Notes under the pieces: model-generated
The model's input: the letters and a program-made list of their open reading frames with translations, nothing else
What the model was told of the DNA's origin: nothing
The model's database searches: none
Shown: piece after piece, positions 1-64,000 of the stretch
Numbering within the stretch: position 1 is the stretch's first letter
Layout of the letters: the number at the start of each line of letters is the position of its first letter
NCBI GenBank assembly: GCA_028716225.1
Contig: JAQUQE010000003.1
Location: 619 to 64,618 of the forward strand
Length of the DNA: 64,000 nt
Reading direction: 5' to 3'
Source of the DNA: Dehalococcoidales bacterium
GTDB taxonomy: Bacteria > Chloroflexota > Dehalococcoidia > Dehalococcoidales > UBA5760
Made by a program: the position numbers and the translations under genes

Positions 1-995
1 ACCTGCCCGAAGACTTAAGGGAAGATGTTGAGACTATCCACAGCAGTGCCAGGAGGGTAGCCGACATCGTGAAGGGTCTGCTTACCTTCGCCCGCCAGCA
101 TAAGCCGGTACGAAATCGTACTAGCATTAACGAGATAATCGAAAGTACTCTGGCCCTGCGCAAGTACGCCATGGAGACCTCCAACATCGAGGTGATTACC
201 ATACTCGATAACGGACGGCCCTGGACGGTGGCCGATGCCGGCCAGCTCCAGCAGGTATTCCTCAACATCATCGTCAACGCCGAGATGGAGATGACGAAGG
301 CTCACGGCAGGGGCAGGCTTACCATCAGGACGGAGCAGGCCGGTGACAGGATACGGATATCGTTTGCCGATGACGGGCCCGGCATAGCCGGGGAGAACCT
401 GGAGAGGATATTCGACCCCTTCTTTACCACCAAAGAGGTAGGTGAAGGAACCGGCCTGGGCTTGAGCCTGGCCCACGGCATCGTCGCCGAGCATAACGGT
501 GATCTGTATGTCGAGAGTGAGGAGGGCAAGGGGGCCACTTTCTTCGTCGAGCTGCCCGTCGTGATGGAGGAGGAGAAGAAGATAGAGCGGTTCGAGGAGG
601 TCGAGACAGCCGGGAAGACCGTCGGGGGCCGGATACTGGTGGTGGATGATGAGCCGGCCATAATGGCGTTCCTGAAGAAATTACTCGGCGGCGAGGGTTA
701 TGATGTGGCGACGGCAGGCAGCGGCAGAGAAGCCCTTGAGATGACTAAGGAGCAGAGGTACAACCTTATCATCTGTGATATTAAGATGCCCGGCTTAAGC
801 GGCGCCGAGCTGTACGACGAGCTGGGGGGAATAGCCCCTTCCCTGCAGAAGAGGGTCATCTTTATCACCGGAGACGTGATTGGCCCTGCCACCAATAAGT
901 TCCTCAAAGCGACCGGAGTCCCTCACATAAACAAGCCCTTTGATATCGCCGGGCTGAAGAAAGAGATAAACCGGGTGATAGGTGAAAGGGTATAG
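1..995 (+). CDS. Hybrid sensor histidine kinase, C-terminal part (end of HisKA, HATPase_c, receiver domain). The 5' end lies outside the window.
   Basis: The frame is open from position 3 (LPEDLREDVETIHSSARRVADIVKGLLTFAR). ATP-lid boxes follow (NAEMEM, DDGPGI, GTGLGLS), then a REC domain (VVDDEP, DIKMPGLSG, KP). Stop TAG at 993-995. Confidence 0.85.
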   Translation, partial: LPEDLREDVETIHSSARRVADIVKGLLTFARQHKPVRNRTSINEIIESTLALRKYAMETSNIEVITILDNGRPWTVADAGQLQQVFLNIIVNAEMEMTKAHGRGRLTIRTEQAGDRIRISFADDGPGIAGENLERIFDPFFTTKEVGEGTGLGLSLAHGIVAEHNGDLYVESEEGKGATFFVELPVVMEEEKKIERFEEVETAGKTVGGRILVVDDEPAIMAFLKKLLGGEGYDVATAGSGREALEMTKEQRYNLIICDIKMPGLSGAELYDELGGIAPSLQKRVIFITGDVIGPATNKFLKATGVPHINKPFDIAGLKKEINRVIGERV

Positions 996-1002
996 CTATG
1001 AG

Positions 1003-1078
1003 TGGTGGAGATAGGGGGATTCGAACCCCCGACCTCTGCGATGCGAACGCAGCGCTCTCCCAGCTGAGCTATATCCCC
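1003..1078 (-). tRNA. tRNA-Ala (anticodon CGC), CCA end encoded
   Basis: The reverse complement folds by hand into a 76-nt cloverleaf: GGGGATA TA GCTC AGCTGGGA GAGC G CTGCG TTCGCAT CGCAG AGGTC GGGGG TTCGAAT CCCCC TATCTCC A CCA. It has the G3:U70 Ala identity pair and a TTCGAAT T-loop. Confidence 0.9.
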
Positions 1079-1224
1079 CTCCGGGGAAATTATAACACAC
1101 ACTATTTTGCTATTGCGAGGGGTTGGAACTCACCTTTACTGTGCTGGACAGGAAGGTGGTAAGTAGGTTAATATTAGTAGGTTAATTTCCAGCTGAAGCT
1201 GGAGAACCGATAGGAAGTCTTAAG

Positions 1225-2559
1225 ATGGACGAAAAAGATAAGGCCAGGGAATACGTCGCCAGAACGGTTAAGGATAGCAATATCAGATTCATCAGCCTGT
1301 GGTTCACCGATATCCTGGGTTTCCTCAAGAGCCTCACCATTACCCCCCGTGAGTTGGAGAGCGCTATGGTCGATGGGATTGGTTTCGACGGCTCCTCCGT
1401 TGAAGGGTTTGCCCGTGTTGATGAGAGCGATATGATGGCGCTCCCTGACCCGGCTACCTTTTGTATCCTGCCCTGGAGTAAGCCGGAGTACCCTGTCGCC
1501 AGAATGTTCTGCGATATTATGAGACCGGGCGGTCAGCCGTTCGAAGGCGACCCCCGCTATGTGCTGAAGAAAAACCTGGCCAGGGTCGCTGATTTGGGTT
1601 ATGTCTTCAATGTCGGGCCGGAGCTGGAGTACTTCTATTTCCGGAACGATGAAGGAACACATATCCTGGACGAGGGTGGTTACTTTGATTTGACGCCTCT
1701 TGATGTCGCCAGCGACTTGCGGTTGCAGACGGTGGATACTCTGGAGCAGATGGGTATCCCCGTACAGACCAGTCATCATGAAGTGGCTACCAGCCAGCAT
1801 GAAATTGACTTATCTTATTGTGATGCCTTGACTATGGCAGATAGCGTCATGACCTGTCGCCTGGTGATCAAGGAGGTTGCCCATCAACATGGTGTCTATG
1901 CCACTTTTATGCCCAAGCCTATCTTTGCTGTTAACGGCAGCGGCATGCACGTGCACCAGTCATTGTTTGCCGGTGCTAATAACGTCTTCTTTGATAAAAA
2001 TGATAAGGACTACCTCTCGAAGATAGCCCGGCGTTACATGGCCGGTCTCTTGAAGCATGCCCCTGAGATTACCTCTGTAGTCAGCCAGTGGCTTAATTCC
2101 TACAAGCGTCTGGTTGTCGGCTATGAAGCGCCGGTATATATTTCCTGGGCGAGGCGGAATCGCTCGGATATGGTCAGGGTTCCTGATTATCAGTTTGGTA
2201 AGGAGAAGGCTACCAGGGTTGAGTTCAGAGTCCCTGACCCGGCCTGTAACCCTTACCTCGCTTTCAGCGTAATGCTGGCCGCCGGGCTGGAGGGTATCGA
2301 GCGGGAGTATCAGTTGTGTGCTCCCTCCGGGAAAAATGTCTTCGAAATGAGCGCTGACGAAAGAGAGCAGAGGGGTATTGGCTGCTTGCCGATGAATCTG
2401 TCTGATGCGATAGCCCTGACCGAAAAGAGCGAGGTGGTGAGGAAGGCTCTCGGCGACCATGTCTTTGACAGCTTCATTAGGAACAAAAAGATCGAGTGGG
2501 AGCAGTATCGCGTTCAGGTAACCGAGTATGAACTGAAAAGGTACCTGCCTGTTCTCTAA
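1225..2559 (+). CDS. glnA: Glutamine synthetase, type I
   Basis: 444-aa ORF with a typical GSI N-terminal beta-grasp (FISLWFTDILG, DGSSVEGF) and catalytic domain (MPKP, NGSGMHVHQS, RVPD). Confidence 0.95.
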   Translation: MDEKDKAREYVARTVKDSNIRFISLWFTDILGFLKSLTITPRELESAMVDGIGFDGSSVEGFARVDESDMMALPDPATFCILPWSKPEYPVARMFCDIMRPGGQPFEGDPRYVLKKNLARVADLGYVFNVGPELEYFYFRNDEGTHILDEGGYFDLTPLDVASDLRLQTVDTLEQMGIPVQTSHHEVATSQHEIDLSYCDALTMADSVMTCRLVIKEVAHQHGVYATFMPKPIFAVNGSGMHVHQSLFAGANNVFFDKNDKDYLSKIARRYMAGLLKHAPEITSVVSQWLNSYKRLVVGYEAPVYISWARRNRSDMVRVPDYQFGKEKATRVEFRVPDPACNPYLAFSVMLAAGLEGIEREYQLCAPSGKNVFEMSADEREQRGIGCLPMNLSDAIALTEKSEVVRKALGDHVFDSFIRNKKIEWEQYRVQVTEYELKRYLPVL

Positions 2560-2585
2560 AATGGGGTATCGTCTTAGCAAGGACT

Positions 2586-4058
2586 ATGAACTTTGAGACT
2601 GTCATCGGGCTGGAGGTACACGCCCAGCTGCTTACTAAGAGCAAAATGTTCTGCCGTTGTAGCGCCGGCTATTCTGATGCTCAAGCTAATACCTTTGTCT
2701 GTCCGGTGTGCCTGGGAATGCCGGGAGTCCTGCCCACCATCAATCAGCAGGCGGTGGAATATACCGTAATGACTGCTCTGGCGCTTGGCTGTGCCATCCC
2801 CGGCTATACCAAGTTCGATCGTAAGAATTACCCTTATCCTGATTTGATGAAGGGCTATCAGATTTCGCAGTATGACGCTCCTCTGGGGCAGGGGGGCTGG
2901 CTTACCATTGAGGTTGGTGGTGAGCAGAAGAGGATAGGCATAACCCGTGTTCACCTGGAGGAAGATGTCGCTAAACTGCTGCACCGTACCTCGCCGGACG
3001 GTGAGCACTATAGTCTGATCGATGTCAATCGTTCCGGAGTACCGCTGATGGAGGTAGTCGGTGAGCCCGACCTGTCGTCTCCGGAGGAGGCCAGGCAGTA
3101 TTTGATGAAGCTGCGCAGCATACTGCGCTATCTTGGCGTATCCTCCGGTAATATGGAGGAGGGCAGCTTCAGGTGTGATGCCAATATCAGCATACGTCCT
3201 GAGCATACCACTGAGACGATGGCTAAGGTTGAGGTCAAGAACATGAACAGCTTCAGGGCGGTCTTCCGAGCTCTTCAGTACGAGGAAAAGAGGCAGAGGA
3301 AGGCGGCCGGCGAGGGCAGGAAGCTGGTTCAGGAGACCAGGGGGTGGGTCGAAGAAACCGGGAAAACGGTCTCTATGCGGAGTAAGGAGTATGCCCACGA
3401 CTACCGTTACTTTCCTGAGCCGGATCTGCCGCCATTGACCCTGAGTAGGGAATGGGTAGAGGAGGCAAGATCAAGACTGCCCGAGCTGCCCGAAGCCAGG
3501 CGTGATCGTTTTGTTGGTGATTATGGCCTGTCTCTCTATGACGCTAATTCACTTACCGCCTTAAAGGAAATGGCTGACTATTTTGAGGCCTGTCTCAGGA
3601 CTGAGGGATGCCAGAAGATACCCCCAGGTAGCGGCGCCAAGGAGGTCAGCAATTGGCTTTTGGGTGAGGTTAGCCGTATAATGAATGTGGCCGGTATTGA
3701 TATCGTCTGTTTCGGAGAGCATGTTACTCCTGAACGGCTATGTGAGTTGATACTATGTACCCGCGGCGTTATTAATATCGCTACTGCTAAGTCTGTTCTT
3801 GAGGAAATGTTCAAGACGGGGAGGAGTGCCGCTGATATTATTGAAGAGCGGGAGCTTAGCCAGATTACTGATAGCGGGGAAATCGGAGCGGAAATTATTT
3901 CCGTAATAAAAAGCAATGCCCAGGCTGTAGCCGATTATCGGGCAGGTAAAATTCAGTCCCTTAAGTTTCTCGTTGGACAGGTAATGAAGGCTACCGGAGG
4001 GCGTGCCAATCCACAGGTAGTGACCGAATTACTTAGGCGAAGGTTAGAGGAAGAATAG
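2586..4058 (+). CDS. gatB: Asp-tRNA(Asn)/Glu-tRNA(Gln) amidotransferase subunit B
   Basis: 490 aa. The N-terminus MNFETVIGLEVHAQL and the motifs CPVCLGMPG, NRSGVPLMEVV and FRCDANIS are GatB hallmarks. A YqeY-like tail is present. Confidence 0.95.
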   Translation: MNFETVIGLEVHAQLLTKSKMFCRCSAGYSDAQANTFVCPVCLGMPGVLPTINQQAVEYTVMTALALGCAIPGYTKFDRKNYPYPDLMKGYQISQYDAPLGQGGWLTIEVGGEQKRIGITRVHLEEDVAKLLHRTSPDGEHYSLIDVNRSGVPLMEVVGEPDLSSPEEARQYLMKLRSILRYLGVSSGNMEEGSFRCDANISIRPEHTTETMAKVEVKNMNSFRAVFRALQYEEKRQRKAAGEGRKLVQETRGWVEETGKTVSMRSKEYAHDYRYFPEPDLPPLTLSREWVEEARSRLPELPEARRDRFVGDYGLSLYDANSLTALKEMADYFEACLRTEGCQKIPPGSGAKEVSNWLLGEVSRIMNVAGIDIVCFGEHVTPERLCELILCTRGVINIATAKSVLEEMFKTGRSAADIIEERELSQITDSGEIGAEIISVIKSNAQAVADYRAGKIQSLKFLVGQVMKATGGRANPQVVTELLRRRLEEE

Positions 4059-4277
4059 ATGCAGACCTATCTTAATATAGCTCAGATTGTACTGGCGATA
4101 GCCCTGATAGTAGTTATCCTGTTTCAGGTTAAAGGTGGTGGGTTGGGAGGCATCTTCGGCCAGCAGAGTGGTGTCTACCGGACCCGGCGTGGTGTGGAAA
4201 AGATGCTATTCAGGCTGACTATCGTCTTCGTCGTTATCTTTCTAGTAATCTCAGTGCTGACGCTCAGAATTGGCTGA
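4059..4277 (+). CDS. secG: Preprotein translocase subunit SecG (small membrane protein)
   Basis: 72 aa with two TM helices flanking the Gly-rich loop LFQVKGGGLGGIFG. The ATG immediately follows the gatB stop and has a GGAAGAA SD. Confidence 0.75.
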   Translation: MQTYLNIAQIVLAIALIVVILFQVKGGGLGGIFGQQSGVYRTRRGVEKMLFRLTIVFVVIFLVISVLTLRIG

Positions 4278-4439
4278 TAGTGCTGCTGTGAGCAGTTAGT
4301 TAGTGTAACTGGTGAGCTAATTTCCAGCTTACGAGCCGGGGCCACTTGAGTGATAGATTGGTAACAAAATTAGTGACGAAATAATAAGGGAATTGATGGC
4401 GGAATCGGTGGAGTGCAGAGAGCATTCGGTTGTATTTGA

Positions 4440-4448
4440 TGGTATAAT
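4440..4448 (+). promoter_or_regulatory. Extended -10 element (TGgTATAAT) upstream of ald
   Basis: TGGTATAAT was read directly and lies about 77 nt upstream of the ald ATG. No good -35 is present. Confidence 0.35.
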
Positions 4449-4524
4449 ATATCTGGTGTCTTGCGGTAATATCGTTTCGCATAATATATCATAATTAATT
4501 TATAAGGAGGCAAGAGGATACAGG

Positions 4525-5631
4525 ATGATCATTGGTGTTGTCAAGGAAATTAAGACTCAGGAGTACCGTGTTGGTGCTCCGCCCCTGGCGGCGGGTGTGC
4601 TTGCCAAAGCCGGCCATCAGGTGCTGGTTGAGACCAAGGCCGGAGAAGGCAGCGGTTTCAGCGATGAGGAATATGTCAAGGCTGGTGCTACCATCGTAAA
4701 GACGGCGAAAGAGGTCTGGGACAAGGCAGAAATGATCTACCATGTTAAGGAGCCTATTCCCAGTGAGTACCCTTTCTTGAAGAAGGGGCTGATTCTCTGG
4801 ACCTATCTGCATTTGGCTGCGGCCAAGGAGCTAACGCTCACTCTTCTGGAGAAGGGAGTCACCGGTGTCGCCTTTGAAACAGTGGAACTGCCTGGTGGCA
4901 GCACACCCTGTCTTGACCCGATGAGCGAGGTCGCCGGCAGGTTGGCGGCTCAGATGGGGGCTCAGTATCTGGGCAAAGTGTATAAGGGCTGTGGTAAGCT
5001 GATGGGCGGTGTTACCGGTGTTCTGCCGGCGAAGGTAGTCGTTCTTGGTGGTGGTATCGTCGGTACCAATGCTGCTAAGGTTGCCCTTGGTATGGGTGCC
5101 AGCGTCACTATGATGGACATTGATGTCAAGCGTCTGCGCTACTTGAGCGAAACAATGCATGGTGACTTTAAGACGCTGGTTTCAAACCCCGCCAGCGTAG
5201 CTGAAGCAACCAAGGACGCGGATATGGTCGTCGGGGCTGTCCTTGTCAAGGGAGCCCGGGCGCCTATCGTACTGACTAAAGAGATGGTCAAGAATATGAA
5301 GCCCGGCTCGGTTATCGTCGATGTCGCTGTTGACCAGGGAGGGTGTGTCGAAACCACCCATGCTACTACTCATGATAACCCTGTCTATATCGTTGACGGC
5401 GTTCTCCACTACGGTGTCGCCAATATGCCCGGTATGGTTCCCCGGACATCTACGGTGGCTCTGGCTAATGCCACCCTGCCCTATGCCTTGAAGATGGCCA
5501 ATATGGGGGTCCGGGAGGCTATGAAGGCTGATGAAGCGTTAGCTAAGGGGATGAATGTCTATGACGGGAAGGTCACCAATAAGAATGTTGCCGAAGCCCT
5601 GGGCCTGGAATACACTCCTTTTAAACCCTAA
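4525..5631 (+). CDS. ald: Alanine dehydrogenase
   Basis: 368 aa. It starts MIIGVVKEIKTQEYRV, has the Rossmann motif VVVLGGGIVG and contains VDVAVDQGG. An AAGGAGG SD lies upstream. Confidence 0.93.
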   Translation: MIIGVVKEIKTQEYRVGAPPLAAGVLAKAGHQVLVETKAGEGSGFSDEEYVKAGATIVKTAKEVWDKAEMIYHVKEPIPSEYPFLKKGLILWTYLHLAAAKELTLTLLEKGVTGVAFETVELPGGSTPCLDPMSEVAGRLAAQMGAQYLGKVYKGCGKLMGGVTGVLPAKVVVLGGGIVGTNAAKVALGMGASVTMMDIDVKRLRYLSETMHGDFKTLVSNPASVAEATKDADMVVGAVLVKGARAPIVLTKEMVKNMKPGSVIVDVAVDQGGCVETTHATTHDNPVYIVDGVLHYGVANMPGMVPRTSTVALANATLPYALKMANMGVREAMKADEALAKGMNVYDGKVTNKNVAEALGLEYTPFKP

Positions 5632-5723
5632 CCGTATCGGGTACTGATTAAAGGCCGAAAGAGCTATTGGTATAGCAGATATATTATCGAAAAACAATAA
5701 ATGACCAAGTAAGGAGGGCAAGA

Positions 5724-7067
5724 ATGGTTTCCAAGCAAGAGTTGATCAAGAAGGATACGGCACACTGGTTCCACCCGCTGGGGATGCCGGCGGAAGCTCC
5801 CCACTTCATCTTCACCAAGGGAGAAGGTTGCTATCTGTGGGACATTGATGGCAACAAGTATCTCGACTTTTCCTCCGGTGGTGTTCATCTCTGCAACCTG
5901 GGCCACAATCATCCCAAGCTGATTGAGGCTGCCACCAAGCAGATGAGCGAGTTCATCTACTATTCTTCGGGCGCACCGGTAGCGAGCAACATACCGGCCA
6001 TTGAGTACTGTGATGAGCTGGCGGGGGCACTGCCTGCCGGTATCGACCATGTTTACCTGACCGTCACCGGTACCGAGTCCACCGAGTCGTGCGTACAGAT
6101 AGCCCGGGCCTACTGGGAGTCGGTTGGTGAGCTGGGCAAGTACAAGGTTATCTGTCTGGACCGTGCCTACCATGGTTCCTCGCAGCTTTCCCGGAGCATG
6201 ACCGGGGCGCACGTTGGGCTATCCTGTTTCTCCCGCCGCAGTCCGGAAGTGGTCAAGATGCCTAACTTCGTTACCGGTATTGAGAACTGTTTCAAGACTG
6301 ATGAAGAGAATGCCCGCTATCTGGAGCAGGTTATTCAGCAGGAGGGTGCCGATACCATTTCCTGTGTTATGGCCGAGGTAGCCCAGGGCAACGGTGGTGT
6401 GGTCTGGCCCGGCGAGAAGTGGTGGCCGATCACTCGTGAGATATGCAGCAAGCACAACATACTGCTGATTGCCGATGAGGTACAGACCGGTTTCTGCCGT
6501 ACCGGCAAGTTCTGGGGAGTGGACCACTATGGTGTGATCCCCGATATGATCAGCATGGCCAAGGGTATTAACGGCGGCATCCTGCCCTTCGGAGCGGTTG
6601 GTTTCAGCAACAAGATATTTGATGCCATGGTCAACAGCAAGAAGAAGCTGATGAGCTACACCACCTCCGATGGTAATGCCGTTGTGCTGGCGACCGCGCT
6701 GGCTGCCCTGCGGATATACAAAGATGGTATGGCGGACCGTGTCGCCAAGCTTGGAGCTCTGCTCAGCAAGCGTCTTAACGAGTTCACCAAGCTGCCTGTT
6801 GTCGATGCTCCGATGGGCAAGGGTCTCTACCAGTCGTTCCTGATTTCGCTCAATAAGACCACCGGCAAGCCCTACAATGCTGCGGCGACCGTAGCGGCCA
6901 GGGAGAAACTCACTGCCGAGTGTCTCAAGCAGGGGCTTATGCTGACCTACTGTGACGGCTACCCGCACCGGCAGCCGATTGTACCGCCCTTTATCATCAC
7001 CGAGGAAGAGCTGAATCACGGCCTCGATATCATCTACAGCGTCCTCAAGGATATCAAGCCGGTATAG
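5724..7067 (+). CDS. Class III (omega) pyridoxal-phosphate aminotransferase
   Basis: 447 aa with the motifs DEVQTGFCRTGKFWG and SMAKGINGG (PLP lysine) and the general fold-type I class III layout. AAGGAGGG SD. Confidence 0.85.
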   Translation: MVSKQELIKKDTAHWFHPLGMPAEAPHFIFTKGEGCYLWDIDGNKYLDFSSGGVHLCNLGHNHPKLIEAATKQMSEFIYYSSGAPVASNIPAIEYCDELAGALPAGIDHVYLTVTGTESTESCVQIARAYWESVGELGKYKVICLDRAYHGSSQLSRSMTGAHVGLSCFSRRSPEVVKMPNFVTGIENCFKTDEENARYLEQVIQQEGADTISCVMAEVAQGNGGVVWPGEKWWPITREICSKHNILLIADEVQTGFCRTGKFWGVDHYGVIPDMISMAKGINGGILPFGAVGFSNKIFDAMVNSKKKLMSYTTSDGNAVVLATALAALRIYKDGMADRVAKLGALLSKRLNEFTKLPVVDAPMGKGLYQSFLISLNKTTGKPYNAAATVAAREKLTAECLKQGLMLTYCDGYPHRQPIVPPFIITEEELNHGLDIIYSVLKDIKPV

Positions 7068-7115
7068 TTGCCTGTTTCTTAGAGAGCCGATATTCGGAAA
7101 GGTTGAAATGGTAGT

Positions 7116-7155
7116 GCTACACCTGATAGCATTATAGCTATCAGGTGTAGCTTTT
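7116..7155 (+). terminator. Rho-independent terminator after the aminotransferase gene
   Basis: Perfect 15-bp inverted repeat GCTACACCTGATAGC / GCTATCAGGTGTAGC with a 6-nt loop, followed by TTTT. Confidence 0.75.
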
Positions 7156-7169
7156 GTGGAGGGTAGTCT

Positions 7170-7514
7170 CTGGAATCACTAGAGGTAGCACGTCGGGCAG
7201 TAGAAGCCGCCAGCGATAAGAAGGCTGCCGATATCGTGCTGCTGGATGCCCGGGGTGTGTGTAGCTTTGCCGATTACTTTGTCATCTGTAGCGGTGATAG
7301 CGGCAAACAGCTTGAAGCTATTCGTGATGAAGTTAGCCAGGTGTTAAAGAAGACAGGGGTTACTCCCCATCACTGTGAGGGTACTACGGAGTCGGGGTGG
7401 CTGCTGGTGGACTTCAGTGATGTCATCGTGCATATCTTTGCTGCCCTTGAGCGGGAGCGCTACCAGTTGGACGAACTGTGGAGTAAAGCTGTCCCCGTAG
7501 TCCGAATACAGTAG
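7170..7514 (+). CDS. rsfS: Ribosome silencing factor RsfS. The start is probably the near-cognate CTG at 7170; the first canonical start is GTG at 7236.
   Basis: RsfS-like sequence (LEVARRAVEAASDKKAADIVLLD, DYFVICSG) begins upstream of the first canonical start. An in-frame TAG at 7164-7166 bounds the ORF. GGAGGG SD at 7158-7163. Confidence 0.8.
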   Translation: MESLEVARRAVEAASDKKAADIVLLDARGVCSFADYFVICSGDSGKQLEAIRDEVSQVLKKTGVTPHHCEGTTESGWLLVDFSDVIVHIFAALERERYQLDELWSKAVPVVRIQ

Positions 7515-7538
7515 GCCGCCGATCGCTTCACCAACGGG

Positions 7539-7955
7539 TTAAGCAAAGATTTCATTCTCTTTAAAAAACAGCGTGATCTCTCCGGCGGCGTTTTCTCTTG
7601 AGTCGGAGCCGTGGGTGCTGTTACGTTCGATGTCCAGGCCGTAATCACCACGGATGGTGCCGGTTCTGGCTTTGGATGGGTCGGTCACCCCCATCGTTTT
7701 TCTGATTACCTCCACCGCGTTATCACCCTCGAAGACGGCGGCCACTATCGGCGACGAGGTAATATAGGTCACCAGGTTCTTAAAGAAGGGCTTGTCCCTG
7801 TGGATTGCATAATGGCGCTCGGCCAGTGTTCGGTTCATGTGTAGCATCTTCAGCGCTATCAGTTTCAGCCCTACCTCTTCGAAGCGGCTGATGATAGCAC
7901 CCGCCAGCCCCCTCTGCACCGCATCCGGTTTAACCAGTACTAAAGACCTTTCCAT
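7539..7955 (-). CDS. ndk: Nucleoside diphosphate kinase
   Basis: 138 aa with MERSLVLVKPDAV and NSTHGSDS (active-site His). Confidence 0.95.
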   Translation of the reverse strand: MERSLVLVKPDAVQRGLAGAIISRFEEVGLKLIALKMLHMNRTLAERHYAIHRDKPFFKNLVTYITSSPIVAAVFEGDNAVEVIRKTMGVTDPSKARTGTIRGDYGLDIERNSTHGSDSRENAAGEITLFFKENEIFA

Positions 7956-7985
7956 ATTTTCTGAAGCTCCTTTGATAATATTCTG

Positions 7986-8657
7986 CTAATTGCTGTGGTC
8001 AAGCAGGCTCTCTAAATCACCCGGTGTTACCTCCTTGAGGCTGTCGACAATCAGGTCTGCCCCCTTAAGGCTTGTCCTGGGGTTGGTGTTGGTAACTGCC
8101 AGACAGTGCATTCCCGCCTTCCTTGCCGCGGCAACGCCGGCAATGGCATCCTCAATGACGATACAGTCCTTTGGTTCGACACCCAGTTTCTCGGCGGCCA
8201 GCAGGAAGCCTAAAGGACTTGGTTTCCCCTCTTTTACCTCTCTACCGGAGACAATGACCTGGAACAGGCTCTCTATCTTTAACTCGCGGGTAATCAGCCG
8301 GACGTTTTCCGGGGGGGCTGAAGAGCCTAAAGCCTGCAGAAAGCCGTATTCCTTCAATGATTTGATTAACTCTACTGCTCCCGGCAGGGGCTTCAGGTGG
8401 TTCTTCGCCCTATTACGGAAGCTCTCCTCTTTTTCTGTGGCAACGCTTTCTAATTCGTCCGGAGATATGTCTGTCCCCAGCACTATCCTGGTGATCCTAT
8501 CGTTTCTCTGCCCGAAGTTACGCTTGAAATCATCCTCGGTGATGGTTACCCCTCGTTTCCGGAAGACTTCCTGCCAGGCCTTAAAGTGATAGGGGGCGGT
8601 GTCGGCAATAACGCCGTCCATGTCCCATATTACCGCTCTGGTCTTATTGGACATCAC
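7986..8657 (-). CDS. HAD-superfamily hydrolase (beta-phosphoglucomutase/phosphatase-like, subfamily IA)
   Basis: 223 aa with motif I (VIWDMDGVIADT), motif II (LGSS) and motif IV (IEDAIAGVAAA). Confidence 0.85.
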   Translation of the reverse strand: MMSNKTRAVIWDMDGVIADTAPYHFKAWQEVFRKRGVTITEDDFKRNFGQRNDRITRIVLGTDISPDELESVATEKEESFRNRAKNHLKPLPGAVELIKSLKEYGFLQALGSSAPPENVRLITRELKIESLFQVIVSGREVKEGKPSPLGFLLAAEKLGVEPKDCIVIEDAIAGVAAARKAGMHCLAVTNTNPRTSLKGADLIVDSLKEVTPGDLESLLDHSN

Positions 8658-8658
8658 T

Positions 8659-9087
8659 TTAGAAGTCGCATCCTTTCTTGCTGATGATGTACTGGGTGGC
8701 TTTAGCTTCGGTTACCACCGTGCCGTCGCTTAAGGTCAGTTGTGCCCTTGTTTCGGCAAACCTCCGCTCGCGCTTGGCTATCCAGGCCGTTATCTTGAGG
8801 TGTTGGCCTATTGAGACCGGCCGTCTGAATTTTACCTCCATGGTTCCGGTGACCCCGGCAACATTCTCGAAGTAGGCGGCATAAGCCATTGCCTCATCAA
8901 GGAGAGTGGTCAGGATACCGCCATGGATAATGTCCTTCCAGCCCTGGTGTAACTCGGTCGGGGTAAATTCGGATTTCGCCGCTTTACCATCCCAGTGGAA
9001 CCTTAGTCTCACCCCGCAGGGGTTATTCCTGCCACAGCCGAAACACATATCACTGGGGGCGATTGATAGTTCAGGTTCAGTTGTCAT
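8659..9087 (-). CDS. PaaI/hotdog-fold thioesterase
   Basis: 142 aa with FGCGRNNPCG and HGGILTTLLDEAM, typical of the PaaI/4HBT family. It overlaps tsaB by 11 nt. Confidence 0.8.
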   Translation of the reverse strand: MTTEPELSIAPSDMCFGCGRNNPCGVRLRFHWDGKAAKSEFTPTELHQGWKDIIHGGILTTLLDEAMAYAAYFENVAGVTGTMEVKFRRPVSIGQHLKITAWIAKRERRFAETRAQLTLSDGTVVTEAKATQYIISKKGCDF

Positions 9088-9784
9088 TTTGGCTCTCTGT
9101 ATTCCTTGGCTTTTTCGGTCTGGTAATATGTGGTCGTCTCAGGTATAGCGGGCTTAAGGCAGCCGGGTTATCGTAGTTTCCTGTCTTAAGCTGCCGCTCT
9201 CCCAGTTCGGCGAGGAAGCTGCTCCGGCGCAAGCTGGCTGCTGGCGATGCTATCACGGCTTTTTGTCTGAGCAGCTCTATCAGTCTGGTGCCGGTAAGGG
9301 GTGTGATTTCACCACAGAATATCGTCCTGGTGGTTATCTCCGAGCATAGAGTCTCCAGAGTGGTGATTTGTTCGCTAAATATCTTTTGCCAGCAGTTATA
9401 TCTTGTCCGGTAGACAGCGGTGGCAATTTCTCCTCTCCCGGCCTGAAATATCGGGCAGATGGGTAGATTGGTTACCGCATACTGGTAGGCGGCTACTTCC
9501 AAGGTGCTGATGCCTACTATCGGAATTGCCAGACTGAAGGCCAGACCTTTGGCTGTACTGATGCCGACCCTTAATCCGTTGTAGCTGCCCGGTCCCTTGG
9601 CCACGATAATCCCGCTTAGTGAAGCGGGGCTTAACCTGGCCTGGCTGAGCAGGTTAGCCAGGCGTGGCAATAACTGGATAGAGTGGTTCTGGCCGCAGCG
9701 CCAGGTCAGTTCGGTATACACTGTGCCATCTTTTGTTAGCGCCAGGCTAGCCGTATCGGTTGATGTGTCTATTGACAGTCTCAT
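9077..9784 (-). CDS. tsaB: tRNA t6A37 biosynthesis protein TsaB
   Basis: 235 aa with MRLSIDTSTDTASLAL and VAKGPGSYNGLRVG, an ASKHA fold without the Kae1 metal site. Confidence 0.85.
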   Translation of the reverse strand: MRLSIDTSTDTASLALTKDGTVYTELTWRCGQNHSIQLLPRLANLLSQARLSPASLSGIIVAKGPGSYNGLRVGISTAKGLAFSLAIPIVGISTLEVAAYQYAVTNLPICPIFQAGRGEIATAVYRTRYNCWQKIFSEQITTLETLCSEITTRTIFCGEITPLTGTRLIELLRQKAVIASPAASLRRSSFLAELGERQLKTGNYDNPAALSPLYLRRPHITRPKKPRNTESQNDN

Positions 9785-9796
9785 CGCGCGCTCTTT

Positions 9797-10279
9797 CTAA
9801 GTGACTTTTGGGGACGGGTATTTTAGTTTTGTCAGTAGTTCTTGATAGCGCCTTCCGTGTGGTCTAAAATGTAAGCTGCGTTTGCTATTGTCCAGATAGC
9901 CTGTCTCTATCAGCAGGTGCTCTGGTGGCAACAGGCTAAGCCCTTTGTCCGCCCATTCAACTACAGCAACGCCGCTACCATAGAGATAATCGTCCAGACC
10001 CAGGTCGCTTATCTCTTCCAGACGGTCAAGCCGGTAGAGGTCTATGTGGTATAACGGTAATCTGCCGTAAAGCTCTCTCATTATAACAAAAGATGGGCTC
10101 AGCGCATAATCCTTTATCCCCAGTCCTCGGGCAATGCCCTGGGTGAGGCAGGTTTTGCCGCTGCCCAGTTTACCGGTGAGGAGGAAAACGTCACCGGGTA
10201 AAGCTAATCTGCCGATGCGGATTCCGATTTGTTGGGTCTGTACCGGGCTGTTACTGACTAAATCGGTCTGGTGAAAAAT
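9797..10279 (-). CDS. tsaE: tRNA t6A37 biosynthesis ATPase TsaE. The start is probably ATT at 10279.
   Basis: The frame is open from 10330. The Walker A (TGKLGSGKTCLTQGIA) lies upstream of the first ATG at 10081. There is no ATG, GTG or TTG in the upstream open frame. An AAGGAG SD sits 6 nt before the ATT. Confidence 0.85.
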   Translation of the reverse strand: MFHQTDLVSNSPVQTQQIGIRIGRLALPGDVFLLTGKLGSGKTCLTQGIARGLGIKDYALSPSFVIMRELYGRLPLYHIDLYRLDRLEEISDLGLDDYLYGSGVAVVEWADKGLSLLPPEHLLIETGYLDNSKRSLHFRPHGRRYQELLTKLKYPSPKVT

Positions 10280-10290
10280 ATGCCTCTCCT

Positions 10291-11307
10291 TTAGTTTTGC
10301 GTTTTCTTGAAATGTTCCCAGCCTCCCCCGTTAAGTTCTAGCTGTTTTCCCCTGTTGTCGATCAGGGTTACCTGGCCCATCTTATCAGCGGTCATTTCAC
10401 CGATGATAGTTATTGGACATGAGGAGAGCTCTCTTATCCTGTTAATCACCTCGGCGCTTCCGGTAAAGAGGAGTTCGTAGTCTTCTCCTCCCGATAGTGC
10501 CAGTTCAAGCGCTTTATTGCTGAAGTTAGCCTTGACATCGGGGTGAACAGGTATGTGGTCAACCTCTATCCTGGCGCCAAGGCGGCTGGCCCGGCAGATG
10601 TGGCCTAGATCTGAGCATAGCCCGTCACTGATATCTATGGCTGCCCCTGCTCCTTCCTTAAGGATTAGCTGTCCTTCCGATATTCGGGGAAAGGGGTGAA
10701 GAAAAGCCTCTTTCAAGGTGGCGATGTTCTTAGCCTTAATATCGGGCCTTCTCAGTATCTCCCAGCCGGCGCTGGCGGCGCCCAAGTAACCGGTAACGGC
10801 TATTTTATCTCTTGCCCTGGCTCCCGAACGGGTGAGGATATTATCCTTCCCGTCCTGCGTGATGCCCAGAACGGTGATGTTAATCATAATCTGTGCTGCG
10901 TTGCAGGTATCGCCGCCGACGATAGCTACTCCCGTCTGCTCGGCTAGCTCAACCATGCCCCGGTATAGAGTGGTGATATCTTCCACATCGGTTGTTTCCG
11001 GTAGGGCTATTGATACTACGGCATAACGGGGTATGCCGCCCATTGCGGCGATATCACTCAGGTTGATGGCCAGAGCTTTCCACCCCACTTCTTTCCAGGG
11101 GGAGACCGCCAGAGAGAAGTGTATATCCTGGATGAAAGAATCAACGGTTACCAGCTGTGTTGCGGTGCCGCTGTGCCAAGCGGCGGCATCATCGCCGATT
11201 CCGATTAACAGTTGCTGCCAGGCGGGATTCTGTTCATCCCGGGAGCGCTGTACTATTTTAACCAGGAGGTCGATCAGCCCGAATTCGCCCAGTTCAGAGA
11301 CCTTCAT
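10291..11307 (-). CDS. thiL: Thiamine-monophosphate kinase
   Basis: 338 aa with a PurM-like fold, and the motifs GIGDDAA and GGDTC. Confidence 0.9.
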   Translation of the reverse strand: MKVSELGEFGLIDLLVKIVQRSRDEQNPAWQQLLIGIGDDAAAWHSGTATQLVTVDSFIQDIHFSLAVSPWKEVGWKALAINLSDIAAMGGIPRYAVVSIALPETTDVEDITTLYRGMVELAEQTGVAIVGGDTCNAAQIMINITVLGITQDGKDNILTRSGARARDKIAVTGYLGAASAGWEILRRPDIKAKNIATLKEAFLHPFPRISEGQLILKEGAGAAIDISDGLCSDLGHICRASRLGARIEVDHIPVHPDVKANFSNKALELALSGGEDYELLFTGSAEVINRIRELSSCPITIIGEMTADKMGQVTLIDNRGKQLELNGGGWEHFKKTQN

Positions 11308-11431
11308 AGCTAGGATTATAGCATGCCCTTATCGGGGCAACAACAGAACCCGGTATCGGTCTGTATCAGGATGAAAACCAGGGTAATGGGGTAGAAAACC
11401 CCTCTAGCTATATCGACGAAAAGTTGTTATA

Positions 11432-12178
11432 TTGTTAAGCAGGATGCGTTGCGCGATTATTGCCGATATTCATGCCAATCTGGCCGCTTTCTCTGCCGTA
11501 CTGGCTGATATCAAGCAGCGGGGAGGGGTAGATGAAGTATGGTGTCTGGGAGATATTGTCGGCTATGGTCCTGACCCCTGCCAGTGTATCGAGATATTGC
11601 GTCGGCTGGAAAACGTCTGTATTGCGGGTAACCACGATTGGGCGGCAATCGGTAAGCTCAGTCTCTCCGAATTTAACCCTGACGCTGCTTACGCTTGCCG
11701 CTGGACAGCGGAGCAGTTAAGCGCTGAGGATGTGGTCTACCTTGATGGCTTACCCGAGGTTGCCGAGAAGGGTGATTTTACTCTGGTACACGGTAGCCCG
11801 AGGCAACCGATTTGGGAATACCTTCTCTCCATCGGCAGCGCCAGAGAGAATTTCGCTTACTTCAGCTCGCAGTTCTGTCTGGTGGGTCATTCTCACGTAC
11901 CTTCTATATTCAGATGTACCGAGACCGGTGATTGCTCCTTCAACCCGTTTTCGGCTAACGTCGGGCTTGCTCTGGGTAAGAGTCGTTTGATTATTAACCC
12001 TGGTAGTGTCGGCCAACCCAGAGATGGTGACACCAGGGTTAGTTATGCTATTCTTGATGATGAAATCATGATGCTTCGGCTCTACCGGGTCCCTTATGAT
12101 ATCAGTCTCACTCAGGCCAGGATGGTGAAACATAATCTACCGATGCGTCTCGTCTCTCGCCTGAGCCGTGGTATCTGA
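11432..12178 (+). CDS. Metallophosphoesterase (YfcE/MJ0936-like). The start is uncertain: TTG 11432 or ATG 11444.
   Basis: Motifs IADIHAN, GDIVGYG, GNHD, GHSH. Confidence 0.8.
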   Translation: MLSRMRCAIIADIHANLAAFSAVLADIKQRGGVDEVWCLGDIVGYGPDPCQCIEILRRLENVCIAGNHDWAAIGKLSLSEFNPDAAYACRWTAEQLSAEDVVYLDGLPEVAEKGDFTLVHGSPRQPIWEYLLSIGSARENFAYFSSQFCLVGHSHVPSIFRCTETGDCSFNPFSANVGLALGKSRLIINPGSVGQPRDGDTRVSYAILDDEIMMLRLYRVPYDISLTQARMVKHNLPMRLVSRLSRGI

Positions 12179-12257
12179 CTACTTTAGATAAAGGCGGTCG
12201 TTACTTTTCCTCGCAGTAGTTTTCCAGGAGGTTTTTTCGCTGAAGGCGGGATCACTT

Positions 12258-13121
12258 TTGGCTCAGACCAGGGGGCAGTTGCGTCGCTTTGACCTGCGGG
12301 CGAGAAAGGGTTTGGGACAGCACTTTCTTATCGATGAAGAGGTACTTAAACTGACCACCTCGTCCGCAGAGCTGACTGCCACTGATGTGGTGATAGAGGT
12401 CGGCCCCGGGCTTGGCGTGTTGAGCAGGGAGTTAGCCAGCCGGGCGGGTCGGCTGTTTACCATTGAACTGGACAGCAAACTGGCCGTTATTTTAAAAAAT
12501 GACCTGGCCCATTTTCTTAACGTTACCGTGATTAATGATGACGTCCTTAATATTGACCCGGCATCCCTGCTGCAGGGGGGGCAGGTCGGCTTTTCTCCGG
12601 TAACAGACAGCCCCTTACACTATAAGGTGGTGGCTAACCTTCCCTACTATATTACCTCTGCCGTGCTCCGCCATTTTCTGGAAGCCTCCTTGAGGCCCCG
12701 GTTAATGATATTAATGATGCAGAAAGAGGTGGCTCAGGCGATTGTGGCCGGACCGGGGGGGATGAGTCTGCTCAGTATCAGCGTGCAGTTTTATGCCCGA
12801 CCGGAGATAATAGAATATGTGCCGGCGCACTGTTTTTACCCCCAGCCGAAGGTTGACTCGGCACTGCTCAAGGTGCTCTCCTATCCCGAACCGCCGGCAG
12901 TAGACCGGGTTAGCTTTTTTAGGTTGGTGCGCGCTGGTTTTACTGCTTCCCGCAAGCAGATATGTAATTCACTAGCCCGCGGCCTCGGCTTACCCAAAGA
13001 TGAAGTTATTTCCTGGTTAGTGAAGGTCGGGATAGCGCCGCAGCGCCGGGCTGAGACGCTTGCTCTTGACGAGTGGGTGGAGCTGTGGCGGGTGTTTACT
13101 CAAGTGGAGAGAGGAGAGTAA
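12258..13121 (+). CDS. rsmA: 16S rRNA (adenine1518/1519-N6)-dimethyltransferase
   Basis: 287 aa with GQHFLID, the SAM motif VIEVGPGLG, and NLPYYITS. Confidence 0.9.
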   Translation: MAQTRGQLRRFDLRARKGLGQHFLIDEEVLKLTTSSAELTATDVVIEVGPGLGVLSRELASRAGRLFTIELDSKLAVILKNDLAHFLNVTVINDDVLNIDPASLLQGGQVGFSPVTDSPLHYKVVANLPYYITSAVLRHFLEASLRPRLMILMMQKEVAQAIVAGPGGMSLLSISVQFYARPEIIEYVPAHCFYPQPKVDSALLKVLSYPEPPAVDRVSFFRLVRAGFTASRKQICNSLARGLGLPKDEVISWLVKVGIAPQRRAETLALDEWVELWRVFTQVERGE

Positions 13122-13122
13122 A

Positions 13123-14001
13123 ATGCTTGAGTTCATGGCGCCGGCGAAACTGAACCTGACCCTTGAGGTCCTTGCCCGGAGGGAGAACGGTTTTCATGAA
13201 ATCCGTAGTGTTGCCCAGACGATAAATCTATGCGATACCATCCGTTTCCGGCCGGGCGAAGGTGTCGAGTTTAGCTGTTCTGACACCGATTGGGCTGCTT
13301 CGGAGAGCCTGATGGCTAGAACCGTCAATTTGCTGAGAGAAGCTACCGGCTGTTCTAGAGGTGTGTTAATCGAGGTGGAAAAGCGTATCCCCTTGCTTTC
13401 CGGATTGAGCGGTGACAGCAGTGATGCGGCGGCTGCTCTACGCGGGCTTAATCGGCTCTGGGAACTGGGTTTATCTCAAGAAGAACTGCTCGGTCTGGCC
13501 GCGCGTTTGGGCTCTGATGTTACCTTCTTTCTCTACGGTGGTACCGCTTTACTTGAGGGTAGAGGCGAAGCGGTGACTCCGCTGCCTCCGTTTCCGCATA
13601 ACTGGGTTGTATTGGTGCTGCCGCCGGTACCCAGAATGCCGGGTAAAACGGCACGGCTCTATAGCGGCATCAGGGCGAGCCACTATAGTGACGGAAGCAT
13701 TACGGATAGGCTGACAGCCTGCCTTAACCGGGGTGGCGGAATGCCCTACTCCTTGCTGTTTAACGTGTTCGATGAGGTTGCTCTGGTTAGTTTCCCCGGC
13801 CTTGAATCATACCGGCAGCAGTTCCTGGAGGCCGGAGCTCCTGAGGTCCACCTGGCCGGCTCGGGGCCGGTCCTCTTTAGCTTGGTGCGGGACAGGGCCG
13901 GGGCGGAGGAGATATGCCAACACCTTAGCGAGTTGGGGCTCAATCACTATCTCACGGATACCATGACCGCCTTTGAAGGTACCGGAGCAGAATTACTGTA
14001 A
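13123..14001 (+). CDS. ispE: 4-diphosphocytidyl-2-C-methyl-D-erythritol kinase
   Basis: It starts MLEFMAPAKLNLTLEV and belongs to the GHMP kinase family (GLSGDSSDAAA). I chose ATG 13123, which has a GAGGAG SD and follows the rsmA stop, rather than the track start at 13060. Confidence 0.9.
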   Translation: MLEFMAPAKLNLTLEVLARRENGFHEIRSVAQTINLCDTIRFRPGEGVEFSCSDTDWAASESLMARTVNLLREATGCSRGVLIEVEKRIPLLSGLSGDSSDAAAALRGLNRLWELGLSQEELLGLAARLGSDVTFFLYGGTALLEGRGEAVTPLPPFPHNWVVLVLPPVPRMPGKTARLYSGIRASHYSDGSITDRLTACLNRGGGMPYSLLFNVFDEVALVSFPGLESYRQQFLEAGAPEVHLAGSGPVLFSLVRDRAGAEEICQHLSELGLNHYLTDTMTAFEGTGAELL

Positions 14002-14108
14002 TTAGCCAGTGCTGTTGACGGTTGGATTAAGAGGGGCATTAGTACCATTCTCGCCTGCTGGTTCTGTAGCTAGCGTTGTTGCTGGCGGAGCTATTTAGTT
14101 TGTACCCC

Positions 14109-15374
14109 TTATTCCAGTTGCTCTTCGCCCAGCCACTCCCTGGCCAGTTTCTCCTCATCCGCTTTGCTGCTTGCTCTTCCATCCAGTCTGGCATTGTGTA
14201 GCAGCTTAAGGATCTCCTTAATCCGGGGGGAGGGGGGAAACCCCATTGCTATCAGGTCGTGGCCGCTTAAGGCCGGTTTGACATAACGTAGCTCATGCAG
14301 GAAGATTTCCAGGTGCTGGCGGGCAATAGGAGAACCTACGGCGAGTAAATTAGCGGTTATGGCTGATTGAGTATGGCCGTGAATGATTTGATAGACCTTA
14401 CTGCGTTTGAGCTCGGGGTAAGCCAGTGTTCTCAGTTTGCTCTTTAAGGCGATGGTGTCTTTTATCACCTGGGCTATCGAACCGGGTAACCTCAGGTATG
14501 AGATAAACTGCTCGCTGTTTTCTTCACTTAGCCGGTAGACCAGCAGGGCTAGATAAAGGCTGAATGAAGATTGGTCCGGCGCAGTCTGCTTACGGGCCGC
14601 CTGAAATCTATCGCAGAGCCAGCCGTTACCCTTAATCTCCGGATGTAATCTGGCCAGTACCCCCAGCTCTTCGGCACGGCTCAGAATCTTCTCCGGTTCT
14701 TCCTCCTGAAAGATGCATTCCAGCTCGTATCGTATTCGGTCGCCGCTTATGGTATCCAGCATGGTGATATCCCGCTTAAGCAGCCTGAGGGTGTCCTCCT
14801 CCAGTTGAAAGCCCAGTCGCTGCTCGTAGCGCAGCCCGCGCCAGATACGGGTGGCGTCGTCAATGAAGCTTTTTTCGTGTAGAATACGGATGAGTTTATT
14901 CTCAAGGTCACACTGACCTGCGTGGCGGTCAATCAGTTCGCCATAGCGCTCGGGACTGAGACAGACCGCCATTGCGTTGATGGTAAAATCACGGCGGAAG
15001 AGGTCTTTCTCAATTGAGCTCGGCACTACGTTGGGCAGTGCCCCTGCCTTTGCGTAGCTCTCTGAGCGGGCAGTGGCAAAATCGATGCTCCATTTCCCCC
15101 ACTCCAGCTTGGCGGTATTGAAGCGGGGATGGGTGGTCAGTCTTGCCGGTCCGGTTCCGGCTAGCTGTTTGGCTAGCTCGATGGCGTTACCCTCTATCAC
15201 CAGGTCAAGGTCAAGGTTAGGTTTCTCTAGAAGCAGGTCGCGTACTACCCCGCCGACGAGGTAGAGACTATCTCCCTGCCTGGCCGCTGTGCTGCCGGCG
15301 GTCTGTATCAGGTTGACCATCTCAGCCGGTAGCTGCGCTATTATTCTGCTGCTTAGATTGGTCGTCCTGCCCAT
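14109..15374 (-). CDS. cca: CCA-adding enzyme / tRNA nucleotidyltransferase (PolyA polymerase head-domain family)
   Basis: 421 aa with GGVVRDLLL, DLDLV and RRDFTINAMA. Confidence 0.8.
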   Translation of the reverse strand: MGRTTNLSSRIIAQLPAEMVNLIQTAGSTAARQGDSLYLVGGVVRDLLLEKPNLDLDLVIEGNAIELAKQLAGTGPARLTTHPRFNTAKLEWGKWSIDFATARSESYAKAGALPNVVPSSIEKDLFRRDFTINAMAVCLSPERYGELIDRHAGQCDLENKLIRILHEKSFIDDATRIWRGLRYEQRLGFQLEEDTLRLLKRDITMLDTISGDRIRYELECIFQEEEPEKILSRAEELGVLARLHPEIKGNGWLCDRFQAARKQTAPDQSSFSLYLALLVYRLSEENSEQFISYLRLPGSIAQVIKDTIALKSKLRTLAYPELKRSKVYQIIHGHTQSAITANLLAVGSPIARQHLEIFLHELRYVKPALSGHDLIAMGFPPSPRIKEILKLLHNARLDGRASSKADEEKLAREWLGEEQLE

Positions 15375-15471
15375 TTTCCCGCATTATAGCACAGCTTGCC
15401 GGCGTATGTATGCAGTACTGATTGCCATTTGCGGGGAATTCTGCTTATAATGAAGCTCGTACGGGTGTATT

Positions 15472-16017
15472 ATGAGAGTGGTTTCGATTGTTGGTATGGC
15501 CGGCTCCGGAAAATCCGAGGTGGCCAGGGTATTTGAGACAAACGGTTTTAGCCGGATCAGGTTCGGGGATATTACTGACGATGAGGTAAAGAAGCGGGGG
15601 CTTCCGCTAAATGAGCAGAACGAGCGTATCATCAGGGAGTTACTGAGAGAAGAGCATGGTATGGCGGCCTATGCCCGGCTCAATCTGGACAGAATCGATC
15701 TGGCATTGCGATACTCCGACGTGGTCGTAGACGGGCTTTATTCCTGGGAAGAGTACACTCTGCTTAAGGATTACTACGGAGGGACTCTCTCGTTGGTCGC
15801 TGTTTGGGCTTCACCCAGGACGAGGTATAGCCGGCTGTGTGTCAGGAGAGAGCGTCCCCTGACTATGGCAGAGTCTGCCAGTCGGGACAGAGCGGAAATA
15901 GAGAAAGTAAATAAGGGTGGGCCTATCGCGATGGCTGACTTCACTCTGATAAACGAGTCCTCTCTGGATGAGTTGAAGAAAGAAGCGGAAAGGATCGTCT
16001 CGCGAATGCGGGATTAG
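15472..16017 (+). CDS. P-loop nucleotide kinase (UPF0200 / dephospho-CoA-kinase-like). Substrate unknown.
   Basis: 181 aa with Walker A VGMAGSGKSEV. Its size and layout match small archaeal-type nucleotide kinases. It is adjacent to dCMP deaminase. Confidence 0.6.
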   Translation: MRVVSIVGMAGSGKSEVARVFETNGFSRIRFGDITDDEVKKRGLPLNEQNERIIRELLREEHGMAAYARLNLDRIDLALRYSDVVVDGLYSWEEYTLLKDYYGGTLSLVAVWASPRTRYSRLCVRRERPLTMAESASRDRAEIEKVNKGGPIAMADFTLINESSLDELKKEAERIVSRMRD

Positions 16018-16019
16018 AA

Positions 16020-16502
16020 GTGGGCATAACGGTCAGACTTTGTAGCGACGAGTATTTTTTGAAGATAGCTTCGGTGGTTGCCGAGCGCTCCACCTGCCGT
16101 CGGCACCATGTCGGGGCGGTTGCCGTAAGAGATAAACACATACTGGCGACTGGCTACAACGGTGCTGCCGCCGGCATCAAGGACTGCCTTGAGCTTGGTT
16201 GTCTCAGGGATGAAATGAAGATACCGTCAGGGACGAGGCATGAAATATGCCGCGGTATCCATGCCGAGCAGAATGTAATCGTTCAGGCCGGTCTTCACGG
16301 TGTCAGCCTCGAGGGGAGTACTATCTACTGTACTCATACTCCCTGCATACTTTGTGCCAAGATGCTGGTTAATGCCAAGATCAGGCGGTATGTTAGCTTT
16401 GGCAGATATAATGATAATCAGTTTGCCGCACTGTTCGAAGAGGCCGGTATAGAGTTTGACTTAGAAAAAAGGCCGTCTTCCCGGATAAGCTATCTTGATT
16501 AG
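16020..16502 (+). CDS. comEB: Deoxycytidylate (dCMP) deaminase, ComEB family
   Basis: 160 aa with zinc motifs HAEQNV and PCILCAKML. Confidence 0.85.
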   Translation: MGITVRLCSDEYFLKIASVVAERSTCRRHHVGAVAVRDKHILATGYNGAAAGIKDCLELGCLRDEMKIPSGTRHEICRGIHAEQNVIVQAGLHGVSLEGSTIYCTHTPCILCAKMLVNAKIRRYVSFGRYNDNQFAALFEEAGIEFDLEKRPSSRISYLD

Positions 16503-16518
16503 CTCGCTTGCGTCGCTT

Positions 16519-17391
16519 TTATAGCATATCGAGGAGCTTGTACATATCTTCATAGGCCTTGCCAAAGTCAGGATTAATGGTATTAAACCTGGCTTTCAGG
16601 GTCTTCATCTTACGGGCAAACCCGTCCCTGTCTTTCTTTGCCACCAGGTCGGCCCAGGCTTTTGCTTTTTCCTGAAATTCCTTCTCAGCTTCGGCCAGAT
16701 TGGGCAGGCACATCTGCAACGAGGCGTAAAGCTCGGGGTCCTCGGAAATAACGCTTTCGGTCAGGGTCGACAGCAGCTTAAAGGTGATGCCGCTAGCATT
16801 GCCAACTTGTCTTAAGCGGTTGAATCTCAGTATCGTATCACCGGCGACTATTGCGATGAAGTGGGAAAGACCCAGGACGACAGTCATAATTTCATCGTGT
16901 TCTTCCGGGCTGACCAGGGTTACCTTGGCCTCTCTTTTTTCCAGGTATTCCCTGGCTCTCTCGGCTATGGTCTGCTCCTCTTCGTTAGTGGGGGTTAACA
17001 TAAAGCTCCTGTTGGCGATATCTCTGGCACCGGGGCCAAACATCGGGTGCATGCCCAGCACCTTCCTTGATTTTATGTGTCTGTGAATTGCTGCCATCGG
17101 AAGTACTTTTACCGAGGTAATATCTATAATGATCTGCTCGCTACTGGTATGGGGGCCGATTTGTTCTACAACCGCCTCAAAATTATCTATCGGCACCGAT
17201 ATCAGGATGACCTGGGATCTCCGCACCGCTTCTATATTGTCTGTGGTGGCTTCAACAGTAAGCTGTTTGCCGGCCTCCCGCAGCTTTGCCTTGTTTCTCC
17301 CGGTTATTGTTACCTGGTGGCCTTCTTTCAGGGCAAAGCGGGCGAACCAGCGCCCCATATTTCCCGAGCCGCCGATGACTGCAATTTTCAT
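16519..17391 (-). CDS. tyrA: Prephenate dehydrogenase
   Basis: 290 aa. It starts MKIAVIGGSGNMGRWF (Rossmann fold) and has HPMFGP. Confidence 0.85.
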   Translation of the reverse strand: MKIAVIGGSGNMGRWFARFALKEGHQVTITGRNKAKLREAGKQLTVEATTDNIEAVRRSQVILISVPIDNFEAVVEQIGPHTSSEQIIIDITSVKVLPMAAIHRHIKSRKVLGMHPMFGPGARDIANRSFMLTPTNEEEQTIAERAREYLEKREAKVTLVSPEEHDEIMTVVLGLSHFIAIVAGDTILRFNRLRQVGNASGITFKLLSTLTESVISEDPELYASLQMCLPNLAEAEKEFQEKAKAWADLVAKKDRDGFARKMKTLKARFNTINPDFGKAYEDMYKLLDML

Positions 17392-17409
17392 GATTACCTC
17401 GTGGTTTGC

Positions 17410-18477
17410 TTAATTCGTCTTGGGGTAAGAACCCAGCACACGCAGGAATAGTGTGGCCTCCTCCAGATTGGCTAATACTTCTTTCGGTGCCTTGTCTTCC
17501 CGGTGGCCTTCAAAGTCGAGATAGAAATTGTATTCCCAGGCCTTTTGCCTTGTCGGGCGGGACTCAATCTTGGTCAGGTTGACGCCCTTGCTGGCGAATT
17601 TATTCAGCATTTCGTAGAGCGCCATCGGTTTGTGCTTTACTGAGAAGACTATCGATGTCTTGTCGTTTCCCGACGGGGGACAGTCCTCCTTGGCCAGTAT
17701 GAAGAACCGGGTGAAATTGCTCGGGTTGTCCTCTATCTCCCGGGCCAGTATCTTCATCTGGTAGATTTCAGCGGCCCGGGCACTGGCGATTGCCCCGGCG
17801 TCAGTTAAGCCTTTCTCCTTGATCATCTTTACGCTGGTGGCGGTATCCGAAGTTGGGGCTAATCTGCAGCCCAGCTGTTTTAAGAATGTCCGACATTGTC
17901 CCAGGGCTTGGGGGTGCGAGTAGACCTTCTTAACCGCATCCAGTCGTGTCTCGGGGTTGGCTACCAGGCAGTGAGTAACATGGAGCTCTAGTTCACCGCA
18001 CACCTTAAGGCTTGATGTCAGCAGCAGATCGTAAGACCTGCCTATTGTTCCTTCCAGGGAGTTCTCTATAGGAGCAATGCCGAACTGTACCTCGTCCTGC
18101 TCTACGGCCCTGAAAACGCTTTCCAGGCTTTCCTGAGGCTTGGTTATTGCCAGCGGGCCAAAAAACTTAAGGGCGGCCTCTTCGCTGTATGCCCCTGGCT
18201 CACCGGGAAAGGCGACCTCAATACCCTGTGTCCTGCGGCAGGCCGTCATTATCTGCTGGTAGATGCTCTCGATAACTCCCTGGTCCATATTTTCACTGCG
18301 GGCAATACTCCTGATATGTTCGGAGACCTTTTTCTCTCTTGCCCGGTCATTGATTTGTTTCCCCTCCCTTATTTTCTCTTTCCCTATCTCCCGCGCAATC
18401 CTTATTCTCTCACTGATTAGCTTGACAATCTCAGCATCGGTTTTATCGATTCTTTTTCTTAAATCTTCCAGGCTCAT
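17410..18477 (-). CDS. pheA: Bifunctional chorismate mutase / prephenate dehydratase (P-protein) with a C-terminal ACT domain
   Basis: 355 aa. It has an N-terminal CM_2 helix ([19 protein letters not shown]), a PDT domain (ESRP motif in TKIESRPTR) and an ACT tail. Confidence 0.9.
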
Positions 18478-19565
18478 TTTATCACCCTCGGTATTATTCC
18501 TGCCCGCATCGCCATGTCACAGATGGTTACCGCCATCATTGATTCTACAACAACCGCCGCCCGCGGTACGATGCAGGTATCATGCCTTCCCTGGATGGAC
18601 AGACTGGTACTCTCCATGTCCTTGATGTTTATCGTTGGCTGCTTCTTTCCGATAGATGGCGTTGGCTTAATCGCTACCCTAACCACTATCGGCATACCGT
18701 TACTTATTCCTCCCAGAATGCCTCCCGAGTTGTTAGTTGTGGTGACTATATTGCCGTCTTTGATGGTGAAAGGGTCGTTATTCTCAGAGCCTTTCTTAAC
18801 CGCTACGGATAAACCAGCTCCGAATTCGATCCCCTTAACGGAAGGGATAGCCAGAATAGCTTTGGCCATTTCACCGTCCAGTGTGTCAAAGACCGGTTCT
18901 CCTAAACCGGCAGGTACGTTAAGCGCGATTCCTTCTATGATGCCACCCAGGCTGTCCCCTTCTTTTCTGACCTCTTCAATAGCCTTAATCATCTCTTTGG
19001 CAGCATCAAGGTCAGCACATTTTAGCGGGTTCTTCCCCAGGTTTCCCCTTATTCTGTCAAATTCTTTCGGCTCGGCTTTGATACTGCCTATCTGAATAGT
19101 ATGGGCTATGACCTCAATGCCGATCCGGCCGATCAATTTCCTGGCAATAGCACCAGCCATAACAAAGCCGGCGGTAATTCTCCCGGAAAACCTGCCGCCG
19201 CCTCTGAAATCGTTGAATCCTCCGTACTTAACGAAGGCGGTGTAGTCAGCCTGTCCCGGTCTCATTAGGAATCTGGTCTGCTCGTACTCTCTTGAGTCTA
19301 TGTCTTTGTTCCATATCACCAAGCAGATAGGGGCGCCGGTAGTGATACCATTTCTGATTCCGGCAAGGACTTCAACTCTATCCTCCTCTGCCCTCTGTGT
19401 GGAGGCCATATCCGCCCCCGGCCTTCTTTTATCAAGGTCTTTCTGTATATTATCTTCGGTAACGGCCAGTCCGGCCGGGCAACCGTCGATAATGATCCCG
19501 ACACATCTGCCGTGGCTTTCTCCAAAGCTTGTTATGGTGAAAAGCTTACCCAGACTGTTCTCCAT
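18474..19565 (-). CDS. aroC: Chorismate synthase
   Basis: 363 aa with [17 protein letters not shown] and GGGRFSGR. Confidence 0.95.
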
Positions 19566-20820
19566 TTACCTTCACCTTACCTCCGATGCTTCTTAATACC
19601 TCCCAGAAATCAGGAAATGTTTTGGAGACGCATTCCGCATCGTTTATTATCGTTCCTCCGGCGACAAGCCCGGGTATACTGAATGCCATAGCAATACGGT
19701 GGTCATTCTTACTATCGATGGCTGCACTCTTCGGTTGGCTGCCGGTAACAGTTAGTCTATCCTTATCTTCCTGTACTTCTACCCCCATTTTCTCCAGCCC
19801 CTCCCTTAATGCGGAGACCCGGTTTGATTCCTTTATGCGTGCCCTTGCCACCCCGCTAAACTCGCTCCTGCCGCGGGTCAGTGCCGCCAGAACCGCCAGC
19901 GTCGGCAGCAGGTCTGTACAGTCGGATAAATCAGCCTGTATCGCCTTCAGGCTGGATTTTCTCACCGTTATAGCGCTCTTGCTTAACTCTATTGAGGCGC
20001 CCATATTCCTGAGAAAGTCCAGCATTATCCTGTCGCCTTGCCGGCTTTCCAGGTTCAGGTTCTTTACCGCTACCGTTCCTGATAGCGCCCCCATAGCCAG
20101 GAAATATGAAGCCGATGACCAGTCTCCCTCCACCCGGTACCTGGAGGGCTGGTATCTCTGCGGCGCTATCAGGAATTCTCTCAAATCCGGAGAGGCGGCC
20201 ACATTTACGCCGAACCTTTTCATACAGTCCATGGTCATCATAAGGTAAGGCTTTGACTCTACCGGTGTGGTCAGTCTGATCCGGACTTCCTGTTTGGCAA
20301 GCGGGGACGCAATGAGCAGCGCTGAGATATACTGAGAGCTGATATTACCGGGTAGCTCCGTTACGCCGCCTATTAGTCCGCCTCCCTTGACGGTTACCGG
20401 GGCTACTTCACCCTGGCAGGAGCAGTCTACTCCTAATTGCCTTAGTGCCTGAACCAGCGTTTTGACCGGCCTCCGGGCCAGGGAAGTGCCGGTAACTAAG
20501 CGGAATTTCCCTGATATTGACGAACAGACCGCCGTCATTAATCTCAAGGTGGCGGCGGAATCGGCGCAAAAGAGGTCTGCCGCTGCCTCGTGCAACTCTC
20601 CACCGGCAACCCGCCATAGGCCGTCTTCCTGCTGAATTTTTACTCCGATACTACCCAGTACATCCCGGGCAGCTTCAGTGTCCTCTGAGATCAGGGGATT
20701 TATGATTTCACTCTCGCCTCTGGCTAAGGCAGCGCAGATAAGCCCCCTGATAGTATAGCTCTTCGAGGCCGGGGCGATAACTTCCCCTGTTAATATGCTT
20801 TTCTCAACTAAGGCTTTCAT
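19546..20820 (-). CDS. aroA: 3-phosphoshikimate 1-carboxyvinyltransferase (EPSP synthase)
   Basis: 424 aa with [14 protein letters not shown] and DHRIAMAF. Confidence 0.95.
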
Positions 20821-21331
20821 ACTCTTTTATCTTGGCTGTTATTTGCCTGACCACGGAGTCGATATCCAGCCCTGAGGTATTTACTGTGACGTCGGCAGCC
20901 CGTTCGTAAAGCGGCCTGCGGAATCTTAACAGATCTTTAATGGTCAGGGCAGGGTTAGCTACAGCAAGCAGTGGCCTCTCATCGATATCTCTTGATATCC
21001 GCCTTAGTATTACCCGTGGTGAGGCAGTGAGGTATACGATTACCGCTTCCTTTCTTAGCCGGTCAATGTTTATTTTGTTTAATATAACACCACCCCCGCA
21101 GGCAATAACAGCATTCCTCTGCTGGCTGACTTCCTTAACGACCTCAATTTCGAACTCTCGAAAGGATATTTCCCCGTCCTCCTTGAATATTGCGGGAATA
21201 GTCTTCCTTGCTTTCTTTTCAATGAGGAGATCAAGCTCAAAGAACTCCTTACCCAGTTTCTCGGCCAGGGCCTTACCCACCGCAGTCTTTCCTGTCCCCA
21301 TGAAACCGATCAGGGCGATACTCGTCTTCAC
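20804..21331 (-). CDS. aroK: Shikimate kinase
   Basis: 175 aa with Walker A GFMGTGKT and ACGGG. Confidence 0.9.
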   Translation of the reverse strand: MKTSIALIGFMGTGKTAVGKALAEKLGKEFFELDLLIEKKARKTIPAIFKEDGEISFREFEIEVVKEVSQQRNAVIACGGGVILNKINIDRLRKEAVIVYLTASPRVILRRISRDIDERPLLAVANPALTIKDLLRFRRPLYERAADVTVNTSGLDIDSVVRQITAKIKEYESLS

Positions 21332-22197
21332 TTTCCTAAGGCCTTCATAGCTTCTTTTTTCATCAGCTCGAGGGGAGCTTTAAGACCCGTCCATTTTTCA
21401 AAGGCCAGTGCTCCCTGCCAGGCAAGCATATCGAGCCCGCTTATTGTACTGGCACCGGCTGCTTGCGCTTCTCTGAGCAGCCTCGTCTGTATAGGGTTAT
21501 ATACGATGTCGAAAACAACCGGGGTTGATTTCAGCAACCTCATCGGGACCGGTGTCTCATTGGTATCGGGGCTCATGCCGACGCTGGTTGTATTAACCAG
21601 GATATCGGTTCCTTCCAGTGCTTCTGCCAGATTTGCATCGTTTAGTTCCAGCGCTGCCGTCTCTTTCTTAAAGGCCCGGGATATCTCACGAGCCAGGTTT
21701 TCTGCCCATTCTATCTCCACCTGCCGGTTCAGAATAACCAGATTGGCGCCGCTTTCCGCAAGGATGAAAGAAATCCCTCTTGATGCGCCGCCAGCGCCCA
21801 GGACAACTACTTTCTTGCCCTCTGGTTTGATCCCCTTGTCCAGTAGTGCCTGTAGGAATCCGGTAGCATCGGTGTTGTAACCTCGCAAAGCCCCATTGTC
21901 ATTGACTATGGTGTTAACGGCACCTATCCGCTCGGCAATGGGGTCCAGCTCATCCAGAAATGAGATGACGGCTACTTTATGAGGGATGGTGACGTTCAAG
22001 CCGGCCAGGTTGAGGGCTCTGGCTCCTGCAATCGCCTGGCCCAGGTCATCTTTTTTTACCCGGAAGGGAAGATAGACGTAGTCTATGCCCAGTTCGCTGA
22101 AGGCAGCATTATGCATCACCGGTGACATGGTGTGCTCGATAGGGTCACCGATGACTCCGCAGACCCGTGTTTTCCCCGATACAACTCTATTTGTCAT
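21328..22197 (-). CDS. aroE: Shikimate 5-dehydrogenase
   Basis: 289 aa with SPVMHNAAF, NVTIPHK, NTD and VLGAGGASR. Confidence 0.9.
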   Translation of the reverse strand: MTNRVVSGKTRVCGVIGDPIEHTMSPVMHNAAFSELGIDYVYLPFRVKKDDLGQAIAGARALNLAGLNVTIPHKVAVISFLDELDPIAERIGAVNTIVNDNGALRGYNTDATGFLQALLDKGIKPEGKKVVVLGAGGASRGISFILAESGANLVILNRQVEIEWAENLAREISRAFKKETAALELNDANLAEALEGTDILVNTTSVGMSPDTNETPVPMRLLKSTPVVFDIVYNPIQTRLLREAQAAGASTISGLDMLAWQGALAFEKWTGLKAPLELMKKEAMKALGK

Positions 22198-22850
22198 CTT
22201 GGCACCATATCATAGAGTTTCCTTAACTGTCTGGCAGTTATCTGGCCGGGTGCGGACTCTCTGCCTTCTTCGATCGATGCGTAGGTAAAATCGCCACCGA
22301 CCAGTGGACAGAGAACCCGGCTCACCAGACCCAGCGGGCCCATGGCAAAGGAAACCATCCTTGTTTTAGGGAACTCGGTGATGAGCTTCAGTATGGTCAG
22401 GTTATCCTCCAGGCTCCCTGCTGTGGTGATCACCTTGCATACATCGGCGCCGGCTTCCATCTGTTTCTTGACTATTTCTTTGAGGCTGTCGAGGGGGGGC
22501 GTTTTTTTTAGTTCGTGGAATGACAGGAGGCACTTTGTTCTCTTCTTAATCTGCGGTATGATTTTTCCCAGTTCTCTTGTCTCGACCTCGATGTCAACCA
22601 TTGCGCAGCCAAGCTCACTGGCTTTCACCAGCTCCTCCGTCCGTTCTGCTTCGCTCTTTTCCCACCTGCCTCCTTCAACAGCGCTCCTGGCGCAGGCTAT
22701 CCATGGTTTCTCAAGCCGCCTGGCTATGTCCTGCCATCCCTCTCCAATGAAGTCTATCCGGACCTCGAATAGTTCAGCGAAAGGCTCAATCTCCCTCAGC
22801 GCTTTCTCGTCCCTGTTTGTGATAACAGCACAGATTCCGGGCTTTTTCAT
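22194..22850 (-). CDS. aroD: 3-dehydroquinate dehydratase, type I
   Basis: 218 aa TIM-barrel DHquinase_I (EVRIDF, the Schiff-base Lys region and SFAMG). Confidence 0.85.
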   Translation of the reverse strand: MKKPGICAVITNRDEKALREIEPFAELFEVRIDFIGEGWQDIARRLEKPWIACARSAVEGGRWEKSEAERTEELVKASELGCAMVDIEVETRELGKIIPQIKKRTKCLLSFHELKKTPPLDSLKEIVKKQMEAGADVCKVITTAGSLEDNLTILKLITEFPKTRMVSFAMGPLGLVSRVLCPLVGGDFTYASIEEGRESAPGQITARQLRKLYDMVPR

Positions 22851-22851
22851 C

Positions 22852-23925
22852 CTAACCTATCAGGGCCTGCTCTACTAAGGACAGATCCACCTCTTCGGTA
22901 ATGAACACCTTACCCAGCGATTCGGGCAGGATAAATCTCAGCCTTCCTTTCCAGACCTTTTTGTCCTGCTTCATCGCCGCAACCAGTTTTCCCATTCCCG
23001 GGTCGGGCAGTCTGGTGGGTAATCCAGCCCGCTTGATAAGGTCCTCCAGTCTGTCCAGTTCATTTTGTTTAAGTATGCTCATCCTTTGGGAAATTCTGGC
23101 CGCTGCTAACATCCCGATGGCTACCGCTTCACCGTGGCTTACCTTGAAATTTGAGACTGACTCAACGGCATGCCCCACGGTATGGCCGAAGTTCAGGATG
23201 GCCCTTAGCCCCAAGTCCTTCTCGTCCTTTTCCACTACCTCCGCCTTAATCTTAGCCGACCGGAAGACGATTTCCTCAACCGTCTCCGCATCGAGCAGTT
23301 TGATCTTATCGAGGTTATTCTCGAGGTAGGTAAAGAATCCTTCGTCTCGAATAACTCCATATTTTATCACTTCAGCCAGTCCGTTGGTAAACTGCTTGTC
23401 GTCAAGGGTTCTGATGGTATCAATGTCGCTGATTACCAGCCTTGGCTGATAAAAGGCCCCGATTTTGTTTTTTAACCGGTCGTGATCCAGCGCCACCTTA
23501 CCGCCGATGCTGCTGTCAACCTGTGCCAGCAGGGTGGTTGGTAACTGTACCAGCGGGACTCCCCTCAGGTATGTAGCAGCCACGAATCCGGCTAAGTCCC
23601 CGATAACCCCTCCCCCCAGGGCTAGAATAGGCGTGGTTCTTTCCGCATGGCATTCGGCTAATTCACGGTATAGTCTGCCGGCCGTTTCCAATGACTTTTG
23701 CTCTTCCCCATCGGGGATGGTGAGGTTGGTTACCGCAAATCCTGACGCGGTCAGGCTACGCCCGACGACGTCACCGTACAGGTCATGCACTACGGGGTTG
23801 CTGATGACCACCAGCCTGCCGTCAAAGCCTATTTCCTTTAGCTGATGGCCGCTTTGCTTCAGTATTCCCGGCCCGATATCAATATCGTAGCTGTTACTGC
23901 CCAGCCTTAGTCGAATTTCTTTCAT
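22852..23925 (-). CDS. aroB: 3-dehydroquinate synthase
   Basis: 357 aa with GGGVIGDLAGF, QVDSSIGGK and GHTVGHA. Confidence 0.93.
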   Translation of the reverse strand: MKEIRLRLGSNSYDIDIGPGILKQSGHQLKEIGFDGRLVVISNPVVHDLYGDVVGRSLTASGFAVTNLTIPDGEEQKSLETAGRLYRELAECHAERTTPILALGGGVIGDLAGFVAATYLRGVPLVQLPTTLLAQVDSSIGGKVALDHDRLKNKIGAFYQPRLVISDIDTIRTLDDKQFTNGLAEVIKYGVIRDEGFFTYLENNLDKIKLLDAETVEEIVFRSAKIKAEVVEKDEKDLGLRAILNFGHTVGHAVESVSNFKVSHGEAVAIGMLAAARISQRMSILKQNELDRLEDLIKRAGLPTRLPDPGMGKLVAAMKQDKKVWKGRLRFILPESLGKVFITEEVDLSLVEQALIG

Positions 23926-24982
23926 TTTTTCTTGTTGGGATCAGTTTGCTGATTTTACGACAGGTTTCAATAGTCTCCTTAAGTTCGTCAGGTGTGATAG
24001 CTTGCTGTGCATCAACCAGCGCTTCCGCCGGGTTGTAGTGCATCTCAATCATCAGGCCACTGGCACCTACGGCGATAGCGGCACAACTCATTTTGAAGAT
24101 AAGGTCTCGGCGTCCGGCCGCATGACTGGGGTCTACGATGATAGGCAGGTAGGTTTCTTTTTGAATGATCGGGACGGCGGACAGGTCGAGAGTATATCTG
24201 ATGTAGTTCTTACCTTTGCCTACAGGTAATACTCCTCTTTCACAGAGAATAATGTCCCGGTTGCCTTCAGCGGCAATGTATTCCGCAAAAGACAGGAATT
24301 CTTCAATGCTGGCGCCGAAATGGCGTTTGAACAGGATAGGTTTCTTTGTCCTGGCGACCTTCGTAAGCAGGTCTTGATTATACATGTTTCTCGTCCCTAT
24401 CTGGAGTATGTCGGCATACTCAGCAGCCAGTTCAACCTGTGTTTCTCCCCTTACCTCGGTTATCGTTGCCAGGTCGAATCTGTCCCCTGCTTCGCGGAGC
24501 CATTTAAGGGCCTCTCTGGCTTCTTCCCAGCCTATCGAGCCCAGCCCCTGGAAAGAGTGTACCGAGCTCCTCGGCTTGAAAATACCTCCTCTCAGGATAT
24601 GAGCTCCGCACTTAGCTGCGTCTTCAGCAATTCTCAGCAGTTGCTGGTGGCTCTCTACGGCACAAGGCCCGGCAATAAATACCGGTTCGTCTCCGCCTAT
24701 CTCAATGTTCTTTACCCTAACCGTCGTGTGCTCTGTGCCATCGTCGAAGAATTTGGCGTATTCCTTACTGATTAGCTTGTAGGGGACTTCAACCATGGCG
24801 GCCTCTTTTACACCGGGTAGTGCGGTCAGTTGTTCAAACGGCACCTTGCTTTCGTCTCCGACCAGTCCGATTATGGTACGGAATTTCCCCTTGGAAACAT
24901 CGGCTCTAAGACCGAGTTTATTTATTTCTTTAACCACATTGTTTACCTCATCTTTTGTGGCGTCGGTTTTCATGATTATCAT
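23894..24982 (-). CDS. aroF: DAHP synthase, type I-beta, with an N-terminal ferredoxin-like regulatory domain (Thermotoga-type)
   Basis: It aligns by eye along its full length with T. maritima DAH7PS (GPCAVES, RGGIFKPRSS, QIGTRN, KRHFG, VDPSHA). I chose ATG 24982 (MIIMKTD), which has a GAGGGG SD 4 nt upstream. Confidence 0.9.
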   Translation of the reverse strand: MIIMKTDATKDEVNNVVKEINKLGLRADVSKGKFRTIIGLVGDESKVPFEQLTALPGVKEAAMVEVPYKLISKEYAKFFDDGTEHTTVRVKNIEIGGDEPVFIAGPCAVESHQQLLRIAEDAAKCGAHILRGGIFKPRSSVHSFQGLGSIGWEEAREALKWLREAGDRFDLATITEVRGETQVELAAEYADILQIGTRNMYNQDLLTKVARTKKPILFKRHFGASIEEFLSFAEYIAAEGNRDIILCERGVLPVGKGKNYIRYTLDLSAVPIIQKETYLPIIVDPSHAAGRRDLIFKMSCAAIAVGASGLMIEMHYNPAEALVDAQQAITPDELKETIETCRKISKLIPTRKNERNSTKAGQ

Positions 24983-25044
24983 CTGTCCCCTCACTTTTCA
25001 TCTGGATATAATATTTCGATGCTGTTTGCTCTTGTTTTGCTTTT

Positions 25045-25077
25045 AAAAATAGAAAGACCCTCCCGCTTTAGGAGGGT
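25045..25077 (-). terminator. Intrinsic terminator (attenuator) in the aro operon leader
   Basis: On the minus strand: ACCCTCC (25077-25071), loop TAAAGCG, GGAGGGT (25063-25057), then CTTTCTATTTTT. It lies about 60 nt upstream of the aroF start. Confidence 0.55.
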
Positions 25078-25122
25078 TTCTGAGCTTCGACTGTTCAATT
25101 TGTTGGCTCGTAATGCATCTAT

Positions 25123-25212
25123 TTAATGCTGATCCCTCCAGGCGCACCTTATGCGCCAGGTAAATGCAAAACGGGTATAATAACACAATTTGTGAAGAGC
25201 AACACTCAACAT
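25123..25212 (-). CDS. Candidate aro leader peptide (29 aa): MLSVALHKLCYYTRFAFTWRIRCAWRDQH
   Basis: ATG with a GAGGTGA SD 9 nt upstream. It contains 2 Tyr, 2 Phe and 2 Trp codons. The stop lies 8 nt after a GGAGGG that is identical to the terminator 3' arm. Confidence 0.45.
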   Translation of the reverse strand: MLSVALHKLCYYTRFAFTWRIRCAWRDQH

Positions 25213-25240
25213 ATTGACGTTCACCTCGTCTATGTAGACT

Positions 25241-25269
25241 AAGTTAGCATAAGGAACACGGTTTGTCAA
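25241..25269 (-). promoter_or_regulatory. Putative promoter of the aro leader/operon (TTGACA-17-TAACTT)
   Basis: The -35 TTGACA is at 25269-25264 and the -10 TAACTT at 25246-25241 (minus-strand reading). Confidence 0.3.
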
Positions 25270-25347
25270 TATATTTCCCCTGATGCTATGCTGTTCGGGC
25301 GGATGGTTGCCGATGTGGTAGAATGGGAGAAATCAGGGAGTGTGAAT

Positions 25348-25914
25348 ATGGAGAACCGGGTTACGGAAGTTAATGTCGGTAGTGCCAGGCTGCATATAAT
25401 CCAGGGGGACATTACCAAGCAGAGTACCGATGCCGTTGTCAATGCCGCTAATTCCAGTTTAATGGGTGGTGGTGGCGTCGATGGCGCTATCCATAAGGCC
25501 GGTGGTCCCACCATTTTAGAAGAGTGTAAAAAGATTGTATCCCGGCAGGGGCGGTTGCCAACCGGTAAGGCGGTAATTACCACCGGCGGTAATCTTAGGG
25601 CAAGGTATGTGATCCACACCGTTGGTCCCGTCTGGCGTGGCGGTGATAAGGGAGAATCGGAACTGCTGGCCAGTGCCTATCAGGAGAGTTTACGTTTGGC
25701 TGTGGGAAACAAGCTGCACAGCATCTCCTTTCCCTCAATAAGCACCGGCATCTATGGCTATCCGGTTGAACTGGCGGCCGAAGTGGCTCTCGGTACTGTC
25801 GTCGCCTTCCTGCAACAGGGTCCTGCCGCTCTTGAAGAAGTGGTCTTCGTGCTGTTTGATAGCGAGACATTTGCTGCTTACTCAAGGGCTCTAAAGGAAT
25901 TGGTTGAGCAATGA
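25348..25914 (+). CDS. Macro-domain protein (O-acetyl-ADP-ribose deacetylase / ADP-ribose binding, YmdB-like)
   Basis: Motifs GDITKQSTDAVVNAANSSLMGGGGVDGAIH and SFPSISTGIYGYP. I chose ATG 25348, which has a GGGAG SD. Confidence 0.85.
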   Translation: MENRVTEVNVGSARLHIIQGDITKQSTDAVVNAANSSLMGGGGVDGAIHKAGGPTILEECKKIVSRQGRLPTGKAVITTGGNLRARYVIHTVGPVWRGGDKGESELLASAYQESLRLAVGNKLHSISFPSISTGIYGYPVELAAEVALGTVVAFLQQGPAALEEVVFVLFDSETFAAYSRALKELVEQ

Positions 25915-25957
25915 TGAGCCGGGCGGGGTTTTGTGGGGCGTATTGCAGGACTGAGTT

Positions 25958-26806
25958 ATGCTAGAGATTAAAAAAGACAGTGGCATAGGGTTTTGTTTCG
26001 GGGTTAGACGGGCTATTGATATTGTTGAGAAGATTGCTCGTGAGCGTGGTGCTTTAGAGACGCTGGGGGCTATTGTGCATAACCAGCCGGTACTGCAGAA
26101 ACTGGCCGGTATCGGGGTCAGGATGGCCGGAGGAGTGGATGATATCAAGGGGAATATCGTAGCTACCAGCGCCCATGGCATAAGTCCCCGGATGGAGGAG
26201 GATCTTCGGGCCCGTCATATTGATATAGTCAGTACTACCTGTCCCTTTGTTCACCGGGCTCAGCTTGCCGCTCAGAGGTTAGCTCAAGCCGGCTTCCGGG
26301 TGGTGATATATGGCGATGCCAATCACCCGGAGGTTGAGGGGGTTATCGGATGGGCTAAGGGTAAAGGGGTAGCTACACTGGATGAGAAGTTCGTGTACGG
26401 GATTAAACCTTTGCCAAGCCGGTTGGGGGTTCTATCTCAGACAACTCAGATTCCGGCCCATTTTACTGACTTTGTCAAGAAGCTTGTTGATCTTACCTTC
26501 ACGAAAGACTCTGAGTTATATGTCATTGATACTATCTGCCACGAGATCAGGGAACGGCAAGCGTCTGCTCTTGAACTGGCTTGCAGAGTGGACTTGATGC
26601 TTGTTATCGGTGGTCATAACAGTGCCAATACCAACTGTCTTGCCCGGTTATGTTCTCGAGTTACCAAAACTTATCTCGTTGAGACGGTTGATGAGATTGA
26701 ATCCGCCTGGTTCAGAAGTCAGCGCTGTGTAGGCATAACCGGTGGAACCTCTACGGCTGAAGAGACCATAAATGATGTAGTTGTCAGGCTTGAGTCAATA
26801 GGCTGA
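25958..26806 (+). CDS. ispH: 4-hydroxy-3-methylbut-2-enyl diphosphate reductase
   Basis: 282 aa with GFCFGVRRAI, TCPFV, the conserved Cys triad, and SANT. Confidence 0.93.
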   Translation: MLEIKKDSGIGFCFGVRRAIDIVEKIARERGALETLGAIVHNQPVLQKLAGIGVRMAGGVDDIKGNIVATSAHGISPRMEEDLRARHIDIVSTTCPFVHRAQLAAQRLAQAGFRVVIYGDANHPEVEGVIGWAKGKGVATLDEKFVYGIKPLPSRLGVLSQTTQIPAHFTDFVKKLVDLTFTKDSELYVIDTICHEIRERQASALELACRVDLMLVIGGHNSANTNCLARLCSRVTKTYLVETVDEIESAWFRSQRCVGITGGTSTAEETINDVVVRLESIG

Positions 26807-26839
26807 GCCTGGACATGAGTATGGAATTCAAGTTTCCCC

Positions 26840-28021
26840 TTATCGGTAGCCCGGCTGTCTTTTACAGATGAATAGCCGCATGGCACGTTCGGTAACATCA
26901 GTAATTAGCTCCTCCGCAATCTCGGTGGACTGACTGAAGGTGATAGGACCGGGGGCGATACTGAAGACCGTGTCAATCCCCTCTCTGTATACTGCAGAGT
27001 AACCGTTGCCAATTTCACCGGTGATAGCAATGACGGGTAACCCGAAGTCCTTGGCCTTTCGGGCGACTCCCACCGGCGTCTTGCCACTGGCGGTTTGGCT
27101 GTCTATTCTACCCTCTCCGGTAAAGACCAGGTTGGCACCCCGCATTTTTTCGGCGAGGCTGGTCGCTTGAATAACGATATCTATACCAGGGAGCACCTGG
27201 GCTTTGAGGAAGGCGATTAAACCGGCACCCAGGCCGCCGGCTGCGCCGGCTCCGGGGATATCCCTGATGTCGGCGCCGAGTTTTTCTTGGATAACATCTG
27301 CGTAGTGGGCTAACGCTGCGTCAAGTTGTACTATCATTTCCGGAGTAGCTCCCTTTTGCGGACCGTAGATAAAGGAGGCTCCCTCGGGGCCGCAGAGAGG
27401 ATTGGTAACATCAGAGGCCAAGAGAATATCACAGTCGGCTAGTCGCGGGTCGATAGTCGTTGTGTCGATGTCTTCTAGGTCAATCAGCGCCGCTCCTCCC
27501 GGGGCGATGGCTGCTCCCTTGGCGTTGATCAGTTTGATGCCAAGAGCCTGGGCCATTCCGGCGCCGCCGTCATTGGTAGCGCTCCCGCCGATACCGATGA
27601 TGAATTTCCGGCAGCCTCTGGCAAGTGCGTCGCGGATCAATTCGCCGGTGCCATAGGTGGTAGTCAGCAGGGGATTACGTTTCTCCGGTGGGACCAGATC
27701 AAGACCGGAGGCCTCTGCCATCTCGATAACGGCGGTCACCCCATCGCTTAACATGGCCCAGCGAGCCGTGATGCGCTCTCCAATCGGGTCGGTTACCTCC
27801 ACTGATATGATGTTTCCCCCGATGGCATCGACCAGGGCCTGCATCGTACCCTCTCCACCGTCTGCCATCGGCACAATTACAGTTACCGCATCGGGAATTA
27901 CCTGTTTAATCCCTCTGCTGATTGCCCGCGATACCTCTAGAGCGGTAAGATTTCCCTTGAAGCCCTGCGGGGCGATAACAATCTTCATGACATCACTGTT
28001 CCGATAGTGTCTCCATGCCAC
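26840..28021 (-). CDS. glxK: Glycerate kinase. The start is either GTG 28021 or ATG 27988.
   Basis: MKIVIAPQGFKGNL, MADGGEGT, GIGGSATNDGG and TGEGRIDSQT are glycerate kinase family motifs. Confidence 0.88.
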   Translation of the reverse strand: MAWRHYRNSDVMKIVIAPQGFKGNLTALEVSRAISRGIKQVIPDAVTVIVPMADGGEGTMQALVDAIGGNIISVEVTDPIGERITARWAMLSDGVTAVIEMAEASGLDLVPPEKRNPLLTTTYGTGELIRDALARGCRKFIIGIGGSATNDGGAGMAQALGIKLINAKGAAIAPGGAALIDLEDIDTTTIDPRLADCDILLASDVTNPLCGPEGASFIYGPQKGATPEMIVQLDAALAHYADVIQEKLGADIRDIPGAGAAGGLGAGLIAFLKAQVLPGIDIVIQATSLAEKMRGANLVFTGEGRIDSQTASGKTPVGVARKAKDFGLPVIAITGEIGNGYSAVYREGIDTVFSIAPGPITFSQSTEIAEELITDVTERAMRLFICKRQPGYR

Positions 28022-28167
28022 GGGGCCATCCTGTGAGTATCTGGATACCGGGTATGATAAATCTACTTATTATAGTTCATTTCCCCTGACTGTCAACACT
28101 AACTTACTAACTTCCGGTGAAACAACCATATTAAATTACTATGCCATATTAGATTAGAGGTAAGACT

Positions 28168-28196
28168 TTGACACATTACCGCTGGTTACCTATAAT
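28168..28196 (+). promoter_or_regulatory. Perfect consensus sigma-70-type promoter (TTGACA-17-TATAAT)
   Basis: Read directly: TTGACA 28168-28173, a 17-nt spacer, TATAAT 28191-28196. It lies about 30 nt upstream of the small ORF at 28226. Confidence 0.6.
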
Positions 28197-28225
28197 AAAC
28201 CTGATAATATCTGTCAGGAGGGGCT

Positions 28226-28456
28226 TTGGCGGAGAAGCATAGACCTAAGGTGTTGGGTCAGGAGCATATGCTGGACGCTAAGGATATTGAGCGGCAGCTT
28301 GATATGATAGACCAGCGTTTGGATAATATCGACTCGGTGGTTAGCGCGGTTGTGGAACGCGTAATGAATCAGCCGCTGATTATTAATGTAACCTGTCCTC
28401 ACTGTGGGAAGACCGTTGATATCGCTGTCATGGGTAGTATGAAACCGGCGAAATAA
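28226..28456 (+). CDS. Small hypothetical protein (76 aa): a coiled-coil-like segment plus a single CPHC motif
   Basis: AGGAGG SD 4 nt before the TTG start. The sequence is IERQLDMIDQRLDNIDSVVSAVVERV followed by TCPHCGKTVDI. I do not recognise a family. Confidence 0.45.
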   Translation: MAEKHRPKVLGQEHMLDAKDIERQLDMIDQRLDNIDSVVSAVVERVMNQPLIINVTCPHCGKTVDIAVMGSMKPAK

Positions 28457-28671
28457 TAGAGAGTTTGGCCCGCATTGAATTATCCCTAGCGGTAGTGCCC
28501 CCTTACCGGTTAACCGGTTTCTCAGTAACAGAACCCCTGCCAAGCGTAGGATTATCTGTCGGGTGTGGAGTAGTGTGGAGATTTGCAGCATGATATTTGA
28601 CTTTCGCTTTGGAAGCGTTTATGCTAGAAATTTGAACTATAGAAAAGTTCAAACGCAAAAGGAGCGGTAAT

Positions 28672-30228
28672 TTGAAAATACTTCTAGTTTATCCACAGTA
28701 TCCAGATACCTTCTGGAGCTTTAAGCATGCTTTGAAGTTAGGCCCGAGGAAGGCATTGAATACGCCTCTGGGCCCGTTGACTGTCGCTGCCATGCTCCCC
28801 GGCGATTGGGAGAAAAAATTTGTCGACATGAATGTAAACAAACTGACCGATAAGGACATCAGGTGGGCTGATTACGTCTTTATCAGTGCTATGGTGGTAC
28901 AGCAAAGGTCTGCCCAGGAGGTCGTTAAGCGCTGCAAGAGCTTCAATACTCGAGTTGTGGCCGGTGGGCCCTTCTATACTACCGGATACGGGTTGTTTGA
29001 TTTTAGTGAGATCGACCATATCATACTCAATGAAGCGGAGGTTACTCTGCCTCTCTTTCTGGCAGATCTGGAAAAGGGCTGCCCCCAGCACGTCTACAGG
29101 TCTGATGAGAAGGCTGATGTACATAAGACTCCCATACCCCTCTTCTCGCTGGTTAACCTTAAGAAATATGCGCAGGTTACTATCCAGTACTGTCGCGGTT
29201 GTCCGTTCGATTGCGAGTTCTGCGATATTGTCGTTATGGACGGGCATAAGCCCCGTACCAAGACACGAGCCCAGATAATTGGGGAGCTGGAAGCGATATA
29301 TGCCCAGGGCTACCGGGGTACCATCTTTATTGTTGATGATAATTTTATCGGAAACAGGAAGAAGCTTAAGTCAGAAATTATGCCGGTCATAATTGAGTGG
29401 CAGAAGGCCAAAGGTTATCCTTTCCGGTTTCTTACCGAAGCATCGGTTAACCTTGCCGATGACGAAGAGTTGATGCAGTTGATGTCCGATAGCGGCTTTA
29501 CCCGGGTATTTGTCGGCATCGAAAGCCCGAATGAAGAAAGCCTGACCGAGTGTCATAAGTTCACCAACAAGAATCGCGACCTGATAGCTTCTGTGAAGAG
29601 GCTGCAGAACTATGGTTTTGAAGTAATGGGAGGTTTTATCGTCGGTTTTGATAGCGATCCGGTCTCGATCTTCAAGAGTCAGATCAATTTCATCCAGAAT
29701 AGCGGCATCGTTACCGCTATGGTAGGCTTGCTCAATGCTCCTCCTAAGACGAAACTTTGGCATCGTCTGATCAAGGAAAACCGTGTCCTGCCGGGAGGTA
29801 ACGGCGATAACACCGATGGTACCACTAACTTCATACCTAAAATGAGGTATGATGTTCTGGTTAATGGCTACAAGCAAATCCTGCATACGATCTACTCCCC
29901 CAAGCAGTATTATGATCGGATCCAGACGTTCTTTCAGGAGTATCAGCCTAATGGTAACTTAGGCTCTCGGTCCAGGCTCAAAGTTCATCACATAGTAAGC
30001 ATGATCAAATCTGCTCTGGTTCTGGGTGTTAAGGATGGAGCCAGGATGCACTACTGGAGGCTGATGTTTACCACACTGCTGAAATATCCGAGGCTTCTCG
30101 GGCTTTCGATAACACTGGCTGCCCAGGGTTTTCACTTCCGTAAGGTCTACGAGAAGGTCAGTAAGATACAGATTGATGACACCATGCTGGCCCGGCAGCT
30201 AGAGGTATTGGACGGCGGGTCCCTTTAA
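28672..30228 (+). CDS. B12-binding-domain radical SAM protein (class B, DUF4070-type C-terminus)
   Basis: 518 aa. It has an N-terminal cobalamin-binding-like domain (MKILLVYPQYP, PLGPLTVAAMLP), the radical SAM cluster motif CRGCPFDCEFC, and a long helical C-terminal domain. Confidence 0.85.
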   Translation: MKILLVYPQYPDTFWSFKHALKLGPRKALNTPLGPLTVAAMLPGDWEKKFVDMNVNKLTDKDIRWADYVFISAMVVQQRSAQEVVKRCKSFNTRVVAGGPFYTTGYGLFDFSEIDHIILNEAEVTLPLFLADLEKGCPQHVYRSDEKADVHKTPIPLFSLVNLKKYAQVTIQYCRGCPFDCEFCDIVVMDGHKPRTKTRAQIIGELEAIYAQGYRGTIFIVDDNFIGNRKKLKSEIMPVIIEWQKAKGYPFRFLTEASVNLADDEELMQLMSDSGFTRVFVGIESPNEESLTECHKFTNKNRDLIASVKRLQNYGFEVMGGFIVGFDSDPVSIFKSQINFIQNSGIVTAMVGLLNAPPKTKLWHRLIKENRVLPGGNGDNTDGTTNFIPKMRYDVLVNGYKQILHTIYSPKQYYDRIQTFFQEYQPNGNLGSRSRLKVHHIVSMIKSALVLGVKDGARMHYWRLMFTTLLKYPRLLGLSITLAAQGFHFRKVYEKVSKIQIDDTMLARQLEVLDGGSL

Positions 30229-30312
30229 GCACTGATGGTATCAGGCTAGCCCGGCTAAGCCGTGTGAATCTGCGGGGCACTGGGGCAGCGCAGTTAATAA
30301 ATGCCGGTCCCT

Positions 30313-30723
30313 TTACCTGCTGGTGAGAGTGCTGACTGAGCCCAGGACTCCGTTGATGAACCGGGGGGAACTATCGCTGCCGAACTCCTTGGCTAGCTCA
30401 ACCGCCTCATTTACCGCTACCTTAATCGGTACCTCATCGTCGAACAGCATCTCGAATATCGCCATCCTCAGGATATTCCGGTCGACCATGGGTATTTGTT
30501 CCAGCGGCCAGGCGGGAGCAAAGTGTTGAATATTGTGGTCGATTTCCTTCTTGTTGCTCATGACTCCGCTGACCAGTCGACAGGCAAAGGTGTTATTATC
30601 TTCACTTAGCCTCGCATTTTCTAGGAGATGAACTATCGCCTGTTCTGCTTTATGTCCTGCGGAATCAGCTTCATAAAGTGCTTGGAGAGCCAGCATTCTT
30701 GCTTTTCGCCGTGCCCCCGACAT
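30313..30723 (-). CDS. nusB: Transcription antitermination factor NusB
   Basis: 136 aa with ARMLALQALYE and AVNEAVELAKEFG. Confidence 0.9.
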   Translation of the reverse strand: MSGARRKARMLALQALYEADSAGHKAEQAIVHLLENARLSEDNNTFACRLVSGVMSNKKEIDHNIQHFAPAWPLEQIPMVDRNILRMAIFEMLFDDEVPIKVAVNEAVELAKEFGSDSSPRFINGVLGSVSTLTSR

Positions 30724-30797
30724 GATTACCCCCTAGCCCGAGCTGATGCTGCGGCGATACCTGAAGCTAGTAACGAGATTGATGGGCCGAAATCTAT

Positions 30798-31718
30798 TCA
30801 ATCAGAGAGGCTATTAATGGCTTGTGCATCGCCTATATTGATGGTCTCAGCATCACTATCTATTCTTTTAATCAGTCCGCTGAGCACCTCTCCCGGGCCT
30901 ATCTCGATGAAGGTGGAGATACCACCTGCTATCATGTATTCGACGGAGCGTTGCCACTGAACACTATTGCATAGCTGTCTGAGTAGCTCCTCCTTGATCT
31001 GCTCGGCAGTAGTCATCGGCTCAGCCGTAGTATTGGCCACAATAGGGATAATCGGCTCACGGAAAGAGATGTTGGCTATTATTTCAGACATGCCCTGGGC
31101 TGCCTGCTGCATCAGCGGTGTATGAAAGGCACCGCTTACGGGTAATGGAATAGCACGCCTGGCTCCTCTGGCTTTGGCTAACTCTGCAGCTTTGGCCAAG
31201 TTTTCCTCCGCCCCGCTGATGACCATCTGATTCGGACAATTAATGTTAGCCAGCCAGGTACCGGTCTCATCACAAACTTCTGCCAGTGGTGCTTCGTCGA
31301 ACCCGATTATTGCTACCATACCACCCGGTTGAAGCAGCCCGGCTTGATACATCAGTCGTCCCCTCTCTCGAGCCAGATAGACGGCGGTGGCGAAATCGAG
31401 CACCCCGGCGGCTGCCAGCGCGGTATACTCACCCAGGCTGTGACCAGCAACAAATGCTGCCGGAGGCAGCCCGTTGTTTTTCACGTCGCGGACAGCCTGT
31501 AGGCAGGCATAGCTGGTTGTCAGTAGCGCCGGTTGAGCATTTATCGTTAAGCGAAGTTCTTCTTCCGGACCCTCGAAGCACAGCCGTGACAGAGGAAAGC
31601 CCAGGGCCTCATCGGCCTGCTCGAAGATTGCCCTGGCGGAAGGGAAATTGTCGTGGAGATCACGCCCCATACCTACCTTCTGAGAACCTTGTCCCGGGAA
31701 GACATGGGCTACCTTCAT
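30798..31718 (-). CDS. fabD: Malonyl-CoA:ACP transacylase
   Basis: 306 aa with FPGQGSQ, the GHSLGEY nucleophile elbow, and GAFHT. Confidence 0.93.
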   Translation of the reverse strand: MKVAHVFPGQGSQKVGMGRDLHDNFPSARAIFEQADEALGFPLSRLCFEGPEEELRLTINAQPALLTTSYACLQAVRDVKNNGLPPAAFVAGHSLGEYTALAAAGVLDFATAVYLARERGRLMYQAGLLQPGGMVAIIGFDEAPLAEVCDETGTWLANINCPNQMVISGAEENLAKAAELAKARGARRAIPLPVSGAFHTPLMQQAAQGMSEIIANISFREPIIPIVANTTAEPMTTAEQIKEELLRQLCNSVQWQRSVEYMIAGGISTFIEIGPGEVLSGLIKRIDSDAETINIGDAQAINSLSD

Positions 31719-31728
31719 AATATTGAGT

Positions 31729-32679
31729 TTAGCCGCCCTTCGTAGAATTATTGAGCCGTGTTATTATCGCCTCAGCCTCGCGGACTATTTCTTCAATGAT
31801 AGTCTTGACCGGCTTGATTTCATTTATCATACCGCAAATCTGTCCTGCCAGAAGGGTACCCCCTTCGATATCACCATTAATCATGCCCTGTCGCATCTTA
31901 CCGACACCGAGCTGGAACAGCTCTTCTATCGGAATACCGGCGCTCTCCTTGTCCATGAACTCCCGTGTGAACTTGTTCTCCAGAGCACGTAAGGGGTAGC
32001 CGGTGCTCTGACCGGAAAGGACTGTGGAGCGGTCACTGGCGTCGACGATCGCCTTTTTGTAGTTGGGGTGAGCGATACATTCCTCGCTGCAGACAAAGCG
32101 GGTTCCCATCTGAATACCCTGAGCCCCGAGTGCTAGAGCGGCTGCCAAGCCTCGTCCGTCGGCAAACCCTCCGGCCGCCACTACCGGTAGCTGGACTGCG
32201 TCGACTACCTGGGGTACCAAGGCCATCGTGGTTGTCTGCCCTGTCTCTCCTCCCGATTCCATCCCTTCAGCCACGAAAGCGTCGACGCCGGCTCGTTGCA
32301 GCCGTCTGGCCAGGGAAACACTGGCCACTACCGGCATTACCCTTATCCCGGCTTCCTTGAATCTGGGGATATAGGGTCCGGGATTGCCGGCGCCGGTAGT
32401 TACTACCGCTACCTTCTCTTCCAGAATTACCTTGATAATCTCCTCCGCTTTGGCGGCTATCAGAACGATATTCGCTCCAAATGGTTTATCCGTTTTCTGT
32501 TTAGTCAGGCGTATCTGTTCCCTGACCCACTCCGGTTCTGGAGCGCCGCCGCCGATAATACCTAACCCACCGGCATTTGAAACGGCTGCAGCCAGCTCGG
32601 CTGTAGCAAGGTGGGCCATTCCCCCCTGAATAATCGGGTACTCAATACCGAGGAGGTCGCAAATGTCGGTTTTAATCAT
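31729..32679 (-). CDS. fabK: Enoyl-ACP reductase II (FabK) / NPD-family FMN oxidoreductase
   Basis: 316 aa with YPIIQGGMA, the GGIADG-like AAGGFADGRG, and the fatty-acid gene context (fabD, rpmF). Confidence 0.8.
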   Translation of the reverse strand: MIKTDICDLLGIEYPIIQGGMAHLATAELAAAVSNAGGLGIIGGGAPEPEWVREQIRLTKQKTDKPFGANIVLIAAKAEEIIKVILEEKVAVVTTGAGNPGPYIPRFKEAGIRVMPVVASVSLARRLQRAGVDAFVAEGMESGGETGQTTTMALVPQVVDAVQLPVVAAGGFADGRGLAAALALGAQGIQMGTRFVCSEECIAHPNYKKAIVDASDRSTVLSGQSTGYPLRALENKFTREFMDKESAGIPIEELFQLGVGKMRQGMINGDIEGGTLLAGQICGMINEIKPVKTIIEEIVREAEAIITRLNNSTKGG

Positions 32680-32693
32680 AAAGTAGTTCTCCC

Positions 32694-32897
32694 TTAACCA
32701 GTTTTCTTTTGCGGGCTCTTGATCTCAATGACTTCCCTGCCGTCGTAGGTGCCGCAGGTAGGGCAAACACGGTGGGACAGTTTGGGGCTGTTGCATTGAG
32801 AACAAGAACTTAATTGAGTTACAGGTAGCAGCTTGAGATTGACACGTCTTTTACCCTGACGCGCCTTGGCGTATTTCCGTTTTGGTAAAGCTCCCAT
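32694..32897 (-). CDS. rpmF: 50S ribosomal protein L32
   Basis: 67 aa. It starts MGALPKRKYAKARQGKRR and has a CxxC...CxxC zinc knuckle. Confidence 0.9.
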   Translation of the reverse strand: MGALPKRKYAKARQGKRRVNLKLLPVTQLSSCSQCNSPKLSHRVCPTCGTYDGREVIEIKSPQKKTG

Positions 32898-32966
32898 AAT
32901 CTACCTTGTTCCTTTCCTTTTCGCTACCGAGTCATCACTAACCGAGAATTGGTTGCCCAGTCCGGA

Positions 32967-33446
32967 CTAGCGGTGCTCTATCTCTTGAGATGAACATTGG
33001 CAGGGTCCCTTATTCAGGTCGTGACCACAGGTCGGACATAGCCCGGCACAGTCCTCACGACAGAGCAGTTTCATCGGGACAGCCAGCAGAGCATATTGGC
33101 GCACCGCTTCGGTCAGGTCAAGAATATGCTGTCCGTTGATAGTAAAACACCCCGGTTCATCAGGTAGAGACTGCGGAATCCCGCTATCTATGTTGACGAC
33201 GGGGAAATACTCCTCTTCAATTTCTAGTGTCAGCGGAGCACGAAACAAATTCAAGCAGCGACCGCAACTGACCTCAACCCCGGTATGTAGTGTTGCCTTA
33301 ACCAGGATGCCCCGGTTGGTGCGCACCAGGGAAACATCACCCTGGACCAAGCTGTCACTACCGGAGATATTAACGGTATCACTTACCCTGTAATTTCGTG
33401 TTGCCCCAATGGATGATTTAAGCAGCCCGGATACGTTGGTCTGCAT
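32967..33446 (-). CDS. yceD: DUF177 (YceD-family) protein
   Basis: 159 aa with a C-terminal CREDCAGLCPTCG, in the canonical position upstream of rpmF. GGAGG SD. Confidence 0.85.
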   Translation of the reverse strand: MQTNVSGLLKSSIGATRNYRVSDTVNISGSDSLVQGDVSLVRTNRGILVKATLHTGVEVSCGRCLNLFRAPLTLEIEEEYFPVVNIDSGIPQSLPDEPGCFTINGQHILDLTEAVRQYALLAVPMKLLCREDCAGLCPTCGHDLNKGPCQCSSQEIEHR

Positions 33447-33481
33447 TACATCCGACCTCCACCCGAACCAAACTCAGCTTA

Positions 33482-33512
33482 TTATAAGCTGAGTTGCATA
33501 CCTGATGTCAAG
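33482..33512 (-). promoter_or_regulatory. Putative promoter of yceD-rpmF-fabKD (TTGACA-19-TATAAT)
   Basis: Both hexamers are consensus on the minus strand (TTGACA 33512-33507, TATAAT 33487-33482). The 19-nt spacer is long. Confidence 0.4.
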
Positions 33513-33631
33513 CGTGCTTATTTCTTTTTGGCATTACTGATCCCGGACCTTGGACAAACATAAAGAGCCCAGATTCCATACCTGAGCCCTCTTTACTTTC
33601 GGTTAAATCGACTAATATCAATTCTGAAGCA

Positions 33632-36594
<2,963 letters not shown>

Positions 36595-36765
36595 TGCTTC
36601 AGATTTGATATTAGTCCTTATTCAGTTATTAAGGTACAACAGACACAAAAACGGCCTGGTGACTTACCACCAAGCCGCTCGCCTGGTTTTCAATCACCCT
36701 GCTTCCCTTTTTATGTCTTAAACATCCTCATAGGCTATTACAGCAGCACCTTATGCTGATAGGAA

Positions 36766-36794
36766 ATAGTAGCATATAATAATAGCCTTGTCAA
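36766..36794 (-). promoter_or_regulatory. Putative 23S rRNA promoter (TTGACA-17-TACTAT)
   Basis: On the minus strand, TTGACA is at 36794-36789 and TACTAT at 36771-36766, about 170 nt upstream of the mature 23S 5' end. Confidence 0.5.
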
Positions 36795-36834
36795 CTCGGT
36801 GTGCCGGGCCATATGATTAGGATACCTGTCCTTC

Positions 36835-36863
36835 TTTACAAGTTCACATCGATACTGTATTCT
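36835..36863 (+). promoter_or_regulatory. Putative hisS promoter (TTTACA-17-TATTCT)
   Basis: The hexamers were read directly. The element is divergent from the 23S promoter. Confidence 0.35.
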
Positions 36864-36885
36864 AGCTTAAGGTAAGGAGGACGAG

Positions 36886-38142
36886 TTGTATCAGGCACCA
36901 CGTGGGACCTTCGACATTCTGCCCGATGAGCAGGCATACTGGCGTTATATTGAGCAAAAAGCCGTTGAACTCTGTCAGCTCTATGGTTATCAGCGTATCG
37001 ATACACCCGCATTCGAAGAAACACGGTTGTTCTCTCGCAGCATAGGCGAGGTTACCGATATTGTGGAAAAGGAAATGTATACCTTCGAAGACAAGGGAGG
37101 TAAACAGATAACCTTAAGGCCTGAGGGAACGGCACCGGTCTGTCGGGCCTATCTGGAACACGGGATGCATAATCTACCGCAGCCGGTGAAGCTGTTTTAT
37201 TTGGCATCTATTTTCAGATACGAAAGACCCCAATCGGGAAGATACCGTGAGCATCACCAGTTCGGCTGCGAGGTTTTTGGGGATGGTGCCCCTGCTCTTG
37301 ACGCCGAAGTGATTGACATCGCCTGGCAATTCTTCTCGTCATTGGCCATCGGTCAACTTTCCTTGAATCTGAATAGTATTGGCTGCCGGGAGTGTCGGCC
37401 GGGGTATCTAATCGTGCTGCAGGAGTATTACTCCCGTTACAACCGGGACCTATGCCCGGATTGTAGGGCCAGGCTTAAGAGAAACCCCCTGCGCCTGCTT
37501 GATTGTAAGCAACCGTTGTGTCGGCAGGTGGCCAGTTCGGCACCGCAGAGTGTTAACAGCCTTTGCCCACAGTGTGGTGAGCACTTCGAACAGTTGAAGA
37601 GATATCTGGGGTTGCTTGAACTTCCCTTTGTGGTGAACCATTGTCTGGTCAGGGGGCTTGATTATTATACCAGGACGGTTTTTGAGATTCAGCCTGAGGC
37701 TGAGGGTGCCCAGAGCACTCTGGGGGGTGGAGGAAGATACGATTACCTCATTGAGGAACTGGGCGGTAATCCTACCCCGGCGATAGGTTTCGCCAGTGGT
37801 ATCGAGCGTATCGTCCTGAACCTGAAGAGGCAGGAGGTTGCCGTCCCGGCGCTGCCCCGGCCCCGGGTCTTTGTTGCCCATCTTGGTGACGAGGCCAGGG
37901 TTGAGACAGTGAGGCTGGCATCGGTGTTGAGACGGGCTGGCATCGGTGTACTGGAGCCTGTCGCTGGCAAAAGCCTGAAAGCTCAGTTGAGGCAGGCCAA
38001 TACCCTTAATGTTGCTTATACGGTGATAATCGGTGAGCAAGAAATAGATACTGGCACCGTGATGCTGCGCAATATGGCTACCTCTGAACAAAAAAATATC
38101 CCGGTTGCCCAATTGCCGGGCTATCTTCAGCGCCTGGATTGA
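36886..38142 (+). CDS. hisS: Histidyl-tRNA synthetase
   Basis: 418 aa with PRGTFDILP, class II motifs (FRYERPQSGRYREHHQF, GGGGRYD) and an anticodon-binding domain. GGAGG SD, TTG start. Confidence 0.95.
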   Translation: MYQAPRGTFDILPDEQAYWRYIEQKAVELCQLYGYQRIDTPAFEETRLFSRSIGEVTDIVEKEMYTFEDKGGKQITLRPEGTAPVCRAYLEHGMHNLPQPVKLFYLASIFRYERPQSGRYREHHQFGCEVFGDGAPALDAEVIDIAWQFFSSLAIGQLSLNLNSIGCRECRPGYLIVLQEYYSRYNRDLCPDCRARLKRNPLRLLDCKQPLCRQVASSAPQSVNSLCPQCGEHFEQLKRYLGLLELPFVVNHCLVRGLDYYTRTVFEIQPEAEGAQSTLGGGGRYDYLIEELGGNPTPAIGFASGIERIVLNLKRQEVAVPALPRPRVFVAHLGDEARVETVRLASVLRRAGIGVLEPVAGKSLKAQLRQANTLNVAYTVIIGEQEIDTGTVMLRNMATSEQKNIPVAQLPGYLQRLD

Positions 38143-38148
38143 AGTAGG

Positions 38149-39831
38149 TTACTCTACCGGGGCGAAGTCCAGGATGTTGAGCCGTAGCCTTTCCGCTCCG
38201 CACCAGGAATCCACTTCCAGGTTATAGACGATGTCGAGCAGCGGGGTTATCCCTTTTGAGTAGTTGCCGGCGTGAAAGGCTATCCCGTCCCAGGTGGAGC
38301 CGCCCTGCCTTAGTTTGAGATTGAGGTGTGCCCCTTTATTGCCGATTACCCTTAAGTTGGTTACCTCTAACTTGCGACTGATGAAGGTGGGTACCGGATT
38401 ACCCTTGCCGAATGGAGCCAGCTTCTGCAGGTTGTGAAAAGTTTCACCGGCCAGTTCAGCCAAGGTAACCTCGGCGTCAATATCAAGGTGAGGGCGGAGG
38501 TCAATCCCGGCCAGCGTGGTGGTTGCTATCCTGATGAGGGCTTCTTTCAGGCGGGGCAGGTCCTTGGTCGGCAGGGTAAAACCGGCTGCCTGAGGATGTC
38601 CGCCGAATTGAGAGAGGAAGCTCTGGCATTGCTGCAGGGCCTGGGTGATGTTAAACTCCGGGATGCTGCGACAGCTCCCGATACTTGTCTGTTTGCCGGT
38701 CTTGATTACCACTACCGGGCGGTAGAATTCCTCGCGCAGTCTGCCGGCCGCCAGCCCGATGACTCCCGCCGGGAATTCCTCATCGCTGGCGATCAGAATC
38801 GGGGCAACCCCTTCAGCCAGTATCTGCTCTCTGGCCTTGCTGATTACTTCGCTGGTCATTCTTTGTCGCTCCGTGTTTTTCTGTTCCAGCCATAGGCTAA
38901 GCTGGCGTGCTTCCTCTGCGGAGTCTGTTATCAGAAGCTGGTAGCTGGGCATAGCGTGCCCCAGCCTGCCGGTAGTATTCAAGCGGGGGGCTATTACCCA
39001 GGAGATACTCTCCGCGTCGAGACTGCCGATGGTCAGGCTGGACTGATTCACCATTCCCCTTATGCCGGTGCGTGGCTTGGCGTTGAGCAGCCTTAGACCT
39101 TGCTTGACCAGATAGCGGTTTTCTCCTACCAGGGGCATCACATCGGCTATTGTGCCCAGGGCTACCAGGTCGAGAAGGTCGTCCAGCCCTTCCTCCTTGC
39201 CGATGCTCTGTAGCAGGGCCTGAAGGAACTTGAAGGCTACGCCGACGCCGGCCAGCTCTAAAAAGGGGTACCGCGAACCGGGTAGTTTGGGGTTAACTAC
39301 GGCAACTGCTGGAGGAATGGTGTCCGGGGGGGTGTGATGGTCGGTAATGATAATATCGAGCCCCTTCCTTTGTGCCTTCTTGACCTCAGCGAGGGCGGTG
39401 ATACCGCAGTCAACGGTGATAACCAGGCTGATACCCTGCTGGCGGAGCTTCTCCAGAACGGGTGTCTTGACGCCGTGTCCTTCATTCAGGCGATGCGGGA
39501 GATAGGGGATAACATTACCGCCGAGCCTGCTGATTCCCTGAACCAGCAGGATGGTGGCAGTGATGCCGTCGGTATCGAAGTCGCCATAGATAGCGATGTT
39601 TTCTCCGCAGAGCAGGGCACGGTAGGTACGGGTTACTGCCTGGTGCATATCAGGTATCAGAAAGGGGTCGGCTGATAGGCGTTTGTCGGCGGCGATAAAG
39701 GATGCCAGATGGGTTGGTTCGGTGAGGCCGCGATTGTAGAGGATTTGGGCTATTAAAGGAGAGAGGTGCGGATTTTCAGCGAAATAATCGGCTGGAGCCG
39801 GTGGCAGGACGTTCCATCGGCTTTTATTCAA
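38149..39831 (-). CDS. recJ: Single-stranded-DNA-specific exonuclease RecJ
   Basis: 560 aa with DHH motifs (YGDFDTDGIT, TVDCG, ITDHH) and DHHA1 (GGHPQAAG). Confidence 0.9.
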   Translation of the reverse strand: MNKSRWNVLPPAPADYFAENPHLSPLIAQILYNRGLTEPTHLASFIAADKRLSADPFLIPDMHQAVTRTYRALLCGENIAIYGDFDTDGITATILLVQGISRLGGNVIPYLPHRLNEGHGVKTPVLEKLRQQGISLVITVDCGITALAEVKKAQRKGLDIIITDHHTPPDTIPPAVAVVNPKLPGSRYPFLELAGVGVAFKFLQALLQSIGKEEGLDDLLDLVALGTIADVMPLVGENRYLVKQGLRLLNAKPRTGIRGMVNQSSLTIGSLDAESISWVIAPRLNTTGRLGHAMPSYQLLITDSAEEARQLSLWLEQKNTERQRMTSEVISKAREQILAEGVAPILIASDEEFPAGVIGLAAGRLREEFYRPVVVIKTGKQTSIGSCRSIPEFNITQALQQCQSFLSQFGGHPQAAGFTLPTKDLPRLKEALIRIATTTLAGIDLRPHLDIDAEVTLAELAGETFHNLQKLAPFGKGNPVPTFISRKLEVTNLRVIGNKGAHLNLKLRQGGSTWDGIAFHAGNYSKGITPLLDIVYNLEVDSWCGAERLRLNILDFAPVE

Positions 39832-39979
39832 ACTCGTCTCTCCTTAATCACTGCGGAATATTTCTTGATGGGGTTGTCCTCCTTCCGTTTGACCGGCTGG
39901 TGTAGGAAAATTATAATGCCATTAGAGCTAGTCGGTCAATTCAGAACCGGAAGCCTGCTTTTTGGATAGAGGATTTTGA

Positions 39980-41245
39980 TTGGTAAGTATCAAGGTTGCC
40001 CTGGATAGTTTGGGCTGCAAACTAAACCAGGCGGAGACAGATGATCTGTTCCGTCAGTTTGCTGGGGCCGGCTATCAGATGGTTTCACCCGATGAGGCTG
40101 ATATCTACATCTTAAATACCTGCACGGTTACCCATATCGCCGACCGTAAGTCCCGTCACCTGTTGCGATCGGTCCATCGTCGTAATCCTGGTGCTGTGGT
40201 GGTGGCTACCGGGTGTTATGCCGAACGGGCCCCTGCTGAACTGGCTGGAGTTAAAGGGGTCAGGCTTGTCCTGGGAAATAGTGATAAACCGAACCTGCTG
40301 CGGTTGCTGGAGGAGTCCGGTTGTTTTGACAACCGGATTGTTGGACAAGATGGTTTGGCGAGTGACAGCCGTGATAGTTTCCGGACACGCGCTATGGTCA
40401 AGGTTCAGGATGGCTGCAGCAACTTTTGCACCTATTGTATCGTCCCGCTGGTACGTGGTGGGGAAAGGAACCTTGATGTCGGCGGGGTAGTTGGTGACAT
40501 CAAGCAACGGGTGGCTCAGGGCTATCGGGAGGTGGTATTGACCGGAGTCAGGATTGGTTCTTATTCCGATAACGGGGTTACCCTGGCGGGTTTGATTGAG
40601 CATATTCTGGCGGAGACCGGCGTGGAAAGGCTAAGGCTATCCTCGCTTCAGCCCGGTGAGATCTCCCCCGAGCTGATTTCTCTCTGGCGTGACGGGCGGT
40701 TGTGTCCTCATTTTCACCTCTGCCTGCAGAGCGGCAGTGATAGTGTTTTGGGTAGAATGGGGAGGCGCTACTCCACTGCTGAATTCGAGCGGGTGGTATC
40801 CTGCATCAGAAATGCTGTAACATGTGTGGCAATCACTACTGATGTTATGGTTGGTTTCCCCGCTGAGACTGACCGGGAGTTTGAGGAAAGCTATCGCTTC
40901 TGCCGCCGCATGGAGTTTGCCCGCATTCATGTCTTTTCCTACTCACGCCGCAGAGGTACCGAAGCCTCCGGGTTTCCCGAGCAGGTTGGCGACAGGGTGA
41001 AAAAGGAGCGGGCAGACAGGATGCTGGCGCTGGCCCGGGAGAGTGCCGGGGATTTCAGGCGGCAATTCCTGGGCATGATGCTCATGGTACTCTTCGAGCA
41101 ACGCTCCGGCGCTACCTGGTCCGGCCTCACCGCTAACTATATCAAGGTGTATGTTAAGAGTAGCACTGATTTGACCAACGTATTAAGGCCGGTAAGGCTG
41201 TTGCGGTTTTATCGGGATGGGGTGTGGGGGGAAATAGTAGCATAG
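39980..41245 (+). CDS. mtaB: MiaB-family radical SAM methylthiotransferase (MtaB-like)
   Basis: 421 aa with a UPF0004 N-domain (LGCKLNQAE, NTCTVT), the radical SAM motif CSNFCTYCIVP, and a TRAM-like tail. Confidence 0.85.
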   Translation: MVSIKVALDSLGCKLNQAETDDLFRQFAGAGYQMVSPDEADIYILNTCTVTHIADRKSRHLLRSVHRRNPGAVVVATGCYAERAPAELAGVKGVRLVLGNSDKPNLLRLLEESGCFDNRIVGQDGLASDSRDSFRTRAMVKVQDGCSNFCTYCIVPLVRGGERNLDVGGVVGDIKQRVAQGYREVVLTGVRIGSYSDNGVTLAGLIEHILAETGVERLRLSSLQPGEISPELISLWRDGRLCPHFHLCLQSGSDSVLGRMGRRYSTAEFERVVSCIRNAVTCVAITTDVMVGFPAETDREFEESYRFCRRMEFARIHVFSYSRRRGTEASGFPEQVGDRVKKERADRMLALARESAGDFRRQFLGMMLMVLFEQRSGATWSGLTANYIKVYVKSSTDLTNVLRPVRLLRFYRDGVWGEIVA

Positions 41246-41282
41246 CCGGAGAATCTGCCAAATAAAAAGAAGGGGCGTTTAG

Positions 41283-41774
41283 TTGCGGCAGTATCTAGAG
41301 GCGTTTCTCGATATTGAGACGACCGGGCTTTCTCCTGAATACGGAGAGATCACTGTGATAGGTATTCACCTCTCTAACGGGCTTGATACCAGCTTTGTCC
41401 AGTTGGTATGGCCGGAGATCACGGCTGACAGCCTGTCTGAAGCTCTGGCAGGTGTAGATGTTATCTACACCTATAACGGCAGCCGTTTTGACCTTCCTTT
41501 TATCTGCTCGCGTCTGGGGCTTGACCTGACCGGACTTTTTAGGCATCAAGACCTGATGTATGACTGCTGGCGGAAGAATCTCTACGGTGGCTTGAAGTGC
41601 GTGGAGAGGCAGTTGGGCATACCGAGGCGGCTGACGGAGGTAAACGGATATCAAGCGGTGATTCTCTGGTGGCGGTATATAAACGATCATGACCGGGATG
41701 CCCTTGCCACGTTGCTTGATTACAACAAGGAAGATGTCATTAACCTGAAGGCATTAAAAGAAGTGCTGCTATGA
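41283..41774 (+). CDS. RNase H-like / DEDD 3'-5' exonuclease domain protein (YprB-like)
   Basis: 163 aa with LDIETTGL (Exo I) and YNGSRFDLPF (Exo II), plus a distal D/H region. Confidence 0.65.
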   Translation: MRQYLEAFLDIETTGLSPEYGEITVIGIHLSNGLDTSFVQLVWPEITADSLSEALAGVDVIYTYNGSRFDLPFICSRLGLDLTGLFRHQDLMYDCWRKNLYGGLKCVERQLGIPRRLTEVNGYQAVILWWRYINDHDRDALATLLDYNKEDVINLKALKEVLL

Positions 41775-41815
41775 CATCAAGACTATAGTCCCGTAGCCGT
41801 AATAACTAATAGCCG

Positions 41816-41944
41816 TTATTCTATTTTGCCGCGCAGTTTCCTTACCGGATTACAGGATTCGCAGGGTACTTTGGTCTGGCAGAGCCCGCAGCTGATCATA
41901 CCTGCTTCATACTCCTTACTCAGGTAAGCAATGTTATTACGCAT
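41816..41944 (-). CDS. Possible small zinc-ribbon protein (42 aa; CGLC...CESC). Not in the ORF track.
   Basis: Hand translation gives MRNNIAYLSKEYEAGMISCGLCQTKVPCESCNPVRKLRGKIE. The SD is weak. It fills an otherwise empty 260-nt gap. Confidence 0.25.
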   Translation of the reverse strand: MRNNIAYLSKEYEAGMISCGLCQTKVPCESCNPVRKLRGKIE

Positions 41945-42036
41945 ATAGGTTTCACACTTTACCTTTGTATAATAATTGATGGCTAGTTATAATAGTTATA
42001 AATTGGCCGGTCAGATTGATCCGACGGGGGTGTGAT

Positions 42037-43545
42037 ATGGAGAAGATGCGCCATAAGTATCTCGGGATGTTCGAGCCGAAGAGGATAATTGATAATCCCT
42101 CGGATGGGGAGTTGAAGGAGTGGGCTTTTGAGAAAGGGGGGGTGATAACGGAGTTCGGTAACCTGGCGGTAACCACCAATGTACGGAACAGGATTGCCAA
42201 GTTTACCGAGGTGGTGATGAGTGAGCCTGCTCCGGAAGACGACCGGCTTATCCGTAATGTTATGGATTACCTGAAGACTAAAGAGATGATACAACTCGAC
42301 CGGGTGATGTGTCATAATCCTGCATTCAAGAGGAATTGTCGTGTCTATGTCACTGCCGATTATCCCCGTATACCGCTGATGTGGGGCAATACCCTGTTTC
42401 CCTCACAGGGTGGTGAACCTGATTTCGTTAGTATTACTGTTCCGGAATGGCCGGAGAAGAGGACCCTGGTCTTTCCCGGCTCGGGTCTGACCATCATTCT
42501 GGGTAGTGATTATAAAGGCGAGAACAAGAAGGCGATGTTGCGTCAGGTGATGTACTGGGCGAAGCAGGATGGCAACCTGGGGCTTCATGCTGCCAGTAAA
42601 ATAATAAGGGTATTCCGTAGCGGGGAGCTCAAGGAATTCGGTTTTCTCCTCTTCGGTCTCAGCGGTACCGGCAAGACCTCACTCTCCTGTCACTCTCACT
42701 GGTTGCGTCCTCCGGAGAGGGTGGTCATCCGTCAGGATGATGTTGTGATACTGAGGGTTGATGGCAGTGCTGTCGGTACCGAAGAGTCTTTCTATCTTAA
42801 GACTGATGGACTGGAGCCTGACTCGCAGCCGCTTTTATATGCGGCGGCGATAAGCCCGCGGGCAATACTGGAAAATGTCTTCGTTGATCCTGAGACAGGT
42901 AAGGTGAACTTCTTTGACACCACATTGACCTCCAACGGGCGGGCGATGGTGAAAAGGGGTGACATCGCTTTTACCGATGGTAATATTGATTTGCAGAAGG
43001 TCGACTTCGTCATCTTTATCACCAGGCGTCAGGATATTCTCCCTCCGGTGATGCGGCTTACCCCGGAGTGGGCTGCCGCTGCCTTTATGCTCGGTGAGTC
43101 GGTAGAGACCTCAGCCGGTGATCCGGCAGAGGCGGGCAAGCTGCGGAGAGTGGTCGGCACCAACCCCTTTATTGTCGGTTCGGCCGACGAGGAAGGTAAT
43201 ACCTTCCTCAACATCCTGAAGCGTAATCCCGACATACAATGTTTTATTCTGAATACGGGAACAGTGGGTGGAGCCGAGAGAGGGCAGAAGATTACGGTGA
43301 AGGACTCGGTGAAGATATTGGAAATGATTGCCCGCGATGAGATTGTATGGCAGCAAGATAAATTCTGGGGCTATGATGTCCCGGTGCATATACCCGGTAT
43401 TGATATGACCCGGTTTTATCTTGATAATTACTACTCCAAGGAGCAGATACAGGGAATCTCGGCGGATCTGAAGCAGGAGAGACTGGCGTGGCTTTCCCGT
43501 TTTGAGCGTCTGGATAAGGCTATTCTCCGTGCCATTGCGCCTTGA
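42037..43545 (+). CDS. pckA: Phosphoenolpyruvate carboxykinase (ATP)
   Basis: The kinase-1a motif GLSGTGKTSLS and a PEPCK_ATP layout. I chose ATG 42037, which has a GGGGGTG SD 4 nt upstream. Confidence 0.9.
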   Translation: MEKMRHKYLGMFEPKRIIDNPSDGELKEWAFEKGGVITEFGNLAVTTNVRNRIAKFTEVVMSEPAPEDDRLIRNVMDYLKTKEMIQLDRVMCHNPAFKRNCRVYVTADYPRIPLMWGNTLFPSQGGEPDFVSITVPEWPEKRTLVFPGSGLTIILGSDYKGENKKAMLRQVMYWAKQDGNLGLHAASKIIRVFRSGELKEFGFLLFGLSGTGKTSLSCHSHWLRPPERVVIRQDDVVILRVDGSAVGTEESFYLKTDGLEPDSQPLLYAAAISPRAILENVFVDPETGKVNFFDTTLTSNGRAMVKRGDIAFTDGNIDLQKVDFVIFITRRQDILPPVMRLTPEWAAAAFMLGESVETSAGDPAEAGKLRRVVGTNPFIVGSADEEGNTFLNILKRNPDIQCFILNTGTVGGAERGQKITVKDSVKILEMIARDEIVWQQDKFWGYDVPVHIPGIDMTRFYLDNYYSKEQIQGISADLKQERLAWLSRFERLDKAILRAIAP

Positions 43546-43571
43546 GTCGGCAGCGAATTTACTGCTTGAAT

Positions 43572-44471
43572 CTAACCTGCTTTTCTCAGTCTGCGCATAC
43601 GTATCCGGTCGGAGGCCGAGCGGGCGATAGCATCGCTGACCCGGCAGACTCTTACCATCTGCTGCACATCATGTACCCGTACGATATCGGCACCCTTGGC
43701 AATACTGATGGCTACGGAGGCGGCGGTACCTTCGGTACGTTCATCAGCGGGAAGGTCAAGAACTATACCGATAAAGGATTTGCGGGAAGGCCCGACCAGA
43801 ATCGGTCTTCCCAGTTCGTTCAGCTCTTCCAGCCGCTGTATGATTTCCAGATTTTGCTGCCAGGTTTTGCCGAACCCGATACCGGGGTCGACGATAAGAT
43901 TCTCCCAGGGTACCCCCAGGCTTAATGCCATCTCCAGGCTTTTCCGAAGGGATGAGGTTATCTCAGTGATGACATCATCATAATATGATACTTCGCTCTT
44001 AATTCTCGGGTCGTAGCCTGATTTGTCACGCTGGTTGCTCATCAGAATAAGAGGAATTCCCTTTTCCGCAGCCAGTTCAGCCAGCCGGGGGTCTCGTTTC
44101 AGTCCCCACTGGTCATTGAGCATCGTTGCTCCGACCTCAACCGCCTGGCGGGCTACCTCCGATTTGTAGGTGTCAACACTCAGGGGGATGTTTACCTCGG
44201 AAGCCAACCGCTCTACTACCGGAACAACGCGCTTAATCTCCTCGTTTATTGAGATTGGGGTTGAGCCGGGGCGGGTGGATTCGCCGCCGATGTCGAGGAT
44301 GTCGGCGCCTTCACTTACGAAGCGCTGTGCCTGTGCTGCTGCTGCTTCGATGTTACTGATTCCGTCACCGGAAAAAGAGTCCGGGGACACATTGATAACT
44401 CCCATAACATAGGTCCGCTCCCCCCAGTGAAACTCGGTATTACCGCATCTGGTAGTGCCGAACCGGTTCAT
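43572..44471 (-). CDS. folP: Dihydropteroate synthase
   Basis: 299 aa with VMGVINVSPDSFSGDG, DIGGESTRPG and VGPSRKSF. Confidence 0.92.
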   Translation of the reverse strand: MNRFGTTRCGNTEFHWGERTYVMGVINVSPDSFSGDGISNIEAAAAQAQRFVSEGADILDIGGESTRPGSTPISINEEIKRVVPVVERLASEVNIPLSVDTYKSEVARQAVEVGATMLNDQWGLKRDPRLAELAAEKGIPLILMSNQRDKSGYDPRIKSEVSYYDDVITEITSSLRKSLEMALSLGVPWENLIVDPGIGFGKTWQQNLEIIQRLEELNELGRPILVGPSRKSFIGIVLDLPADERTEGTAASVAISIAKGADIVRVHDVQQMVRVCRVSDAIARSASDRIRMRRLRKAG

Positions 44472-44551
44472 AATCAGCCCCCCTCCCTCTTTTCAATATT
44501 ATATCGCTAAAGTCAGGAAAGAGCACTTCTTCAGGATTGGTTAGTATCATC

Positions 44552-46594
44552 TTACTTAGGCAGGTCTGCTGCGGGTATCGCCTCCTTGACTCTGGCAACC
44601 GCCTCTGAGCCAATGGCCTCGGCGGCCTGTAAAGCACCTTCAACCGCCTCGGTCGCCGCTAATTTTTCCGGTACGCCTGACTGAATAGACAATTCTTTGG
44701 CTGTCTCTATTGTCTTGGCAGCAGCGGCCACCAGATCACCGTGTGTTTCAGCAGTCCCCTGTATGACGCCCTGGCTGGCTCCCAGTATGGCATCGTGCGG
44801 GTCTGCCCCCGCCCGGGTGGAGGCTTCCACCACACCTGTCACCACAGCAGCGGCCAGTTGTCCTGAGTCCACCGGTTTGTCATCGGCAATATGTACCGCT
44901 CCGCGTGCTGCCTGCCTTGAAATCTCTTCTCCGTGTATCCTTACCTCTGCCTTTTTACCTTTCAATACTCCATTCAGGCCGTCCTCCAGGGACTTGCTGA
45001 CTTTCTTGGTTACCCGTCGGCCGCGCATGGCTGCCATGGCAGCCACCCGGCCAATCTCCGCAATTTGATAAGCAGTAACGCCCAGGGCAGCATCCAGTCC
45101 CATCGGTAGCCGCCTTAGATTACCGAAGGGGAAGTTGGCTGTCAGGTTGAAGGCGGGTACGGAACTCATGGGACGGGAGAACTCGCGAGTTGGGAACATC
45201 AGTGATTCAAGTATTACTTCGCGACTCACCTCTCCCTCCTCTCGCAGCCTTGCCAGCATGGCTAGAGTAACCAGTCCTGCAATAAAGGTGATACCGAACA
45301 AGAAATCGTAGCCCATCATATTGACAACCGGAAACTGAACCGAGCCGGTCGGGGCAATCCAGGTAAGAGTAAGGTCTAGCTGACGCGTGCCGAAGAAGAT
45401 GGCCAGCAGACCGCCTACCAGAGGGCCTAAACCGGCCCCCAGATTAGTCGCCAGTGATGAGGCTGCCAGGTAGGAGGTTGCCTCCCCTTTAGGGGCCAGT
45501 TTCAAACCGATGGTACCTACGGTCAGTGTCACCCCGGCGTTGGCAATACCGGCGAATATATGCAGGATGAATAGCAGGGGTAAGGTAAGGAAGTATCTTT
45601 CCGGCATAGTGGTAAATATCCAGCCGAGAATGACCAGCAGGTAGAGCGAGGCGCATATGGAGAGGATCACCTTATTGCCGAATCTATCGACGAAATTACC
45701 CCATACCCGCAGAAATAATATATTGAAGATTTGCCCGGTGATGCTCAGGATAATCACCCATGTTAGCGATAGCCCAAGTTGCTCGAACATATAGACAGCA
45801 AAAAAGGGAACCGCGAGGTTCAAAGCAAAATTCCACGAAAACAGAAATTGTACCAGCCGCTTGAAGTTCGTGTCCCTGAAGGGTACCATGAGTCTTTGCC
45901 AGAGAGAGGTTTGAGGCCCGGTTACCGGTTGCATTAACGGTTCAGGCATGCGTGACATGAAGATGGGACTGAGCAGCCCCAGACTCAATGCTCCGAAGAG
46001 AAGGACGTAGGTATAGCCAAAGACAGCACTACCTGTGGCGGCATGATGAAGCCAGTAGTCAACAAATAGCGCGGCTGCCAGGCTGAAGGCGATGCCGGTG
46101 GCTGTAGCGAAGATTAGCCTTCTGGAAAAGAATCTCCCCAGTATCGTTTGGGGAACTAGGTCGCGGACCCAGCCATTCCAGGCGGTGTTGGTCGAGGCAT
46201 GGAAAAGGCCGCGGATGGCCATCAGAGCCAGTAGTAGGGATATCGCTTTATCCCCGGGGATTGCTATGAAGGTTGGGATGAGGGCGATGGGAATCCAGAA
46301 CGACTGGGCGATAAACCAGCTAATCACAGCTATCGCCTTACGCTGCCTGAATTTCTCCACGAGAGAAATGGCGGGTAGCTGCAGTATTTGCATCAGGAAC
46401 GGTAGCGCCGCCAAAATGCCGATTTGCAGACTGTTGGCGCCCAGTGCCAGGGCATAAGCCACCAGGAAACCGCTGGTGGTAATGCTGTTAAAACCGAGAG
46501 ATACTGTTCCTTCCAGTGTTAACCAGCGTAAACCGGAGGCTAGCTCCGCCTCGGAAATGGTGGGTTTAGGCTTGAAAGTCCGGGGGAATTTCAC
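44552..46594 (-). CDS. MFS transporter with a C-terminal Ala-rich soluble extension of about 200 aa
   Basis: 680 aa. About 12 hydrophobic helices span residues 30-470. A non-membrane tail follows (AAMAAMRGRR ... AAAKTIETAKEL ... EAVEGALQAAEAIG). Confidence 0.8.
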   Translation of the reverse strand: MKFPRTFKPKPTISEAELASGLRWLTLEGTVSLGFNSITTSGFLVAYALALGANSLQIGILAALPFLMQILQLPAISLVEKFRQRKAIAVISWFIAQSFWIPIALIPTFIAIPGDKAISLLLALMAIRGLFHASTNTAWNGWVRDLVPQTILGRFFSRRLIFATATGIAFSLAAALFVDYWLHHAATGSAVFGYTYVLLFGALSLGLLSPIFMSRMPEPLMQPVTGPQTSLWQRLMVPFRDTNFKRLVQFLFSWNFALNLAVPFFAVYMFEQLGLSLTWVIILSITGQIFNILFLRVWGNFVDRFGNKVILSICASLYLLVILGWIFTTMPERYFLTLPLLFILHIFAGIANAGVTLTVGTIGLKLAPKGEATSYLAASSLATNLGAGLGPLVGGLLAIFFGTRQLDLTLTWIAPTGSVQFPVVNMMGYDFLFGITFIAGLVTLAMLARLREEGEVSREVILESLMFPTREFSRPMSSVPAFNLTANFPFGNLRRLPMGLDAALGVTAYQIAEIGRVAAMAAMRGRRVTKKVSKSLEDGLNGVLKGKKAEVRIHGEEISRQAARGAVHIADDKPVDSGQLAAAVVTGVVEASTRAGADPHDAILGASQGVIQGTAETHGDLVAAAAKTIETAKELSIQSGVPEKLAATEAVEGALQAAEAIGSEAVARVKEAIPAADLPK

Positions 46595-46676
46595 GGGAAA
46601 TAGACCTCAGGGGGCTAATATTACGGTGCTCTCCTCTACTTCTTCGTCGAAAGAGCTGGATTTATGGCGGATCACG

Positions 46677-46982
46677 CTACGGCGTCCCGGTTTTTGGCTT
46701 TCGTGTTTTACTCTTCCACCCCAGCATTACCAGCAACTCTCCTACTGCAGCGTCACCCATTTCTTCCTTCATTGGCATGTTAGAGTGGATCTTGTATTTA
46801 TTCTGCCGGCCTACTTTGATTTTTGTAATATATCCCTCTGCTTCAAGATCCATGATGATCCTGTGGGCAGTTCGTTCTGTTACTCCGATATTGTCTCCGA
46901 TTTCTCGGGCGGTAAGATTCGGGTGCTTGGCAATGGTTGCTAAAACCAGTCCGTGATTGGTGATAAAAGTCCAATCGCCCAT
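46677..46982 (-). CDS. Winged-helix DNA-binding protein (MarR/ArsR-like wHTH)
   Basis: LATIAKHPNLTAREIGDNIGVTERTAHRIIMDLEAEGYITKIKVGRQNKY. I chose ATG 46982, which has a GAGGAGG SD. Confidence 0.75.
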   Translation of the reverse strand: MGDWTFITNHGLVLATIAKHPNLTAREIGDNIGVTERTAHRIIMDLEAEGYITKIKVGRQNKYKIHSNMPMKEEMGDAAVGELLVMLGWKSKTRKPKTGTP

Positions 46983-47027
46983 TTCAAACCTCCTCAAAAA
47001 TAATTTTTAAAATCACCCCAAAAATAC

Positions 47028-47055
47028 TTGACAAAGTCCCCAAAATATTTATAAT
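47028..47055 (+). promoter_or_regulatory. Consensus sigma-70-type promoter (TTGACA-16-TATAAT) of the kamA/ATP-grasp operon
   Basis: Read directly. It is flanked and interleaved by the direct repeats CCCCAAAAATA (47016-47026) and CCCCAAAATA (47038-47047). Confidence 0.6.
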
Positions 47056-47223
47056 TCTATTCCAGACATATATTTCTAGTCTTTTATATGTTGTATTATG
47101 TTACCAGAAAAGTAATGCGAAATCAATAGAGGTGGCCGGCTGATTAAAGTCATAAAGTTCAACTGACGGTAGTATACAGTCCGAGAGGACTAATTACAGC
47201 TAATTTTTTAAATGGGGGGTTAG

Positions 47224-47553
47224 TTGAAGCATCTGCATTTGAGGAGGAATAGCGAATCGAGAACATTACCGGATGCGGCACAAAAGTATCTGAGGCGGCA
47301 GTTTATGCTTCAGAACGAATATGTTGACAAGCTCAGGTGTTTTGAGATGGATGGCATCTTCCGTGAGCGACCGGTAAAGCGTATCCGTGTCTTTAACCCC
47401 GCCCTGGCTAAAAAGAACCGGGTAGCTATTCGTACTAATTCAGACCTGGAGCTTCATCCTGAGGTACTGGTCTTTGAGGGACATATTGATGCGGAGGATA
47501 AAATTTACTTTGCCGATCGGCGAGCGATGATGCGCAAGATGGAGGAATCATAG
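47224..47553 (+). CDS. Hypothetical protein (109 aa), first gene of the operon
   Basis: TTG start with a GGGGGG SD 4 nt upstream. The protein is basic. I do not recognise a family. Confidence 0.45.
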   Translation: MKHLHLRRNSESRTLPDAAQKYLRRQFMLQNEYVDKLRCFEMDGIFRERPVKRIRVFNPALAKKNRVAIRTNSDLELHPEVLVFEGHIDAEDKIYFADRRAMMRKMEES

Positions 47554-47629
47554 TGCGGTATCGGTGGACTAACAGGGTTATTTGAGTATTTTACCGTTAT
47601 AGAACGGGGAAAAGGAGATAGGAAACAGA

Positions 47630-48982
47630 GTGAACACATCAGCAAGGGCTATAAAAGACCGGCCAGTAATCGGATGTAAAGAAAGATCAGATAGGGCAGA
47701 AAATAGCGGGGGTGTCGTCGAAGACGAACCTCCCGGTAAAGCCGATACCTTCGGCAATTGCGCAGAGGAACCACCAAGTAAGACCGCCACCAACAGAGAC
47801 AGGTTTTTCGGTAATGTACCGGACAGTAACTGGAACGACTGGAGGTGGCATTTTCGTAACCGCATCACTACTGTTGATAAACTGGCTGGCTTTATCCCGC
47901 TGTCCGGTAGTGAGAAGGCTCAGATCAAGCTGGTCACCATGAAGTACCCCCTTTCCGTGACCCCCTATTATCTCTCGCTGATCAACCCGGACGATCCGGA
48001 AGACCCGATTAGGAAACAGGCGATACCATCTATCCTGGAGATCACTATGGGGATGGTGGGTCTGGAAGACCCTCTTGATGAGATGAGGGATTCGGTAGTG
48101 CCAGGTCTGGTTCACCGCTACCCCGACCGGGTCTTGATGGTGCTTACCGATATCTGTCCTATGCTCTGCCGGCACTGTACCCGTAAGCGAGAGTGGCGGA
48201 ACGGCGGTTGGGTACGTAATCCCGCCGAGGTTGAAGCCATGCTTGACTATATTCGCCACCATGAAGCCATCAGGGATGTCATCATATCGGGCGGTGACCC
48301 CTTGACGCTTTCCACGCCTCATCTGGAGGGGGTCATCTCTAAAATCAGAGCTATTAAACATGTGGAGATCATCCGTATCGGGACTAGATTTCCGGTAGTG
48401 CTCCCGCAGCGTATTGACGATGAGCTGTGTGCGATGCTGTCCCGGTACGGTCCGATATGGCTCAACACGCATTTTAATCACCATCAAGAAATCACCCCGG
48501 AAGCGGCGGCGGCCTGCGACCGGTTACTCCGTAGCGGTATTCCGGTCAACAACCAGTCGGTGCTCTTGCGCGGAGTGAATGACAGCGTGGCGGCTCAGAT
48601 GAAGCTGTGCCACGGACTACTCAGAATTAAGGTGCGCCCCTACTATCTGTTCCAGTGTGACGAGGTGCAGGGTACCGAGCACCTGCGCACCCCGGTTGAT
48701 GCTGGTATCAGCATTATTGAAGGGCTACGCGGACATACCTCAGGGCTGGCGGTACCTACCTTTGTGATAGACTTACCTCAGGGGGGTGGCAAGGTGCCCG
48801 TACAGCCAAACTATGTCCTGACAAAGAAGAAGGGAGAGCTGCTGCTGAGAAACTACGAGAGACGCTTCTTCCGTTACCGCAATCTGAAAGTACCGGCAGA
48901 TCTGGAGCCGGAGCCGGCACCGGAGGTAATAAGTCCTTTAAGCGGTTCTGATTCCGGCTTACTGGTAGAAACGGGGGCCTAA
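47630..48982 (+). CDS. kamA: Lysine 2,3-aminomutase (KamA/AblA family radical SAM, PLP-dependent)
   Basis: 450 aa. It aligns by eye with Clostridium subterminale LAM: WNDWRWHFRNRI, the cluster motif CPMLCRHCTRKR, SGGDPL, QCDEVQG, and VIDLPQGGGK (PLP Lys). Confidence 0.9.
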   Translation: MNTSARAIKDRPVIGCKERSDRAENSGGVVEDEPPGKADTFGNCAEEPPSKTATNRDRFFGNVPDSNWNDWRWHFRNRITTVDKLAGFIPLSGSEKAQIKLVTMKYPLSVTPYYLSLINPDDPEDPIRKQAIPSILEITMGMVGLEDPLDEMRDSVVPGLVHRYPDRVLMVLTDICPMLCRHCTRKREWRNGGWVRNPAEVEAMLDYIRHHEAIRDVIISGGDPLTLSTPHLEGVISKIRAIKHVEIIRIGTRFPVVLPQRIDDELCAMLSRYGPIWLNTHFNHHQEITPEAAAACDRLLRSGIPVNNQSVLLRGVNDSVAAQMKLCHGLLRIKVRPYYLFQCDEVQGTEHLRTPVDAGISIIEGLRGHTSGLAVPTFVIDLPQGGGKVPVQPNYVLTKKKGELLLRNYERRFFRYRNLKVPADLEPEPAPEVISPLSGSDSGLLVETGA

Positions 48983-48993
48983 TCCGGGGGTTA

Positions 48994-50004
48994 GTGATGC
49001 GTATTGGTCTGGCCTATGATCTTAAAGAGGTTATCAATCCGGAGGCGGATGGTCCTGAGGATGCCCTGGAAGAGTATGATTCCGGTGAGACGATTGATCT
49101 GATTAGCACGGCGTTTAAATCAGCCGGTCATTCGGTAGTCAATATGGGCGGGGGATCTGATTTTCTTCTTAATATTCTCAGGGAAAGAGTTGACCTGGTC
49201 TTCAACATAGCTGAGGGTAGGGGTAACTACCGAAGCCGGGAGGCCCAGGTGCCCTCCGTTCTGGAGATGCTGGACATCCCTTACTCCGGTTCTGATCCTC
49301 AGTGTCTGGCGATTTGCCTCGATAAGCCCCTTACCAAGCAGTTGATTAAAGCCGCGGGTGTCCCTACTCCGGCCTGGCATGTTATTGATACTCCGGAGCA
49401 TCTATCAGCGGTGTCCTGGAACGGACTAGCCTACCCGGCGATTATCAAGCCCGCTTACGAGGGTTCAAGCAAGGGCATTCATGTTGGCTCTCTGGTAAGC
49501 AACCCGGAGGAAGCAGTTGAGGTGGTAGGGCGTCTTCTTAAATGCTATCGGCAGCCGATGATGCTGGAGGAGTTTATTCCCGGTGATGAGGTCACTGTAG
49601 GTGTAGTCGGTAATACACCGCCCGCAGTACTGGGTATGATGAGGATAGTGCCCAAGAAAAAGGTTGACCATTTTGTCTACTCGCTTGAGGTGAAGCGTGA
49701 CTACCTCAATCTGGTTGACTACGAGTGCCCGGCCCGTCTTGAAGAAGATGTCTTAGCGGAGATAGCGGCATCCAGCCTTAAGGCCTTTTCCGTGCTGGGG
49801 TGCCGGGACTTTGCCCGGTTGGACTTTAGAGTTGGCCCGGATAGAATACCCTATTTTATTGAGGTAAACCCTCTGCCCGGGCTTGGTACATACAGCGACC
49901 TGATTATCATGGCACTCAAGCTGGGCTGGCGTTATGAGGAACTCATCGACACTATACTCAGGGCGGTGGTAAAGAGATATCCGCAATGCGTGCTGGCTCG
50001 GTGA
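48994..50004 (+). CDS. ATP-grasp ligase, D-alanine--D-alanine ligase family (paralog 1)
   Basis: 336 aa with LEMLDIPYSGS, LDKPLTKQL, EEFIPGDEVTVGVVG and ARLDFRV...YFIEVNPLPG. Confidence 0.85.
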   Translation: MMRIGLAYDLKEVINPEADGPEDALEEYDSGETIDLISTAFKSAGHSVVNMGGGSDFLLNILRERVDLVFNIAEGRGNYRSREAQVPSVLEMLDIPYSGSDPQCLAICLDKPLTKQLIKAAGVPTPAWHVIDTPEHLSAVSWNGLAYPAIIKPAYEGSSKGIHVGSLVSNPEEAVEVVGRLLKCYRQPMMLEEFIPGDEVTVGVVGNTPPAVLGMMRIVPKKKVDHFVYSLEVKRDYLNLVDYECPARLEEDVLAEIAASSLKAFSVLGCRDFARLDFRVGPDRIPYFIEVNPLPGLGTYSDLIIMALKLGWRYEELIDTILRAVVKRYPQCVLAR

Positions 50005-50010
50005 GAGGGT

Positions 50011-51015
50011 ATGGTATCAAGGAGACGTATTGCAGTTGTCTATAACGAGCCCTCCCCCTCGCGTTACGATACCACCGGGGAAGAAAAGGCTGCTCTGGGT
50101 GTTCTGGAGTCGGTGGAGGCGGTCAGCCGTGCTCTTCTTGACCTTGGCTATGACACCCTCAATATTCCGCTGGCCTCTCCTATCGAGGCAGCCCGGGAAA
50201 AGCTCGGGTCTTTGAAGGTAGATCTGGTCTTCAATCTCTTCGAAGGCTTTTGTGGGCAGCCGGAGACCGAAGCGATGGTACCCGATTTTTTAGCCGGGCT
50301 TGGTATAGCTTACACCGGCTGCCCGGCTAGCGCGCTAAAAGTAGCCCTGGATAAGGCTAAGTCCAAGCAGATTATGAAAGCGGCTGGAATCAAGACGCCC
50401 GATTCCCAGCTGCTTACTTCCGAGGCTCTCTCCCGGTTTAACCTGGGTTATCCCTGTATCGTCAAGCCCCGTGGTGAGGATGCGAGCCACGGTTTATCTC
50501 AAGCCAGCGTGGTGAATGACCTTAAGTCACTGGCAGGTCAGGTTAGCAAAGTGTGCCAGTTCTATGGCGGTGAAGCGCTGGTAGAAGAGTTTGTTGATGG
50601 GCGGGAGTTCAATGCTACCGTTCTCGGCAACGGCGGTGGTGTCGTACTACCCGTATCGGAAATCGTCTATTCACTGCCTTCGGACATGCCTCGAATTCTT
50701 ACCTTCGCTGCTAAATGGGAACCGGAAAGCCGGTACTTCAAGGGAACGAAGAATATCTGTCCCGCCCAAATTTCCTCTACCACTCAGCAGTATATTACCG
50801 GAACGGCACGCAGGGCTTTCTTGCTGCTGTGCTCCTGGGGCTATGCCAGGGTGGACATGCGTTTAGATAGAGAAGGTGAGCTCAACGTAATCGAGGTGAA
50901 TCCAAACCCCGATATCTCCCCCGGTTCTGGAGCCGTGCTTCAGGCTGAAGCCGCCGGGATGAACTACACCCAGTTCATAGATAAGATTACCCGGCTTGCT
51001 TTTAAGAAGGGTTAG
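50011..51015 (+). CDS. ATP-grasp ligase, D-alanine--D-alanine ligase family (paralog 2)
   Basis: 334 aa with LGIAYTGC, LDKAKSKQI, EEFVDGREFNATVLG and ARVDMRLD...NVIEVNPNP. Confidence 0.85.
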   Translation: MVSRRRIAVVYNEPSPSRYDTTGEEKAALGVLESVEAVSRALLDLGYDTLNIPLASPIEAAREKLGSLKVDLVFNLFEGFCGQPETEAMVPDFLAGLGIAYTGCPASALKVALDKAKSKQIMKAAGIKTPDSQLLTSEALSRFNLGYPCIVKPRGEDASHGLSQASVVNDLKSLAGQVSKVCQFYGGEALVEEFVDGREFNATVLGNGGGVVLPVSEIVYSLPSDMPRILTFAAKWEPESRYFKGTKNICPAQISSTTQQYITGTARRAFLLLCSWGYARVDMRLDREGELNVIEVNPNPDISPGSGAVLQAEAAGMNYTQFIDKITRLAFKKG

Positions 51016-51017
51016 TC

Positions 51018-51497
51018 ATGACAGTCAGTATGAGACCTATGACCCGGGATGATAAGCCGGAAGTAATCAGGCTGCTTAAGGCTACGCCGGAGTTTGAGCC
51101 GTCTGAGGTGGTGGTAGCGGAAGAAGTTATCGATTGCTACCTTGACCGACTGTCCGGATCAGGGTACCACGTTCAGGTAGCGGTAGCAGAGTCGGAGGTG
51201 GCCGGCTATGTCTGCTACGGGCCCACCCCAATGACTGAAGGCACCTGGGACCTTTACTGGGTGGCGGTCTCCGCTGAGAGGCAGGGTGGAGGTATCGGTA
51301 GTGCCTTAGTTAAACTGGCTGAAAACGAGGTAAGAAGCGCCGGGGGGAGGCAGATTCTTATTGAGACATCATCCAAGCCGGGGTATGAAAAAACGAGGCG
51401 TTTTTACTTCAGCCGGGGTTATCAGATAGTCGGCTGTATCCCTGATTTCTATACGTCCGGGGATGATAAGCTTGTACTCCGAAAACTATTGGTGTGA
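51018..51497 (+). CDS. GNAT-family N-acetyltransferase
   Basis: 159 aa with the acetyl-CoA motif RQGGGIGSALV and ARRFY-like RRFYFSRGY. Confidence 0.85.
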   Translation: MTVSMRPMTRDDKPEVIRLLKATPEFEPSEVVVAEEVIDCYLDRLSGSGYHVQVAVAESEVAGYVCYGPTPMTEGTWDLYWVAVSAERQGGGIGSALVKLAENEVRSAGGRQILIETSSKPGYEKTRRFYFSRGYQIVGCIPDFYTSGDDKLVLRKLLV

Positions 51498-51574
51498 TAC
51501 CCCGGGGCGCAATCCGAAGATCAGGATTATTGATATAATAGTGTTGCGGCGTCGAAAAAAAGCGGGATAAGAGC

Positions 51575-53353
51575 GTGTTTAGAATTCGTAGAGTTTACGA
51601 CAATGTAACTCCGCTGAACGAAGAAGCAATTGGCCAGGTTCAGGAAATCCTCCGCACCCAGTTTCCTGGTCTGTCCCGGAGGGACATTGCCAAATTACCC
51701 CAACAACTGCGCAACCCTTTGAAGTATCGCTTTCGTGCCATTCTCTTTGTGGCCGAGGACTCGAAGGATAGGGTGATGGGTTTTGCCATTCTCTTTCACG
51801 AGCCGGTGCTTAACTTTGGCTTCCTCGATTTCATATCCGCGGCCGAACGAGAGACTGGTAAGGGTATTGGCAGTGCCCTCTACGAGAGGGTTTGTGAAGA
51901 AGCCCTCTTCCTGAAAACGGTCGGGCTTTTCCTGGAGTGCCTGCCGGATGATCCCAAGCTGTCACGTAACCCTGAAATCAGAAAGCAGAATGTCGCTCGG
52001 CTGCGCTTCTATGAAAGATACGGTGCCAGGCCGATTGCCAACACCGCTTACGAAACCCCTCTAGAACCTGGAGGCGATAATCCCCCTTACCTGGTTTATG
52101 ATGACCTGGGCCAGGGTAGACCTCTGGGGCGAGATGAAGCACGTGCTATTGTCCGGGTGATTCTGGAACGAAAGTATAAGGGTGTCTGCCCTCAGAACTA
52201 CATTGAGATGGTGGTCGAGTCGTTTCAGGATGACCCGGTAAAACTGAGAAAACCGAGGTACGTAAGGAAGAAGCCGCCGGTACCGGTCAGGATTTCCCCG
52301 CCGCTTGACAAACGCATCAGGCTGGTTATCAACGACCGACACGCCATTCATCATGTCGAGGAGCGTGGCTACGTTGAATCTCCGGTAAGGATAAGCTCGA
52401 TTCTGGAGGAGCTTGAGACCACCCGGCTTTTTCACAAGGTCAGCCCCCGGCACTTCGCCGAAAAACGAATCAAGGCAGTCCACCGCAGCCAGTTTGTTGA
52501 CTACCTGAAGAAAGTGTGCACTAACCTCGACCCGGACAAGTCCATTTATCCCTACGTCTTTCCGATTCGTAATGTCGCCCGCCCTCCCAAGGAGCTTTCC
52601 ATCCGGGCAGGCTATTATTGCATCGATACCTTTACGCCGATAAATCGGAATGCCTATCTGGCAGCCAGAAGGGCGGTAGACTGTGCTCTGACTGCAGCGA
52701 AAGAGATTCTGGACGGGTACCGTCTGGCTTATGCCCTGGTCAGGCCGCCCGGTCACCATGCCGAAAGGCGTGCTTTCGGCGGCTTCTGTTACTTTAACTC
52801 GGCGGCCGTAGCTGCCGAGTATTTGAGTGTTCATGGTAAGGTTGCCATACTGGATATTGACTATCACCACGGCAATGGACAGCAGAATATATTCTACGAG
52901 CGTGCCGATGTCTTGACCGTATCTATTCACGGCCACCCCAATTTTGCCTATCCCTACTTCAGTGGTTTTGAAGGCGAGGAAGGTGCCGGCCCCGGCAAGG
53001 GGTATAATGTCAATATTCCTCTCCCTGAGAATGTCAGTAATGAACGCTATCTCAATGTGCTGGGTCGAGCACTGGGGCGAGTAGCCAGATTCAGACCCAA
53101 ATTTCTCATCGTTACCCTTGGACTGGATACGGCTAAAGAAGACCCGACGGGTAGCTGGAGCTTACAGGGCGAGGATTTCCAGACTATAGGAAAGATGATT
53201 GGCTCGCTCCATTATCCGACCATTGTCGTCCAGGAAGGAGGCTACGATACCAGGGTGCTCGGTATCAATGCCCGCCACTTTTTCGAAGGGCTCTGGACCG
53301 GTTCTTTCACCTTACCCCCGCGCTCCGGCAGGAAAAAGCCGGCGATGGAATAG
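51575..53353 (+). CDS. Fusion protein: an N-terminal GNAT-like domain plus a C-terminal histone-deacetylase-family (AcuC/APAH-like) zinc amidohydrolase
   Basis: 592 aa. Residues 1 to about 200 carry RETGKGIGSALYERV (the GNAT Q/RxxGxG motif). Residues from about 250 carry RPPGHHA, DIDYHHGNG and EGGY (HDAC catalytic His pair, Asp/His zinc ligands, catalytic Tyr). Confidence 0.85.
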   Translation: MFRIRRVYDNVTPLNEEAIGQVQEILRTQFPGLSRRDIAKLPQQLRNPLKYRFRAILFVAEDSKDRVMGFAILFHEPVLNFGFLDFISAAERETGKGIGSALYERVCEEALFLKTVGLFLECLPDDPKLSRNPEIRKQNVARLRFYERYGARPIANTAYETPLEPGGDNPPYLVYDDLGQGRPLGRDEARAIVRVILERKYKGVCPQNYIEMVVESFQDDPVKLRKPRYVRKKPPVPVRISPPLDKRIRLVINDRHAIHHVEERGYVESPVRISSILEELETTRLFHKVSPRHFAEKRIKAVHRSQFVDYLKKVCTNLDPDKSIYPYVFPIRNVARPPKELSIRAGYYCIDTFTPINRNAYLAARRAVDCALTAAKEILDGYRLAYALVRPPGHHAERRAFGGFCYFNSAAVAAEYLSVHGKVAILDIDYHHGNGQQNIFYERADVLTVSIHGHPNFAYPYFSGFEGEEGAGPGKGYNVNIPLPENVSNERYLNVLGRALGRVARFRPKFLIVTLGLDTAKEDPTGSWSLQGEDFQTIGKMIGSLHYPTIVVQEGGYDTRVLGINARHFFEGLWTGSFTLPPRSGRKKPAME

Positions 53354-53368
53354 TATCGGGGTGACTTG

Positions 53369-53527
53369 ATGGGCCAGGGTGGTATTGTCGGCTTCTACAG
53401 CTGCCCGGATTGTTGCTGTTACCATCGTTATCCTGAACCACACAAAAATGACATTTGTGCATCCACTCGGGCAAACTCCAGTCTTGAGCACAACGCTCAG
53501 CATTCAGTTGGAGGCACAGTGATTTGA
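53369..53527 (+). CDS. Possible small Cys-rich peptide (52 aa). Not in the ORF track.
   Basis: Hand translation gives MGQGGIVGFYSCPDCCCYHRYPEPHKNDICASTRANSSLEHNAQHSVGGTVI. A GGGGTGA SD lies 4 nt before the ATG. It starts 16 nt after the stop of the GNAT-HDAC gene. Confidence 0.2.
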   Translation: MGQGGIVGFYSCPDCCCYHRYPEPHKNDICASTRANSSLEHNAQHSVGGTVI

Positions 53528-53644
53528 TAGGCTTATGACAGGATGTTAGACTACTACGGTAATGATGATTGGGTGCTTTTACCTGAATTTGGTGTCTATT
53601 TCCCCATCTACGCCACTTAAAGAGGATGATAATGTAGTATTGGT

Positions 53645-55024
53645 ATGAACAAAAGAGAATTTGTAGCTAGTATAGTAATTATTGTTGCAGGCATAATGGC
53701 CTTGTTAATTGCAGGAGTACTGTTCCAAGAGAGGGGGACCACACCCGCCACGGAGCAGTATCTTCGACCGGAAGGATGGACAGAAGAAACTCACGGTGAC
53801 GATGTAGATCCGAACTATAAAATTGTCTTCCCCCAGGATCAAGTTAACCGGATGAAGATCACTATTTCCCCGGATGATTGGGAAGCAATGCAGGCAAATA
53901 TGACCGATCTACTGGGTGCCCCCGGAACCAACCAGCAGGTTGACACGAAACCGGAGAGCCCTATCTGGGTACCGGCTAAGATTGAATTCAACGGTCTGAT
54001 TTGGAACAACGTTGGTATCCGCTACAGGGGCAGTTCGACACTTATAAAGTGGGGCAGTGGCACACTGAAGATACCTTTGAGGTTTAACTTCGATAAGTTT
54101 GAGGATAAATACCCTGAAATCAAAAACCAGCGGTTCCATGGTTTCAAGAAGCTGGCGATGGCGAATGCTATCTTTGACCCGACGTATATGCGTGACGTTA
54201 TCATGTCCGACGTTCTGGCAGAAGCGGGTTTAGTAGCCGCTGAGACCGCCTATTACGAAATCGTCATGGACTATGGTGAAGGTCCGGTTAACCTTGGTCT
54301 TTATGTGGCGATAGAGGTCATTGAGCATACAGTCATTGAGCGTTACTTTGGTGATAAATCAGGCAATATCTACAAGGGACAAAGCGTGGGGGTTAGCCTG
54401 GCAGAAGGTACATTCGATTTGATTCGACACGGCTTCGTGAAGAAAAACAACGAAACTGAAGCTGATTGGGGTGATATTGAAAAATTGTATGCCATCCTCC
54501 ATTCGAAAGAGCGTATATCTGATCCTGAGGCCTGGCAGGAAAGTCTGGAGTCGGTATTTAACGTAGACGTCTTTCTCAAGTGGCTGGCTATCAGTGCTGT
54601 CATCGAGCACTGGGATACGTACGGGGACAGGCCAGATAATTTCTACCTCTATAATGATCCTGACAGCGAGTTGCTTACCTGGATATCCTGGGACCATGAT
54701 ATGATACTGGGCATAGTGGGTGAGGGGAAAAGCAGCGCATCCCTGGGTAGAGAGGAGATAGGGCGGGACTGGCCGTTGATTCGCTACCTGCTGGATGACC
54801 CAATCTACTACAACCGCTACGTAGATTATATCCGGGAAACGATTGAGGGGCCTTTTGACCCGGCTAAGCTGGAGGTAAAGTGCAGGACATTGGCAGAATT
54901 GATTGCTCCCTATATTGCGGAAGAATCCGGTGAGGCTGCTTTTGAATCGGGCGTTGAGAGGTTAATCAACCGTATTTACGAGCGTTATCAGGTGGCCGGG
55001 GATTTTCTGGATACTTGGAGGTAG
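53645..55024 (+). CDS. CotH-family atypical kinase with an N-terminal membrane anchor
   Basis: 459 aa. It has one N-terminal TM helix (ASIVIIVAGIMALLIAGVLF) and CotH-like blocks (KIPLRFNFDKF, NIYKGQ, NFYLYNDP...WISWDHDM). Confidence 0.85.
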   Translation: MNKREFVASIVIIVAGIMALLIAGVLFQERGTTPATEQYLRPEGWTEETHGDDVDPNYKIVFPQDQVNRMKITISPDDWEAMQANMTDLLGAPGTNQQVDTKPESPIWVPAKIEFNGLIWNNVGIRYRGSSTLIKWGSGTLKIPLRFNFDKFEDKYPEIKNQRFHGFKKLAMANAIFDPTYMRDVIMSDVLAEAGLVAAETAYYEIVMDYGEGPVNLGLYVAIEVIEHTVIERYFGDKSGNIYKGQSVGVSLAEGTFDLIRHGFVKKNNETEADWGDIEKLYAILHSKERISDPEAWQESLESVFNVDVFLKWLAISAVIEHWDTYGDRPDNFYLYNDPDSELLTWISWDHDMILGIVGEGKSSASLGREEIGRDWPLIRYLLDDPIYYNRYVDYIRETIEGPFDPAKLEVKCRTLAELIAPYIAEESGEAAFESGVERLINRIYERYQVAGDFLDTWR

Positions 55025-55806
55025 ACAAGTTGGCAGTGCAATTACACGATGTGTCGCTTGGTACTATAGATATATTGCCGGAGAGGTTTGAACGTAAGTA
55101 TTATTTGGTACCTGAAGAAGCCGGTATCGCTTATGGGCTTCTTCGGCACATGTGTCTACCGGCTAGAGAATATTTTTCCGAACAGATAAATAGTCTTTAC
55201 TTCGATACTGCCGGCCTGGAACAGCATGAAAGGTCCGCTGCGGGTGACTATAACAAAGATAAGGTACGCATCCGCTGGTACGGTGAGGATAGGGATATGA
55301 ATGGAATGCGGTCCGTGTTCATTGAACTGAAATCGAGGCGGGGTTTCACCAGTACCAAGCAACGACTGAAGTTATCCGTACCGGCCGTGAGTTTGACGCC
55401 AGGTAATCTTGTCAGAGGCATTGTCCCTATAACCCTGCTGATGGATACCCTGGCAAGATTTGGCTATTTCCCGCACGAGATGCTCCACCCGGTAATCAAG
55501 ATATCCTACTGGCGTCATCGCTTTAGCGAGATTATGACCGGGCAACGGGTTTCGCTTGATTGTCATATTCGTTCTACGATGGTAATGCCAGGACAAGGTA
55601 ATGGTGAAAAGGAGCTGGAGTTACCCGGCGGTATTATAGAGATTAAAGGATTGGCTATGGATCTTCCTGTCAGTTTGATACGAATGAGGACGTTATATGT
55701 AGATTGGACTAGATTCTCCAAATATTCCTCGTGTATCGATTCGCACCTCGAAGAGCCCGGCTCTATGGGGCGCCTGTCACCCTCAGGGAGAATAACCCAA
55801 CTATAG
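55015..55806 (+). CDS. VTC-domain protein (Vtc4-like polyphosphate polymerase / triphosphate-tunnel domain)
   Basis: 263 aa with ERFERKYYL, SLYFDT, KVRIRWYG and FIELKSRRGFTSTKQR. No TM segments. The start overlaps the CotH stop. Confidence 0.85.
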   Translation: MEVDKLAVQLHDVSLGTIDILPERFERKYYLVPEEAGIAYGLLRHMCLPAREYFSEQINSLYFDTAGLEQHERSAAGDYNKDKVRIRWYGEDRDMNGMRSVFIELKSRRGFTSTKQRLKLSVPAVSLTPGNLVRGIVPITLLMDTLARFGYFPHEMLHPVIKISYWRHRFSEIMTGQRVSLDCHIRSTMVMPGQGNGEKELELPGGIIEIKGLAMDLPVSLIRMRTLYVDWTRFSKYSSCIDSHLEEPGSMGRLSPSGRITQL

Positions 55807-55842
55807 TCAGCTATGATAACATGATAATACTAGGAGGAATAA

Positions 55843-56502
55843 ATGCCAGAGGGATTTGATCTATTTGCATCCTTACCAGAAATGAGAGAGGCCATTATAC
55901 CCCTCGGATTCTCGATGTTAGGGGCTGTCATTACCTATTTGATATATAACCTGTTTTACGGCTCTAGCCATATCGGGGCCGGTGTACATCGCACCTTTCT
56001 TGTCGGTGGCCCTGTTATCACAATGATATTCCTGGTTATCCAGACCTCTATACCACTCGGTCTAGGGTTACTCGGAGCACTTGCCATAGTGCGTTTCCGA
56101 ACGCCGGTAAAAGACCCAGCCGAGATAGGATTTCTACTTCTGTTGATTGCTTCCTCGCTAGGGGCCGCAACCGGTAACTACCTGATAACTGCTTTAATGT
56201 TTATTATTGTCTTCGGTGCTCTAGGGGTACACAGGTTAATAAGCAACCGGGTTACTCTATTGGGAAGAGGACATCTGATGATCGCTGTTGACCGAGGCTC
56301 TTTTCCATCAATAGAGAAGAAGCTGATGGCCTTCCTCTCGGAGAAGCTTACAGGCTTGCATCTGGAGACTATATCCACTATTGATGATCGGATTAGCCTA
56401 AATTACCAATACAAACGTCGGGCAGATTTCGACTGGCCGGCTTTTATAAATGAGTTAAACCAGATTGCAGGGACGTCGGGGATTGAGGTTTTCGTGAGCT
56501 AA
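55843..56502 (+). CDS. DUF4956 membrane protein
   Basis: 219 aa with several TM helices, the signature AIVRFRTPVKDPAEIGFLLL and a C-terminal soluble domain. GGAGG SD. Confidence 0.85.
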   Translation: MPEGFDLFASLPEMREAIIPLGFSMLGAVITYLIYNLFYGSSHIGAGVHRTFLVGGPVITMIFLVIQTSIPLGLGLLGALAIVRFRTPVKDPAEIGFLLLLIASSLGAATGNYLITALMFIIVFGALGVHRLISNRVTLLGRGHLMIAVDRGSFPSIEKKLMAFLSEKLTGLHLETISTIDDRISLNYQYKRRADFDWPAFINELNQIAGTSGIEVFVS

Positions 56503-56542
56503 TACCGGCTGAAATCGAAAGCGTGGGCGGTTATGAGGTCAT

Positions 56543-57211
56543 TTAGTACTTAGATACCCCTATTTCCTCCATTTTCCCTGTGACGGTAAATACTATACGT
56601 TCGCAGATGTTGGTTACTCTATCGGCGCTGCGCTCCAGGTTGTGAGCTACCCAGATAAGCCGGGTGGCTCTGGTAATGGTCTTGGGGTCCTCGGCCATAA
56701 AGGTGAGTAGCTCTCGGAAAACCTGGGAATACAGATTATCCACGTCGTCATCTTCAGCAGCGACCCGGCGTGCCGTTTCGGTGTCATTGTTGATAAAGGC
56801 ATCCAGGCTCTGTTTCAGCATACTGATAGTCTTTTCAGCCATACGGGGGATGTCGACCAGCGGCTTAAGCGGCGGCTCGTCTCCTATCATCAACACTATC
56901 TTGCTGATACCTTCGGCATGATCACCGATCCGTTCCAGCTCGGCGATGATATTGAGTACGCCGATAATAATACGCAGGTCGCTGGCCATCGGCTGCTGGG
57001 TAGCGATCAGTCCGATACAGTCGCCTTCTATACCGAATCGCTTACTGTTTATCTTCTGGTCATCTTTAATAATCTGGTGAGCGAGGGACAAGTCTCTGTT
57101 CTTGAGCGCTTCGATGGACCGCTCGAGTGCTTTTTCTGCCATGCTTCCCATCGCCATAACGTCGTCCTGAATCGCCCTCAGCCTTCTGTGAAAAACCGTT
57201 CTCGTTTCCAT
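56543..57211 (-). CDS. phoU: Phosphate signalling complex protein PhoU
   Basis: 222 aa with two PhoU repeats (ERIGDHAEGI, ERSADRVTNI). Confidence 0.93.
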   Translation of the reverse strand: METRTVFHRRLRAIQDDVMAMGSMAEKALERSIEALKNRDLSLAHQIIKDDQKINSKRFGIEGDCIGLIATQQPMASDLRIIIGVLNIIAELERIGDHAEGISKIVLMIGDEPPLKPLVDIPRMAEKTISMLKQSLDAFINNDTETARRVAAEDDDVDNLYSQVFRELLTFMAEDPKTITRATRLIWVAHNLERSADRVTNICERIVFTVTGKMEEIGVSKY

Positions 57212-57230
57212 TATTAACCCCTCCTGGTAT

Positions 57231-58049
57231 TTAACCGAACCTGCCGGTAATATAGTCTTCCGTACGTTTATCTCTGGGATTTGTGAATAGAGTTGATGTG
57301 GCGCCGTATTCCACCAGTACCCCGGCTCTATCCTCTGCCATCATGAGAAAAGCGGCCATATCCGATACCCGTGCTGCCTGTTGCATATTATGGGTGACGA
57401 TAACCACAGTATAGTCTTCAATCAAAACCCTCATCAGGTCCTCAATTTTTAGTGTCGCTACCGGATCGAGGGCGCTGCAGGGTTCGTCCATCAGGATTAC
57501 CTCGGGCTCCACCGCCAGGACCCGGGCAACGCACAGCCTTTGTTGCTGCCCCCCAGATAGCGCCAGGGCAGAATTGGCTAATTTGTCTTTCACCTCGTCC
57601 CACAGGGCTGCCTGACGCAGACTTCTCTCGACAATTTCTTCAAGCTTACCCCGGTTCTTCATGCCGTGTCGTCGTGGGCCATAGGCCACGTTTTCGAATA
57701 CAGACATGGGGAAAGGATTCGGTTTTTGGAATACCATGCCTACCCTTTTCCTGAGATCGACGACGTCGATAGACTCCTGATATATTGATATGCCTTCAAG
57801 CTCCACGCACCCTTCTACCCTGACATTGGAAATAAGGTCATTCATCCGGTTAAAAACACGCAGGAAAGAAGATTTCCCGCAACCGGAAGGTCCGATGATA
57901 GCCGTAATCGCCTTTTCCGGTATTTCCAGAGTAACGTCCCTTAATGCCTGGAAGGAACCGTAGTAAAGGTTTAGCTGTTCCGTTCTTAGTTTTACCCGGT
58001 TATTCCGGCTCATCTTGCTATCATTTGATACCGCTAAGTTTACACTCAT
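57231..58049 (-). CDS. pstB: Phosphate ABC transporter ATP-binding protein
   Basis: [17 protein letters not shown] and ILMDEP. I chose ATG 58049, which overlaps the pstA stop (TAATG). The longer track ORF, reaching 58373, overlaps pstA. Confidence 0.93.
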
Positions 58050-58909
58050 TAGCTGTGACTCCTTCGCCCGGACCTTGATCTTATAACGGCAGAAGCAATA
58101 TTGAAGGCTAGAACTACTCCCAGCAGTACCAGGGCAACACCCCACATCGTGCCCTTGGGCATACCGGGAACGTGAGCTGCCACAGTGTAAAGGTGGTAAG
58201 GGAGGGCCATAAAGCGGTCGAAGAGCGACTGCGGCAGACCGGGAACCAGAAAAGCAGCCCCCACTACTAATATCGGGGCCGTCTCTCCTGCCGCTCGAGA
58301 AATGGCCAGGATGACCCCGGTGAGAATTCCCGACCAGGCCTGAGGCAACACCACGTGCCTGATCGTCTGCCACCTGGTAGCCCCGATAGCCAGACTCCCC
58401 TCCCGGTATTCCCGCGGTACTGCCAGCATGGCTTCTCTGGAAGTTGTCACCACCATTGCCAGTGCCTGACAGGCCAGGGTTAGACTGGCCGAAATTAGCG
58501 ACATGCCGAATTGGAATGTCATCACAAACAGGCCTAAGCCGAAAAGCCCGTAAACGATACTGGGAACACCGGCCAGGTTGAGGATGGCCAGGTTAATAAT
58601 GCGGGTTATCCGGTTGTCTTTAGCATACTCGGAGAGGTAAATACCGGCCGATACGCCTATCGGCAGGGAGAATAAAACCGTACCCAGCATAAGTAAGAAA
58701 GTGCCTATCAGGGCCGGGAATATGCCTCCGGCCTTGCCTGCCTCTGTCGGAGGCTGAGTAAGAAACGCCCAGTCGATTACTCCGGCGCCATTAGCGATTA
58801 TGTAGATGATGATAAACGATACGATGGCTATGACGACGATGGTAGCCAGGCCCAATAGCCCGAAGGCAGCGCGCTGTGAAAATTGACGTGATGATCGTGG
58901 ACTATTCAT
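58049..58909 (-). CDS. pstA: Phosphate ABC transporter permease PstA
   Basis: Six-TM permease with the EAA-loop region ([15 protein letters not shown]). I chose ATG 58909, just after the pstC stop. Confidence 0.9.
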
Positions 58910-58916
58910 CTGATCG

Positions 58917-59855
58917 CTACCTCGCAAACCTTCGTTTTTGACGTTCCAGAACCCTGCTGGCGATAAGGTTAACCCCCAGTGTAATGAAGAATAAGACCAG
59001 GCCGATGGCAAATAGTGCCTGGTACTGTAGGCCACCACGTACGGCATTGCCGATTCCGGAGGCAATGGCTGCCGTCATCGGCATCATCGGTTCGGTTGGT
59101 GATTGGGGTACTGCCAGAGCACCGCCGGCTACCATTAGGACCGTCATTGTCTCACCGATAGCACGACCTACACCCAGCATCACGGCTGCGGTAATACCGG
59201 ATAAGGCGGCCGGTATAGATACGTGTCTGATTGTTTCCCACCGAGTTGCGCCGAGAGCATAGGATGCCTGCTTGAAATCATCGGGGACAGCTCGCAGAGC
59301 ATCTTCAGAAACGCTGATAATAATGGGCAGACTCATCATCGACAACATGATCGCTGCGGAAAATCCGGTCAGCCCGGTATTGAGGTTAAAGGTGCTCTGA
59401 ACCAGCGGCGACAATATCATGAGACCGATAAAACCCATCACTACCGATGGTATCCCCGCCAGCAGTTCAACGAGGGGTTTTACCATGTTTCTTACCCTCG
59501 GTGAAGCGACCTCAGCAAGGTAAGCAGCACAGGCGATTCCGATAGGTATCGCAATCGCTGTTGATACCATAGTGACGATCATCGTGGATACCAGGAATGG
59601 CAATATGCCGAAGGTGGGCGGCTCGGATACCGGGTACCACTTGGCTCCTGAGAAAAACTGCCACGGATTCGTGTGAAGAAAAATCGGCGCACCTTCTCGT
59701 ATCAGAAAGAAGACGATCCCCAGTAGAATTACTATGGCCAGTATTCCGGCAAGGAGAATCCACCCCTCGATGAACCTCTCGCCCGAACGCCGACGCCGCA
59801 GCCCCCCGACTTTACCGGCTGCGGCGATGACAGCTGATATGCTTCGCATTAGCAT
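58917..59855 (-). CDS. pstC: Phosphate ABC transporter permease PstC
   Basis: 312 aa permease with the EAA loop (KQASYALGATRWETI). Confidence 0.9.
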   Translation of the reverse strand: MLMRSISAVIAAAGKVGGLRRRRSGERFIEGWILLAGILAIVILLGIVFFLIREGAPIFLHTNPWQFFSGAKWYPVSEPPTFGILPFLVSTMIVTMVSTAIAIPIGIACAAYLAEVASPRVRNMVKPLVELLAGIPSVVMGFIGLMILSPLVQSTFNLNTGLTGFSAAIMLSMMSLPIIISVSEDALRAVPDDFKQASYALGATRWETIRHVSIPAALSGITAAVMLGVGRAIGETMTVLMVAGGALAVPQSPTEPMMPMTAAIASGIGNAVRGGLQYQALFAIGLVLFFITLGVNLIASRVLERQKRRFAR

Positions 59856-59869
59856 ATTTCCCCTCTACT

Positions 59870-60787
59870 TTATGGCAGCGGGACGTAGCCCACTTCATTT
59901 ACCTTTAGCTGACCTTCTGCCGAAAGGCAGTAGTCGATGAAAGCCTTGATGATACCCTCCGGCTCGCCATCAGTATAGTAGAGTAGCGGCCTGGCAATAG
60001 GATATGTTCCATTCAGAGCTGTTTCCACACTGGGGAGAATACCGTTGTCATTGGTAGTAATCTTAATACCCAAGGGCTTCACTTCATCCGTGAGATAGCC
60101 TAATCCGGGGTAAAAGATGGCATTAGGGTTGCCGGCCGTTTCCGACACTCCCCCTTCAGTCGATGGCAGCATCAGTACATCAGGTCCATACTCCAGGCTC
60201 TTGTCTTCGGTAGGCAGTCCCTGCATCTGTACCACGTGCTCCTTGAAGAAGACATGGGTACCGGAGTTGGTATCCCGTGAAATAGCCACGATTTCGGCAT
60301 CGTTACCACCGAGTTCACTCCAGTTAGTTATCCGGCCGGCATAGATAGCTGAAATCTGGGCGATGGTCAACTCGGATACCGGGTTGGACGGATGCACTAC
60401 TACCGACAGGGCATCGGTAGCTACATGAATCTCGTAGGGGTATACCCCCTTTGACTCAGCCTGTTCAATCTCTAGCGATTTGATCTTGCGTGATGCCTGA
60501 CATACTTCGGTAGTACCGTCTATCAGGGCTGCTATACCCGCTCCGGAACCGGGACCGCTGACAGAGATTCTCACACCGGGATTTATCGTCATGAAGTCCT
60601 CGGCCCATACCGAGGTAATGGGTGTTACCGTATTTGACCCGACTATACTGAAGGTGCCGGATAGCTCTGTACCCGGTGATGGAGTGACTGGCGCTGGCCC
60701 GGGGTTGCCGGCACAACCGGACAGGCTAAGACCGCCTACCAGCAAGGTTGATAAGATTAACCACTTATGCCATTTCTTGATTCTCAA
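59870..60787 (-). CDS. pstS: Phosphate-binding lipoprotein PstS
   Basis: 305 aa with a signal peptide and lipobox LSLSGC, GSNTVTP and SRDTNSGT. AAGGAGGA SD. Confidence 0.9.
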   Translation of the reverse strand: MRIKKWHKWLILSTLLVGGLSLSGCAGNPGPAPVTPSPGTELSGTFSIVGSNTVTPITSVWAEDFMTINPGVRISVSGPGSGAGIAALIDGTTEVCQASRKIKSLEIEQAESKGVYPYEIHVATDALSVVVHPSNPVSELTIAQISAIYAGRITNWSELGGNDAEIVAISRDTNSGTHVFFKEHVVQMQGLPTEDKSLEYGPDVLMLPSTEGGVSETAGNPNAIFYPGLGYLTDEVKPLGIKITTNDNGILPSVETALNGTYPIARPLLYYTDGEPEGIIKAFIDYCLSAEGQLKVNEVGYVPLP

Positions 60788-60833
60788 TTATATTTATCCT
60801 CCTTTATCCTTTAACCCCATCATAGCAGGCGGA

Positions 60834-60872
60834 GTTTAAGACGAGTTTAAGCGCCTGTTAAATTTCTGTTAA
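60834..60872 (-). promoter_or_regulatory. Pho-box array: four direct hexamer repeats with exact 11-bp phasing, upstream of pstS
   Basis: The minus strand reads TTAACA gaaat TTAACA ggcgc TTAAAC tcgtc TTAAAC, followed 9 nt later by the -10-like TATGAT (60824-60819). Confidence 0.6.
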
Positions 60873-60884
60873 ATCTGATGGGGT

Positions 60885-62642
60885 CTAAAGAAGAGGCAGG
60901 GTAAAACTGAAGACAGAACCTTTTTCCTCCTCGCTCCGGGCTGAAATCTTGCCTCCGTGAGCCTGTACTATATGCTTGGCAATGGCCAGACCTAACCCGG
61001 TACCGCCACCCGAACGCGACCTGTCTGCCTTGTAGAATCTTTCGAAAACGTGCGGTAAATCTTTCTCGGCAATCCCTATCCCATTATCAGCGATACTGAC
61101 CGAAACACTCGAGCCCTCTTGTCTGATTGAAATCGTTACTTCGCTTCCCTGCGGGCTGAACTTAACGGCGTTATGGATCAGATTAGTCATTACCTGTCGA
61201 ATTCGTTCTCTGTCGACATTGACGGGCGGCAGATTCTCGGTGAGATCGGTGGTAATAGCAATACCCTGCCGCTCGGCGTAGGGGCTCAACCGGGCCACGA
61301 CCTCTTTCAGCAGCTGGTTAGGCTCCGTCTTCTCCAGATTCAGCTCGGCTTTCCCGGTCTCAATACGTGATAGCTCGGTGAGCTCGGCCACTATCTGTGT
61401 CATACGGTCTACTTCACCGTCAATGCTGGTTAGAAAGCCTCTAACCACTTCCTGATCATCGACAGCGCCGTCTTTGAGTGTTTCCACGATTGCTTTGATG
61501 GTGGTTAACGGCGTCCTTAACTCGTGGGAGATGTTGCCCACCAGTTCTCGCCGCATTGTCTGCAGGTTTCTCAGTTCGGTGAGGTCCTGGAACAAAACCA
61601 GTGCTCCGGTCGGTCTGTTGATATTAAGGGGTATCGCTATAATCCGGAGAAATCGACCGGGCGTTCCTACCTCAATTTGAGCGGTCTGTTCGCTTTTTGT
61701 CTTGAGGCATAATCCTAAAAGCTCGTCTATTTCGTAATCGCGGACAACCTCTATGAATTGCCGGCCCAAAGCCTTGTTCTTCTTGAATCCTAACAGCCTT
61801 TCGGCGGCTGGATTGACGAGTATAATTTCTCCTCCGTCATCTGTTATTATGATACCGTCTGCCAGGCTGGACAGGATGGCCGATAGCTTATTTCTCTCAT
61901 CGGATATTGCGCCCATCGTCTTTTTTAAATGCAATGACATCTCGTTGAAAGCCTGTGCCAGTTGTCCTGATTCATCACCGGCAGGGATATCGATTTTTTG
62001 ATCGAGCTCTCCTGCGGCAATTCTTCTGGCTGCCCTGGTAACCTCTTTTATGGGCTGTGTCGTTGCCCGGGCGATGAATAGCCCGGCTAATACAGCCACC
62101 GCGCCGGCGATCACGGTTGCCACTATAATAGTATTGGTCACCCTGCTTATGGTACCGTCGACTTCCGTCATGGGTAACGCGACACGGGCTACCCCGAACA
62201 CCTGCTCTTGATCGGTGATCGGCACCGCAACATACATCAACCGCTGGCCGAGTGTAGTGCTGAAACGAATGCTCTCCCCCCGCCCCGTCTCCAGAGCATC
62301 TATTACTTCAGTGCGGCCGGCGTGATTCTCCATAGTCCGGGGGTCTTCTTGAGAATCACCGAGCACCGTGCCATCCCGGGCGATAATGGTAACTCTGGTT
62401 TCAATACGCTCTCCCAGTGTCTTGCTTAGCTCGTCGAGGCTATTATCTTCGGAGTTCAATAAGATAGGGCGGCTGGTCTCGGCAATAAGCATGGCTTCAG
62501 CCTCGAGTCTGATGCGCAGGTTATCGGTTTGAGTTTCTCTAACCGAGCTAACCAGATAGAATCCCAGGCCGACCATGCTGCCCAGAATAAGCAAGACGAA
62601 TGGTACTGCTATTCGCCATTGAATACTGCGGAACACCTTCAA
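60885..62642 (-). CDS. phoR: Phosphate-regulon-type sensor histidine kinase (TM, HAMP, PAS, HisKA, HATPase)
   Basis: 585 aa with H-box SHELRTPLT, N-box LIHNAVKF, G-boxes DNGIGI and GGTGLGLAI, and a HAMP domain. It overlaps the response-regulator gene by 4 nt. Confidence 0.85.
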   Translation of the reverse strand: MKVFRSIQWRIAVPFVLLILGSMVGLGFYLVSSVRETQTDNLRIRLEAEAMLIAETSRPILLNSEDNSLDELSKTLGERIETRVTIIARDGTVLGDSQEDPRTMENHAGRTEVIDALETGRGESIRFSTTLGQRLMYVAVPITDQEQVFGVARVALPMTEVDGTISRVTNTIIVATVIAGAVAVLAGLFIARATTQPIKEVTRAARRIAAGELDQKIDIPAGDESGQLAQAFNEMSLHLKKTMGAISDERNKLSAILSSLADGIIITDDGGEIILVNPAAERLLGFKKNKALGRQFIEVVRDYEIDELLGLCLKTKSEQTAQIEVGTPGRFLRIIAIPLNINRPTGALVLFQDLTELRNLQTMRRELVGNISHELRTPLTTIKAIVETLKDGAVDDQEVVRGFLTSIDGEVDRMTQIVAELTELSRIETGKAELNLEKTEPNQLLKEVVARLSPYAERQGIAITTDLTENLPPVNVDRERIRQVMTNLIHNAVKFSPQGSEVTISIRQEGSSVSVSIADNGIGIAEKDLPHVFERFYKADRSRSGGGTGLGLAIAKHIVQAHGGKISARSEEEKGSVFSFTLPLL

Positions 62643-63334
62643 TCCTCTAGTTTATAGCCCACGCCTCTTACCGTAATAAGATGCTCGGGTTTTCCCGGAT
62701 CGGCCTCTACTTTCTCTCTGAGCCAGCGGATATGGACGTCTACGGTGCGTGTTTCTCCCTGATAATCATAACCCCAAACTTTTTCCAGAAGCTGCTCCCG
62801 GCTAAAGACTATTCCTTTATTCTCAGCCAGGAAGAGCAGCAGGTTAAACTCCATCGTTGTCAGCTTTAATGCCAGGCCTCTAATGCTTACCTGGTGCCGC
62901 ATTTTGTCAATCTCTAGCTCACCCGCTCGAATAAACATTTCCTGCTTTGACGGTTTCGTCTCGACCATCTCGGATCGCCGCAACATCGCTCGAATGCGAG
63001 CCAGGAGCTCCCTCATACTGAAAGGTTTGGTAAGATAATCATCAGCCCCGACTTCGAGGCCGACGATTTTGTCGATCTCGCTGTCTTTGGCGGTAAGCAT
63101 TAGAATGGGCGTCGTCATCTCTTGGCGCAGGATACGGCATACGTCAAATCCATCGATCTCCGGCAGCATTACATCGAGCAGAATAATGTCCGGCTGTTTT
63201 TGTCGTGCCGCCTCAAGCGCCTGGCTGCCGTCAAGTGCGGTAATAACATGATATCCTTCTTTGGTTAGGTTAAATTTGAGGACATCGAGTAAGGCCCTGT
63301 CATCTTCTACTATCAGTACAGTTCTTTCCGCCAT
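62639..63334 (-). CDS. phoB: OmpR/PhoB-family response regulator
   Basis: 231 aa with a REC domain (VEDD, LDVMLPEIDG, KP) and a winged-helix trans_reg_C domain (LTTMEFNLL, VDVHIRWLREK, TVRGVGY). Confidence 0.9.
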   Translation of the reverse strand: MAERTVLIVEDDRALLDVLKFNLTKEGYHVITALDGSQALEAARQKQPDIILLDVMLPEIDGFDVCRILRQEMTTPILMLTAKDSEIDKIVGLEVGADDYLTKPFSMRELLARIRAMLRRSEMVETKPSKQEMFIRAGELEIDKMRHQVSIRGLALKLTTMEFNLLLFLAENKGIVFSREQLLEKVWGYDYQGETRTVDVHIRWLREKVEADPGKPEHLITVRGVGYKLED

Positions 63335-63434
63335 GCTGCCCAGTCCTGGCCGTCCGCTTAACTATACGTTAGCATACCACAGCCGGCTGTATGCTTAAAG
63401 AACACGAAAACGTTATCAACCTTTTTTATAAAAT

Positions 63435-63463
63435 TTGACACAGAATTCCCGTGTTGATATCTT
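63435..63463 (+). promoter_or_regulatory. Putative promoter (TTGACA-17-TATCTT)
   Basis: The hexamers were read directly, about 45 nt upstream of the ATG at 63508. Confidence 0.35.
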
Positions 63464-63507
63464 AAATATAAGAGTGGTTCGATCATATTAGTGGAGTTAA
63501 TGAAAAT

Positions 63508-64000
63508 ATGGGACTGAAACTAGCTGGTAAACCATGGTTTTGGTTATTCGTTGGCTGTCTGCTGGCTCTCTTGTCGTTGCCGCTGGTCTCGGCTAAGCCG
63601 GCTTATGGCTGAGGCTGCAGCAGCGGTGGGTCGTCGAGTTCGACGGCGGAATATTTAGATTTAGACGTTGGCCCGGCAGGCAGTGGCTCAATAGCATTAA
63701 ACGGGTCTTCCCTGGAAGCTTTTCCGGCCAGTCATCGGTTCTATGGCAGGGAGTTTGTTGATCTCGAGGCAATACCGGCTCCGGGATATTACTTTAACAA
63801 CTGGAGCGGCGATTTAACCGGTACTGAGAACCCGGTATCAGTTAATGTTACTCATGATTCTCTCATCGTGGCCAACTTTTCCCCGATAGTGCATACCCTC
63901 TCTCTTGAGGTAGACGGCAGCGGATCTATCCAGCCTGCGGCTGGAGCTTATCAGTATAATGAGGGTGAAGTTGTCACCATCAAGGCCGTTCCGAATCAGG
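63508..64000 (+). CDS. Secreted protein with divergent InlB-B-repeat (Flg_new_2-like) domains. It is interrupted by an in-frame TGA at 63610-63612, and its 3' end is outside the window.
   Basis: A signal peptide (MGLKLAGKPWFWLFVGCLLALLSLPLVSA) is followed in the same frame, after the TGA, by GCSSGGSSSS... and the repeats PAPGYYFNNWSGDLTG and GSGSIQPAAGAYQYNEGEVVTIKAVPN. No canonical start occurs in frame between the TGA and the GTG at about 63870, roughly 260 nt downstream. Confidence 0.6.

Follow-up and report, generated by a model that had tools for sequence, protein, structure and literature searches.

A candidate ribosome-mediated attenuator upstream of the aro-pheA-tyrA operon in Dehalococcoidales

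The aro operon and its leader region

The window analyzed here is a stretch of 64,000 nt from a Dehalococcoidales bacterium (GCA_028716225.1, contig JAQUQE010000003.1), and all leader elements described below are located on its minus strand. The operon aroF-aroB-aroD-aroE-aroK-aroA-aroC-pheA-tyrA extends over positions 16519-24982 (minus strand). Pfam assignments confirmed the original prediction that all nine genes, including pheA and tyrA, belong to it, while trp genes are absent. The aroF gene encodes a DAHP synthase with an N-terminal ferredoxin-like domain, and the pheA product has the domain arrangement CM-PDT-ACT. The start codon of aroF is most likely the ATG at 24982, judging from the conserved ATGATAATNATG and its Shine-Dalgarno (SD) motif, and the leader region therefore ends there. 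When the remaining 40 large ORFs of the window were examined with Pfam, no other amino acid biosynthesis operon was found, and a terminator scan of the whole window for further attenuators was too noisy to be informative.

The promoter (25241-25269) is composed of the -35 box TTGACA (25269-25264) and the -10 box TAACTT (25246-25241), separated by 17 nt. The spacer carries a TG at 25249-25248, i.e. an extended -10 element. The pattern TTGACA-N13-16-TGnTAnnnT has three matches in the window, compared with 0.11 expected; one of the two other matches precedes a 23S rRNA gene. Transcription would be predicted to start near 25235-25233, about 22 nt upstream of the leader ATG.

The SD motif GAGGTGA (25221-25227) is followed after 8 nt by an ATG at 25212, which opens a leader ORF of 29 codons, MLSVALHKLCYYTRFAFTWRIRCAWRDQH (25123-25212), that ends with TAA at 25125-25123. 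The AGGTG within this motif is complementary to the usual 3' end of bacterial 16S rRNA; the 16S gene itself lies outside the window. Aromatic residues are found at Y11, Y12, F15, F17, W19, and W25. The putative regulatory codon run, TAT TAT ACC CGT TTT GCA TTT (25162-25182), encodes Y11, Y12, T, R, F15, A, and F17. When the ORF of the window was considered alone, 4 of 7 codons were aromatic, which is a marginal enrichment (p ~0.05 in shuffles).

The regulatory codons are followed by a GC hairpin, GGCGCA-UAAGG-UGCGCC (25141-25157, -11.3 kcal/mol), the 5' arm of which begins 7 nt past the last Phe codon. The candidate antiterminator strand, R2 (25126-25140), consists of the G-run UGGAGGG (25140-25134) and the flank AUCAGCAU. 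Its GGAGGG (25139-25134) is located 8 nt upstream of the leader stop codon and duplicates the 3' arm of a terminator hairpin (25057-25077), which is built from R3, ACCCUCC(U) (25077-25070), the loop AAAGC, and R4, (G)GGAGGGU (25064-25057). The terminator arms, ACCCTCC/GGAGGGT at the DNA level, are followed by CTTTCTATTTTT, and the hairpin was detected by a terminator scan (-13.5 kcal/mol); the motif occurs once in the window, versus 0.08 copies expected. Premature 3' ends would be expected in the U-rich tail CUUUCUAUUUUU (25045-25056). In the window this U-tract is broken by C and A, and the relatives described below have a T-rich tail after the stem. R3 is complementary to both R2 and R4, such that the two pairings are mutually exclusive.

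R2 has another potential partner further upstream. R1 (25193-25212), a candidate anti-antiterminator, can pair with R2 in two blocks, AUGUUGA (25212-25206) with UCAGCAU (25132-25126) and CUCUUCA (25199-25193) with UGGAGGG (25140-25134). In the window this interaction is weak (-12.5 kcal/mol, z -0.6, RNAduplex). While the promoter, the SD motif, the ORF, the G-run, and the terminator had all been predicted at the coordinates given above and are indeed present there, R1, the C-rich partner of the G-run, and the GC hairpin (25157-25141) are additions to the original prediction.

Rfam searches with the window, with the leader under a relaxed threshold, and with 20 related loci did not match the leader to any family. 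Phe_leader (RF01859), the one hit in the leader, reached 17.2 bits versus a gathering score of 55 and aligned with the terminator hairpin alone, and it was rejected. The T-box family (RF00230) gave no match at E<=10 in positions 24900-25400 and none at the gathering score in the window or the 20 related loci, in agreement with the absence of T-box motifs noted before. Regulation of the TRAP type was considered and likewise rejected, as the leader has two GAG triplets only and no (G/U)AG repeat array.

Conservation of the leader in related loci

For comparison, 46 loci of uncultured Dehalococcoidales were used, which stem from metagenome-derived genomes, encode an AroF that is at least 70% identical, and include sufficient upstream DNA. 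The same leader architecture was found in 44 of them: a TTGACA/extended -10 promoter, an SD motif and ATG, an aromatic ORF, the GC hairpin, the G-run, and a CCCUCC/GGAGGG terminator. The gene order aroF-aroB-aroD-aroE-aroK is maintained in the relatives, and the leader occurs irrespective of the gene upstream of it, be it a macro-domain gene, rpsL-rpsG-fusA, thrS-infC, or others. It was not found in outgroups with an AroF that is 53-56% identical. A covariance model built from 30 leaders yielded exactly one match per locus, always upstream of aroF, and the matches included 7 loci outside the training set. AroF of the clade falls into at least 120 clusters at 90% identity, and all matches listed are at least 72% identical.

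In the first 15 leaders, TTGACA, the TG, and A2 and T6 of the -10 box did not vary at all, and the promoter features are also kept in the further leaders that extend that far upstream. The G-run is nearly invariant among the aligned leaders. For the terminator, 95% of the cells are paired (34 leaders), and for the GC hairpin 87-88%, with compensatory changes at three pairs in each case. When RNAalifold was applied unaided to a MAFFT alignment, the GC hairpin was the sole helix recovered; in most relatives, its 3' arm forms part of the antiterminator strand. R1 corresponds to a C-rich segment in codons 4-9, which can pair with the G-run in most relatives and is nearly missing in two leaders (L056 and L062). 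The frame into which its C-run falls differs from clade to clade, suggesting a constraint at the RNA level.

The leader ORF is conserved as well. Each of the 42 leaders that extend to the start (36 plus six added later) has an ORF opening at the aligned start codon, which is ATG, with GTG in a single leader (L030). AGGTG is the majority sequence at the SD position in a 34-sequence alignment, and most leaders have an AGGTG-like SD motif. The ORF comprises 18-37 codons with the core Y-Y-x-(Y)-F-x-F. Tyr is present at position -5 in 36 of 36 leaders and at -3 in 27 of 36, an aromatic codon at -2 in 36 of 36 and at -6 in 33 of 36, and Phe at position 0 in all 36, encoded by TTT every time. On average, 5.0 of 7 codons (range 4-6) are aromatic in frame, versus averages of 1.0 and 2.1 in the two alternative frames, and whole leaders carry 4-9 aromatic codons, among which Tyr is dominant. 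Within the aromatic run, the frame is conserved, indels are multiples of three, TAT/TAC and TTT/TTC wobble changes occur, and Tyr, Phe, and Trp codons are interchanged among relatives. A lack of conservation of the ORF or its aromatic codons had been named in advance as an observation that would speak against attenuation; instead, both are retained down to about 70% AroF identity.

Outside the aromatic codons, the peptide is not conserved. It varies in length, its N- and C-terminal sequences differ among leaders and shift frame relative to the RNA elements, one leader has an alternative start (L011), and the stop codon is located anywhere between -12 and +35 nt with respect to the G-run. Trp codons are also unconserved; they lie inside the hairpin arm CUGGCGC or, in some clades only, before the Tyr run. 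Together with the presence of pheA and tyrA and the absence of trp genes from the operon, this indicates that the sensor would read Tyr and Phe, the end products to which pheA and tyrA lead, and not all three aromatic tRNAs as had been proposed. Leader codon usage is skewed (TAT:TAC 106:23, TTT:TTC 55:18), whereas the aro genes of the window favor TAC and TTC (TAT:TAC 14:33, TTT:TTC 38:57). The preference of the leaders for TAT and TTT resembles the use of rare codons in known leaders.

These data bear on the possibility that the terminator/antiterminator switch is worked by a protein, a small ligand, or uncharged tRNA, and that the ORF is incidental. As such a switch would lead one to expect, the peptide is less strongly conserved than the nucleotides of the hairpin, the G-run, and the terminator, and the invariant TTT of the last Phe codon points to some RNA-level constraint there, too. 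In addition, T-boxes for trp genes and ileS exist in Dehalococcoides (PMC2494555). However, a non-ribosomal switch would leave the SD motif and ATG, the frame, the in-frame indels, the wobble-only changes, and the exchange of Tyr, Phe, and Trp codons unexplained. Moreover, neither a T-box nor another Rfam family was detected in the leader at E<=10 or in 20 related loci at the gathering score, and apart from one hairpin of 6-7 bp there is no conserved aptamer-like structure. We regard this explanation as improbable.

Alternative helices and their co-variation

The three alternative helices are of similar strength, with mean energies of -18.8 kcal/mol for R1:R2, -18.3 kcal/mol for R2:R3, and -17.1 kcal/mol for R3:R4. 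The z score is below -2 in 25 of 36 leaders for R1:R2 and in 27 of 36 for R2:R3. In the OFF structure, 80.6% of the cells are paired, versus 43-63% with slid partners, and its covariation score is 0.244 versus 0.185 in shuffles, none of which reached 0.244 (0 of 500). For the antiterminator R2:R3, 79% of the cells are paired. The complementarity of the G-run with the terminator arm, on which the original prediction was built, is kept in about 85-97% of the sequences at the six core pairs. In the column alignment, covariation of R2:R3 does not exceed that of shuffles, and, owing to homopolymer runs, 73.5% pairing remains when the helix is slid by one column. Realignment with the covariance model left the C-run/G-run helix at 61.9% paired, and register slips persisted. 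Therefore, an alignment-free test was used, in which cognate partners were compared with partners swapped between sequences (n=39). The cognate helices were more stable in all three cases (R1:R2, p<=0.0002; R2:R3, p<=0.0012; R3:R4, p<=0.0002).

When the full-length RNA was folded, the terminator was the structure of minimum energy throughout, both without a ribosome and with a mask at the stop codon. The same was true for nearly all folds with a stalled ribosome; the exceptions were a few stall positions in two leaders (L018 and L013). Equilibrium folding of the complete leader thus cannot discriminate between the states, and RNAs that end before R4 were folded instead. With a mask for a stalled ribosome, R2:R3 formed in 14 of 15 of these truncated leaders, and with a mask for a ribosome at the stop codon it was missing in 11 of 15, the window included. 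These in silico folds are consistent with the model. In the window, the stop codon lies 14 nt past the start of the G-run, such that a terminating ribosome would cover the latter, as had been proposed. The ON and OFF structures of the window with a stalled ribosome differ by 0.5-3.7 kcal/mol. As the terminator dominates the full-length folds, the model requires kinetic control.

The co-variation also bears on two further explanations. The ORF, in view of its conservation and its good SD motif, might encode a functional small peptide, since trans-acting leader peptides such as peTrpL (PMC7298713) are known, or it might act as a uORF on aroF translation or mRNA stability, with the hairpin being a leaky terminator or a stabilizer. 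It would then be hard to understand why the three mutually exclusive helices co-vary and why, in peptides of 18-37 residues with variable ends, only the aromatic codons are conserved. Translational coupling is unlikely in any case, because the leader stop codon lies 140-150 nt upstream of aroF and the terminator is located in between. Taken together, a functional peptide or uORF appears very improbable. A chance resemblance, i.e. an ordinary 5' untranslated region with a fortuitous ORF and hairpin, might have been suspected from the marginal aromatic enrichment and the non-significant R1 of the window, but it is refuted in effect and has practically no probability left, as 44 of the 46 loci share the arrangement across a sequence divergence at which the spacers have become random.

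Proposed mechanism and relation to known systems

We consider it very probable that the leader is a ribosome-mediated transcription attenuator, which couples expression of the aro-pheA-tyrA operon to the levels of charged tRNA-Tyr and tRNA-Phe. From the elements identified, the extent to which they are conserved and complementary, and the co-variation of the helices, we infer that the leader ORF is translated, that the position of the ribosome decides about termination, and that the operon responds to starvation. A ribosome would load immediately after transcription of the leader has begun. When Tyr-tRNA and Phe-tRNA are plentiful, it would proceed to the stop codon, which in the window is close enough to the G-run for the terminating ribosome to cover R2. 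Upon its release, R2 would be captured by the GC hairpin next to it and by R1, whose pairing is strong in the majority of relatives; where R1 is weak, its role may be taken over by the GC hairpin and a ribosome at the stop codon. With R2 held, R3 (CCCUCC) would be free to pair with R4 (GGAGGG), and transcription would stop in the U-tract at about 25056-25045. In contrast, a ribosome stalled on the Tyr and Phe codons (25182-25162) would cover R1 or the 5' arm of the GC hairpin and remain short of R2. R2 could then pair with R3 once the latter has been made, the terminator would not form, and transcription would read through into aroF. The choice between the two states, which lie within a few kcal/mol, would be kinetic, with the terminator as the equilibrium structure.

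The proposed attenuator shares the 1:2, 2:3, and 3:4 logic of E. coli trpL, including a ribosome at the stop codon that masks segment 2. It differs in that R1 lies upstream of the regulatory codons and does not contain them, an extra hairpin is inserted between the codons and R2, and some members have a weak R1 or none. Also unlike in trpL, R1 and R3 are nearly identical in sequence (CCCUC(C)AAGC) and would compete for one G-run. E. coli pheL-pheA is similar with respect to regulatory aromatic codons, the terminator/antiterminator alternatives, and control of a gene for chorismate mutase-prephenate dehydratase. However, pheL contains Phe codons only, regulates a single gene, is confined to Gammaproteobacteria, and has no homology to the present leader. 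T-boxes serve aromatic amino acid genes in Firmicutes. Like the proposed attenuator, T-box leaders, which occur in Dehalococcoides (PMC2494555), sense tRNA charging to override a terminator, but they bind uncharged tRNA directly and without translation, and the present leader has no detectable T-box features.

Leader-peptide attenuation is textbook knowledge for Proteobacteria and has been documented for Actinobacteria and a few Firmicutes; a survey from 2010 knew of no leader-peptide attenuators beyond these groups (PMC2965389). The mechanism as such is thus not new, whereas the family and its occurrence in this phylum apparently are. In this respect the claim of novelty holds, but it has to be narrowed, because a leader upstream of aroF, aroR, is already known from the actinobacterium Corynebacterium glutamicum (Neshat et al. 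2014; described in PMC11802643). By that description, aroR is likewise a leader peptide with Phe and Tyr codons that precedes aroF, and ribosome stalling on it raises transcription; it contains a Phe-Tyr-Phe motif and responds to Phe and not to Tyr. Compared with aroR as described there, the aromatic codons of the present leader number 4-9, with a predominance of Tyr, and the operon headed by it comprises nine genes, pheA and tyrA among them. Our literature search retrieved no report of a leader-peptide attenuator in Chloroflexi or Dehalococcoidia, and an earlier mention in the cross-phylum survey of Lopatovskaya et al. (2010) is possible. On balance, we are inclined to view the leader as the first described family of amino acid-sensing leader-peptide attenuators in Chloroflexota, which originated independently of the proteobacterial and actinobacterial ones and acts as a dual sensor of Tyr and Phe.

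If the proposed attenuation is correct, a single leader gates the entire common shikimate pathway plus pheA and tyrA, and transcription in Dehalococcoidia has to be tightly coupled to translation. Such tight coupling is not known to occur in Chloroflexota. The conserved family, a candidate RNA family absent from Rfam 15, would take the mechanism into another deep lineage. It would also offer a rare handle on gene regulation in the Dehalococcoidales, an order that abounds in sediments and has mostly escaped cultivation, and it predicts control that responds to Tyr and Phe. Attenuation would overlie a likely allosteric control of DAHP synthase via the ferredoxin-like domain, the regulatory role of which is established for Thermotoga-type DAHP synthases.

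Two features of design may be added for a family that would be the first of its kind in Chloroflexota. Its sensor would consist of the non-preferred UAU and UUU codons, and, in an unusual arrangement, its two C-rich decoys, R1 and R3, would have a single Shine-Dalgarno-like G-run as their common target.

The leader and the aro operon in the window

All leader elements named in the original prediction were located on the minus strand of the window. In the putative promoter, TTGACA (25269-25264) is separated by 17 nt from TAACTT (25246-25241), and a TG within the spacer (25249-25248) would make the -10 an extended one. The Shine-Dalgarno motif GAGGTGA (25227-25221) precedes the leader ORF MLSVALHKLCYYTRFAFTWRIRCAWRDQH (ATG at 25212, stop codon at 25125-25123), and the G-run GGAGGG occupies 25139-25134. 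The terminator hairpin ACCCTCC/GGAGGGT (25077-25057), followed by CTTTCTATTTTT, was reported by a terminator scan. We infer the transcription start of the leader, translation of its ORF, and termination. The terminator motif occurred once in the window versus 0.08 times expected, and the promoter pattern three times versus 0.11 times expected, with one of the three copies preceding the 23S rRNA gene. The aromatic enrichment of this single ORF was marginal, and the support from the window by itself was modest.

Downstream of the leader, all nine genes of the predicted operon were identified by Pfam, namely aroF, aroB, aroD, aroE, aroK, aroA, aroC, pheA, and tyrA. The DAHP synthase encoded by aroF carries a ferredoxin-like domain at its N terminus, and pheA encodes a chorismate mutase-prephenate dehydratase-ACT protein. 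The most likely start of aroF is the ATG at 24982, with a conserved ATGATAATNATG encoding M-I-I-M and an SD motif about 5-7 nt upstream in the relatives; other candidates are a GTG at 24994 (from the ORF list) and an ATG at 24973. The upstream neighbor of the leader, identified by Pfam, is a divergently transcribed macro-domain gene (25288-25914, plus strand). It is preceded by a promoter-like site, TTGTCA-18-TATGCT with a TG (25263-25292, plus strand), and the -35 of the aro promoter, on the opposite strand, overlaps this site.

Conservation of the leader and its aromatic codons

An AroF protein search of one genome per species yielded 19 loci, and those at 71-99% identity all came from metagenome-assembled Dehalococcoidia/Dehalococcoidales, which places the window in this group of Chloroflexota. 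A metagenome scan added 36 loci, and further look-ups of AroF homologues added nine. The compared set comprised 46 loci with at least 70% AroF identity and with upstream DNA reaching about 240 nt or further, all genomes being metagenome-derived. The same leader was present in 44 of these 46 loci, and the aromatic run was kept in frame. The two loci lacking it, L034 (1070-1500) and L064 (361-1200), share a sub-lineage, with AroF at 74-75% identity. In both, ABC-transporter genes immediately precede aroF, which starts 3 nt past the ATPase gene and is therefore presumably transcribed together with them. The leader was also absent from four outgroup loci with 53-56% AroF identity; the cultured Dehalococcoides and Dehalogenimonas would fall between these outgroups and the compared set, at 56-70%. 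Because the upstream gene varies among the loci (macro-domain gene, rpsL-rpsG-fusA, thrS-infC, or an oxidoreductase), the leader belongs to the aro operon. A covariance model built on the sensor domain and searched across the loci gave a single match in each locus, invariably before aroF; seven of these loci lay outside its training set.

An ORF starting at an aligned ATG (GTG once) was found in all 36 leaders that contain the start and in six later additions, mostly behind an AGGTG-type Shine-Dalgarno motif. Its length ranged from 18 to 37 codons, and both ends were poorly conserved. In the 36 aligned leaders, Tyr at position -5, an aromatic codon at -2, and Phe at 0 were invariant, while position -6 was aromatic in 33 and position -3 was Tyr in 27. 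Aromatic codons in the best seven numbered 5.0 on average in the ORF frame, whereas the two alternative frames averaged 1.0 and 2.1, and more distant members carried runs up to YSYYYYYYF and YYYWYYAF. Indels within the run were multiples of three, and TAT/TAC as well as TTT/TTC interchanged; the constraint is therefore on the aromatic codons, not on the peptide.

The original prediction that all three aromatic amino acids are sensed did not hold for Trp. Trp codons were not conserved: they were confined to the UGG of the hairpin arm (CUGGCGC) or, in one clade, to the position just before the Tyr run, and 11 of the 36 leaders had none. Because the operon contains pheA and tyrA but lacks trp genes, the sensor would read Tyr and Phe. 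The 36 leaders used TAT:TAC at 106:23 and TTT:TTC at 55:18, whereas the nine aro genes of the window (16519-24982, minus strand) showed the reverse preference (TAC:TAT 33:14, TTC:TTT 57:38); the last Phe codon was TTT in every leader. Codons that the aro genes disfavor would increase the sensitivity of stalling, although the TAT/TTT preference could instead stem from the high AT content of the segment.

Other identities of the leader are unlikely. A functional peptide does not agree with the highly variable length and termini, and a ligand- or protein-operated switch would leave the frame-specific conservation unexplained. As originally noted, no T-box features were detected in the leader; the T-boxes of Dehalococcoides serve ileS, trpE, and a trpB-like gene (PMC2494555). 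Neither the leader nor 20 related loci matched any Rfam family, the sole weak match being Phe_leader at the terminator hairpin (17 bits versus a gathering score of 55).

RNA helices and the proposed switch

Besides the ORF, the conserved blocks are a GC hairpin, the G-run (R2), and the terminator 5' and 3' arms (R3 and R4). The GC hairpin (25157-25141, minus strand; -11.3 kcal/mol in the window) starts 7 nt past the last Phe codon and is directly followed by R2, which reads UGGAGGG in the window and UUGGGGGG in most leaders. About 55 nt of variable spacer separate R2 from the terminator, composed of CCCUCC(C) (R3) and GGAGGG (R4). R2 is complementary to R3, and in most relatives this antiterminator pairing extends to the hairpin 3' arm and the terminator loop (CGCUUGGGGGG with CCUCCCAAGCG), so that the GC hairpin and the full antiterminator compete. 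A C-rich segment at codons 4-9 (R1), the candidate anti-antiterminator, shows complementarity to both R2 and the flank on its 3' side. The R1/R2 flanks change by clade with complementarity retained (CAUCC/GGAUG versus UAUCC/GGAUA, ACGUCCCC/GGGGGGACGU, GUCCCUCAAGC/GCUUGGGGGGC), and because the reading frame of R1 differs between clades, it is an RNA feature. R1 is weak in the window (-12.5 kcal/mol, z -0.6; AUGUUGA with UCAGCAU, CUCUUCA with UGGAGGG) and almost absent in L056 and L062. Thus, the originally proposed three elements, the G-run and both terminator arms, form the conserved core of the family, and R1 is a frequent addition.

Mean duplex energies were -18.8 (R1:R2), -18.3 (R2:R3), and -17.1 kcal/mol (R3:R4), with z below -2 in 25 of 36 leaders for R1:R2 and in 27 of 36 for R2:R3. 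Because homopolymer runs slip in column alignments, partners were swapped between sequences in an alignment-free test; cognate pairs were more stable than swapped pairs (n=39) for R1:R2 (p<=0.0002), R2:R3 (p<=0.0012), and R3:R4 (p<=0.0002). In the column alignment, the OFF state (R1:R2 core, hairpin, and terminator) was 80.6% paired versus 43-63% with slid partners, and its covariation score was 0.244 versus 0.185 in shuffles, none of 500 shuffles reaching 0.244. The terminator was 95% paired with three compensatory pairs. The antiterminator was 79% paired, its column covariation did not exceed that of shuffles, and RNAalifold alone recovered only the hairpin. Compensation in the antiterminator was seen in more divergent members; in L059, CCGGGAGG with CCUCCCGG replaces UUGGGGGG with CCCUCCCAA.

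When whole leaders were folded, almost all conditions gave the terminator as the equilibrium structure, so the proposed switch would have to be kinetic, like classical attenuators. Ribosome masks were therefore examined in silico with RNA of 15 leaders truncated just before R4. As predicted, R2:R3 formed in 14 of 15 leaders under a mask on the Tyr or Phe codons, and a mask at the stop codon prevented it in 11 of the 15, the window among them. When the ON and OFF states of the window were forced, they were 5 kcal/mol apart without a ribosome and 0.5-3.7 kcal/mol apart with a stalled one. A ribosome stalled on the first Tyr codons would cover R1, and one stalled on the Phe codons would cover the hairpin 5' arm and free the entire antiterminator strand. 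At the window stop codon, 14 nt past the G-run start, it would cover R2. This modeled geometry fits attenuation. In the family, the stop codon has four locations: in the hairpin loop, abutting the G-run, or 14 nt or 23-35 nt past the G-run start. In the last case, the ribosome would pass R2, and recapture of R2 by R1 would be needed.

Two variations were observed in single clades or loci. L026 and L044 (both 1261-1500) have near-identical leaders with an inverted terminator top (CCCTCCGCTTGGGAGGG versus CCCTCCCAAGCGGAGGG); the terminator is retained, but the antiterminator loses the pairs that involve the loop. In one clade (L012, L013, L033, L038, L040, L043, and L045), a four-codon mini-ORF, (A/G)UG-NNN-(AUG/UUG/UUU)-UA(A/G), lies 7-8 nt past the SD-like G-run, and in L013 its AUG overlaps the leader UGA stop codon (AUGA). 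This mini-ORF may serve re-initiation, or it may be no more than a small hairpin.

Precedents and other features of the window

The proposed mechanism of the aro leader is ordinary and shares the logic of the E. coli leaders trpL and pheL. Among known systems, the Corynebacterium glutamicum aroR leader (Phe-Tyr-Phe) before aroF is functionally the closest (PMC11802643). According to a 2010 survey, amino-acid leader peptides were then known only from Proteobacteria and Actinobacteria, and the survey added a few in Firmicutes (PMC2965389). The broad 2010 survey by Lopatovskaya et al. aside, no report for Chloroflexi or Dehalococcoidia was found in the literature searched. Judged from sequence, the new aspects are the family and its lineage, the mixed run of Tyr and Phe codons, and the putative control of the whole common pathway plus both terminal branches.

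The 23S rRNA gene (33629-36794, minus strand) has its own TTGACA-N14-TGnTAnnnT promoter at 36794-36766, of the same type as that of the aro leader. Within the window, it has no 16S upstream and no 5S downstream, the next gene being yceD-like (32967-33446), and the rRNA genes therefore appear unlinked. A cluster at 47630-53353 (plus strand) holds a lysine 2,3-aminomutase-like radical SAM gene, two D-Ala-D-Ala-ligase-like ATP-grasp genes, a GNAT acetyltransferase, and a GNAT-deacetylase fusion, and may specify a pathway for a beta-lysine-derived solute or peptide. A phosphate-uptake cluster (56543-63334, minus strand) encodes a response regulator, a PAS/HAMP histidine kinase, a PBP-like binding protein, a permease, an ABC ATPase, and PhoU. 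At 63435-63463 (plus strand), the strong promoter pattern occurs for the third time.

Follow-up and report, generated by a model that had tools for sequence, protein, structure and literature searches.

A conserved five-gene block of a lysine-type aminomutase, two ATP-grasp ligases, a small GNAT and a GNAT-deacetylase fusion in Dehalococcoidales and other bacteria: a possible pathway to N-acetylated beta-lysine amides

The window, that is, the whole stretch of 64,000 nucleotides that was analysed, contains six tightly packed genes on the plus strand at 47224-53353. Their predicted domains are as described in an earlier reading made from the letters alone (the sequence-only reading). The features are as follows.

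46677-46997, minus strand: wHTH regulator, a small winged-helix protein similar to MarR/TrmB (Pfam HTH_24 and MarR_2), divergent from the operon
46993-47055, plus strand: promoter region, TTGACA-16-TATAAT plus direct repeats
47224-47553, plus strand: 109-aa ORF with no match in Pfam, NCBIfam or PADLOC
47630-48982, plus strand: lysine-type 2,3-aminomutase, radical SAM/PLP, KamA family (TIGR00238)
48994-50004, plus strand: ATP-grasp ligase AG1 (Dala_Dala_lig_C), Ddl-like but not Ddl
50011-51015, plus strand: ATP-grasp ligase AG2, a separate Ddl-like orthogroup, directly after AG1
51018-51497, plus strand: small GNAT acetyltransferase (Pfam Acetyltransf_1), orthologue of PDB 2R7H
51575-53353, plus strand: GNAT-HDAC fusion, a GNAT half and a zinc deacetylase half, by Pfam and PDB matches

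The gaps between the six genes are, from 5' to 3', 76, 11, 6, 2, and 77 nt; the sequence-only reading gave 77 nt for two junctions, which is right for one of them. The sigma-70 site TTGACA-16-TATAAT at 47028-47055 matches at 12 of 12 positions, is the sole perfect match in 12 kb and is kept in the two closest relatives. Three direct repeats, CCCAAAAATAnTT, at 46993, 47017, and 47038, overlap the promoter and may serve as an operator. The module in this Dehalococcoidales genome has both a strong promoter and a divergent wHTH regulator. Profile assignment with Pfam and NCBIfam upheld all earlier domain calls. None of the six operon proteins matched the PADLOC anti-phage models.

Eighty related loci were compared, 36 of which are flanked by 5 kb or more on either side. 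The true conserved unit is composed of five genes: aminomutase, AG1, AG2, small GNAT, and GNAT-deacetylase fusion. The complete set is present in 40 of the 80 loci (22 of the 36 well-flanked ones) and spans Chloroflexota, Desulfobacterota, Gamma- and Alphaproteobacteria, Planctomycetota, and Bacteroidota (at least six phyla). Such recurrence indicates that the genes do not lie together by chance, and it bears out the co-conservation across phyla on which the sequence-only reading depended. The gene order varies (three orders) and the flanks are unrelated; nonetheless, AG1 always adjoins and precedes AG2. The 99 flanking proteins were assigned to 138 Pfam families with five members at most in each, and no other neighbour family recurs. 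In this tally, no transporter or exporter, immunity gene or other neighbour is conserved beyond the five genes; the lack of an exporter fits an intracellular product. The block is chromosomal and lies among housekeeping genes, with a GC content resembling that of its flanks. Its distribution is broad and largely congruent with taxonomy.

The remaining genes of the locus are limited to Dehalococcoidales among the 80 loci. The wHTH gene is found upstream of the aminomutase only in L001, L002, L003, L010, L022, and L080. The 109-aa ORF, which pairs with the wHTH gene, is present in only four loci and is apart from the block in L002 and L022. These two genes are local additions outside the conserved core. 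The MFS gene is likewise restricted to Dehalococcoidales, where MFS, MarC, and APC transporters are sporadic, so a conserved export by MFS, as once suggested, is unsupported. Consequently, the five enzyme genes stand from the operon content first described, while the 109-aa ORF, the wHTH and the MFS do not belong to the block. Accessory genes in some relatives encode a MarC protein, a third GNAT or an M20 amidohydrolase; the last is inserted in the block in L007 and L022 and has the fold of YodQ from the Bacillus subtilis operon discussed below. The bias of the host genomes to saline and sediment habitats is anecdotal, as it comes from record titles only.

The aminomutase scores 335.7 bits with TIGR00238 (cutoff 199.2) and matches PDB 2A5H at E=6e-134. 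The CxxxCxxC cysteines (C176, C180, and C183) are present in all 37 sequences, and the PLP lysine K388 in 36. The equivalents of C125, C129, C132, R134, D293, D330, and K337 in 2A5H numbering are kept in 36 of the 37 orthologues; among them is the lysine-binding Asp pair, D344 and D381 in the present protein. Asp293 and Asp330 of 2A5H contact the epsilon-ammonium group of lysine and are Lys/Asn in the glutamate enzyme. Equivalog scores are below the cutoffs for glutamate aminomutase (440.7 against 650), arginine aminomutase (412 against 600), AblA (475.6 against 525.4 bits), and EpmB (233.1 against 369.3 bits). The earlier assignment to a lysine-type enzyme, rather than a glutamate or EpmB type, is supported. 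The protein is shortened in the LAM C-terminal domain, where about 70 residues are missing, and covers positions 1-55 of 127 in the LAM_C profile. Relatives do not share its first ~55 residues, and the conserved core is at residues ~56-417.

AG1 and AG2 are paralogues with 29% identity here and a mean identity of 26% between the two groups. The nearest neighbour was within the own orthogroup for all 89 sequences. They are separate, anciently diverged orthogroups. AG1 matches Dala_Dala_lig_C at E=6.5e-35. Both ligases share a fold and the catalytic ATP-grasp residues with the D-Ala-D-Ala ligase/VanA family, which includes their best solved relatives. The equivalents of DdlB K144, K215, R255, D257, E270, and N272 are invariant in 43 AG1 and 46 AG2 sequences, and by these residues both are predicted to be catalytically competent ligases. 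In contrast, their scores are far under the family cutoffs (171.2 bits for AG1 and 146.7 bits for AG2 with the Ddl model NF002378, cutoff 243), and the first-substrate-site residues are altered in both, with invariant charged side chains. In AG1, H63, E68, and L282 of DdlB correspond to E74, R82, and D302, and the Glu and Arg replacing His63 and Glu68 are invariant throughout the group. An identity as D-alanine-D-alanine ligase was rejected on these grounds. No locus with the aminomutase has lost AG1 or AG2, and their linkage to it is as tight as that of the GNATs. Because they are found in Dehalococcoidales and always paired with the aminomutase, they are not considered to be cell-wall enzymes.

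The small GNAT matches PDB 2R7H (Dde_3044) at E=5e-36, and 2R7H keeps nearly all invariants of the family. In L044, L064, and L070, the small GNAT is joined to the C-terminus of the fusion. Such GNAT-deacetylase-GNAT triple fusions (720-760 aa) tie it to the GNAT-deacetylase protein. In the variant locus L082, aminomutase, AG1, and AG2 are followed by a stand-alone GNAT of the N-terminal type. The AblB model showed no match to either GNAT protein at E<=0.01.

The fusion (592 aa here, 570-600 aa in the family) is composed of a GNAT with a helical extension (residues ~1-230), a lower-confidence segment (~231-262), and a zinc deacetylase of the acetylpolyamine-amidohydrolase type (~263-592). The pLDDT of its AF2 model is 90.3. 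The GNAT half scores 29.5 bits with Acetyltransf_1 (cutoff 20.7) and keeps the GxGxG acetyl-CoA loop (G95, G97, and G99). Foldseek matched it to GCN5 and AAC(6') with a probability of 1.0 and a TM of about 0.7-0.8 on the target, confirming a GNAT fold. These fold matches, among them nourseothricin acetyltransferase, are generic, with 12-22% identity. The best sequence match of the GNAT profile, the putative streptothricin acetyltransferase 3PP9, is not significant (E=0.008).

The best PDB matches of the deacetylase half (residues 267-573) are 6PHR (E=6e-72) and 9GKZ (E=3e-71). H394, H395, D429, H431, D518, Y557, and R332 are invariant in 77-78 of the 78 fusion sequences. The catalytic His-His dyad, the Asp/His/Asp zinc site, the Tyr of xGGY, and the dimerisation Arg in the L2 loop are all intact, as in cluster-4 ApaH (MsApaH 6PHR, PsApaH 9GKZ, and MrApaH 3Q9B). 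These residues support a small-molecule deacetylase with a predicted intact active site, which refines the HDAC-type deacetylase of the sequence-only reading. NCBI labels fragments as acetylpolyamine amidohydrolase. Unlike the cluster-4 enzymes, which stand alone at ~340 aa, the present protein carries a fused GNAT at its N-terminus and, in some cases, another at its C-terminus, and it is linked genomically to beta-lysine formation, not to polyamine catabolism. Position 342, which corresponds to the Glu/His106 of ApaH contacting the distal polyamine nitrogen, is P/A/S/T, and conserved Arg and Lys residues are nearby. In 11 of the 36 well-flanked loci, the fusion is found with neither aminomutase nor ligases within 10 kb. 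It may therefore have a substrate independent of these enzymes. Linked and unlinked fusions are intermixed as one family, with up to 85% identity.

We tentatively propose, at a little under an even chance, that the five genes constitute a self-contained cytoplasmic pathway to a small N-acetylated beta-lysine amide or oligo-amide, including its deacetylation. The first step, in which the aminomutase would turn L-lysine into beta-lysine, is well supported. AG1 and AG2, as non-redundant ligases, would each make one amide bond via an acyl-phosphate intermediate. Beta-lysine would in this way be coupled with one further amine or carboxylate partner or with two, among which may be another beta-lysine, and a di- or tri-amide would result. 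Because the acetyl-CoA loops are intact, both GNAT domains may acetylate the substrate or product at its free amino groups and neutralise their charge. The deacetylase, whose type is supported, would take an N-acetyl group off a short chain resembling a diamine. By chemical analogy, N-epsilon-acetyl-beta-lysine can be regarded as sterically equal to N-acetylputrescine with an added carboxymethyl group. Deacetylation could either strip a temporary protecting group or make the compound available again. The product is most likely to act as a compatible solute, which we favour, or as a nitrogen-rich cytoplasmic metabolite. A GNAT and a deacetylase acting on the same nitrogen would run a futile cycle, and this counts against the proposal.

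A more specific version is plausible but somewhat doubtful. The module would produce a novel beta-lysine metabolite, such as a short beta-peptide or a beta-lysyl dipeptide with N-acetylation, as a major cytoplasmic solute or nitrogen store. Its pool would be controlled by the GNAT-APAH fusion, acting as a single-polypeptide switch of a new kind that acetylates and deacetylates. The lineages concerned would be abundant ones of marine sediments: Dehalococcoidia, Desulfobacterota, Woeseiaceae, Methyloceanibacter, and Phycisphaerae.

It is unlikely that the ligases add beta-lysine to putrescine, cadaverine or spermidine, with the GNATs and the deacetylase managing polyamine acetylation. The resemblance to characterised polyamine deacetylases, down to the cluster-4 dimerisation Arg, and the NCBI label are consistent with such conjugates, and polyamines would be the obvious substrate where fusions and triple fusions stand alone, as they do in many genomes. 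However, the distal-nitrogen contact is replaced with small neutral residues beside conserved basic ones, no polyamine biosynthesis gene recurs in the flanking-gene tally, and linked and unlinked fusions are not separated.

Polymerisation of beta-lysine into an oligomer or polymer, as a nitrogen reserve or cationic antimicrobial, is rather improbable. The pair of ligases recalls the two ligase activities of cyanophycin synthetase, and acetylation could protect the cell itself or regulate charge, in the manner of streptothricin resistance. The 3PP9 and nourseothricin acetyltransferase matches and the sporadic transporters point in this direction, but the former are non-significant or generic, and the block has neither conserved exporter nor immunity gene. 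Its housekeeping surroundings, flank-like GC content, and broad, largely taxon-congruent distribution are also unlike those of antibiotic clusters.

There is only a slight chance that the known solute N-epsilon-acetyl-beta-lysine is the sole product, made by the aminomutase and one GNAT and recycled by the deacetylase, with the ATP-grasp pair unrelated or auxiliary. The combination follows the AblA/AblB logic, and the APAH-type site could, by the analogy above, hold this compound; against it are the unbroken linkage of AG1 and AG2 to the aminomutase, the sub-cutoff AblA score, and the lack of AblB-model matches. Ligation of beta-lysine to a protein, as in EF-P beta-lysylation or RimK tailing, with the GNATs and deacetylase controlling lysine acetylation, is very improbable: EpmB is also a C-terminally short KamA-family enzyme, some ATP-grasp enzymes modify proteins, proteins can be substrates of HDAC-family members and PsApaH is still weakly active on peptides, but the EpmB model gives 233 bits (cutoff 369) against 476 bits for AblA, no EpmA, EF-P or other conserved target gene was found among the flanking genes, and the deacetylase groups with small-molecule, not protein, deacylases.

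Should the product be a new beta-lysine solute or beta-peptide, it would close a gap in the understanding of how osmotic or nitrogen stress is met by sediment bacteria that are widespread and for the most part uncultured, and beta-amino-acid metabolism would acquire a new branch. Functions would be given to two large mis-annotated groups, "D-alanine-D-alanine ligases" in non-cell-wall contexts and "histone deacetylase family proteins", as well as to the orphan crystal structure 2R7H, and biocatalysis would gain two new beta-amino-acid ATP-grasp ligases. Direct tests are feasible, since the cultured Dasania phycosphaerae GY-19 carries the block (L055), as probably does Desulfovibrio alaskensis G20, which is genetically tractable.

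No described pathway with this gene combination was found in Pfam, NCBIfam, PADLOC, the source annotations or the searchable literature, in agreement with the sequence-only reading. Its list of precedents missed one system, the negamycin (neg) cluster of Kitasatospora, in which genes for beta-lysine formation lie together with one for an ATP-grasp enzyme that forms amides (bioRxiv 10.1101/2025.05.27.656397). Unlike the five-gene block, this is an actinomycete antibiotic cluster of narrow distribution, with hydroxylase, methyltransferase, and N-N-bond-forming haem enzymes and without a GNAT/deacetylase pair.

The yodP-kamA (yodT-yodO) operon of Bacillus subtilis likewise groups genes for an aminomutase, a beta-lysine acetyltransferase, and a deacetylase. 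It has no ATP-grasp ligases, and its CoA-transferase and aminotransferase genes are absent from the block, whose deacetylase is of the arginase/HDAC fold and fused to a GNAT. AblA/AblB of methanogens and some bacteria also starts with lysine 2,3-aminomutase followed by GNAT-type N-acetylation, and it yields a cytoplasmic amino-acid-derived product, as proposed for the block, without a dedicated exporter. The block differs in its aminomutase, which falls short of the AblA cutoff and is missing most of its C-terminal domain, in its GNATs, which are not of the AblB family, and in having two ATP-grasp ligases and a deacetylase.

The cassette for N-acetylglutaminylglutamine amide (NAGGN) uses other amino acids and an asparagine-synthetase-type amidotransferase absent from the block, and has neither aminomutase nor deacetylase. 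Its GNAT-ligase bifunctional protein, amidotransferase, and peptidase are not among the five proteins and do not recur in the flanks. Like the proposed pathway, it uses a GNAT and an ATP-dependent peptide ligase to make an N-acetylated dipeptide-type osmolyte, and like the five-gene block, it is a small self-contained cassette dispersed over phyla.

The aminomutase, the two ATP-grasp ligases (AG1 and AG2), the small GNAT and the 592-aa GNAT-deacetylase fusion are well supported as a co-inherited functional module, and the MFS gene, the regulator and the small first ORF are local additions to this five-enzyme block. ORF calls recovered every gene that the sequence-only reading had proposed, and all of its domain assignments were confirmed with Pfam and NCBIfam.

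44552-46594, minus strand, MFS gene beyond the regulator (ORF call)
46677-46997, divergent from the operon, winged-helix (wHTH) regulator (ORF call)
47224-47553, plus strand, 109-aa ORF (ORF call)
47630-48982, plus strand, aminomutase (ORF call, Pfam/NCBIfam)
48994-50004, plus strand, ATP-grasp ligase AG1 (ORF call, Pfam/NCBIfam)
50011-51015, plus strand, ATP-grasp ligase AG2 (ORF call, Pfam/NCBIfam)
51018-51497, plus strand, small GNAT (ORF call, Pfam/NCBIfam)
51575-53353, plus strand, 592-aa fusion (ORF call, Pfam/NCBIfam)

The gaps between consecutive operon genes are 76, 11, 6, 2, and 77 nt. The consensus promoter claimed earlier is a perfect TTGACA-16-TATAAT at 47028-47055, the sole 12/12 match in the 12 kb scanned, and it is conserved in the two closest relatives. 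Three direct repeats, CCCAAAAATAnTT, at 46993-47050 with 21-24 nt spacing overlap the -35 and -10 boxes, and are a possible operator for the divergently transcribed wHTH regulator. No riboswitch or structured RNA was matched by Rfam at E<=1 across 46500-53800, and a structured leader was rejected, the predicted fold of the 169 nt being no more stable than that of shuffled sequence (z=-0.3).

Relatives were sought with the fusion protein as the query, taking one genome per species, and at least 571 were found. The best 80 of these are full-length fusions with 57-98% identity, from Chloroflexota, Desulfobacterota, Gamma- and Alphaproteobacteria, Planctomycetota, Bacteroidota, candidate phyla, and a few archaea. 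The loci L003 and L001 are 97-98% identical to the window's, which is Dehalococcoidales chromosome. When the window proteins were placed in the 80 loci by tblastn, all five genes were found together in 40 of them; 36 of the loci are flanked by at least 5 kb on each side, and 22 of these have the full set. Co-conservation across phyla, which had been proposed for the locus, thus holds for the five enzymes and fails for the MFS, the regulator and the 109-aa ORF. In Dehalococcoidales the genes run aminomutase-AG1-AG2-GNAT-fusion. Most Proteobacteria and Planctomycetota have the last two the other way round (aminomutase-AG1-AG2-fusion-GNAT), and in Desulfuromonadales AG1-AG2-GNAT-aminomutase stands next to the fusion. 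AG2 always directly follows AG1 in the compared loci. The block is also present in Dasania phycosphaerae (L055, 6815-12243).

Among the same loci, the wHTH regulator and the 109-aa ORF occur in Dehalococcoidales only. In two of these (L002, 14856-16293, and L022, 408-1905), they form a divergent pair of their own apart from the block. Because the pair recurs away from the block, the 109-aa ORF belongs with the regulator and not with the pathway. All-against-all clustering of 1105 ORFs in the loci revealed no further conserved partner or exporter. A Pfam tally of 99 flanking proteins gave 138 families, each present in five proteins at most (MFS in two), and the inclusion of the adjacent MFS in the system is not supported. 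It is well supported that the module needs no conserved exporter.

The aminomutase matches Clostridium subterminale lysine 2,3-aminomutase (2A5H) with E=6e-134, ungapped across the active site. The equivalents of the three cluster cysteines, Arg134, Asp293, Asp330, and Lys337 (the PLP lysine position) are kept in 36 of 37 block-associated orthologues. Asp293 and Asp330 of 2A5H hold the epsilon-ammonium of lysine. The protein scores above the cutoff of the KamA-family model and below those of the equivalogs for AblA (475.6 versus 525.4), glutamate (440.7 versus 650), arginine (412 versus 600), and EpmB (233.1 versus 369.3). The shortfall against AblA is partly due to the absence of ~70 residues of the C-terminal domain. 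The active-site residues mark the enzyme as lysine-type, and the earlier view that it is neither EpmB-type nor specific for another amino acid is upheld. The conversion of lysine to beta-lysine is well supported as the predicted start of the module.

AG1 and AG2 match Ddl/VanA structures at best with E=1e-23 to 1e-27, and score far under the Ddl family cutoffs. When AG1 was mapped onto E. coli DdlB, the ATP-grasp catalytic set (K144, K215, R255, D257, E270, N272, G276, and S281) was invariant in 43 AG1 sequences. The first-substrate site carries invariant charged replacements, H63 to Glu74 and E68 to Arg82 (DdlB numbering first), with further invariant charged residues at Glu27, Asp29, Glu83, and mostly Asp302; the position of DdlB Tyr216 is variable. 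In AG2 the catalytic residues are likewise kept, and an invariant Lys-Trp stands where DdlB has K215/Y216. AG1 and AG2 form distinct orthogroups, with 89 of 89 nearest neighbours within their own group and a mean identity of 26% between groups. They are well supported, on these residues, as diverged, non-redundant, predicted active amide-forming ligases. That two distinct ligases are conserved speaks for an obligate pair or for ligation in two different steps.

Residues 267-573 of the fusion are closest to acetylpolyamine amidohydrolases (6PHR, E=6e-72; 9GKZ, 3e-71; then 3MEN and 3Q9B). In a 2024 survey of bacterial deacylases, the "cluster 4" enzymes are bacterial polyamine deacetylases, which dimerise via an L2 "polyamine-specificity loop" bearing Arg95, and whose residue 106 (Glu in MrApaH, His in PsApaH) touches the distal nitrogen of the substrate (PMC11532494). 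The His-His dyad, the Asp/His/Asp zinc site, the catalytic Tyr, and R332, equivalent to Arg95, are invariant in 78 family members. One predicted active deacetylase of the small-molecule type is well supported in the module. The equivalent of position 106 is Pro, Ala, Ser, or Thr in the 78 members, beside the conserved Arg336, Lys/Arg339, and Arg344. Since position 106 is neutral and surrounded by conserved basic residues, the enzyme is probably tuned to a short amine, possibly with a carboxylate, and not to a long polycation.

The N-terminal half of the fusion shows 64% mean column identity across phyla and retains the G-x-G-x-G acetyl-CoA loop. An AlphaFold model from a deep alignment (pLDDT 90.3) folds as a GNAT to which a helical extension is added; the model from a shallow alignment (pLDDT 45) was discarded. 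Its fold neighbours are generic (GCN5 and AAC(6')-Ii, 12-22% identity), and the only match of its profile among PDB sequences was a non-significant one to streptothricin acetyltransferase (E=0.008). The small GNAT is related at the orthologue level to PDB 2R7H (E=5e-36), with nearly all family invariants kept. 2R7H is a structural-genomics protein, Dde_3044 of Desulfovibrio alaskensis G20, named only "putative D-alanine N-acetyltransferase", and no mention of its locus was found in the literature searched. The depositors' name hints at Ddl-like neighbours, in which case G20 may carry the whole block. Two predicted acetyl-CoA-dependent acetyltransferase domains in the module are well supported.

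An exhaustive HMM search at E<=1e-30 found just 222 representative clusters, whose full-length members are nearly all either ~580-aa fusions or proteins of 720-760 aa. The latter are triple fusions (GNAT-deacetylase-GNAT) that carry the small GNAT as an added domain. Three of them (761-807 aa), from a Rhodospirillaceae, a Desulfocapsaceae, and a Methyloligellaceae genome, lie without aminomutase or ligases nearby.

L044, 8630-11053, GNAT-deacetylase-GNAT
L064, 9974-12259, GNAT-deacetylase-GNAT
L070, 10001-12307, GNAT-deacetylase-GNAT

The triple fusions are Rosetta-stone evidence for joint action of the small GNAT and the fusion.

The most likely product, tentatively, is a cytoplasmic N-acetylated beta-lysine di- or tri-amide with a role as a compatible solute or a nitrogen-rich metabolite. 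Beta-lysine would be N-acetylated and joined into the amide in the cytoplasm, and deacetylation would take off a protecting group or remobilise the product. A beta-lysine-polyamine conjugate is unlikely; the nearest deacetylase structures are polyamine enzymes, and the predicted substrate here is a short amine. Oligo- or poly-beta-lysine is slightly less probable still. Plain cycling of N-epsilon-acetyl-beta-lysine would use the aminomutase, one GNAT and the deacetylase and leave the two conserved ligases auxiliary, which is improbable. Protein beta-lysylation is highly improbable, the aminomutase being below the EpmB cutoff.

The aminomutase and ligases are absent within 10 kb of the fusion in 11 of the 36 well-flanked loci, and these unlinked fusions have no recurrent neighbours. 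A separate clade of unlinked fusions was ruled out. As they are intermixed with linked ones, the pattern is better read as a linkage that varies than as a different enzyme; the unlinked L064 fusion is 85% identical to the linked one of L072. Desulfuromonas sp. TF was rejected as a model organism: all it has of the block is an unlinked fusion gene, which the gene calls split. In L082 (5293-9858, on a 2.85-Mb contig), aminomutase-AG1-AG2 is followed by a stand-alone 285-aa N-terminal-type GNAT without the deacetylase half, and no small GNAT is nearby. This arrangement suggests a separable deacetylase and an N-terminal-type GNAT that is part of the synthetic half.

In some Dehalococcoidales (L022, 7554-9947; L007, 3110-5437), the small GNAT and the fusion are separated by genes for a MarC membrane protein, a third GNAT, and an M20 amidohydrolase, with MFS or amino-acid permeases nearby. 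The M20 fold parallels that of YodQ, the deacetylase encoded in the kamA operon of B. subtilis. In L083, truncated AG1 and fusion genes lie beside M20 peptidase genes, and the block may be decaying. A putative Nanoarchaeota MAG (L063) has a 599-aa KamA-like gene (5258-7057, minus strand) near the fusion. Because Lys, Thr, and Val replace Asp293, Asp330, and the PLP lysine, it is judged not to be a lysine aminomutase, and its product may lack the usual PLP binding. In a Thermoplasmatota MAG (L071, 8687-13285), Glu/Leu/Phe/Val-type amino-acid dehydrogenase genes lie on both sides of the fusion, with no aminomutase and no ligase.

In the window, the block is surrounded by housekeeping genes (PEP carboxykinase, dihydropteroate synthase, and the Pho regulon), and its GC content is that of the flanks. 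A defence system was rejected, as PADLOC gave no match. The MFS protein (44552-46594, minus strand) has an Ala/Gly/Glu-rich, non-membrane C-terminal extension of ~250 residues with no family match, and its gene is present only in the same-species relative L003. At 53645-63334, a tight trio encodes a CotH kinase-like protein, a VTC-domain protein, which overlaps the CotH-like gene by 10 nt, and a DUF4956 membrane protein. A complete Pho regulon (PhoU, PstB, PstA/C, PstS, a PhoR-like kinase, and a PhoB-like regulator) directly adjoins it on the opposite strand, suggesting a polyphosphate or phosphate theme.

None of the five proteins has a Pfam, NCBIfam, or PADLOC model of its own, and the source annotation gives them generic names ("ATP-grasp domain-containing protein", "D-alanine-D-alanine ligase", "histone deacetylase family protein", and "AcuC-like/GNAT"). 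No description of the gene combination was found in the literature searched, including that of an aminomutase together with ATP-grasp, in agreement with the sequence-only reading, which knew of no characterised pathway of this composition. While the enzyme families are all known, neither the composition of the pathway nor the GNAT-APAH(-GNAT) architecture has been described. The precedents considered earlier need one addition, the negamycin cluster, where an ATP-grasp enzyme already accompanies the formation of beta-lysine, though the antibiotic context is unrelated (bioRxiv 10.1101/2025.05.27.656397). The module fails the membership tests of AblA/AblB, yodP-kamA, and NAGGN. The module is widespread, coherent, and immediately testable. 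Like AblA/AblB, yodP-kamA, and NAGGN, it is proposed to be a small cassette for an amino-acid-derived, N-acetylated cytoplasmic product.

Follow-up and report, generated by a model that had tools for sequence, protein, structure and literature searches.

Three co-oriented genes at positions 53645-56502 of the 64-kb window (the whole stretch of Dehalococcoidales DNA analyzed here) encode a CotH kinase, a VTC-domain enzyme and a DUF4956 membrane protein. Together they are the Dehalococcoidales copy of a widespread bacterial cotH/VTC/DUF4956 trio, whose invariant core is the VTC-DUF4956 pair and not the trio as such. We propose, at about even chances, that the three products act as a trans-membrane envelope module: a phosphate polymer would be synthesized in the cytoplasm and put to use by a kinase that the cell exports.

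Gene layout and products of the trio

The open reading frames, together with Pfam matches above gathering scores, bore out the gene content and common orientation given in the original prediction. The cotH ORF (53645-55024, + strand) encodes 459 aa, the VTC-domain ORF as called mechanically (55015-55806, + strand) encodes 263 aa from a TTG start, and the DUF4956 gene (55843..56502, + strand) encodes 219 aa. The overlap formerly described between cotH and the VTC gene stands for these mechanical ORFs and falls with the probable VTC start: a second TTG at 55030 has GGAGG 8 nt before it and the VTC homologues are 258 aa long, so the gene probably occupies 55030..55806 (+ strand; 258 aa), with 5 nt between it and the cotH stop and no overlap.

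Homology with relatives is confined to 53442-56538, i.e., the promoter and the three genes, and ends ~36 nt after the DUF4956 stop. The conserved promoter/leader (53445..53644, + strand) was delimited by conservation and contains a promoter-like site at 53524-53552 (candidate -35 TTGATA, extended -10 TGTTAGACT). It is 84% identical to that of the related locus L084 (BLAST), with 66-88% identity in 100-nt bins, comparable to the 75-86% of the cotH coding DNA; the DNA farther upstream is unrelated from genome to genome. As a structured RNA the leader was rejected: its folding did not exceed that of shuffled sequence (z = +0.9) and its 200 nt gave no Rfam match (E >= 1). We read it as a promoter or operator. 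Judged from these alignments, the trio appears to be an autonomous three-gene unit with its own conserved candidate promoter.

The CotH protein matched Pfam CotH (PF08757) at 2.1e-49 and the Bacillus cereus CotH structure 5jd9 at 1.1e-11, with the HWD and WDHD motifs aligned. None of 57 orthologues deviates at D324, N332 or D350; D324 and D350 correspond to D228 (the catalytic Asp) and D251 (the metal-binding Asp) of Bacillus subtilis CotH. A hydropathy scan revealed a single N-terminal hydrophobic helix (residues 9-27) after a K3/R4 N-terminus, so that the protein is predicted to be an N-terminally anchored, extracytoplasmic atypical kinase; such a segment was found in 51 of 53 CotH orthologues. 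Thus the window protein shares with the Bacillus spore-coat CotH (PDB 5JD9) the CotH domain and the catalytic and metal-binding Asp residues, but differs from it in the N-terminal anchor that would place the domain outside the cell. Furthermore, the window contains no spore-coat genes, and no CotB/CotG-like Ser-rich substrates are encoded nearby. No sporulation is known for the Dehalococcoidales lineage.

The VTC protein matched Pfam VTC (PF09359) at 8.2e-19 (68.5 bits; cut-off 23), over model positions 3-232 of 235. Its C-terminal half alone found no match in the PDB; a profile of 50 diverse homologues, used instead, succeeded and matched yeast Vtc4 (3g3q) at 2e-14. The top Foldseek matches of its AF2 model (pLDDT 81) were Vtc4, Vtc3 and Vtc2 (about 1e-11; range 4e-11 to 1e-8), while the hydrolytic TTM/CYTH enzymes, including YgiF, scored about 1e-7 (3e-7) or weaker. 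Nine residues of yeast Vtc4 bind triphosphate and Mn and are required for polyphosphate (polyP) synthesis. The loss of the basic tunnel residues, which would have spoken against a polymerase, was checked for, and all nine (K200, R264, R266, K281, Y359, R361, E426, S457 and K458) are identical in the window protein (K23, R80, R82, K101, Y160, R162, E204, S230 and K231, respectively). Across the 50 homologues (26-49% identity), K23, R80, R82, K101, E204 and K231 are invariant, and S230, Y160 and R162 nearly so. Moreover K458 is the residue that marks active Vtc4; Vtc2 and Vtc3, which are inactive, have Ile or Leu in its place. As originally predicted, and as judged from residues, profile and modeled fold, the protein thus appears to be a genuine Vtc4 tunnel-type homologue that is catalytically intact.

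On the other hand, the window enzyme departs from Vtc4 in architecture: it is a stand-alone protein of 258 aa with a VTC domain only, with no SPX domain (Pfam), no TM helix (hydropathy scan) and no fused three-helix membrane domain, and the window encodes no homologues of Vtc1, Vtc2, Vtc3 or Vtc5. In both the yeast VTC complex (PDB 3G3Q, 7YTJ and 8I6V) and the window module, a cytoplasmic enzyme with the PF09359 domain and tunnel fold is tied, genetically or physically, to a membrane component. Among seven longer VTC representatives inspected, no natural fusion to DUF4956 or to TM domains was found, the added length having no recognizable domain or membrane segment. The family comprises 1354 cluster representatives at 50% identity; tblastn of the VTC protein against plasmids gave no match. 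The literature searched holds no biochemical evidence, including polyP synthesis from ATP, for any bacterial VTC-domain protein.

The DUF4956 protein matched Pfam DUF4956 (PF16316) at 3.8e-11 (43.4 bits; cut-off 30.6) and has four TM segments (17-35, 48-66, 93-111 and 115-133) in a hydropathy scan. The earlier topology, with the VTC enzyme inside, the 4-TM DUF4956 protein in the membrane and CotH outside, is thus also what hydropathy predicts. An RFRTPxKDPxE motif is invariant in DUF4956 and specific to it relative to the MgtC/SapB family. The AF2 model is weak in its membrane part (pLDDT 50-74, pTM 0.41), and the Vtc1/Vtc4 membrane domain or channel was not among the Foldseek matches to this model; within that limit, no fold or sequence similarity to the membrane component of yeast VTC was found. 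Residues 141-219 were modeled as a beta-alpha-beta-beta-alpha-beta fold, with matches to ACT domains and MgtC C-domains (7qa5 and 2lqj; E of about 1e-3), and this cytoplasmic ACT/MgtC-C-like domain of regulatory type appears to be the only recognizable part of the protein. The likeness to the MgtC/SapB family is one of C-terminal fold and not of sequence profile: MgtC homology was rejected by hhalign against E. coli YhiD (two profiles, probability 0.2-0.5%), and Pfam MgtC gave no match even at E up to 10. Weak Pfam matches (E >= 0.27) had also prompted consideration of DUF4956 as a CapC/PgsC-like polymer-export subunit; hhalign against Bacillus anthracis CapC showed no relation.

These features bear on an alternative, in which the trio is a signaling device: the VTC enzyme would hydrolyze or cyclize a triphosphate ligand, an MgtC-like DUF4956 protein would sense a metabolite via its ACT domain, and CotH would be the regulated output kinase. 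Consistent with such a device, residue E21 is invariant across the bacterial VTC family (Vtc4 has T198 there) and is what is left of the ExExK metal site found in hydrolytic TTM enzymes, so that the bacterial enzyme may hydrolyze its substrate or carry out other chemistry; the ACT/MgtC-like domain of DUF4956 and the lack of any channel-like similarity found for it point the same way. However, the VTC protein carries the full Vtc4 polymerase residue set including the K458 equivalent, Vtc4 leads the hydrolases by four orders of magnitude as structural match, the profile comparison and Pfam connect DUF4956 to MgtC in neither case, and a cytoplasmic signal would have difficulty acting on a kinase domain that lies beyond the membrane. 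We therefore regard a signaling role as possible but unlikely.

Co-conservation and polysaccharide context

In all 79 related loci the VTC and DUF4956 genes are adjacent and on the same strand; in distant phyla, 1-5 nt lie between the stop codon of one and the start codon of the other. Among the 46 loci with enough flanking DNA, on which the flank counts rest, CotH was found within 6 kb of the pair in 32, and 39 (85%) have an exported partner beside the pair, either CotH or the secreted beta-helix protein Cthe_2159; in the remaining ~15% the pair stands without either. The exported partners thus come from two unrelated families and their gene order varies. Cthe_2159 binds polysaccharide and is often found next to the pair, and 21 of 23 Cthe_2159 neighbors have an N-terminal hydrophobic segment. 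An arrangement this regular is far beyond chance. The trio also occurs in Planctomycetota, Anaerolineae and Proteobacteria, often within polysaccharide loci, and the co-occurrence analysis proposed with the original prediction thus found the three genes co-conserved across phyla. None of the three proteins matched the PADLOC anti-phage defense models at E up to 0.01.

The novelty of the gene combination had been overstated: Whitfield et al. (2020) described cotH, polyphosphate-polymerase and DUF4956 genes (with DUF4832) as accessory genes of Gram-positive pel operons; in streptococci, clostridia and bifidobacteria they directly adjoin pelDEADAFG. The Streptococcus intermedius trio is SIR_1594-1592 (mBio 2025). 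The preprint of that study reported that deletions of the trio genes left Pel production and aggregation in place, with a small decrease in the DUF4956 mutant only; in the published version (mBio 2025) the DUF4956 and CotH mutants had altered Pel levels and reduced aggregation. The same paper stated that synteny of the trio is absent outside Pel loci, a claim contradicted by the 59 CotH-containing loci found here. The statement in the original prediction that the function of the trio has no experimental demonstration agrees with the literature searched.

The window trio and the pel accessory trio comprise the same three families, contiguous and co-oriented, with the same predicted topology (CotH secreted, VTC in the cytoplasm, and four TM helices plus an ACT domain in the third protein). 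They differ in that the window, in a Dehalococcoidales host, has no DUF4832 and no glycoside hydrolase, and that its CotH, unlike the pel accessory CotH, has no FN3 domain. Could the trio then be an exopolysaccharide or biofilm-matrix accessory, with CotH phosphorylating or regulating matrix components and polyP as an anionic matrix partner? The contiguity with pelDEADAFG and the phenotypes of the published S. intermedius mutants argue for it, as do the frequent Cthe_2159 neighbors and the loci of Planctomycetota, Anaerolineae and metagenome contig L093, in which the trio is surrounded by GT2, GT4, deacetylase and epimerase genes and its CotH includes CHB_HEX_C_1 or Fn3_assoc domains. Against it, Pfam searches of essentially all ORFs of at least 110 aa found no pel, glycosyltransferase or other polysaccharide gene in the 64-kb window, none lies within 10 kb of the trio in the closest relatives, and the window CotH has no carbohydrate-binding extension (Pfam). 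A matrix role overlaps the envelope module and does not exclude it; as an explanation of the window trio we think it rather unlikely.

The phosphate-uptake neighborhood

The trio lies tail to tail with a phosphate-uptake locus outside the module, phoU-pstB-pstA-pstC-pstS (56543..60787, - strand), and this locus is real, as predicted: PhoU, PstB, PstA, PstC and PstS all gave NCBIfam equivalog matches above the curated cut-offs. A Pho-box-like array (TTAACA-N5-TTAACA-N5-TTAAAC-N5-TTAAAC; 60834..60872, - strand) upstream of pstS scored 20/24, the top four-repeat score of the whole window. The distance of 40 nt between trio and phoU likewise holds (DUF4956 stop 56502, phoU stop 56543).

Such proximity invites the view that the trio is a Pho-regulon phosphate-storage device tied to pstSCAB-phoU, in which polyP would be made upon phosphate uptake; a phosphate polymer is the expected product of a Vtc4-like enzyme, and a PhoR/PhoB-like two-component pair and the Pho box lie within the same 10 kb. 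Several lines of evidence spoke against it: i) the trio and phoU-pst are convergent and hence are separate transcription units; ii) no PstS, PstC, PstA or PhoU was found near the trio in 83 related loci, nor in six distant loci; iii) only a contig of 97% identity shares the adjacency to phoU, in a relative of 86% identity the trio is followed by DUF364 and Fur genes, and the conserved block stops short of phoU; iv) with the pstS repeats as model, the best score upstream of cotH was 14/24, which is background. A storage device of this type is thus very unlikely. The functional link to pst/phoU that the original prediction drew did not survive these comparisons, and the position beside phoU-pstBACS is a lineage-specific accident, with no regulatory or functional link.

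Proposed mechanism and significance

The envelope module that we favor starts from what this analysis provides: domain identities, intact catalytic residues in both enzymes, strict co-conservation and a predicted inside/membrane/outside topology. From there we infer polymerase activity, export through DUF4956 and a role for CotH, in three steps: i) at the inner membrane face, the Vtc4-type enzyme would turn nucleoside triphosphate into a phosphate chain (polyP); ii) the DUF4956 protein would tether the enzyme and pass its product, or the effect of that product, across the membrane; iii) the anchored CotH, or the secreted Cthe_2159 in sister loci, would use, bind or modify the product on surface proteins or glycans. 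In a more specific form, polyP extruded by VTC and DUF4956 could be the phosphoryl donor for the exported CotH, or be attached by it, on surface proteins or glycans, which would answer the lack of ATP outside the cell; this version is a long shot.

A purely cytoplasmic role, with DUF4956 as a mere anchor or granule organizer and CotH just co-transcribed and functionally unrelated, has in its favor the suggestion of the S. intermedius authors that polyP may not leave the cytoplasm, given the lack of other VTC subunits, as well as the loci in which the pair has neither exported partner, but the recurrence of exported partners from two families in varying order would be puzzling if no function linked the two sides of the membrane, and we regard such a role as highly improbable.

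The envelope module matters for the following reasons. PPK1 and PPK2 are credited with making polyP in bacteria, and VTC is regarded as eukaryotic machinery. An evolutionary review of VTC analyzed its distribution across eukaryotes only. The bacterial proteins form a large overlooked family, with a complete catalytic residue set and constant pairing with DUF4956, and they are candidates for an envelope-coupled synthesis of polyP that does not depend on PPK. Their link to an exported CotH bears on the source of phosphoryl donor for secreted bacterial kinases. Taken together, the occurrence of the trio outside pel loci, the pair as its core and the misleading adjacency to pst narrow the experiments that are worthwhile. 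If the more specific version, with polyP as phosphoryl donor of CotH or attached by it, is true, the trio would constitute a third, PPK-independent bacterial route to polyP and the first polyP-driven extracytoplasmic kinase system.

Layout of the trio and its surroundings

The trio comprises three co-oriented genes on the forward strand: cotH (53645-55024), a VTC ORF (55015-55806) and a DUF4956 gene (55843-56502), whose products matched Pfam CotH (2.1e-49), VTC (8.2e-19) and DUF4956 (3.8e-11), all above gathering scores and as originally predicted. The closest homologues were 91-97% identical and named as Dehalococcoidales. The CotH/VTC overlap that had been proposed is probably a 5-nt gap instead, since VTC homologues are 258 aa long with the N-terminus MAVQL, and a second TTG of the ORF, at 55030, has GGAGG in front. 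Downstream, ORF coordinates and NCBIfam assignments (PhoU, PstB, PstA, PstC and PstS, scores above curated cut-offs) bore out the predicted arrangement, in which phoU is convergent with the trio and 40 nt separate the DUF4956 stop from the phoU stop; a PhoR/PhoB-like two-component pair is located beyond the phoU-pst genes. The mechanical pstB ORF (57231-58373, reverse strand; 380 aa) overlaps pstA, and because the PstB match covers only its last ~269 aa, the real start is probably an ATG near 58040.

Immediately upstream of the trio lies a five-gene cluster (47630-53353, forward strand) encoding a KamA-like lysine 2,3-aminomutase, two D-Ala-D-Ala-ligase-type ATP-grasp enzymes, a GNAT acetyltransferase and a GNAT fused to a histone-deacetylase-family domain, which together resemble a pathway to an acetylated beta-lysine compound or peptide; the cluster's position beside the trio is not kept in relatives. 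The remainder of the 64 kb is housekeeping (shikimate operon, 23S rRNA, hisS, recJ, glnA and gatB). The complete 23S rRNA gene stands by itself (33629-36595, reverse strand) and no 16S or 5S gene was detected across the 64 kb, thus the rRNA genes are unlinked.

Predicted properties of the three proteins

A VTC profile built from 50 homologues (26-49% identity) matched almost the whole of the Vtc4 catalytic domain (3g3q), with E = 2e-14. In this alignment K23, R80, R82, K101, K110, Y160, R162, R173, E204, K206, S230 and K231 of the window protein were paired with Vtc4 K200, R264, R266, K281, K294, Y359, R361, R373, E426, K428, S457 and K458 respectively. According to the VTC cryo-EM study, the Vtc4 triphosphate is held by K200, R264, R266, K281, R361, K458, S457 and Y359, each of which is required for polyP, while E426 holds Mn2+; of these residues K458 alone differs in the inactive subunits Vtc2 and Vtc3, which have Ile or Leu there. 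The equivalents of these triphosphate and Mn2+ positions were invariant or nearly so across the bacterial family, which numbers 1354 cluster representatives at E of 1e-3 or better. Moreover, the best PDB matches of the AF2 model (pLDDT 81, pTM 0.83) were Vtc4, Vtc3 and Vtc2 (about 1e-11), while the hydrolytic tunnel enzymes (YgiF, archaeal TTM and CYTH cyclases) matched at 1e-7 or weaker. Thus, with the Vtc4 residue set kept in a Vtc4-like fold, loss of the basic tunnel residues, named beforehand as refuting a VTC-like machine, is ruled out, and the protein looks like active Vtc4 in alignment and model. It differs from Vtc4 in two respects: i) it is the tunnel domain alone, without SPX domain and without membrane helices (no hydrophobic helix was counted); ii) at the position of Vtc4 T198 the bacterial family carries an invariant Glu (E21). 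This Glu is what remains of the ExExK metal site seen in hydrolytic relatives, and therefore the chemistry of the VTC protein cannot be assumed proven.

The window CotH aligned with B. cereus CotH at 1.1e-11 and keeps the HWD and WDHD motifs, which correspond to D228 and D251 of B. subtilis CotH, where mutation inactivates the kinase. Its D324, N332 and D350 were invariant across 57 trio-associated orthologues. The single N-terminal membrane anchor that had been predicted was found at residues 9-27, as one hydrophobic helix preceded by a basic N-terminus, and 51/53 orthologues with complete N-termini likewise carry such a hydrophobic segment. The protein is thus predicted to be a competent, exported kinase.

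The DUF4956 protein has four hydrophobic helices, and its structure model was only moderately confident (pLDDT 68, pTM 0.41). The C-terminal 80 residues of the model form a beta-alpha-beta-beta-alpha-beta fold matching ACT domains and MgtC C-terminal domains (7qa5, 2lqj) at about 1e-3; no Vtc1 or Vtc4 membrane chain was among the structural matches of this model at pTM 0.41. Profile comparisons with E. coli YhiD (of the MgtC family) and with B. anthracis CapC were negative, so that membership of the MgtC family and kinship with CapC were both rejected. The family signature consists of an invariant R84-F-R-T-P-x-K-D-P-x-E94 together with R50 and Q67; given four TM helices and a cytoplasmic C-terminus, the basic RFRTPxKDPxE motif would face the cytoplasm. 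DUF4956 is an obligate partner of VTC, but by profile and model no channel can be recognised in it.

Conservation and regulation of the module

A scan of species-representative genomes yielded 80 loci, nearly all from Dehalococcoidia, to which three metagenome loci were added. By HMM search of ORFs, VTC was followed by DUF4956 in 79/79 loci having downstream DNA. Of 46 loci whose flanks extend at least 2 kb upstream and at least 3 kb downstream, 32 have CotH and 12 have Cthe_2159 (PF14262); 39 have at least one of them and seven have neither. The Cthe_2159 neighbours carry an N-terminal hydrophobic segment in 21/23 cases, and their family binds cellulose and polygalacturonate; in some loci Cthe_2159 takes the place of CotH, as though the VTC-DUF4956 pair could have either as its exported partner. 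This secreted beta-helix protein is often encoded 3' of DUF4956 (L001 11554-13362, L003 11753-13435 and about 20 of loci L005-L083), with none in the window. In an actinobacterial locus (L076, 6225-18283) the module is duplicated, with two CotH genes, two VTC-DUF4956 pairs and Cthe_2159 genes between.

Six distant homologues (28-34% identity) came from Planctomycetota, Anaerolineae, a Steroidobacter and unassigned contigs. The complete trio, ordered either VTC-DUF4956-CotH or CotH-VTC-DUF4956, is present in five of the six loci; in L092, the sixth, the contig ends within the gene upstream of VTC, and this partial gene is unassigned to any family. Genes in these loci overlap or are spaced 1-5 nt from stop to start, and their CotH bears CHB_HEX_C_1, Fn3_assoc or LTD domains. 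The neighbours of several such loci are glycosyltransferase, deacetylase and epimerase genes, or else MoxR-DUF58-BatA genes. The latter Bat-like set (MoxR AAA ATPase, DUF58 and BatA/VWA, sometimes with a trypsin-like protease) directly adjoins the VTC-DUF4956 pair in unrelated lineages (L089 10355-13309; L092 3731-6703; flanks of L036, L039 and L044). In two distant loci (L091 235-3067 and L093 5117-7939) an AMP-binding (adenylating) enzyme and a PLP-dependent Orn/DAP/Arg-decarboxylase-family gene immediately precede the trio. The trio is therefore a real, well-conserved module, whose core, from the 79/79 pairing and the distant trios, is VTC plus DUF4956; the third member is usually an exported protein, CotH being the commonest.

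While the predicted co-occurrence of the genes thus stood, their predicted linkage to phosphate uptake did not: PstS, PstC, PstA and PhoU were found within 10 kb in 0/83 loci and in 0/6 distant loci. A 97%-identical contig retains phoU downstream of the trio, but an 86%-identical relative (L084) has DUF364 and Fur in its place, and nucleotide homology between the window and L084 is confined to 53442-56538. The ~200 nt upstream of cotH (53445-53644) are 84% identical to L084 by BLAST (66-88% per 100-nt bin, comparable to 75-86% for cotH coding DNA). This leader contains an inverted repeat (TGAGC-N5-GCTCA) and a conserved candidate promoter (TTGATA-17-TGTTAGACT, 53524-53552); it matched no Rfam family and showed no excess RNA structure. 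The limits of homology and the conserved leader thus indicate that the trio is autonomous, with a promoter or operator of its own. Furthermore, the window's best Pho-box-like array (TTAACA-N5-TTAACA-N5-TTAAAC-N5-TTAAAC; 60834-60872, reverse strand), four hexamers at 11-bp spacing scoring 20/24, lies ~45 nt upstream of pstS and is presumably a site for the adjacent PhoB-like regulator, whereas the best four-hexamer array upstream of cotH scored 14/24, equal to background. The pst adjacency of the trio thus appears incidental.

In many Dehalococcoidia loci, though not in the window, the trio has a response-regulator gene upstream, which may encode the module's regulator. In L084 (6012-6689) it is of receiver-plus-GerE type, and weak PhoB-like matches occur ~2 kb upstream of cotH in L014, L016, L018, L019, L021, L024, L026 and L035.

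A candidate trans-membrane module

The trio as a gene combination is already published; what is new here is the lineage and the context. In the account of Whitfield et al., the pelDEADAFG genes of streptococci, clostridia and bifidobacteria are contiguous with the accessory genes cotH, DUF4956, DUF4832 and one for a polyphosphate polymerase; the C. perfringens NELoc-2 locus holds a similar gene set. In S. intermedius (preprint and mBio 2025), SIR_1593 was modelled as Vtc4-like, catalytic residues included, and SIR_1592 as having four TM helices plus an ACT domain; deletions had only modest effects on Pel and aggregation. That study found trio synteny absent outside Pel loci, which the present loci contradict. 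A recent evolutionary review analysed VTC distribution across eukaryotes only, and no report on the activity of any bacterial VTC-domain protein was found in the literature searched.

From an intact Vtc4-type active site in the cytoplasm, an obligatory membrane partner, an intact kinase outside and co-inheritance across phyla, we infer a trans-membrane module, a reading to which we give an even chance: i) the tunnel enzyme would use NTP to build a phosphate polymer at the membrane; ii) DUF4956 would tether it and pass the product outward; iii) on the cell surface, CotH (Cthe_2159 in sister loci) would act together with the product. The main rival, which we hold to be rather unlikely, takes the tunnel enzyme for a hydrolase or signal generator and DUF4956 for an ACT-domain regulator; E21 and the ACT-like fold can be set on its side, and the Vtc4 residue set against it. 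That the module is a matrix or exopolysaccharide accessory fits the trio contexts in other phyla, but the 64-kb window holds no partner genes (no polysaccharide or pel genes were found), and we consider this role unlikely here. A Pho-regulon storage role, with pst and phoU genes beside none of the 83 loci, is very improbable. Within the trans-membrane module, it is a doubtful further step that the extracytoplasmic CotH kinase draws on exported polyP as its phosphoryl donor or substrate. A bacterial VTC-like machine, as originally proposed with DUF4956 as its putative conduit, is plausible and has partial support from its Vtc4-type active site and co-conservation; its link to phosphate uptake has none. 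The bacterial VTC-module hypothesis is both sharp and cheap to test.
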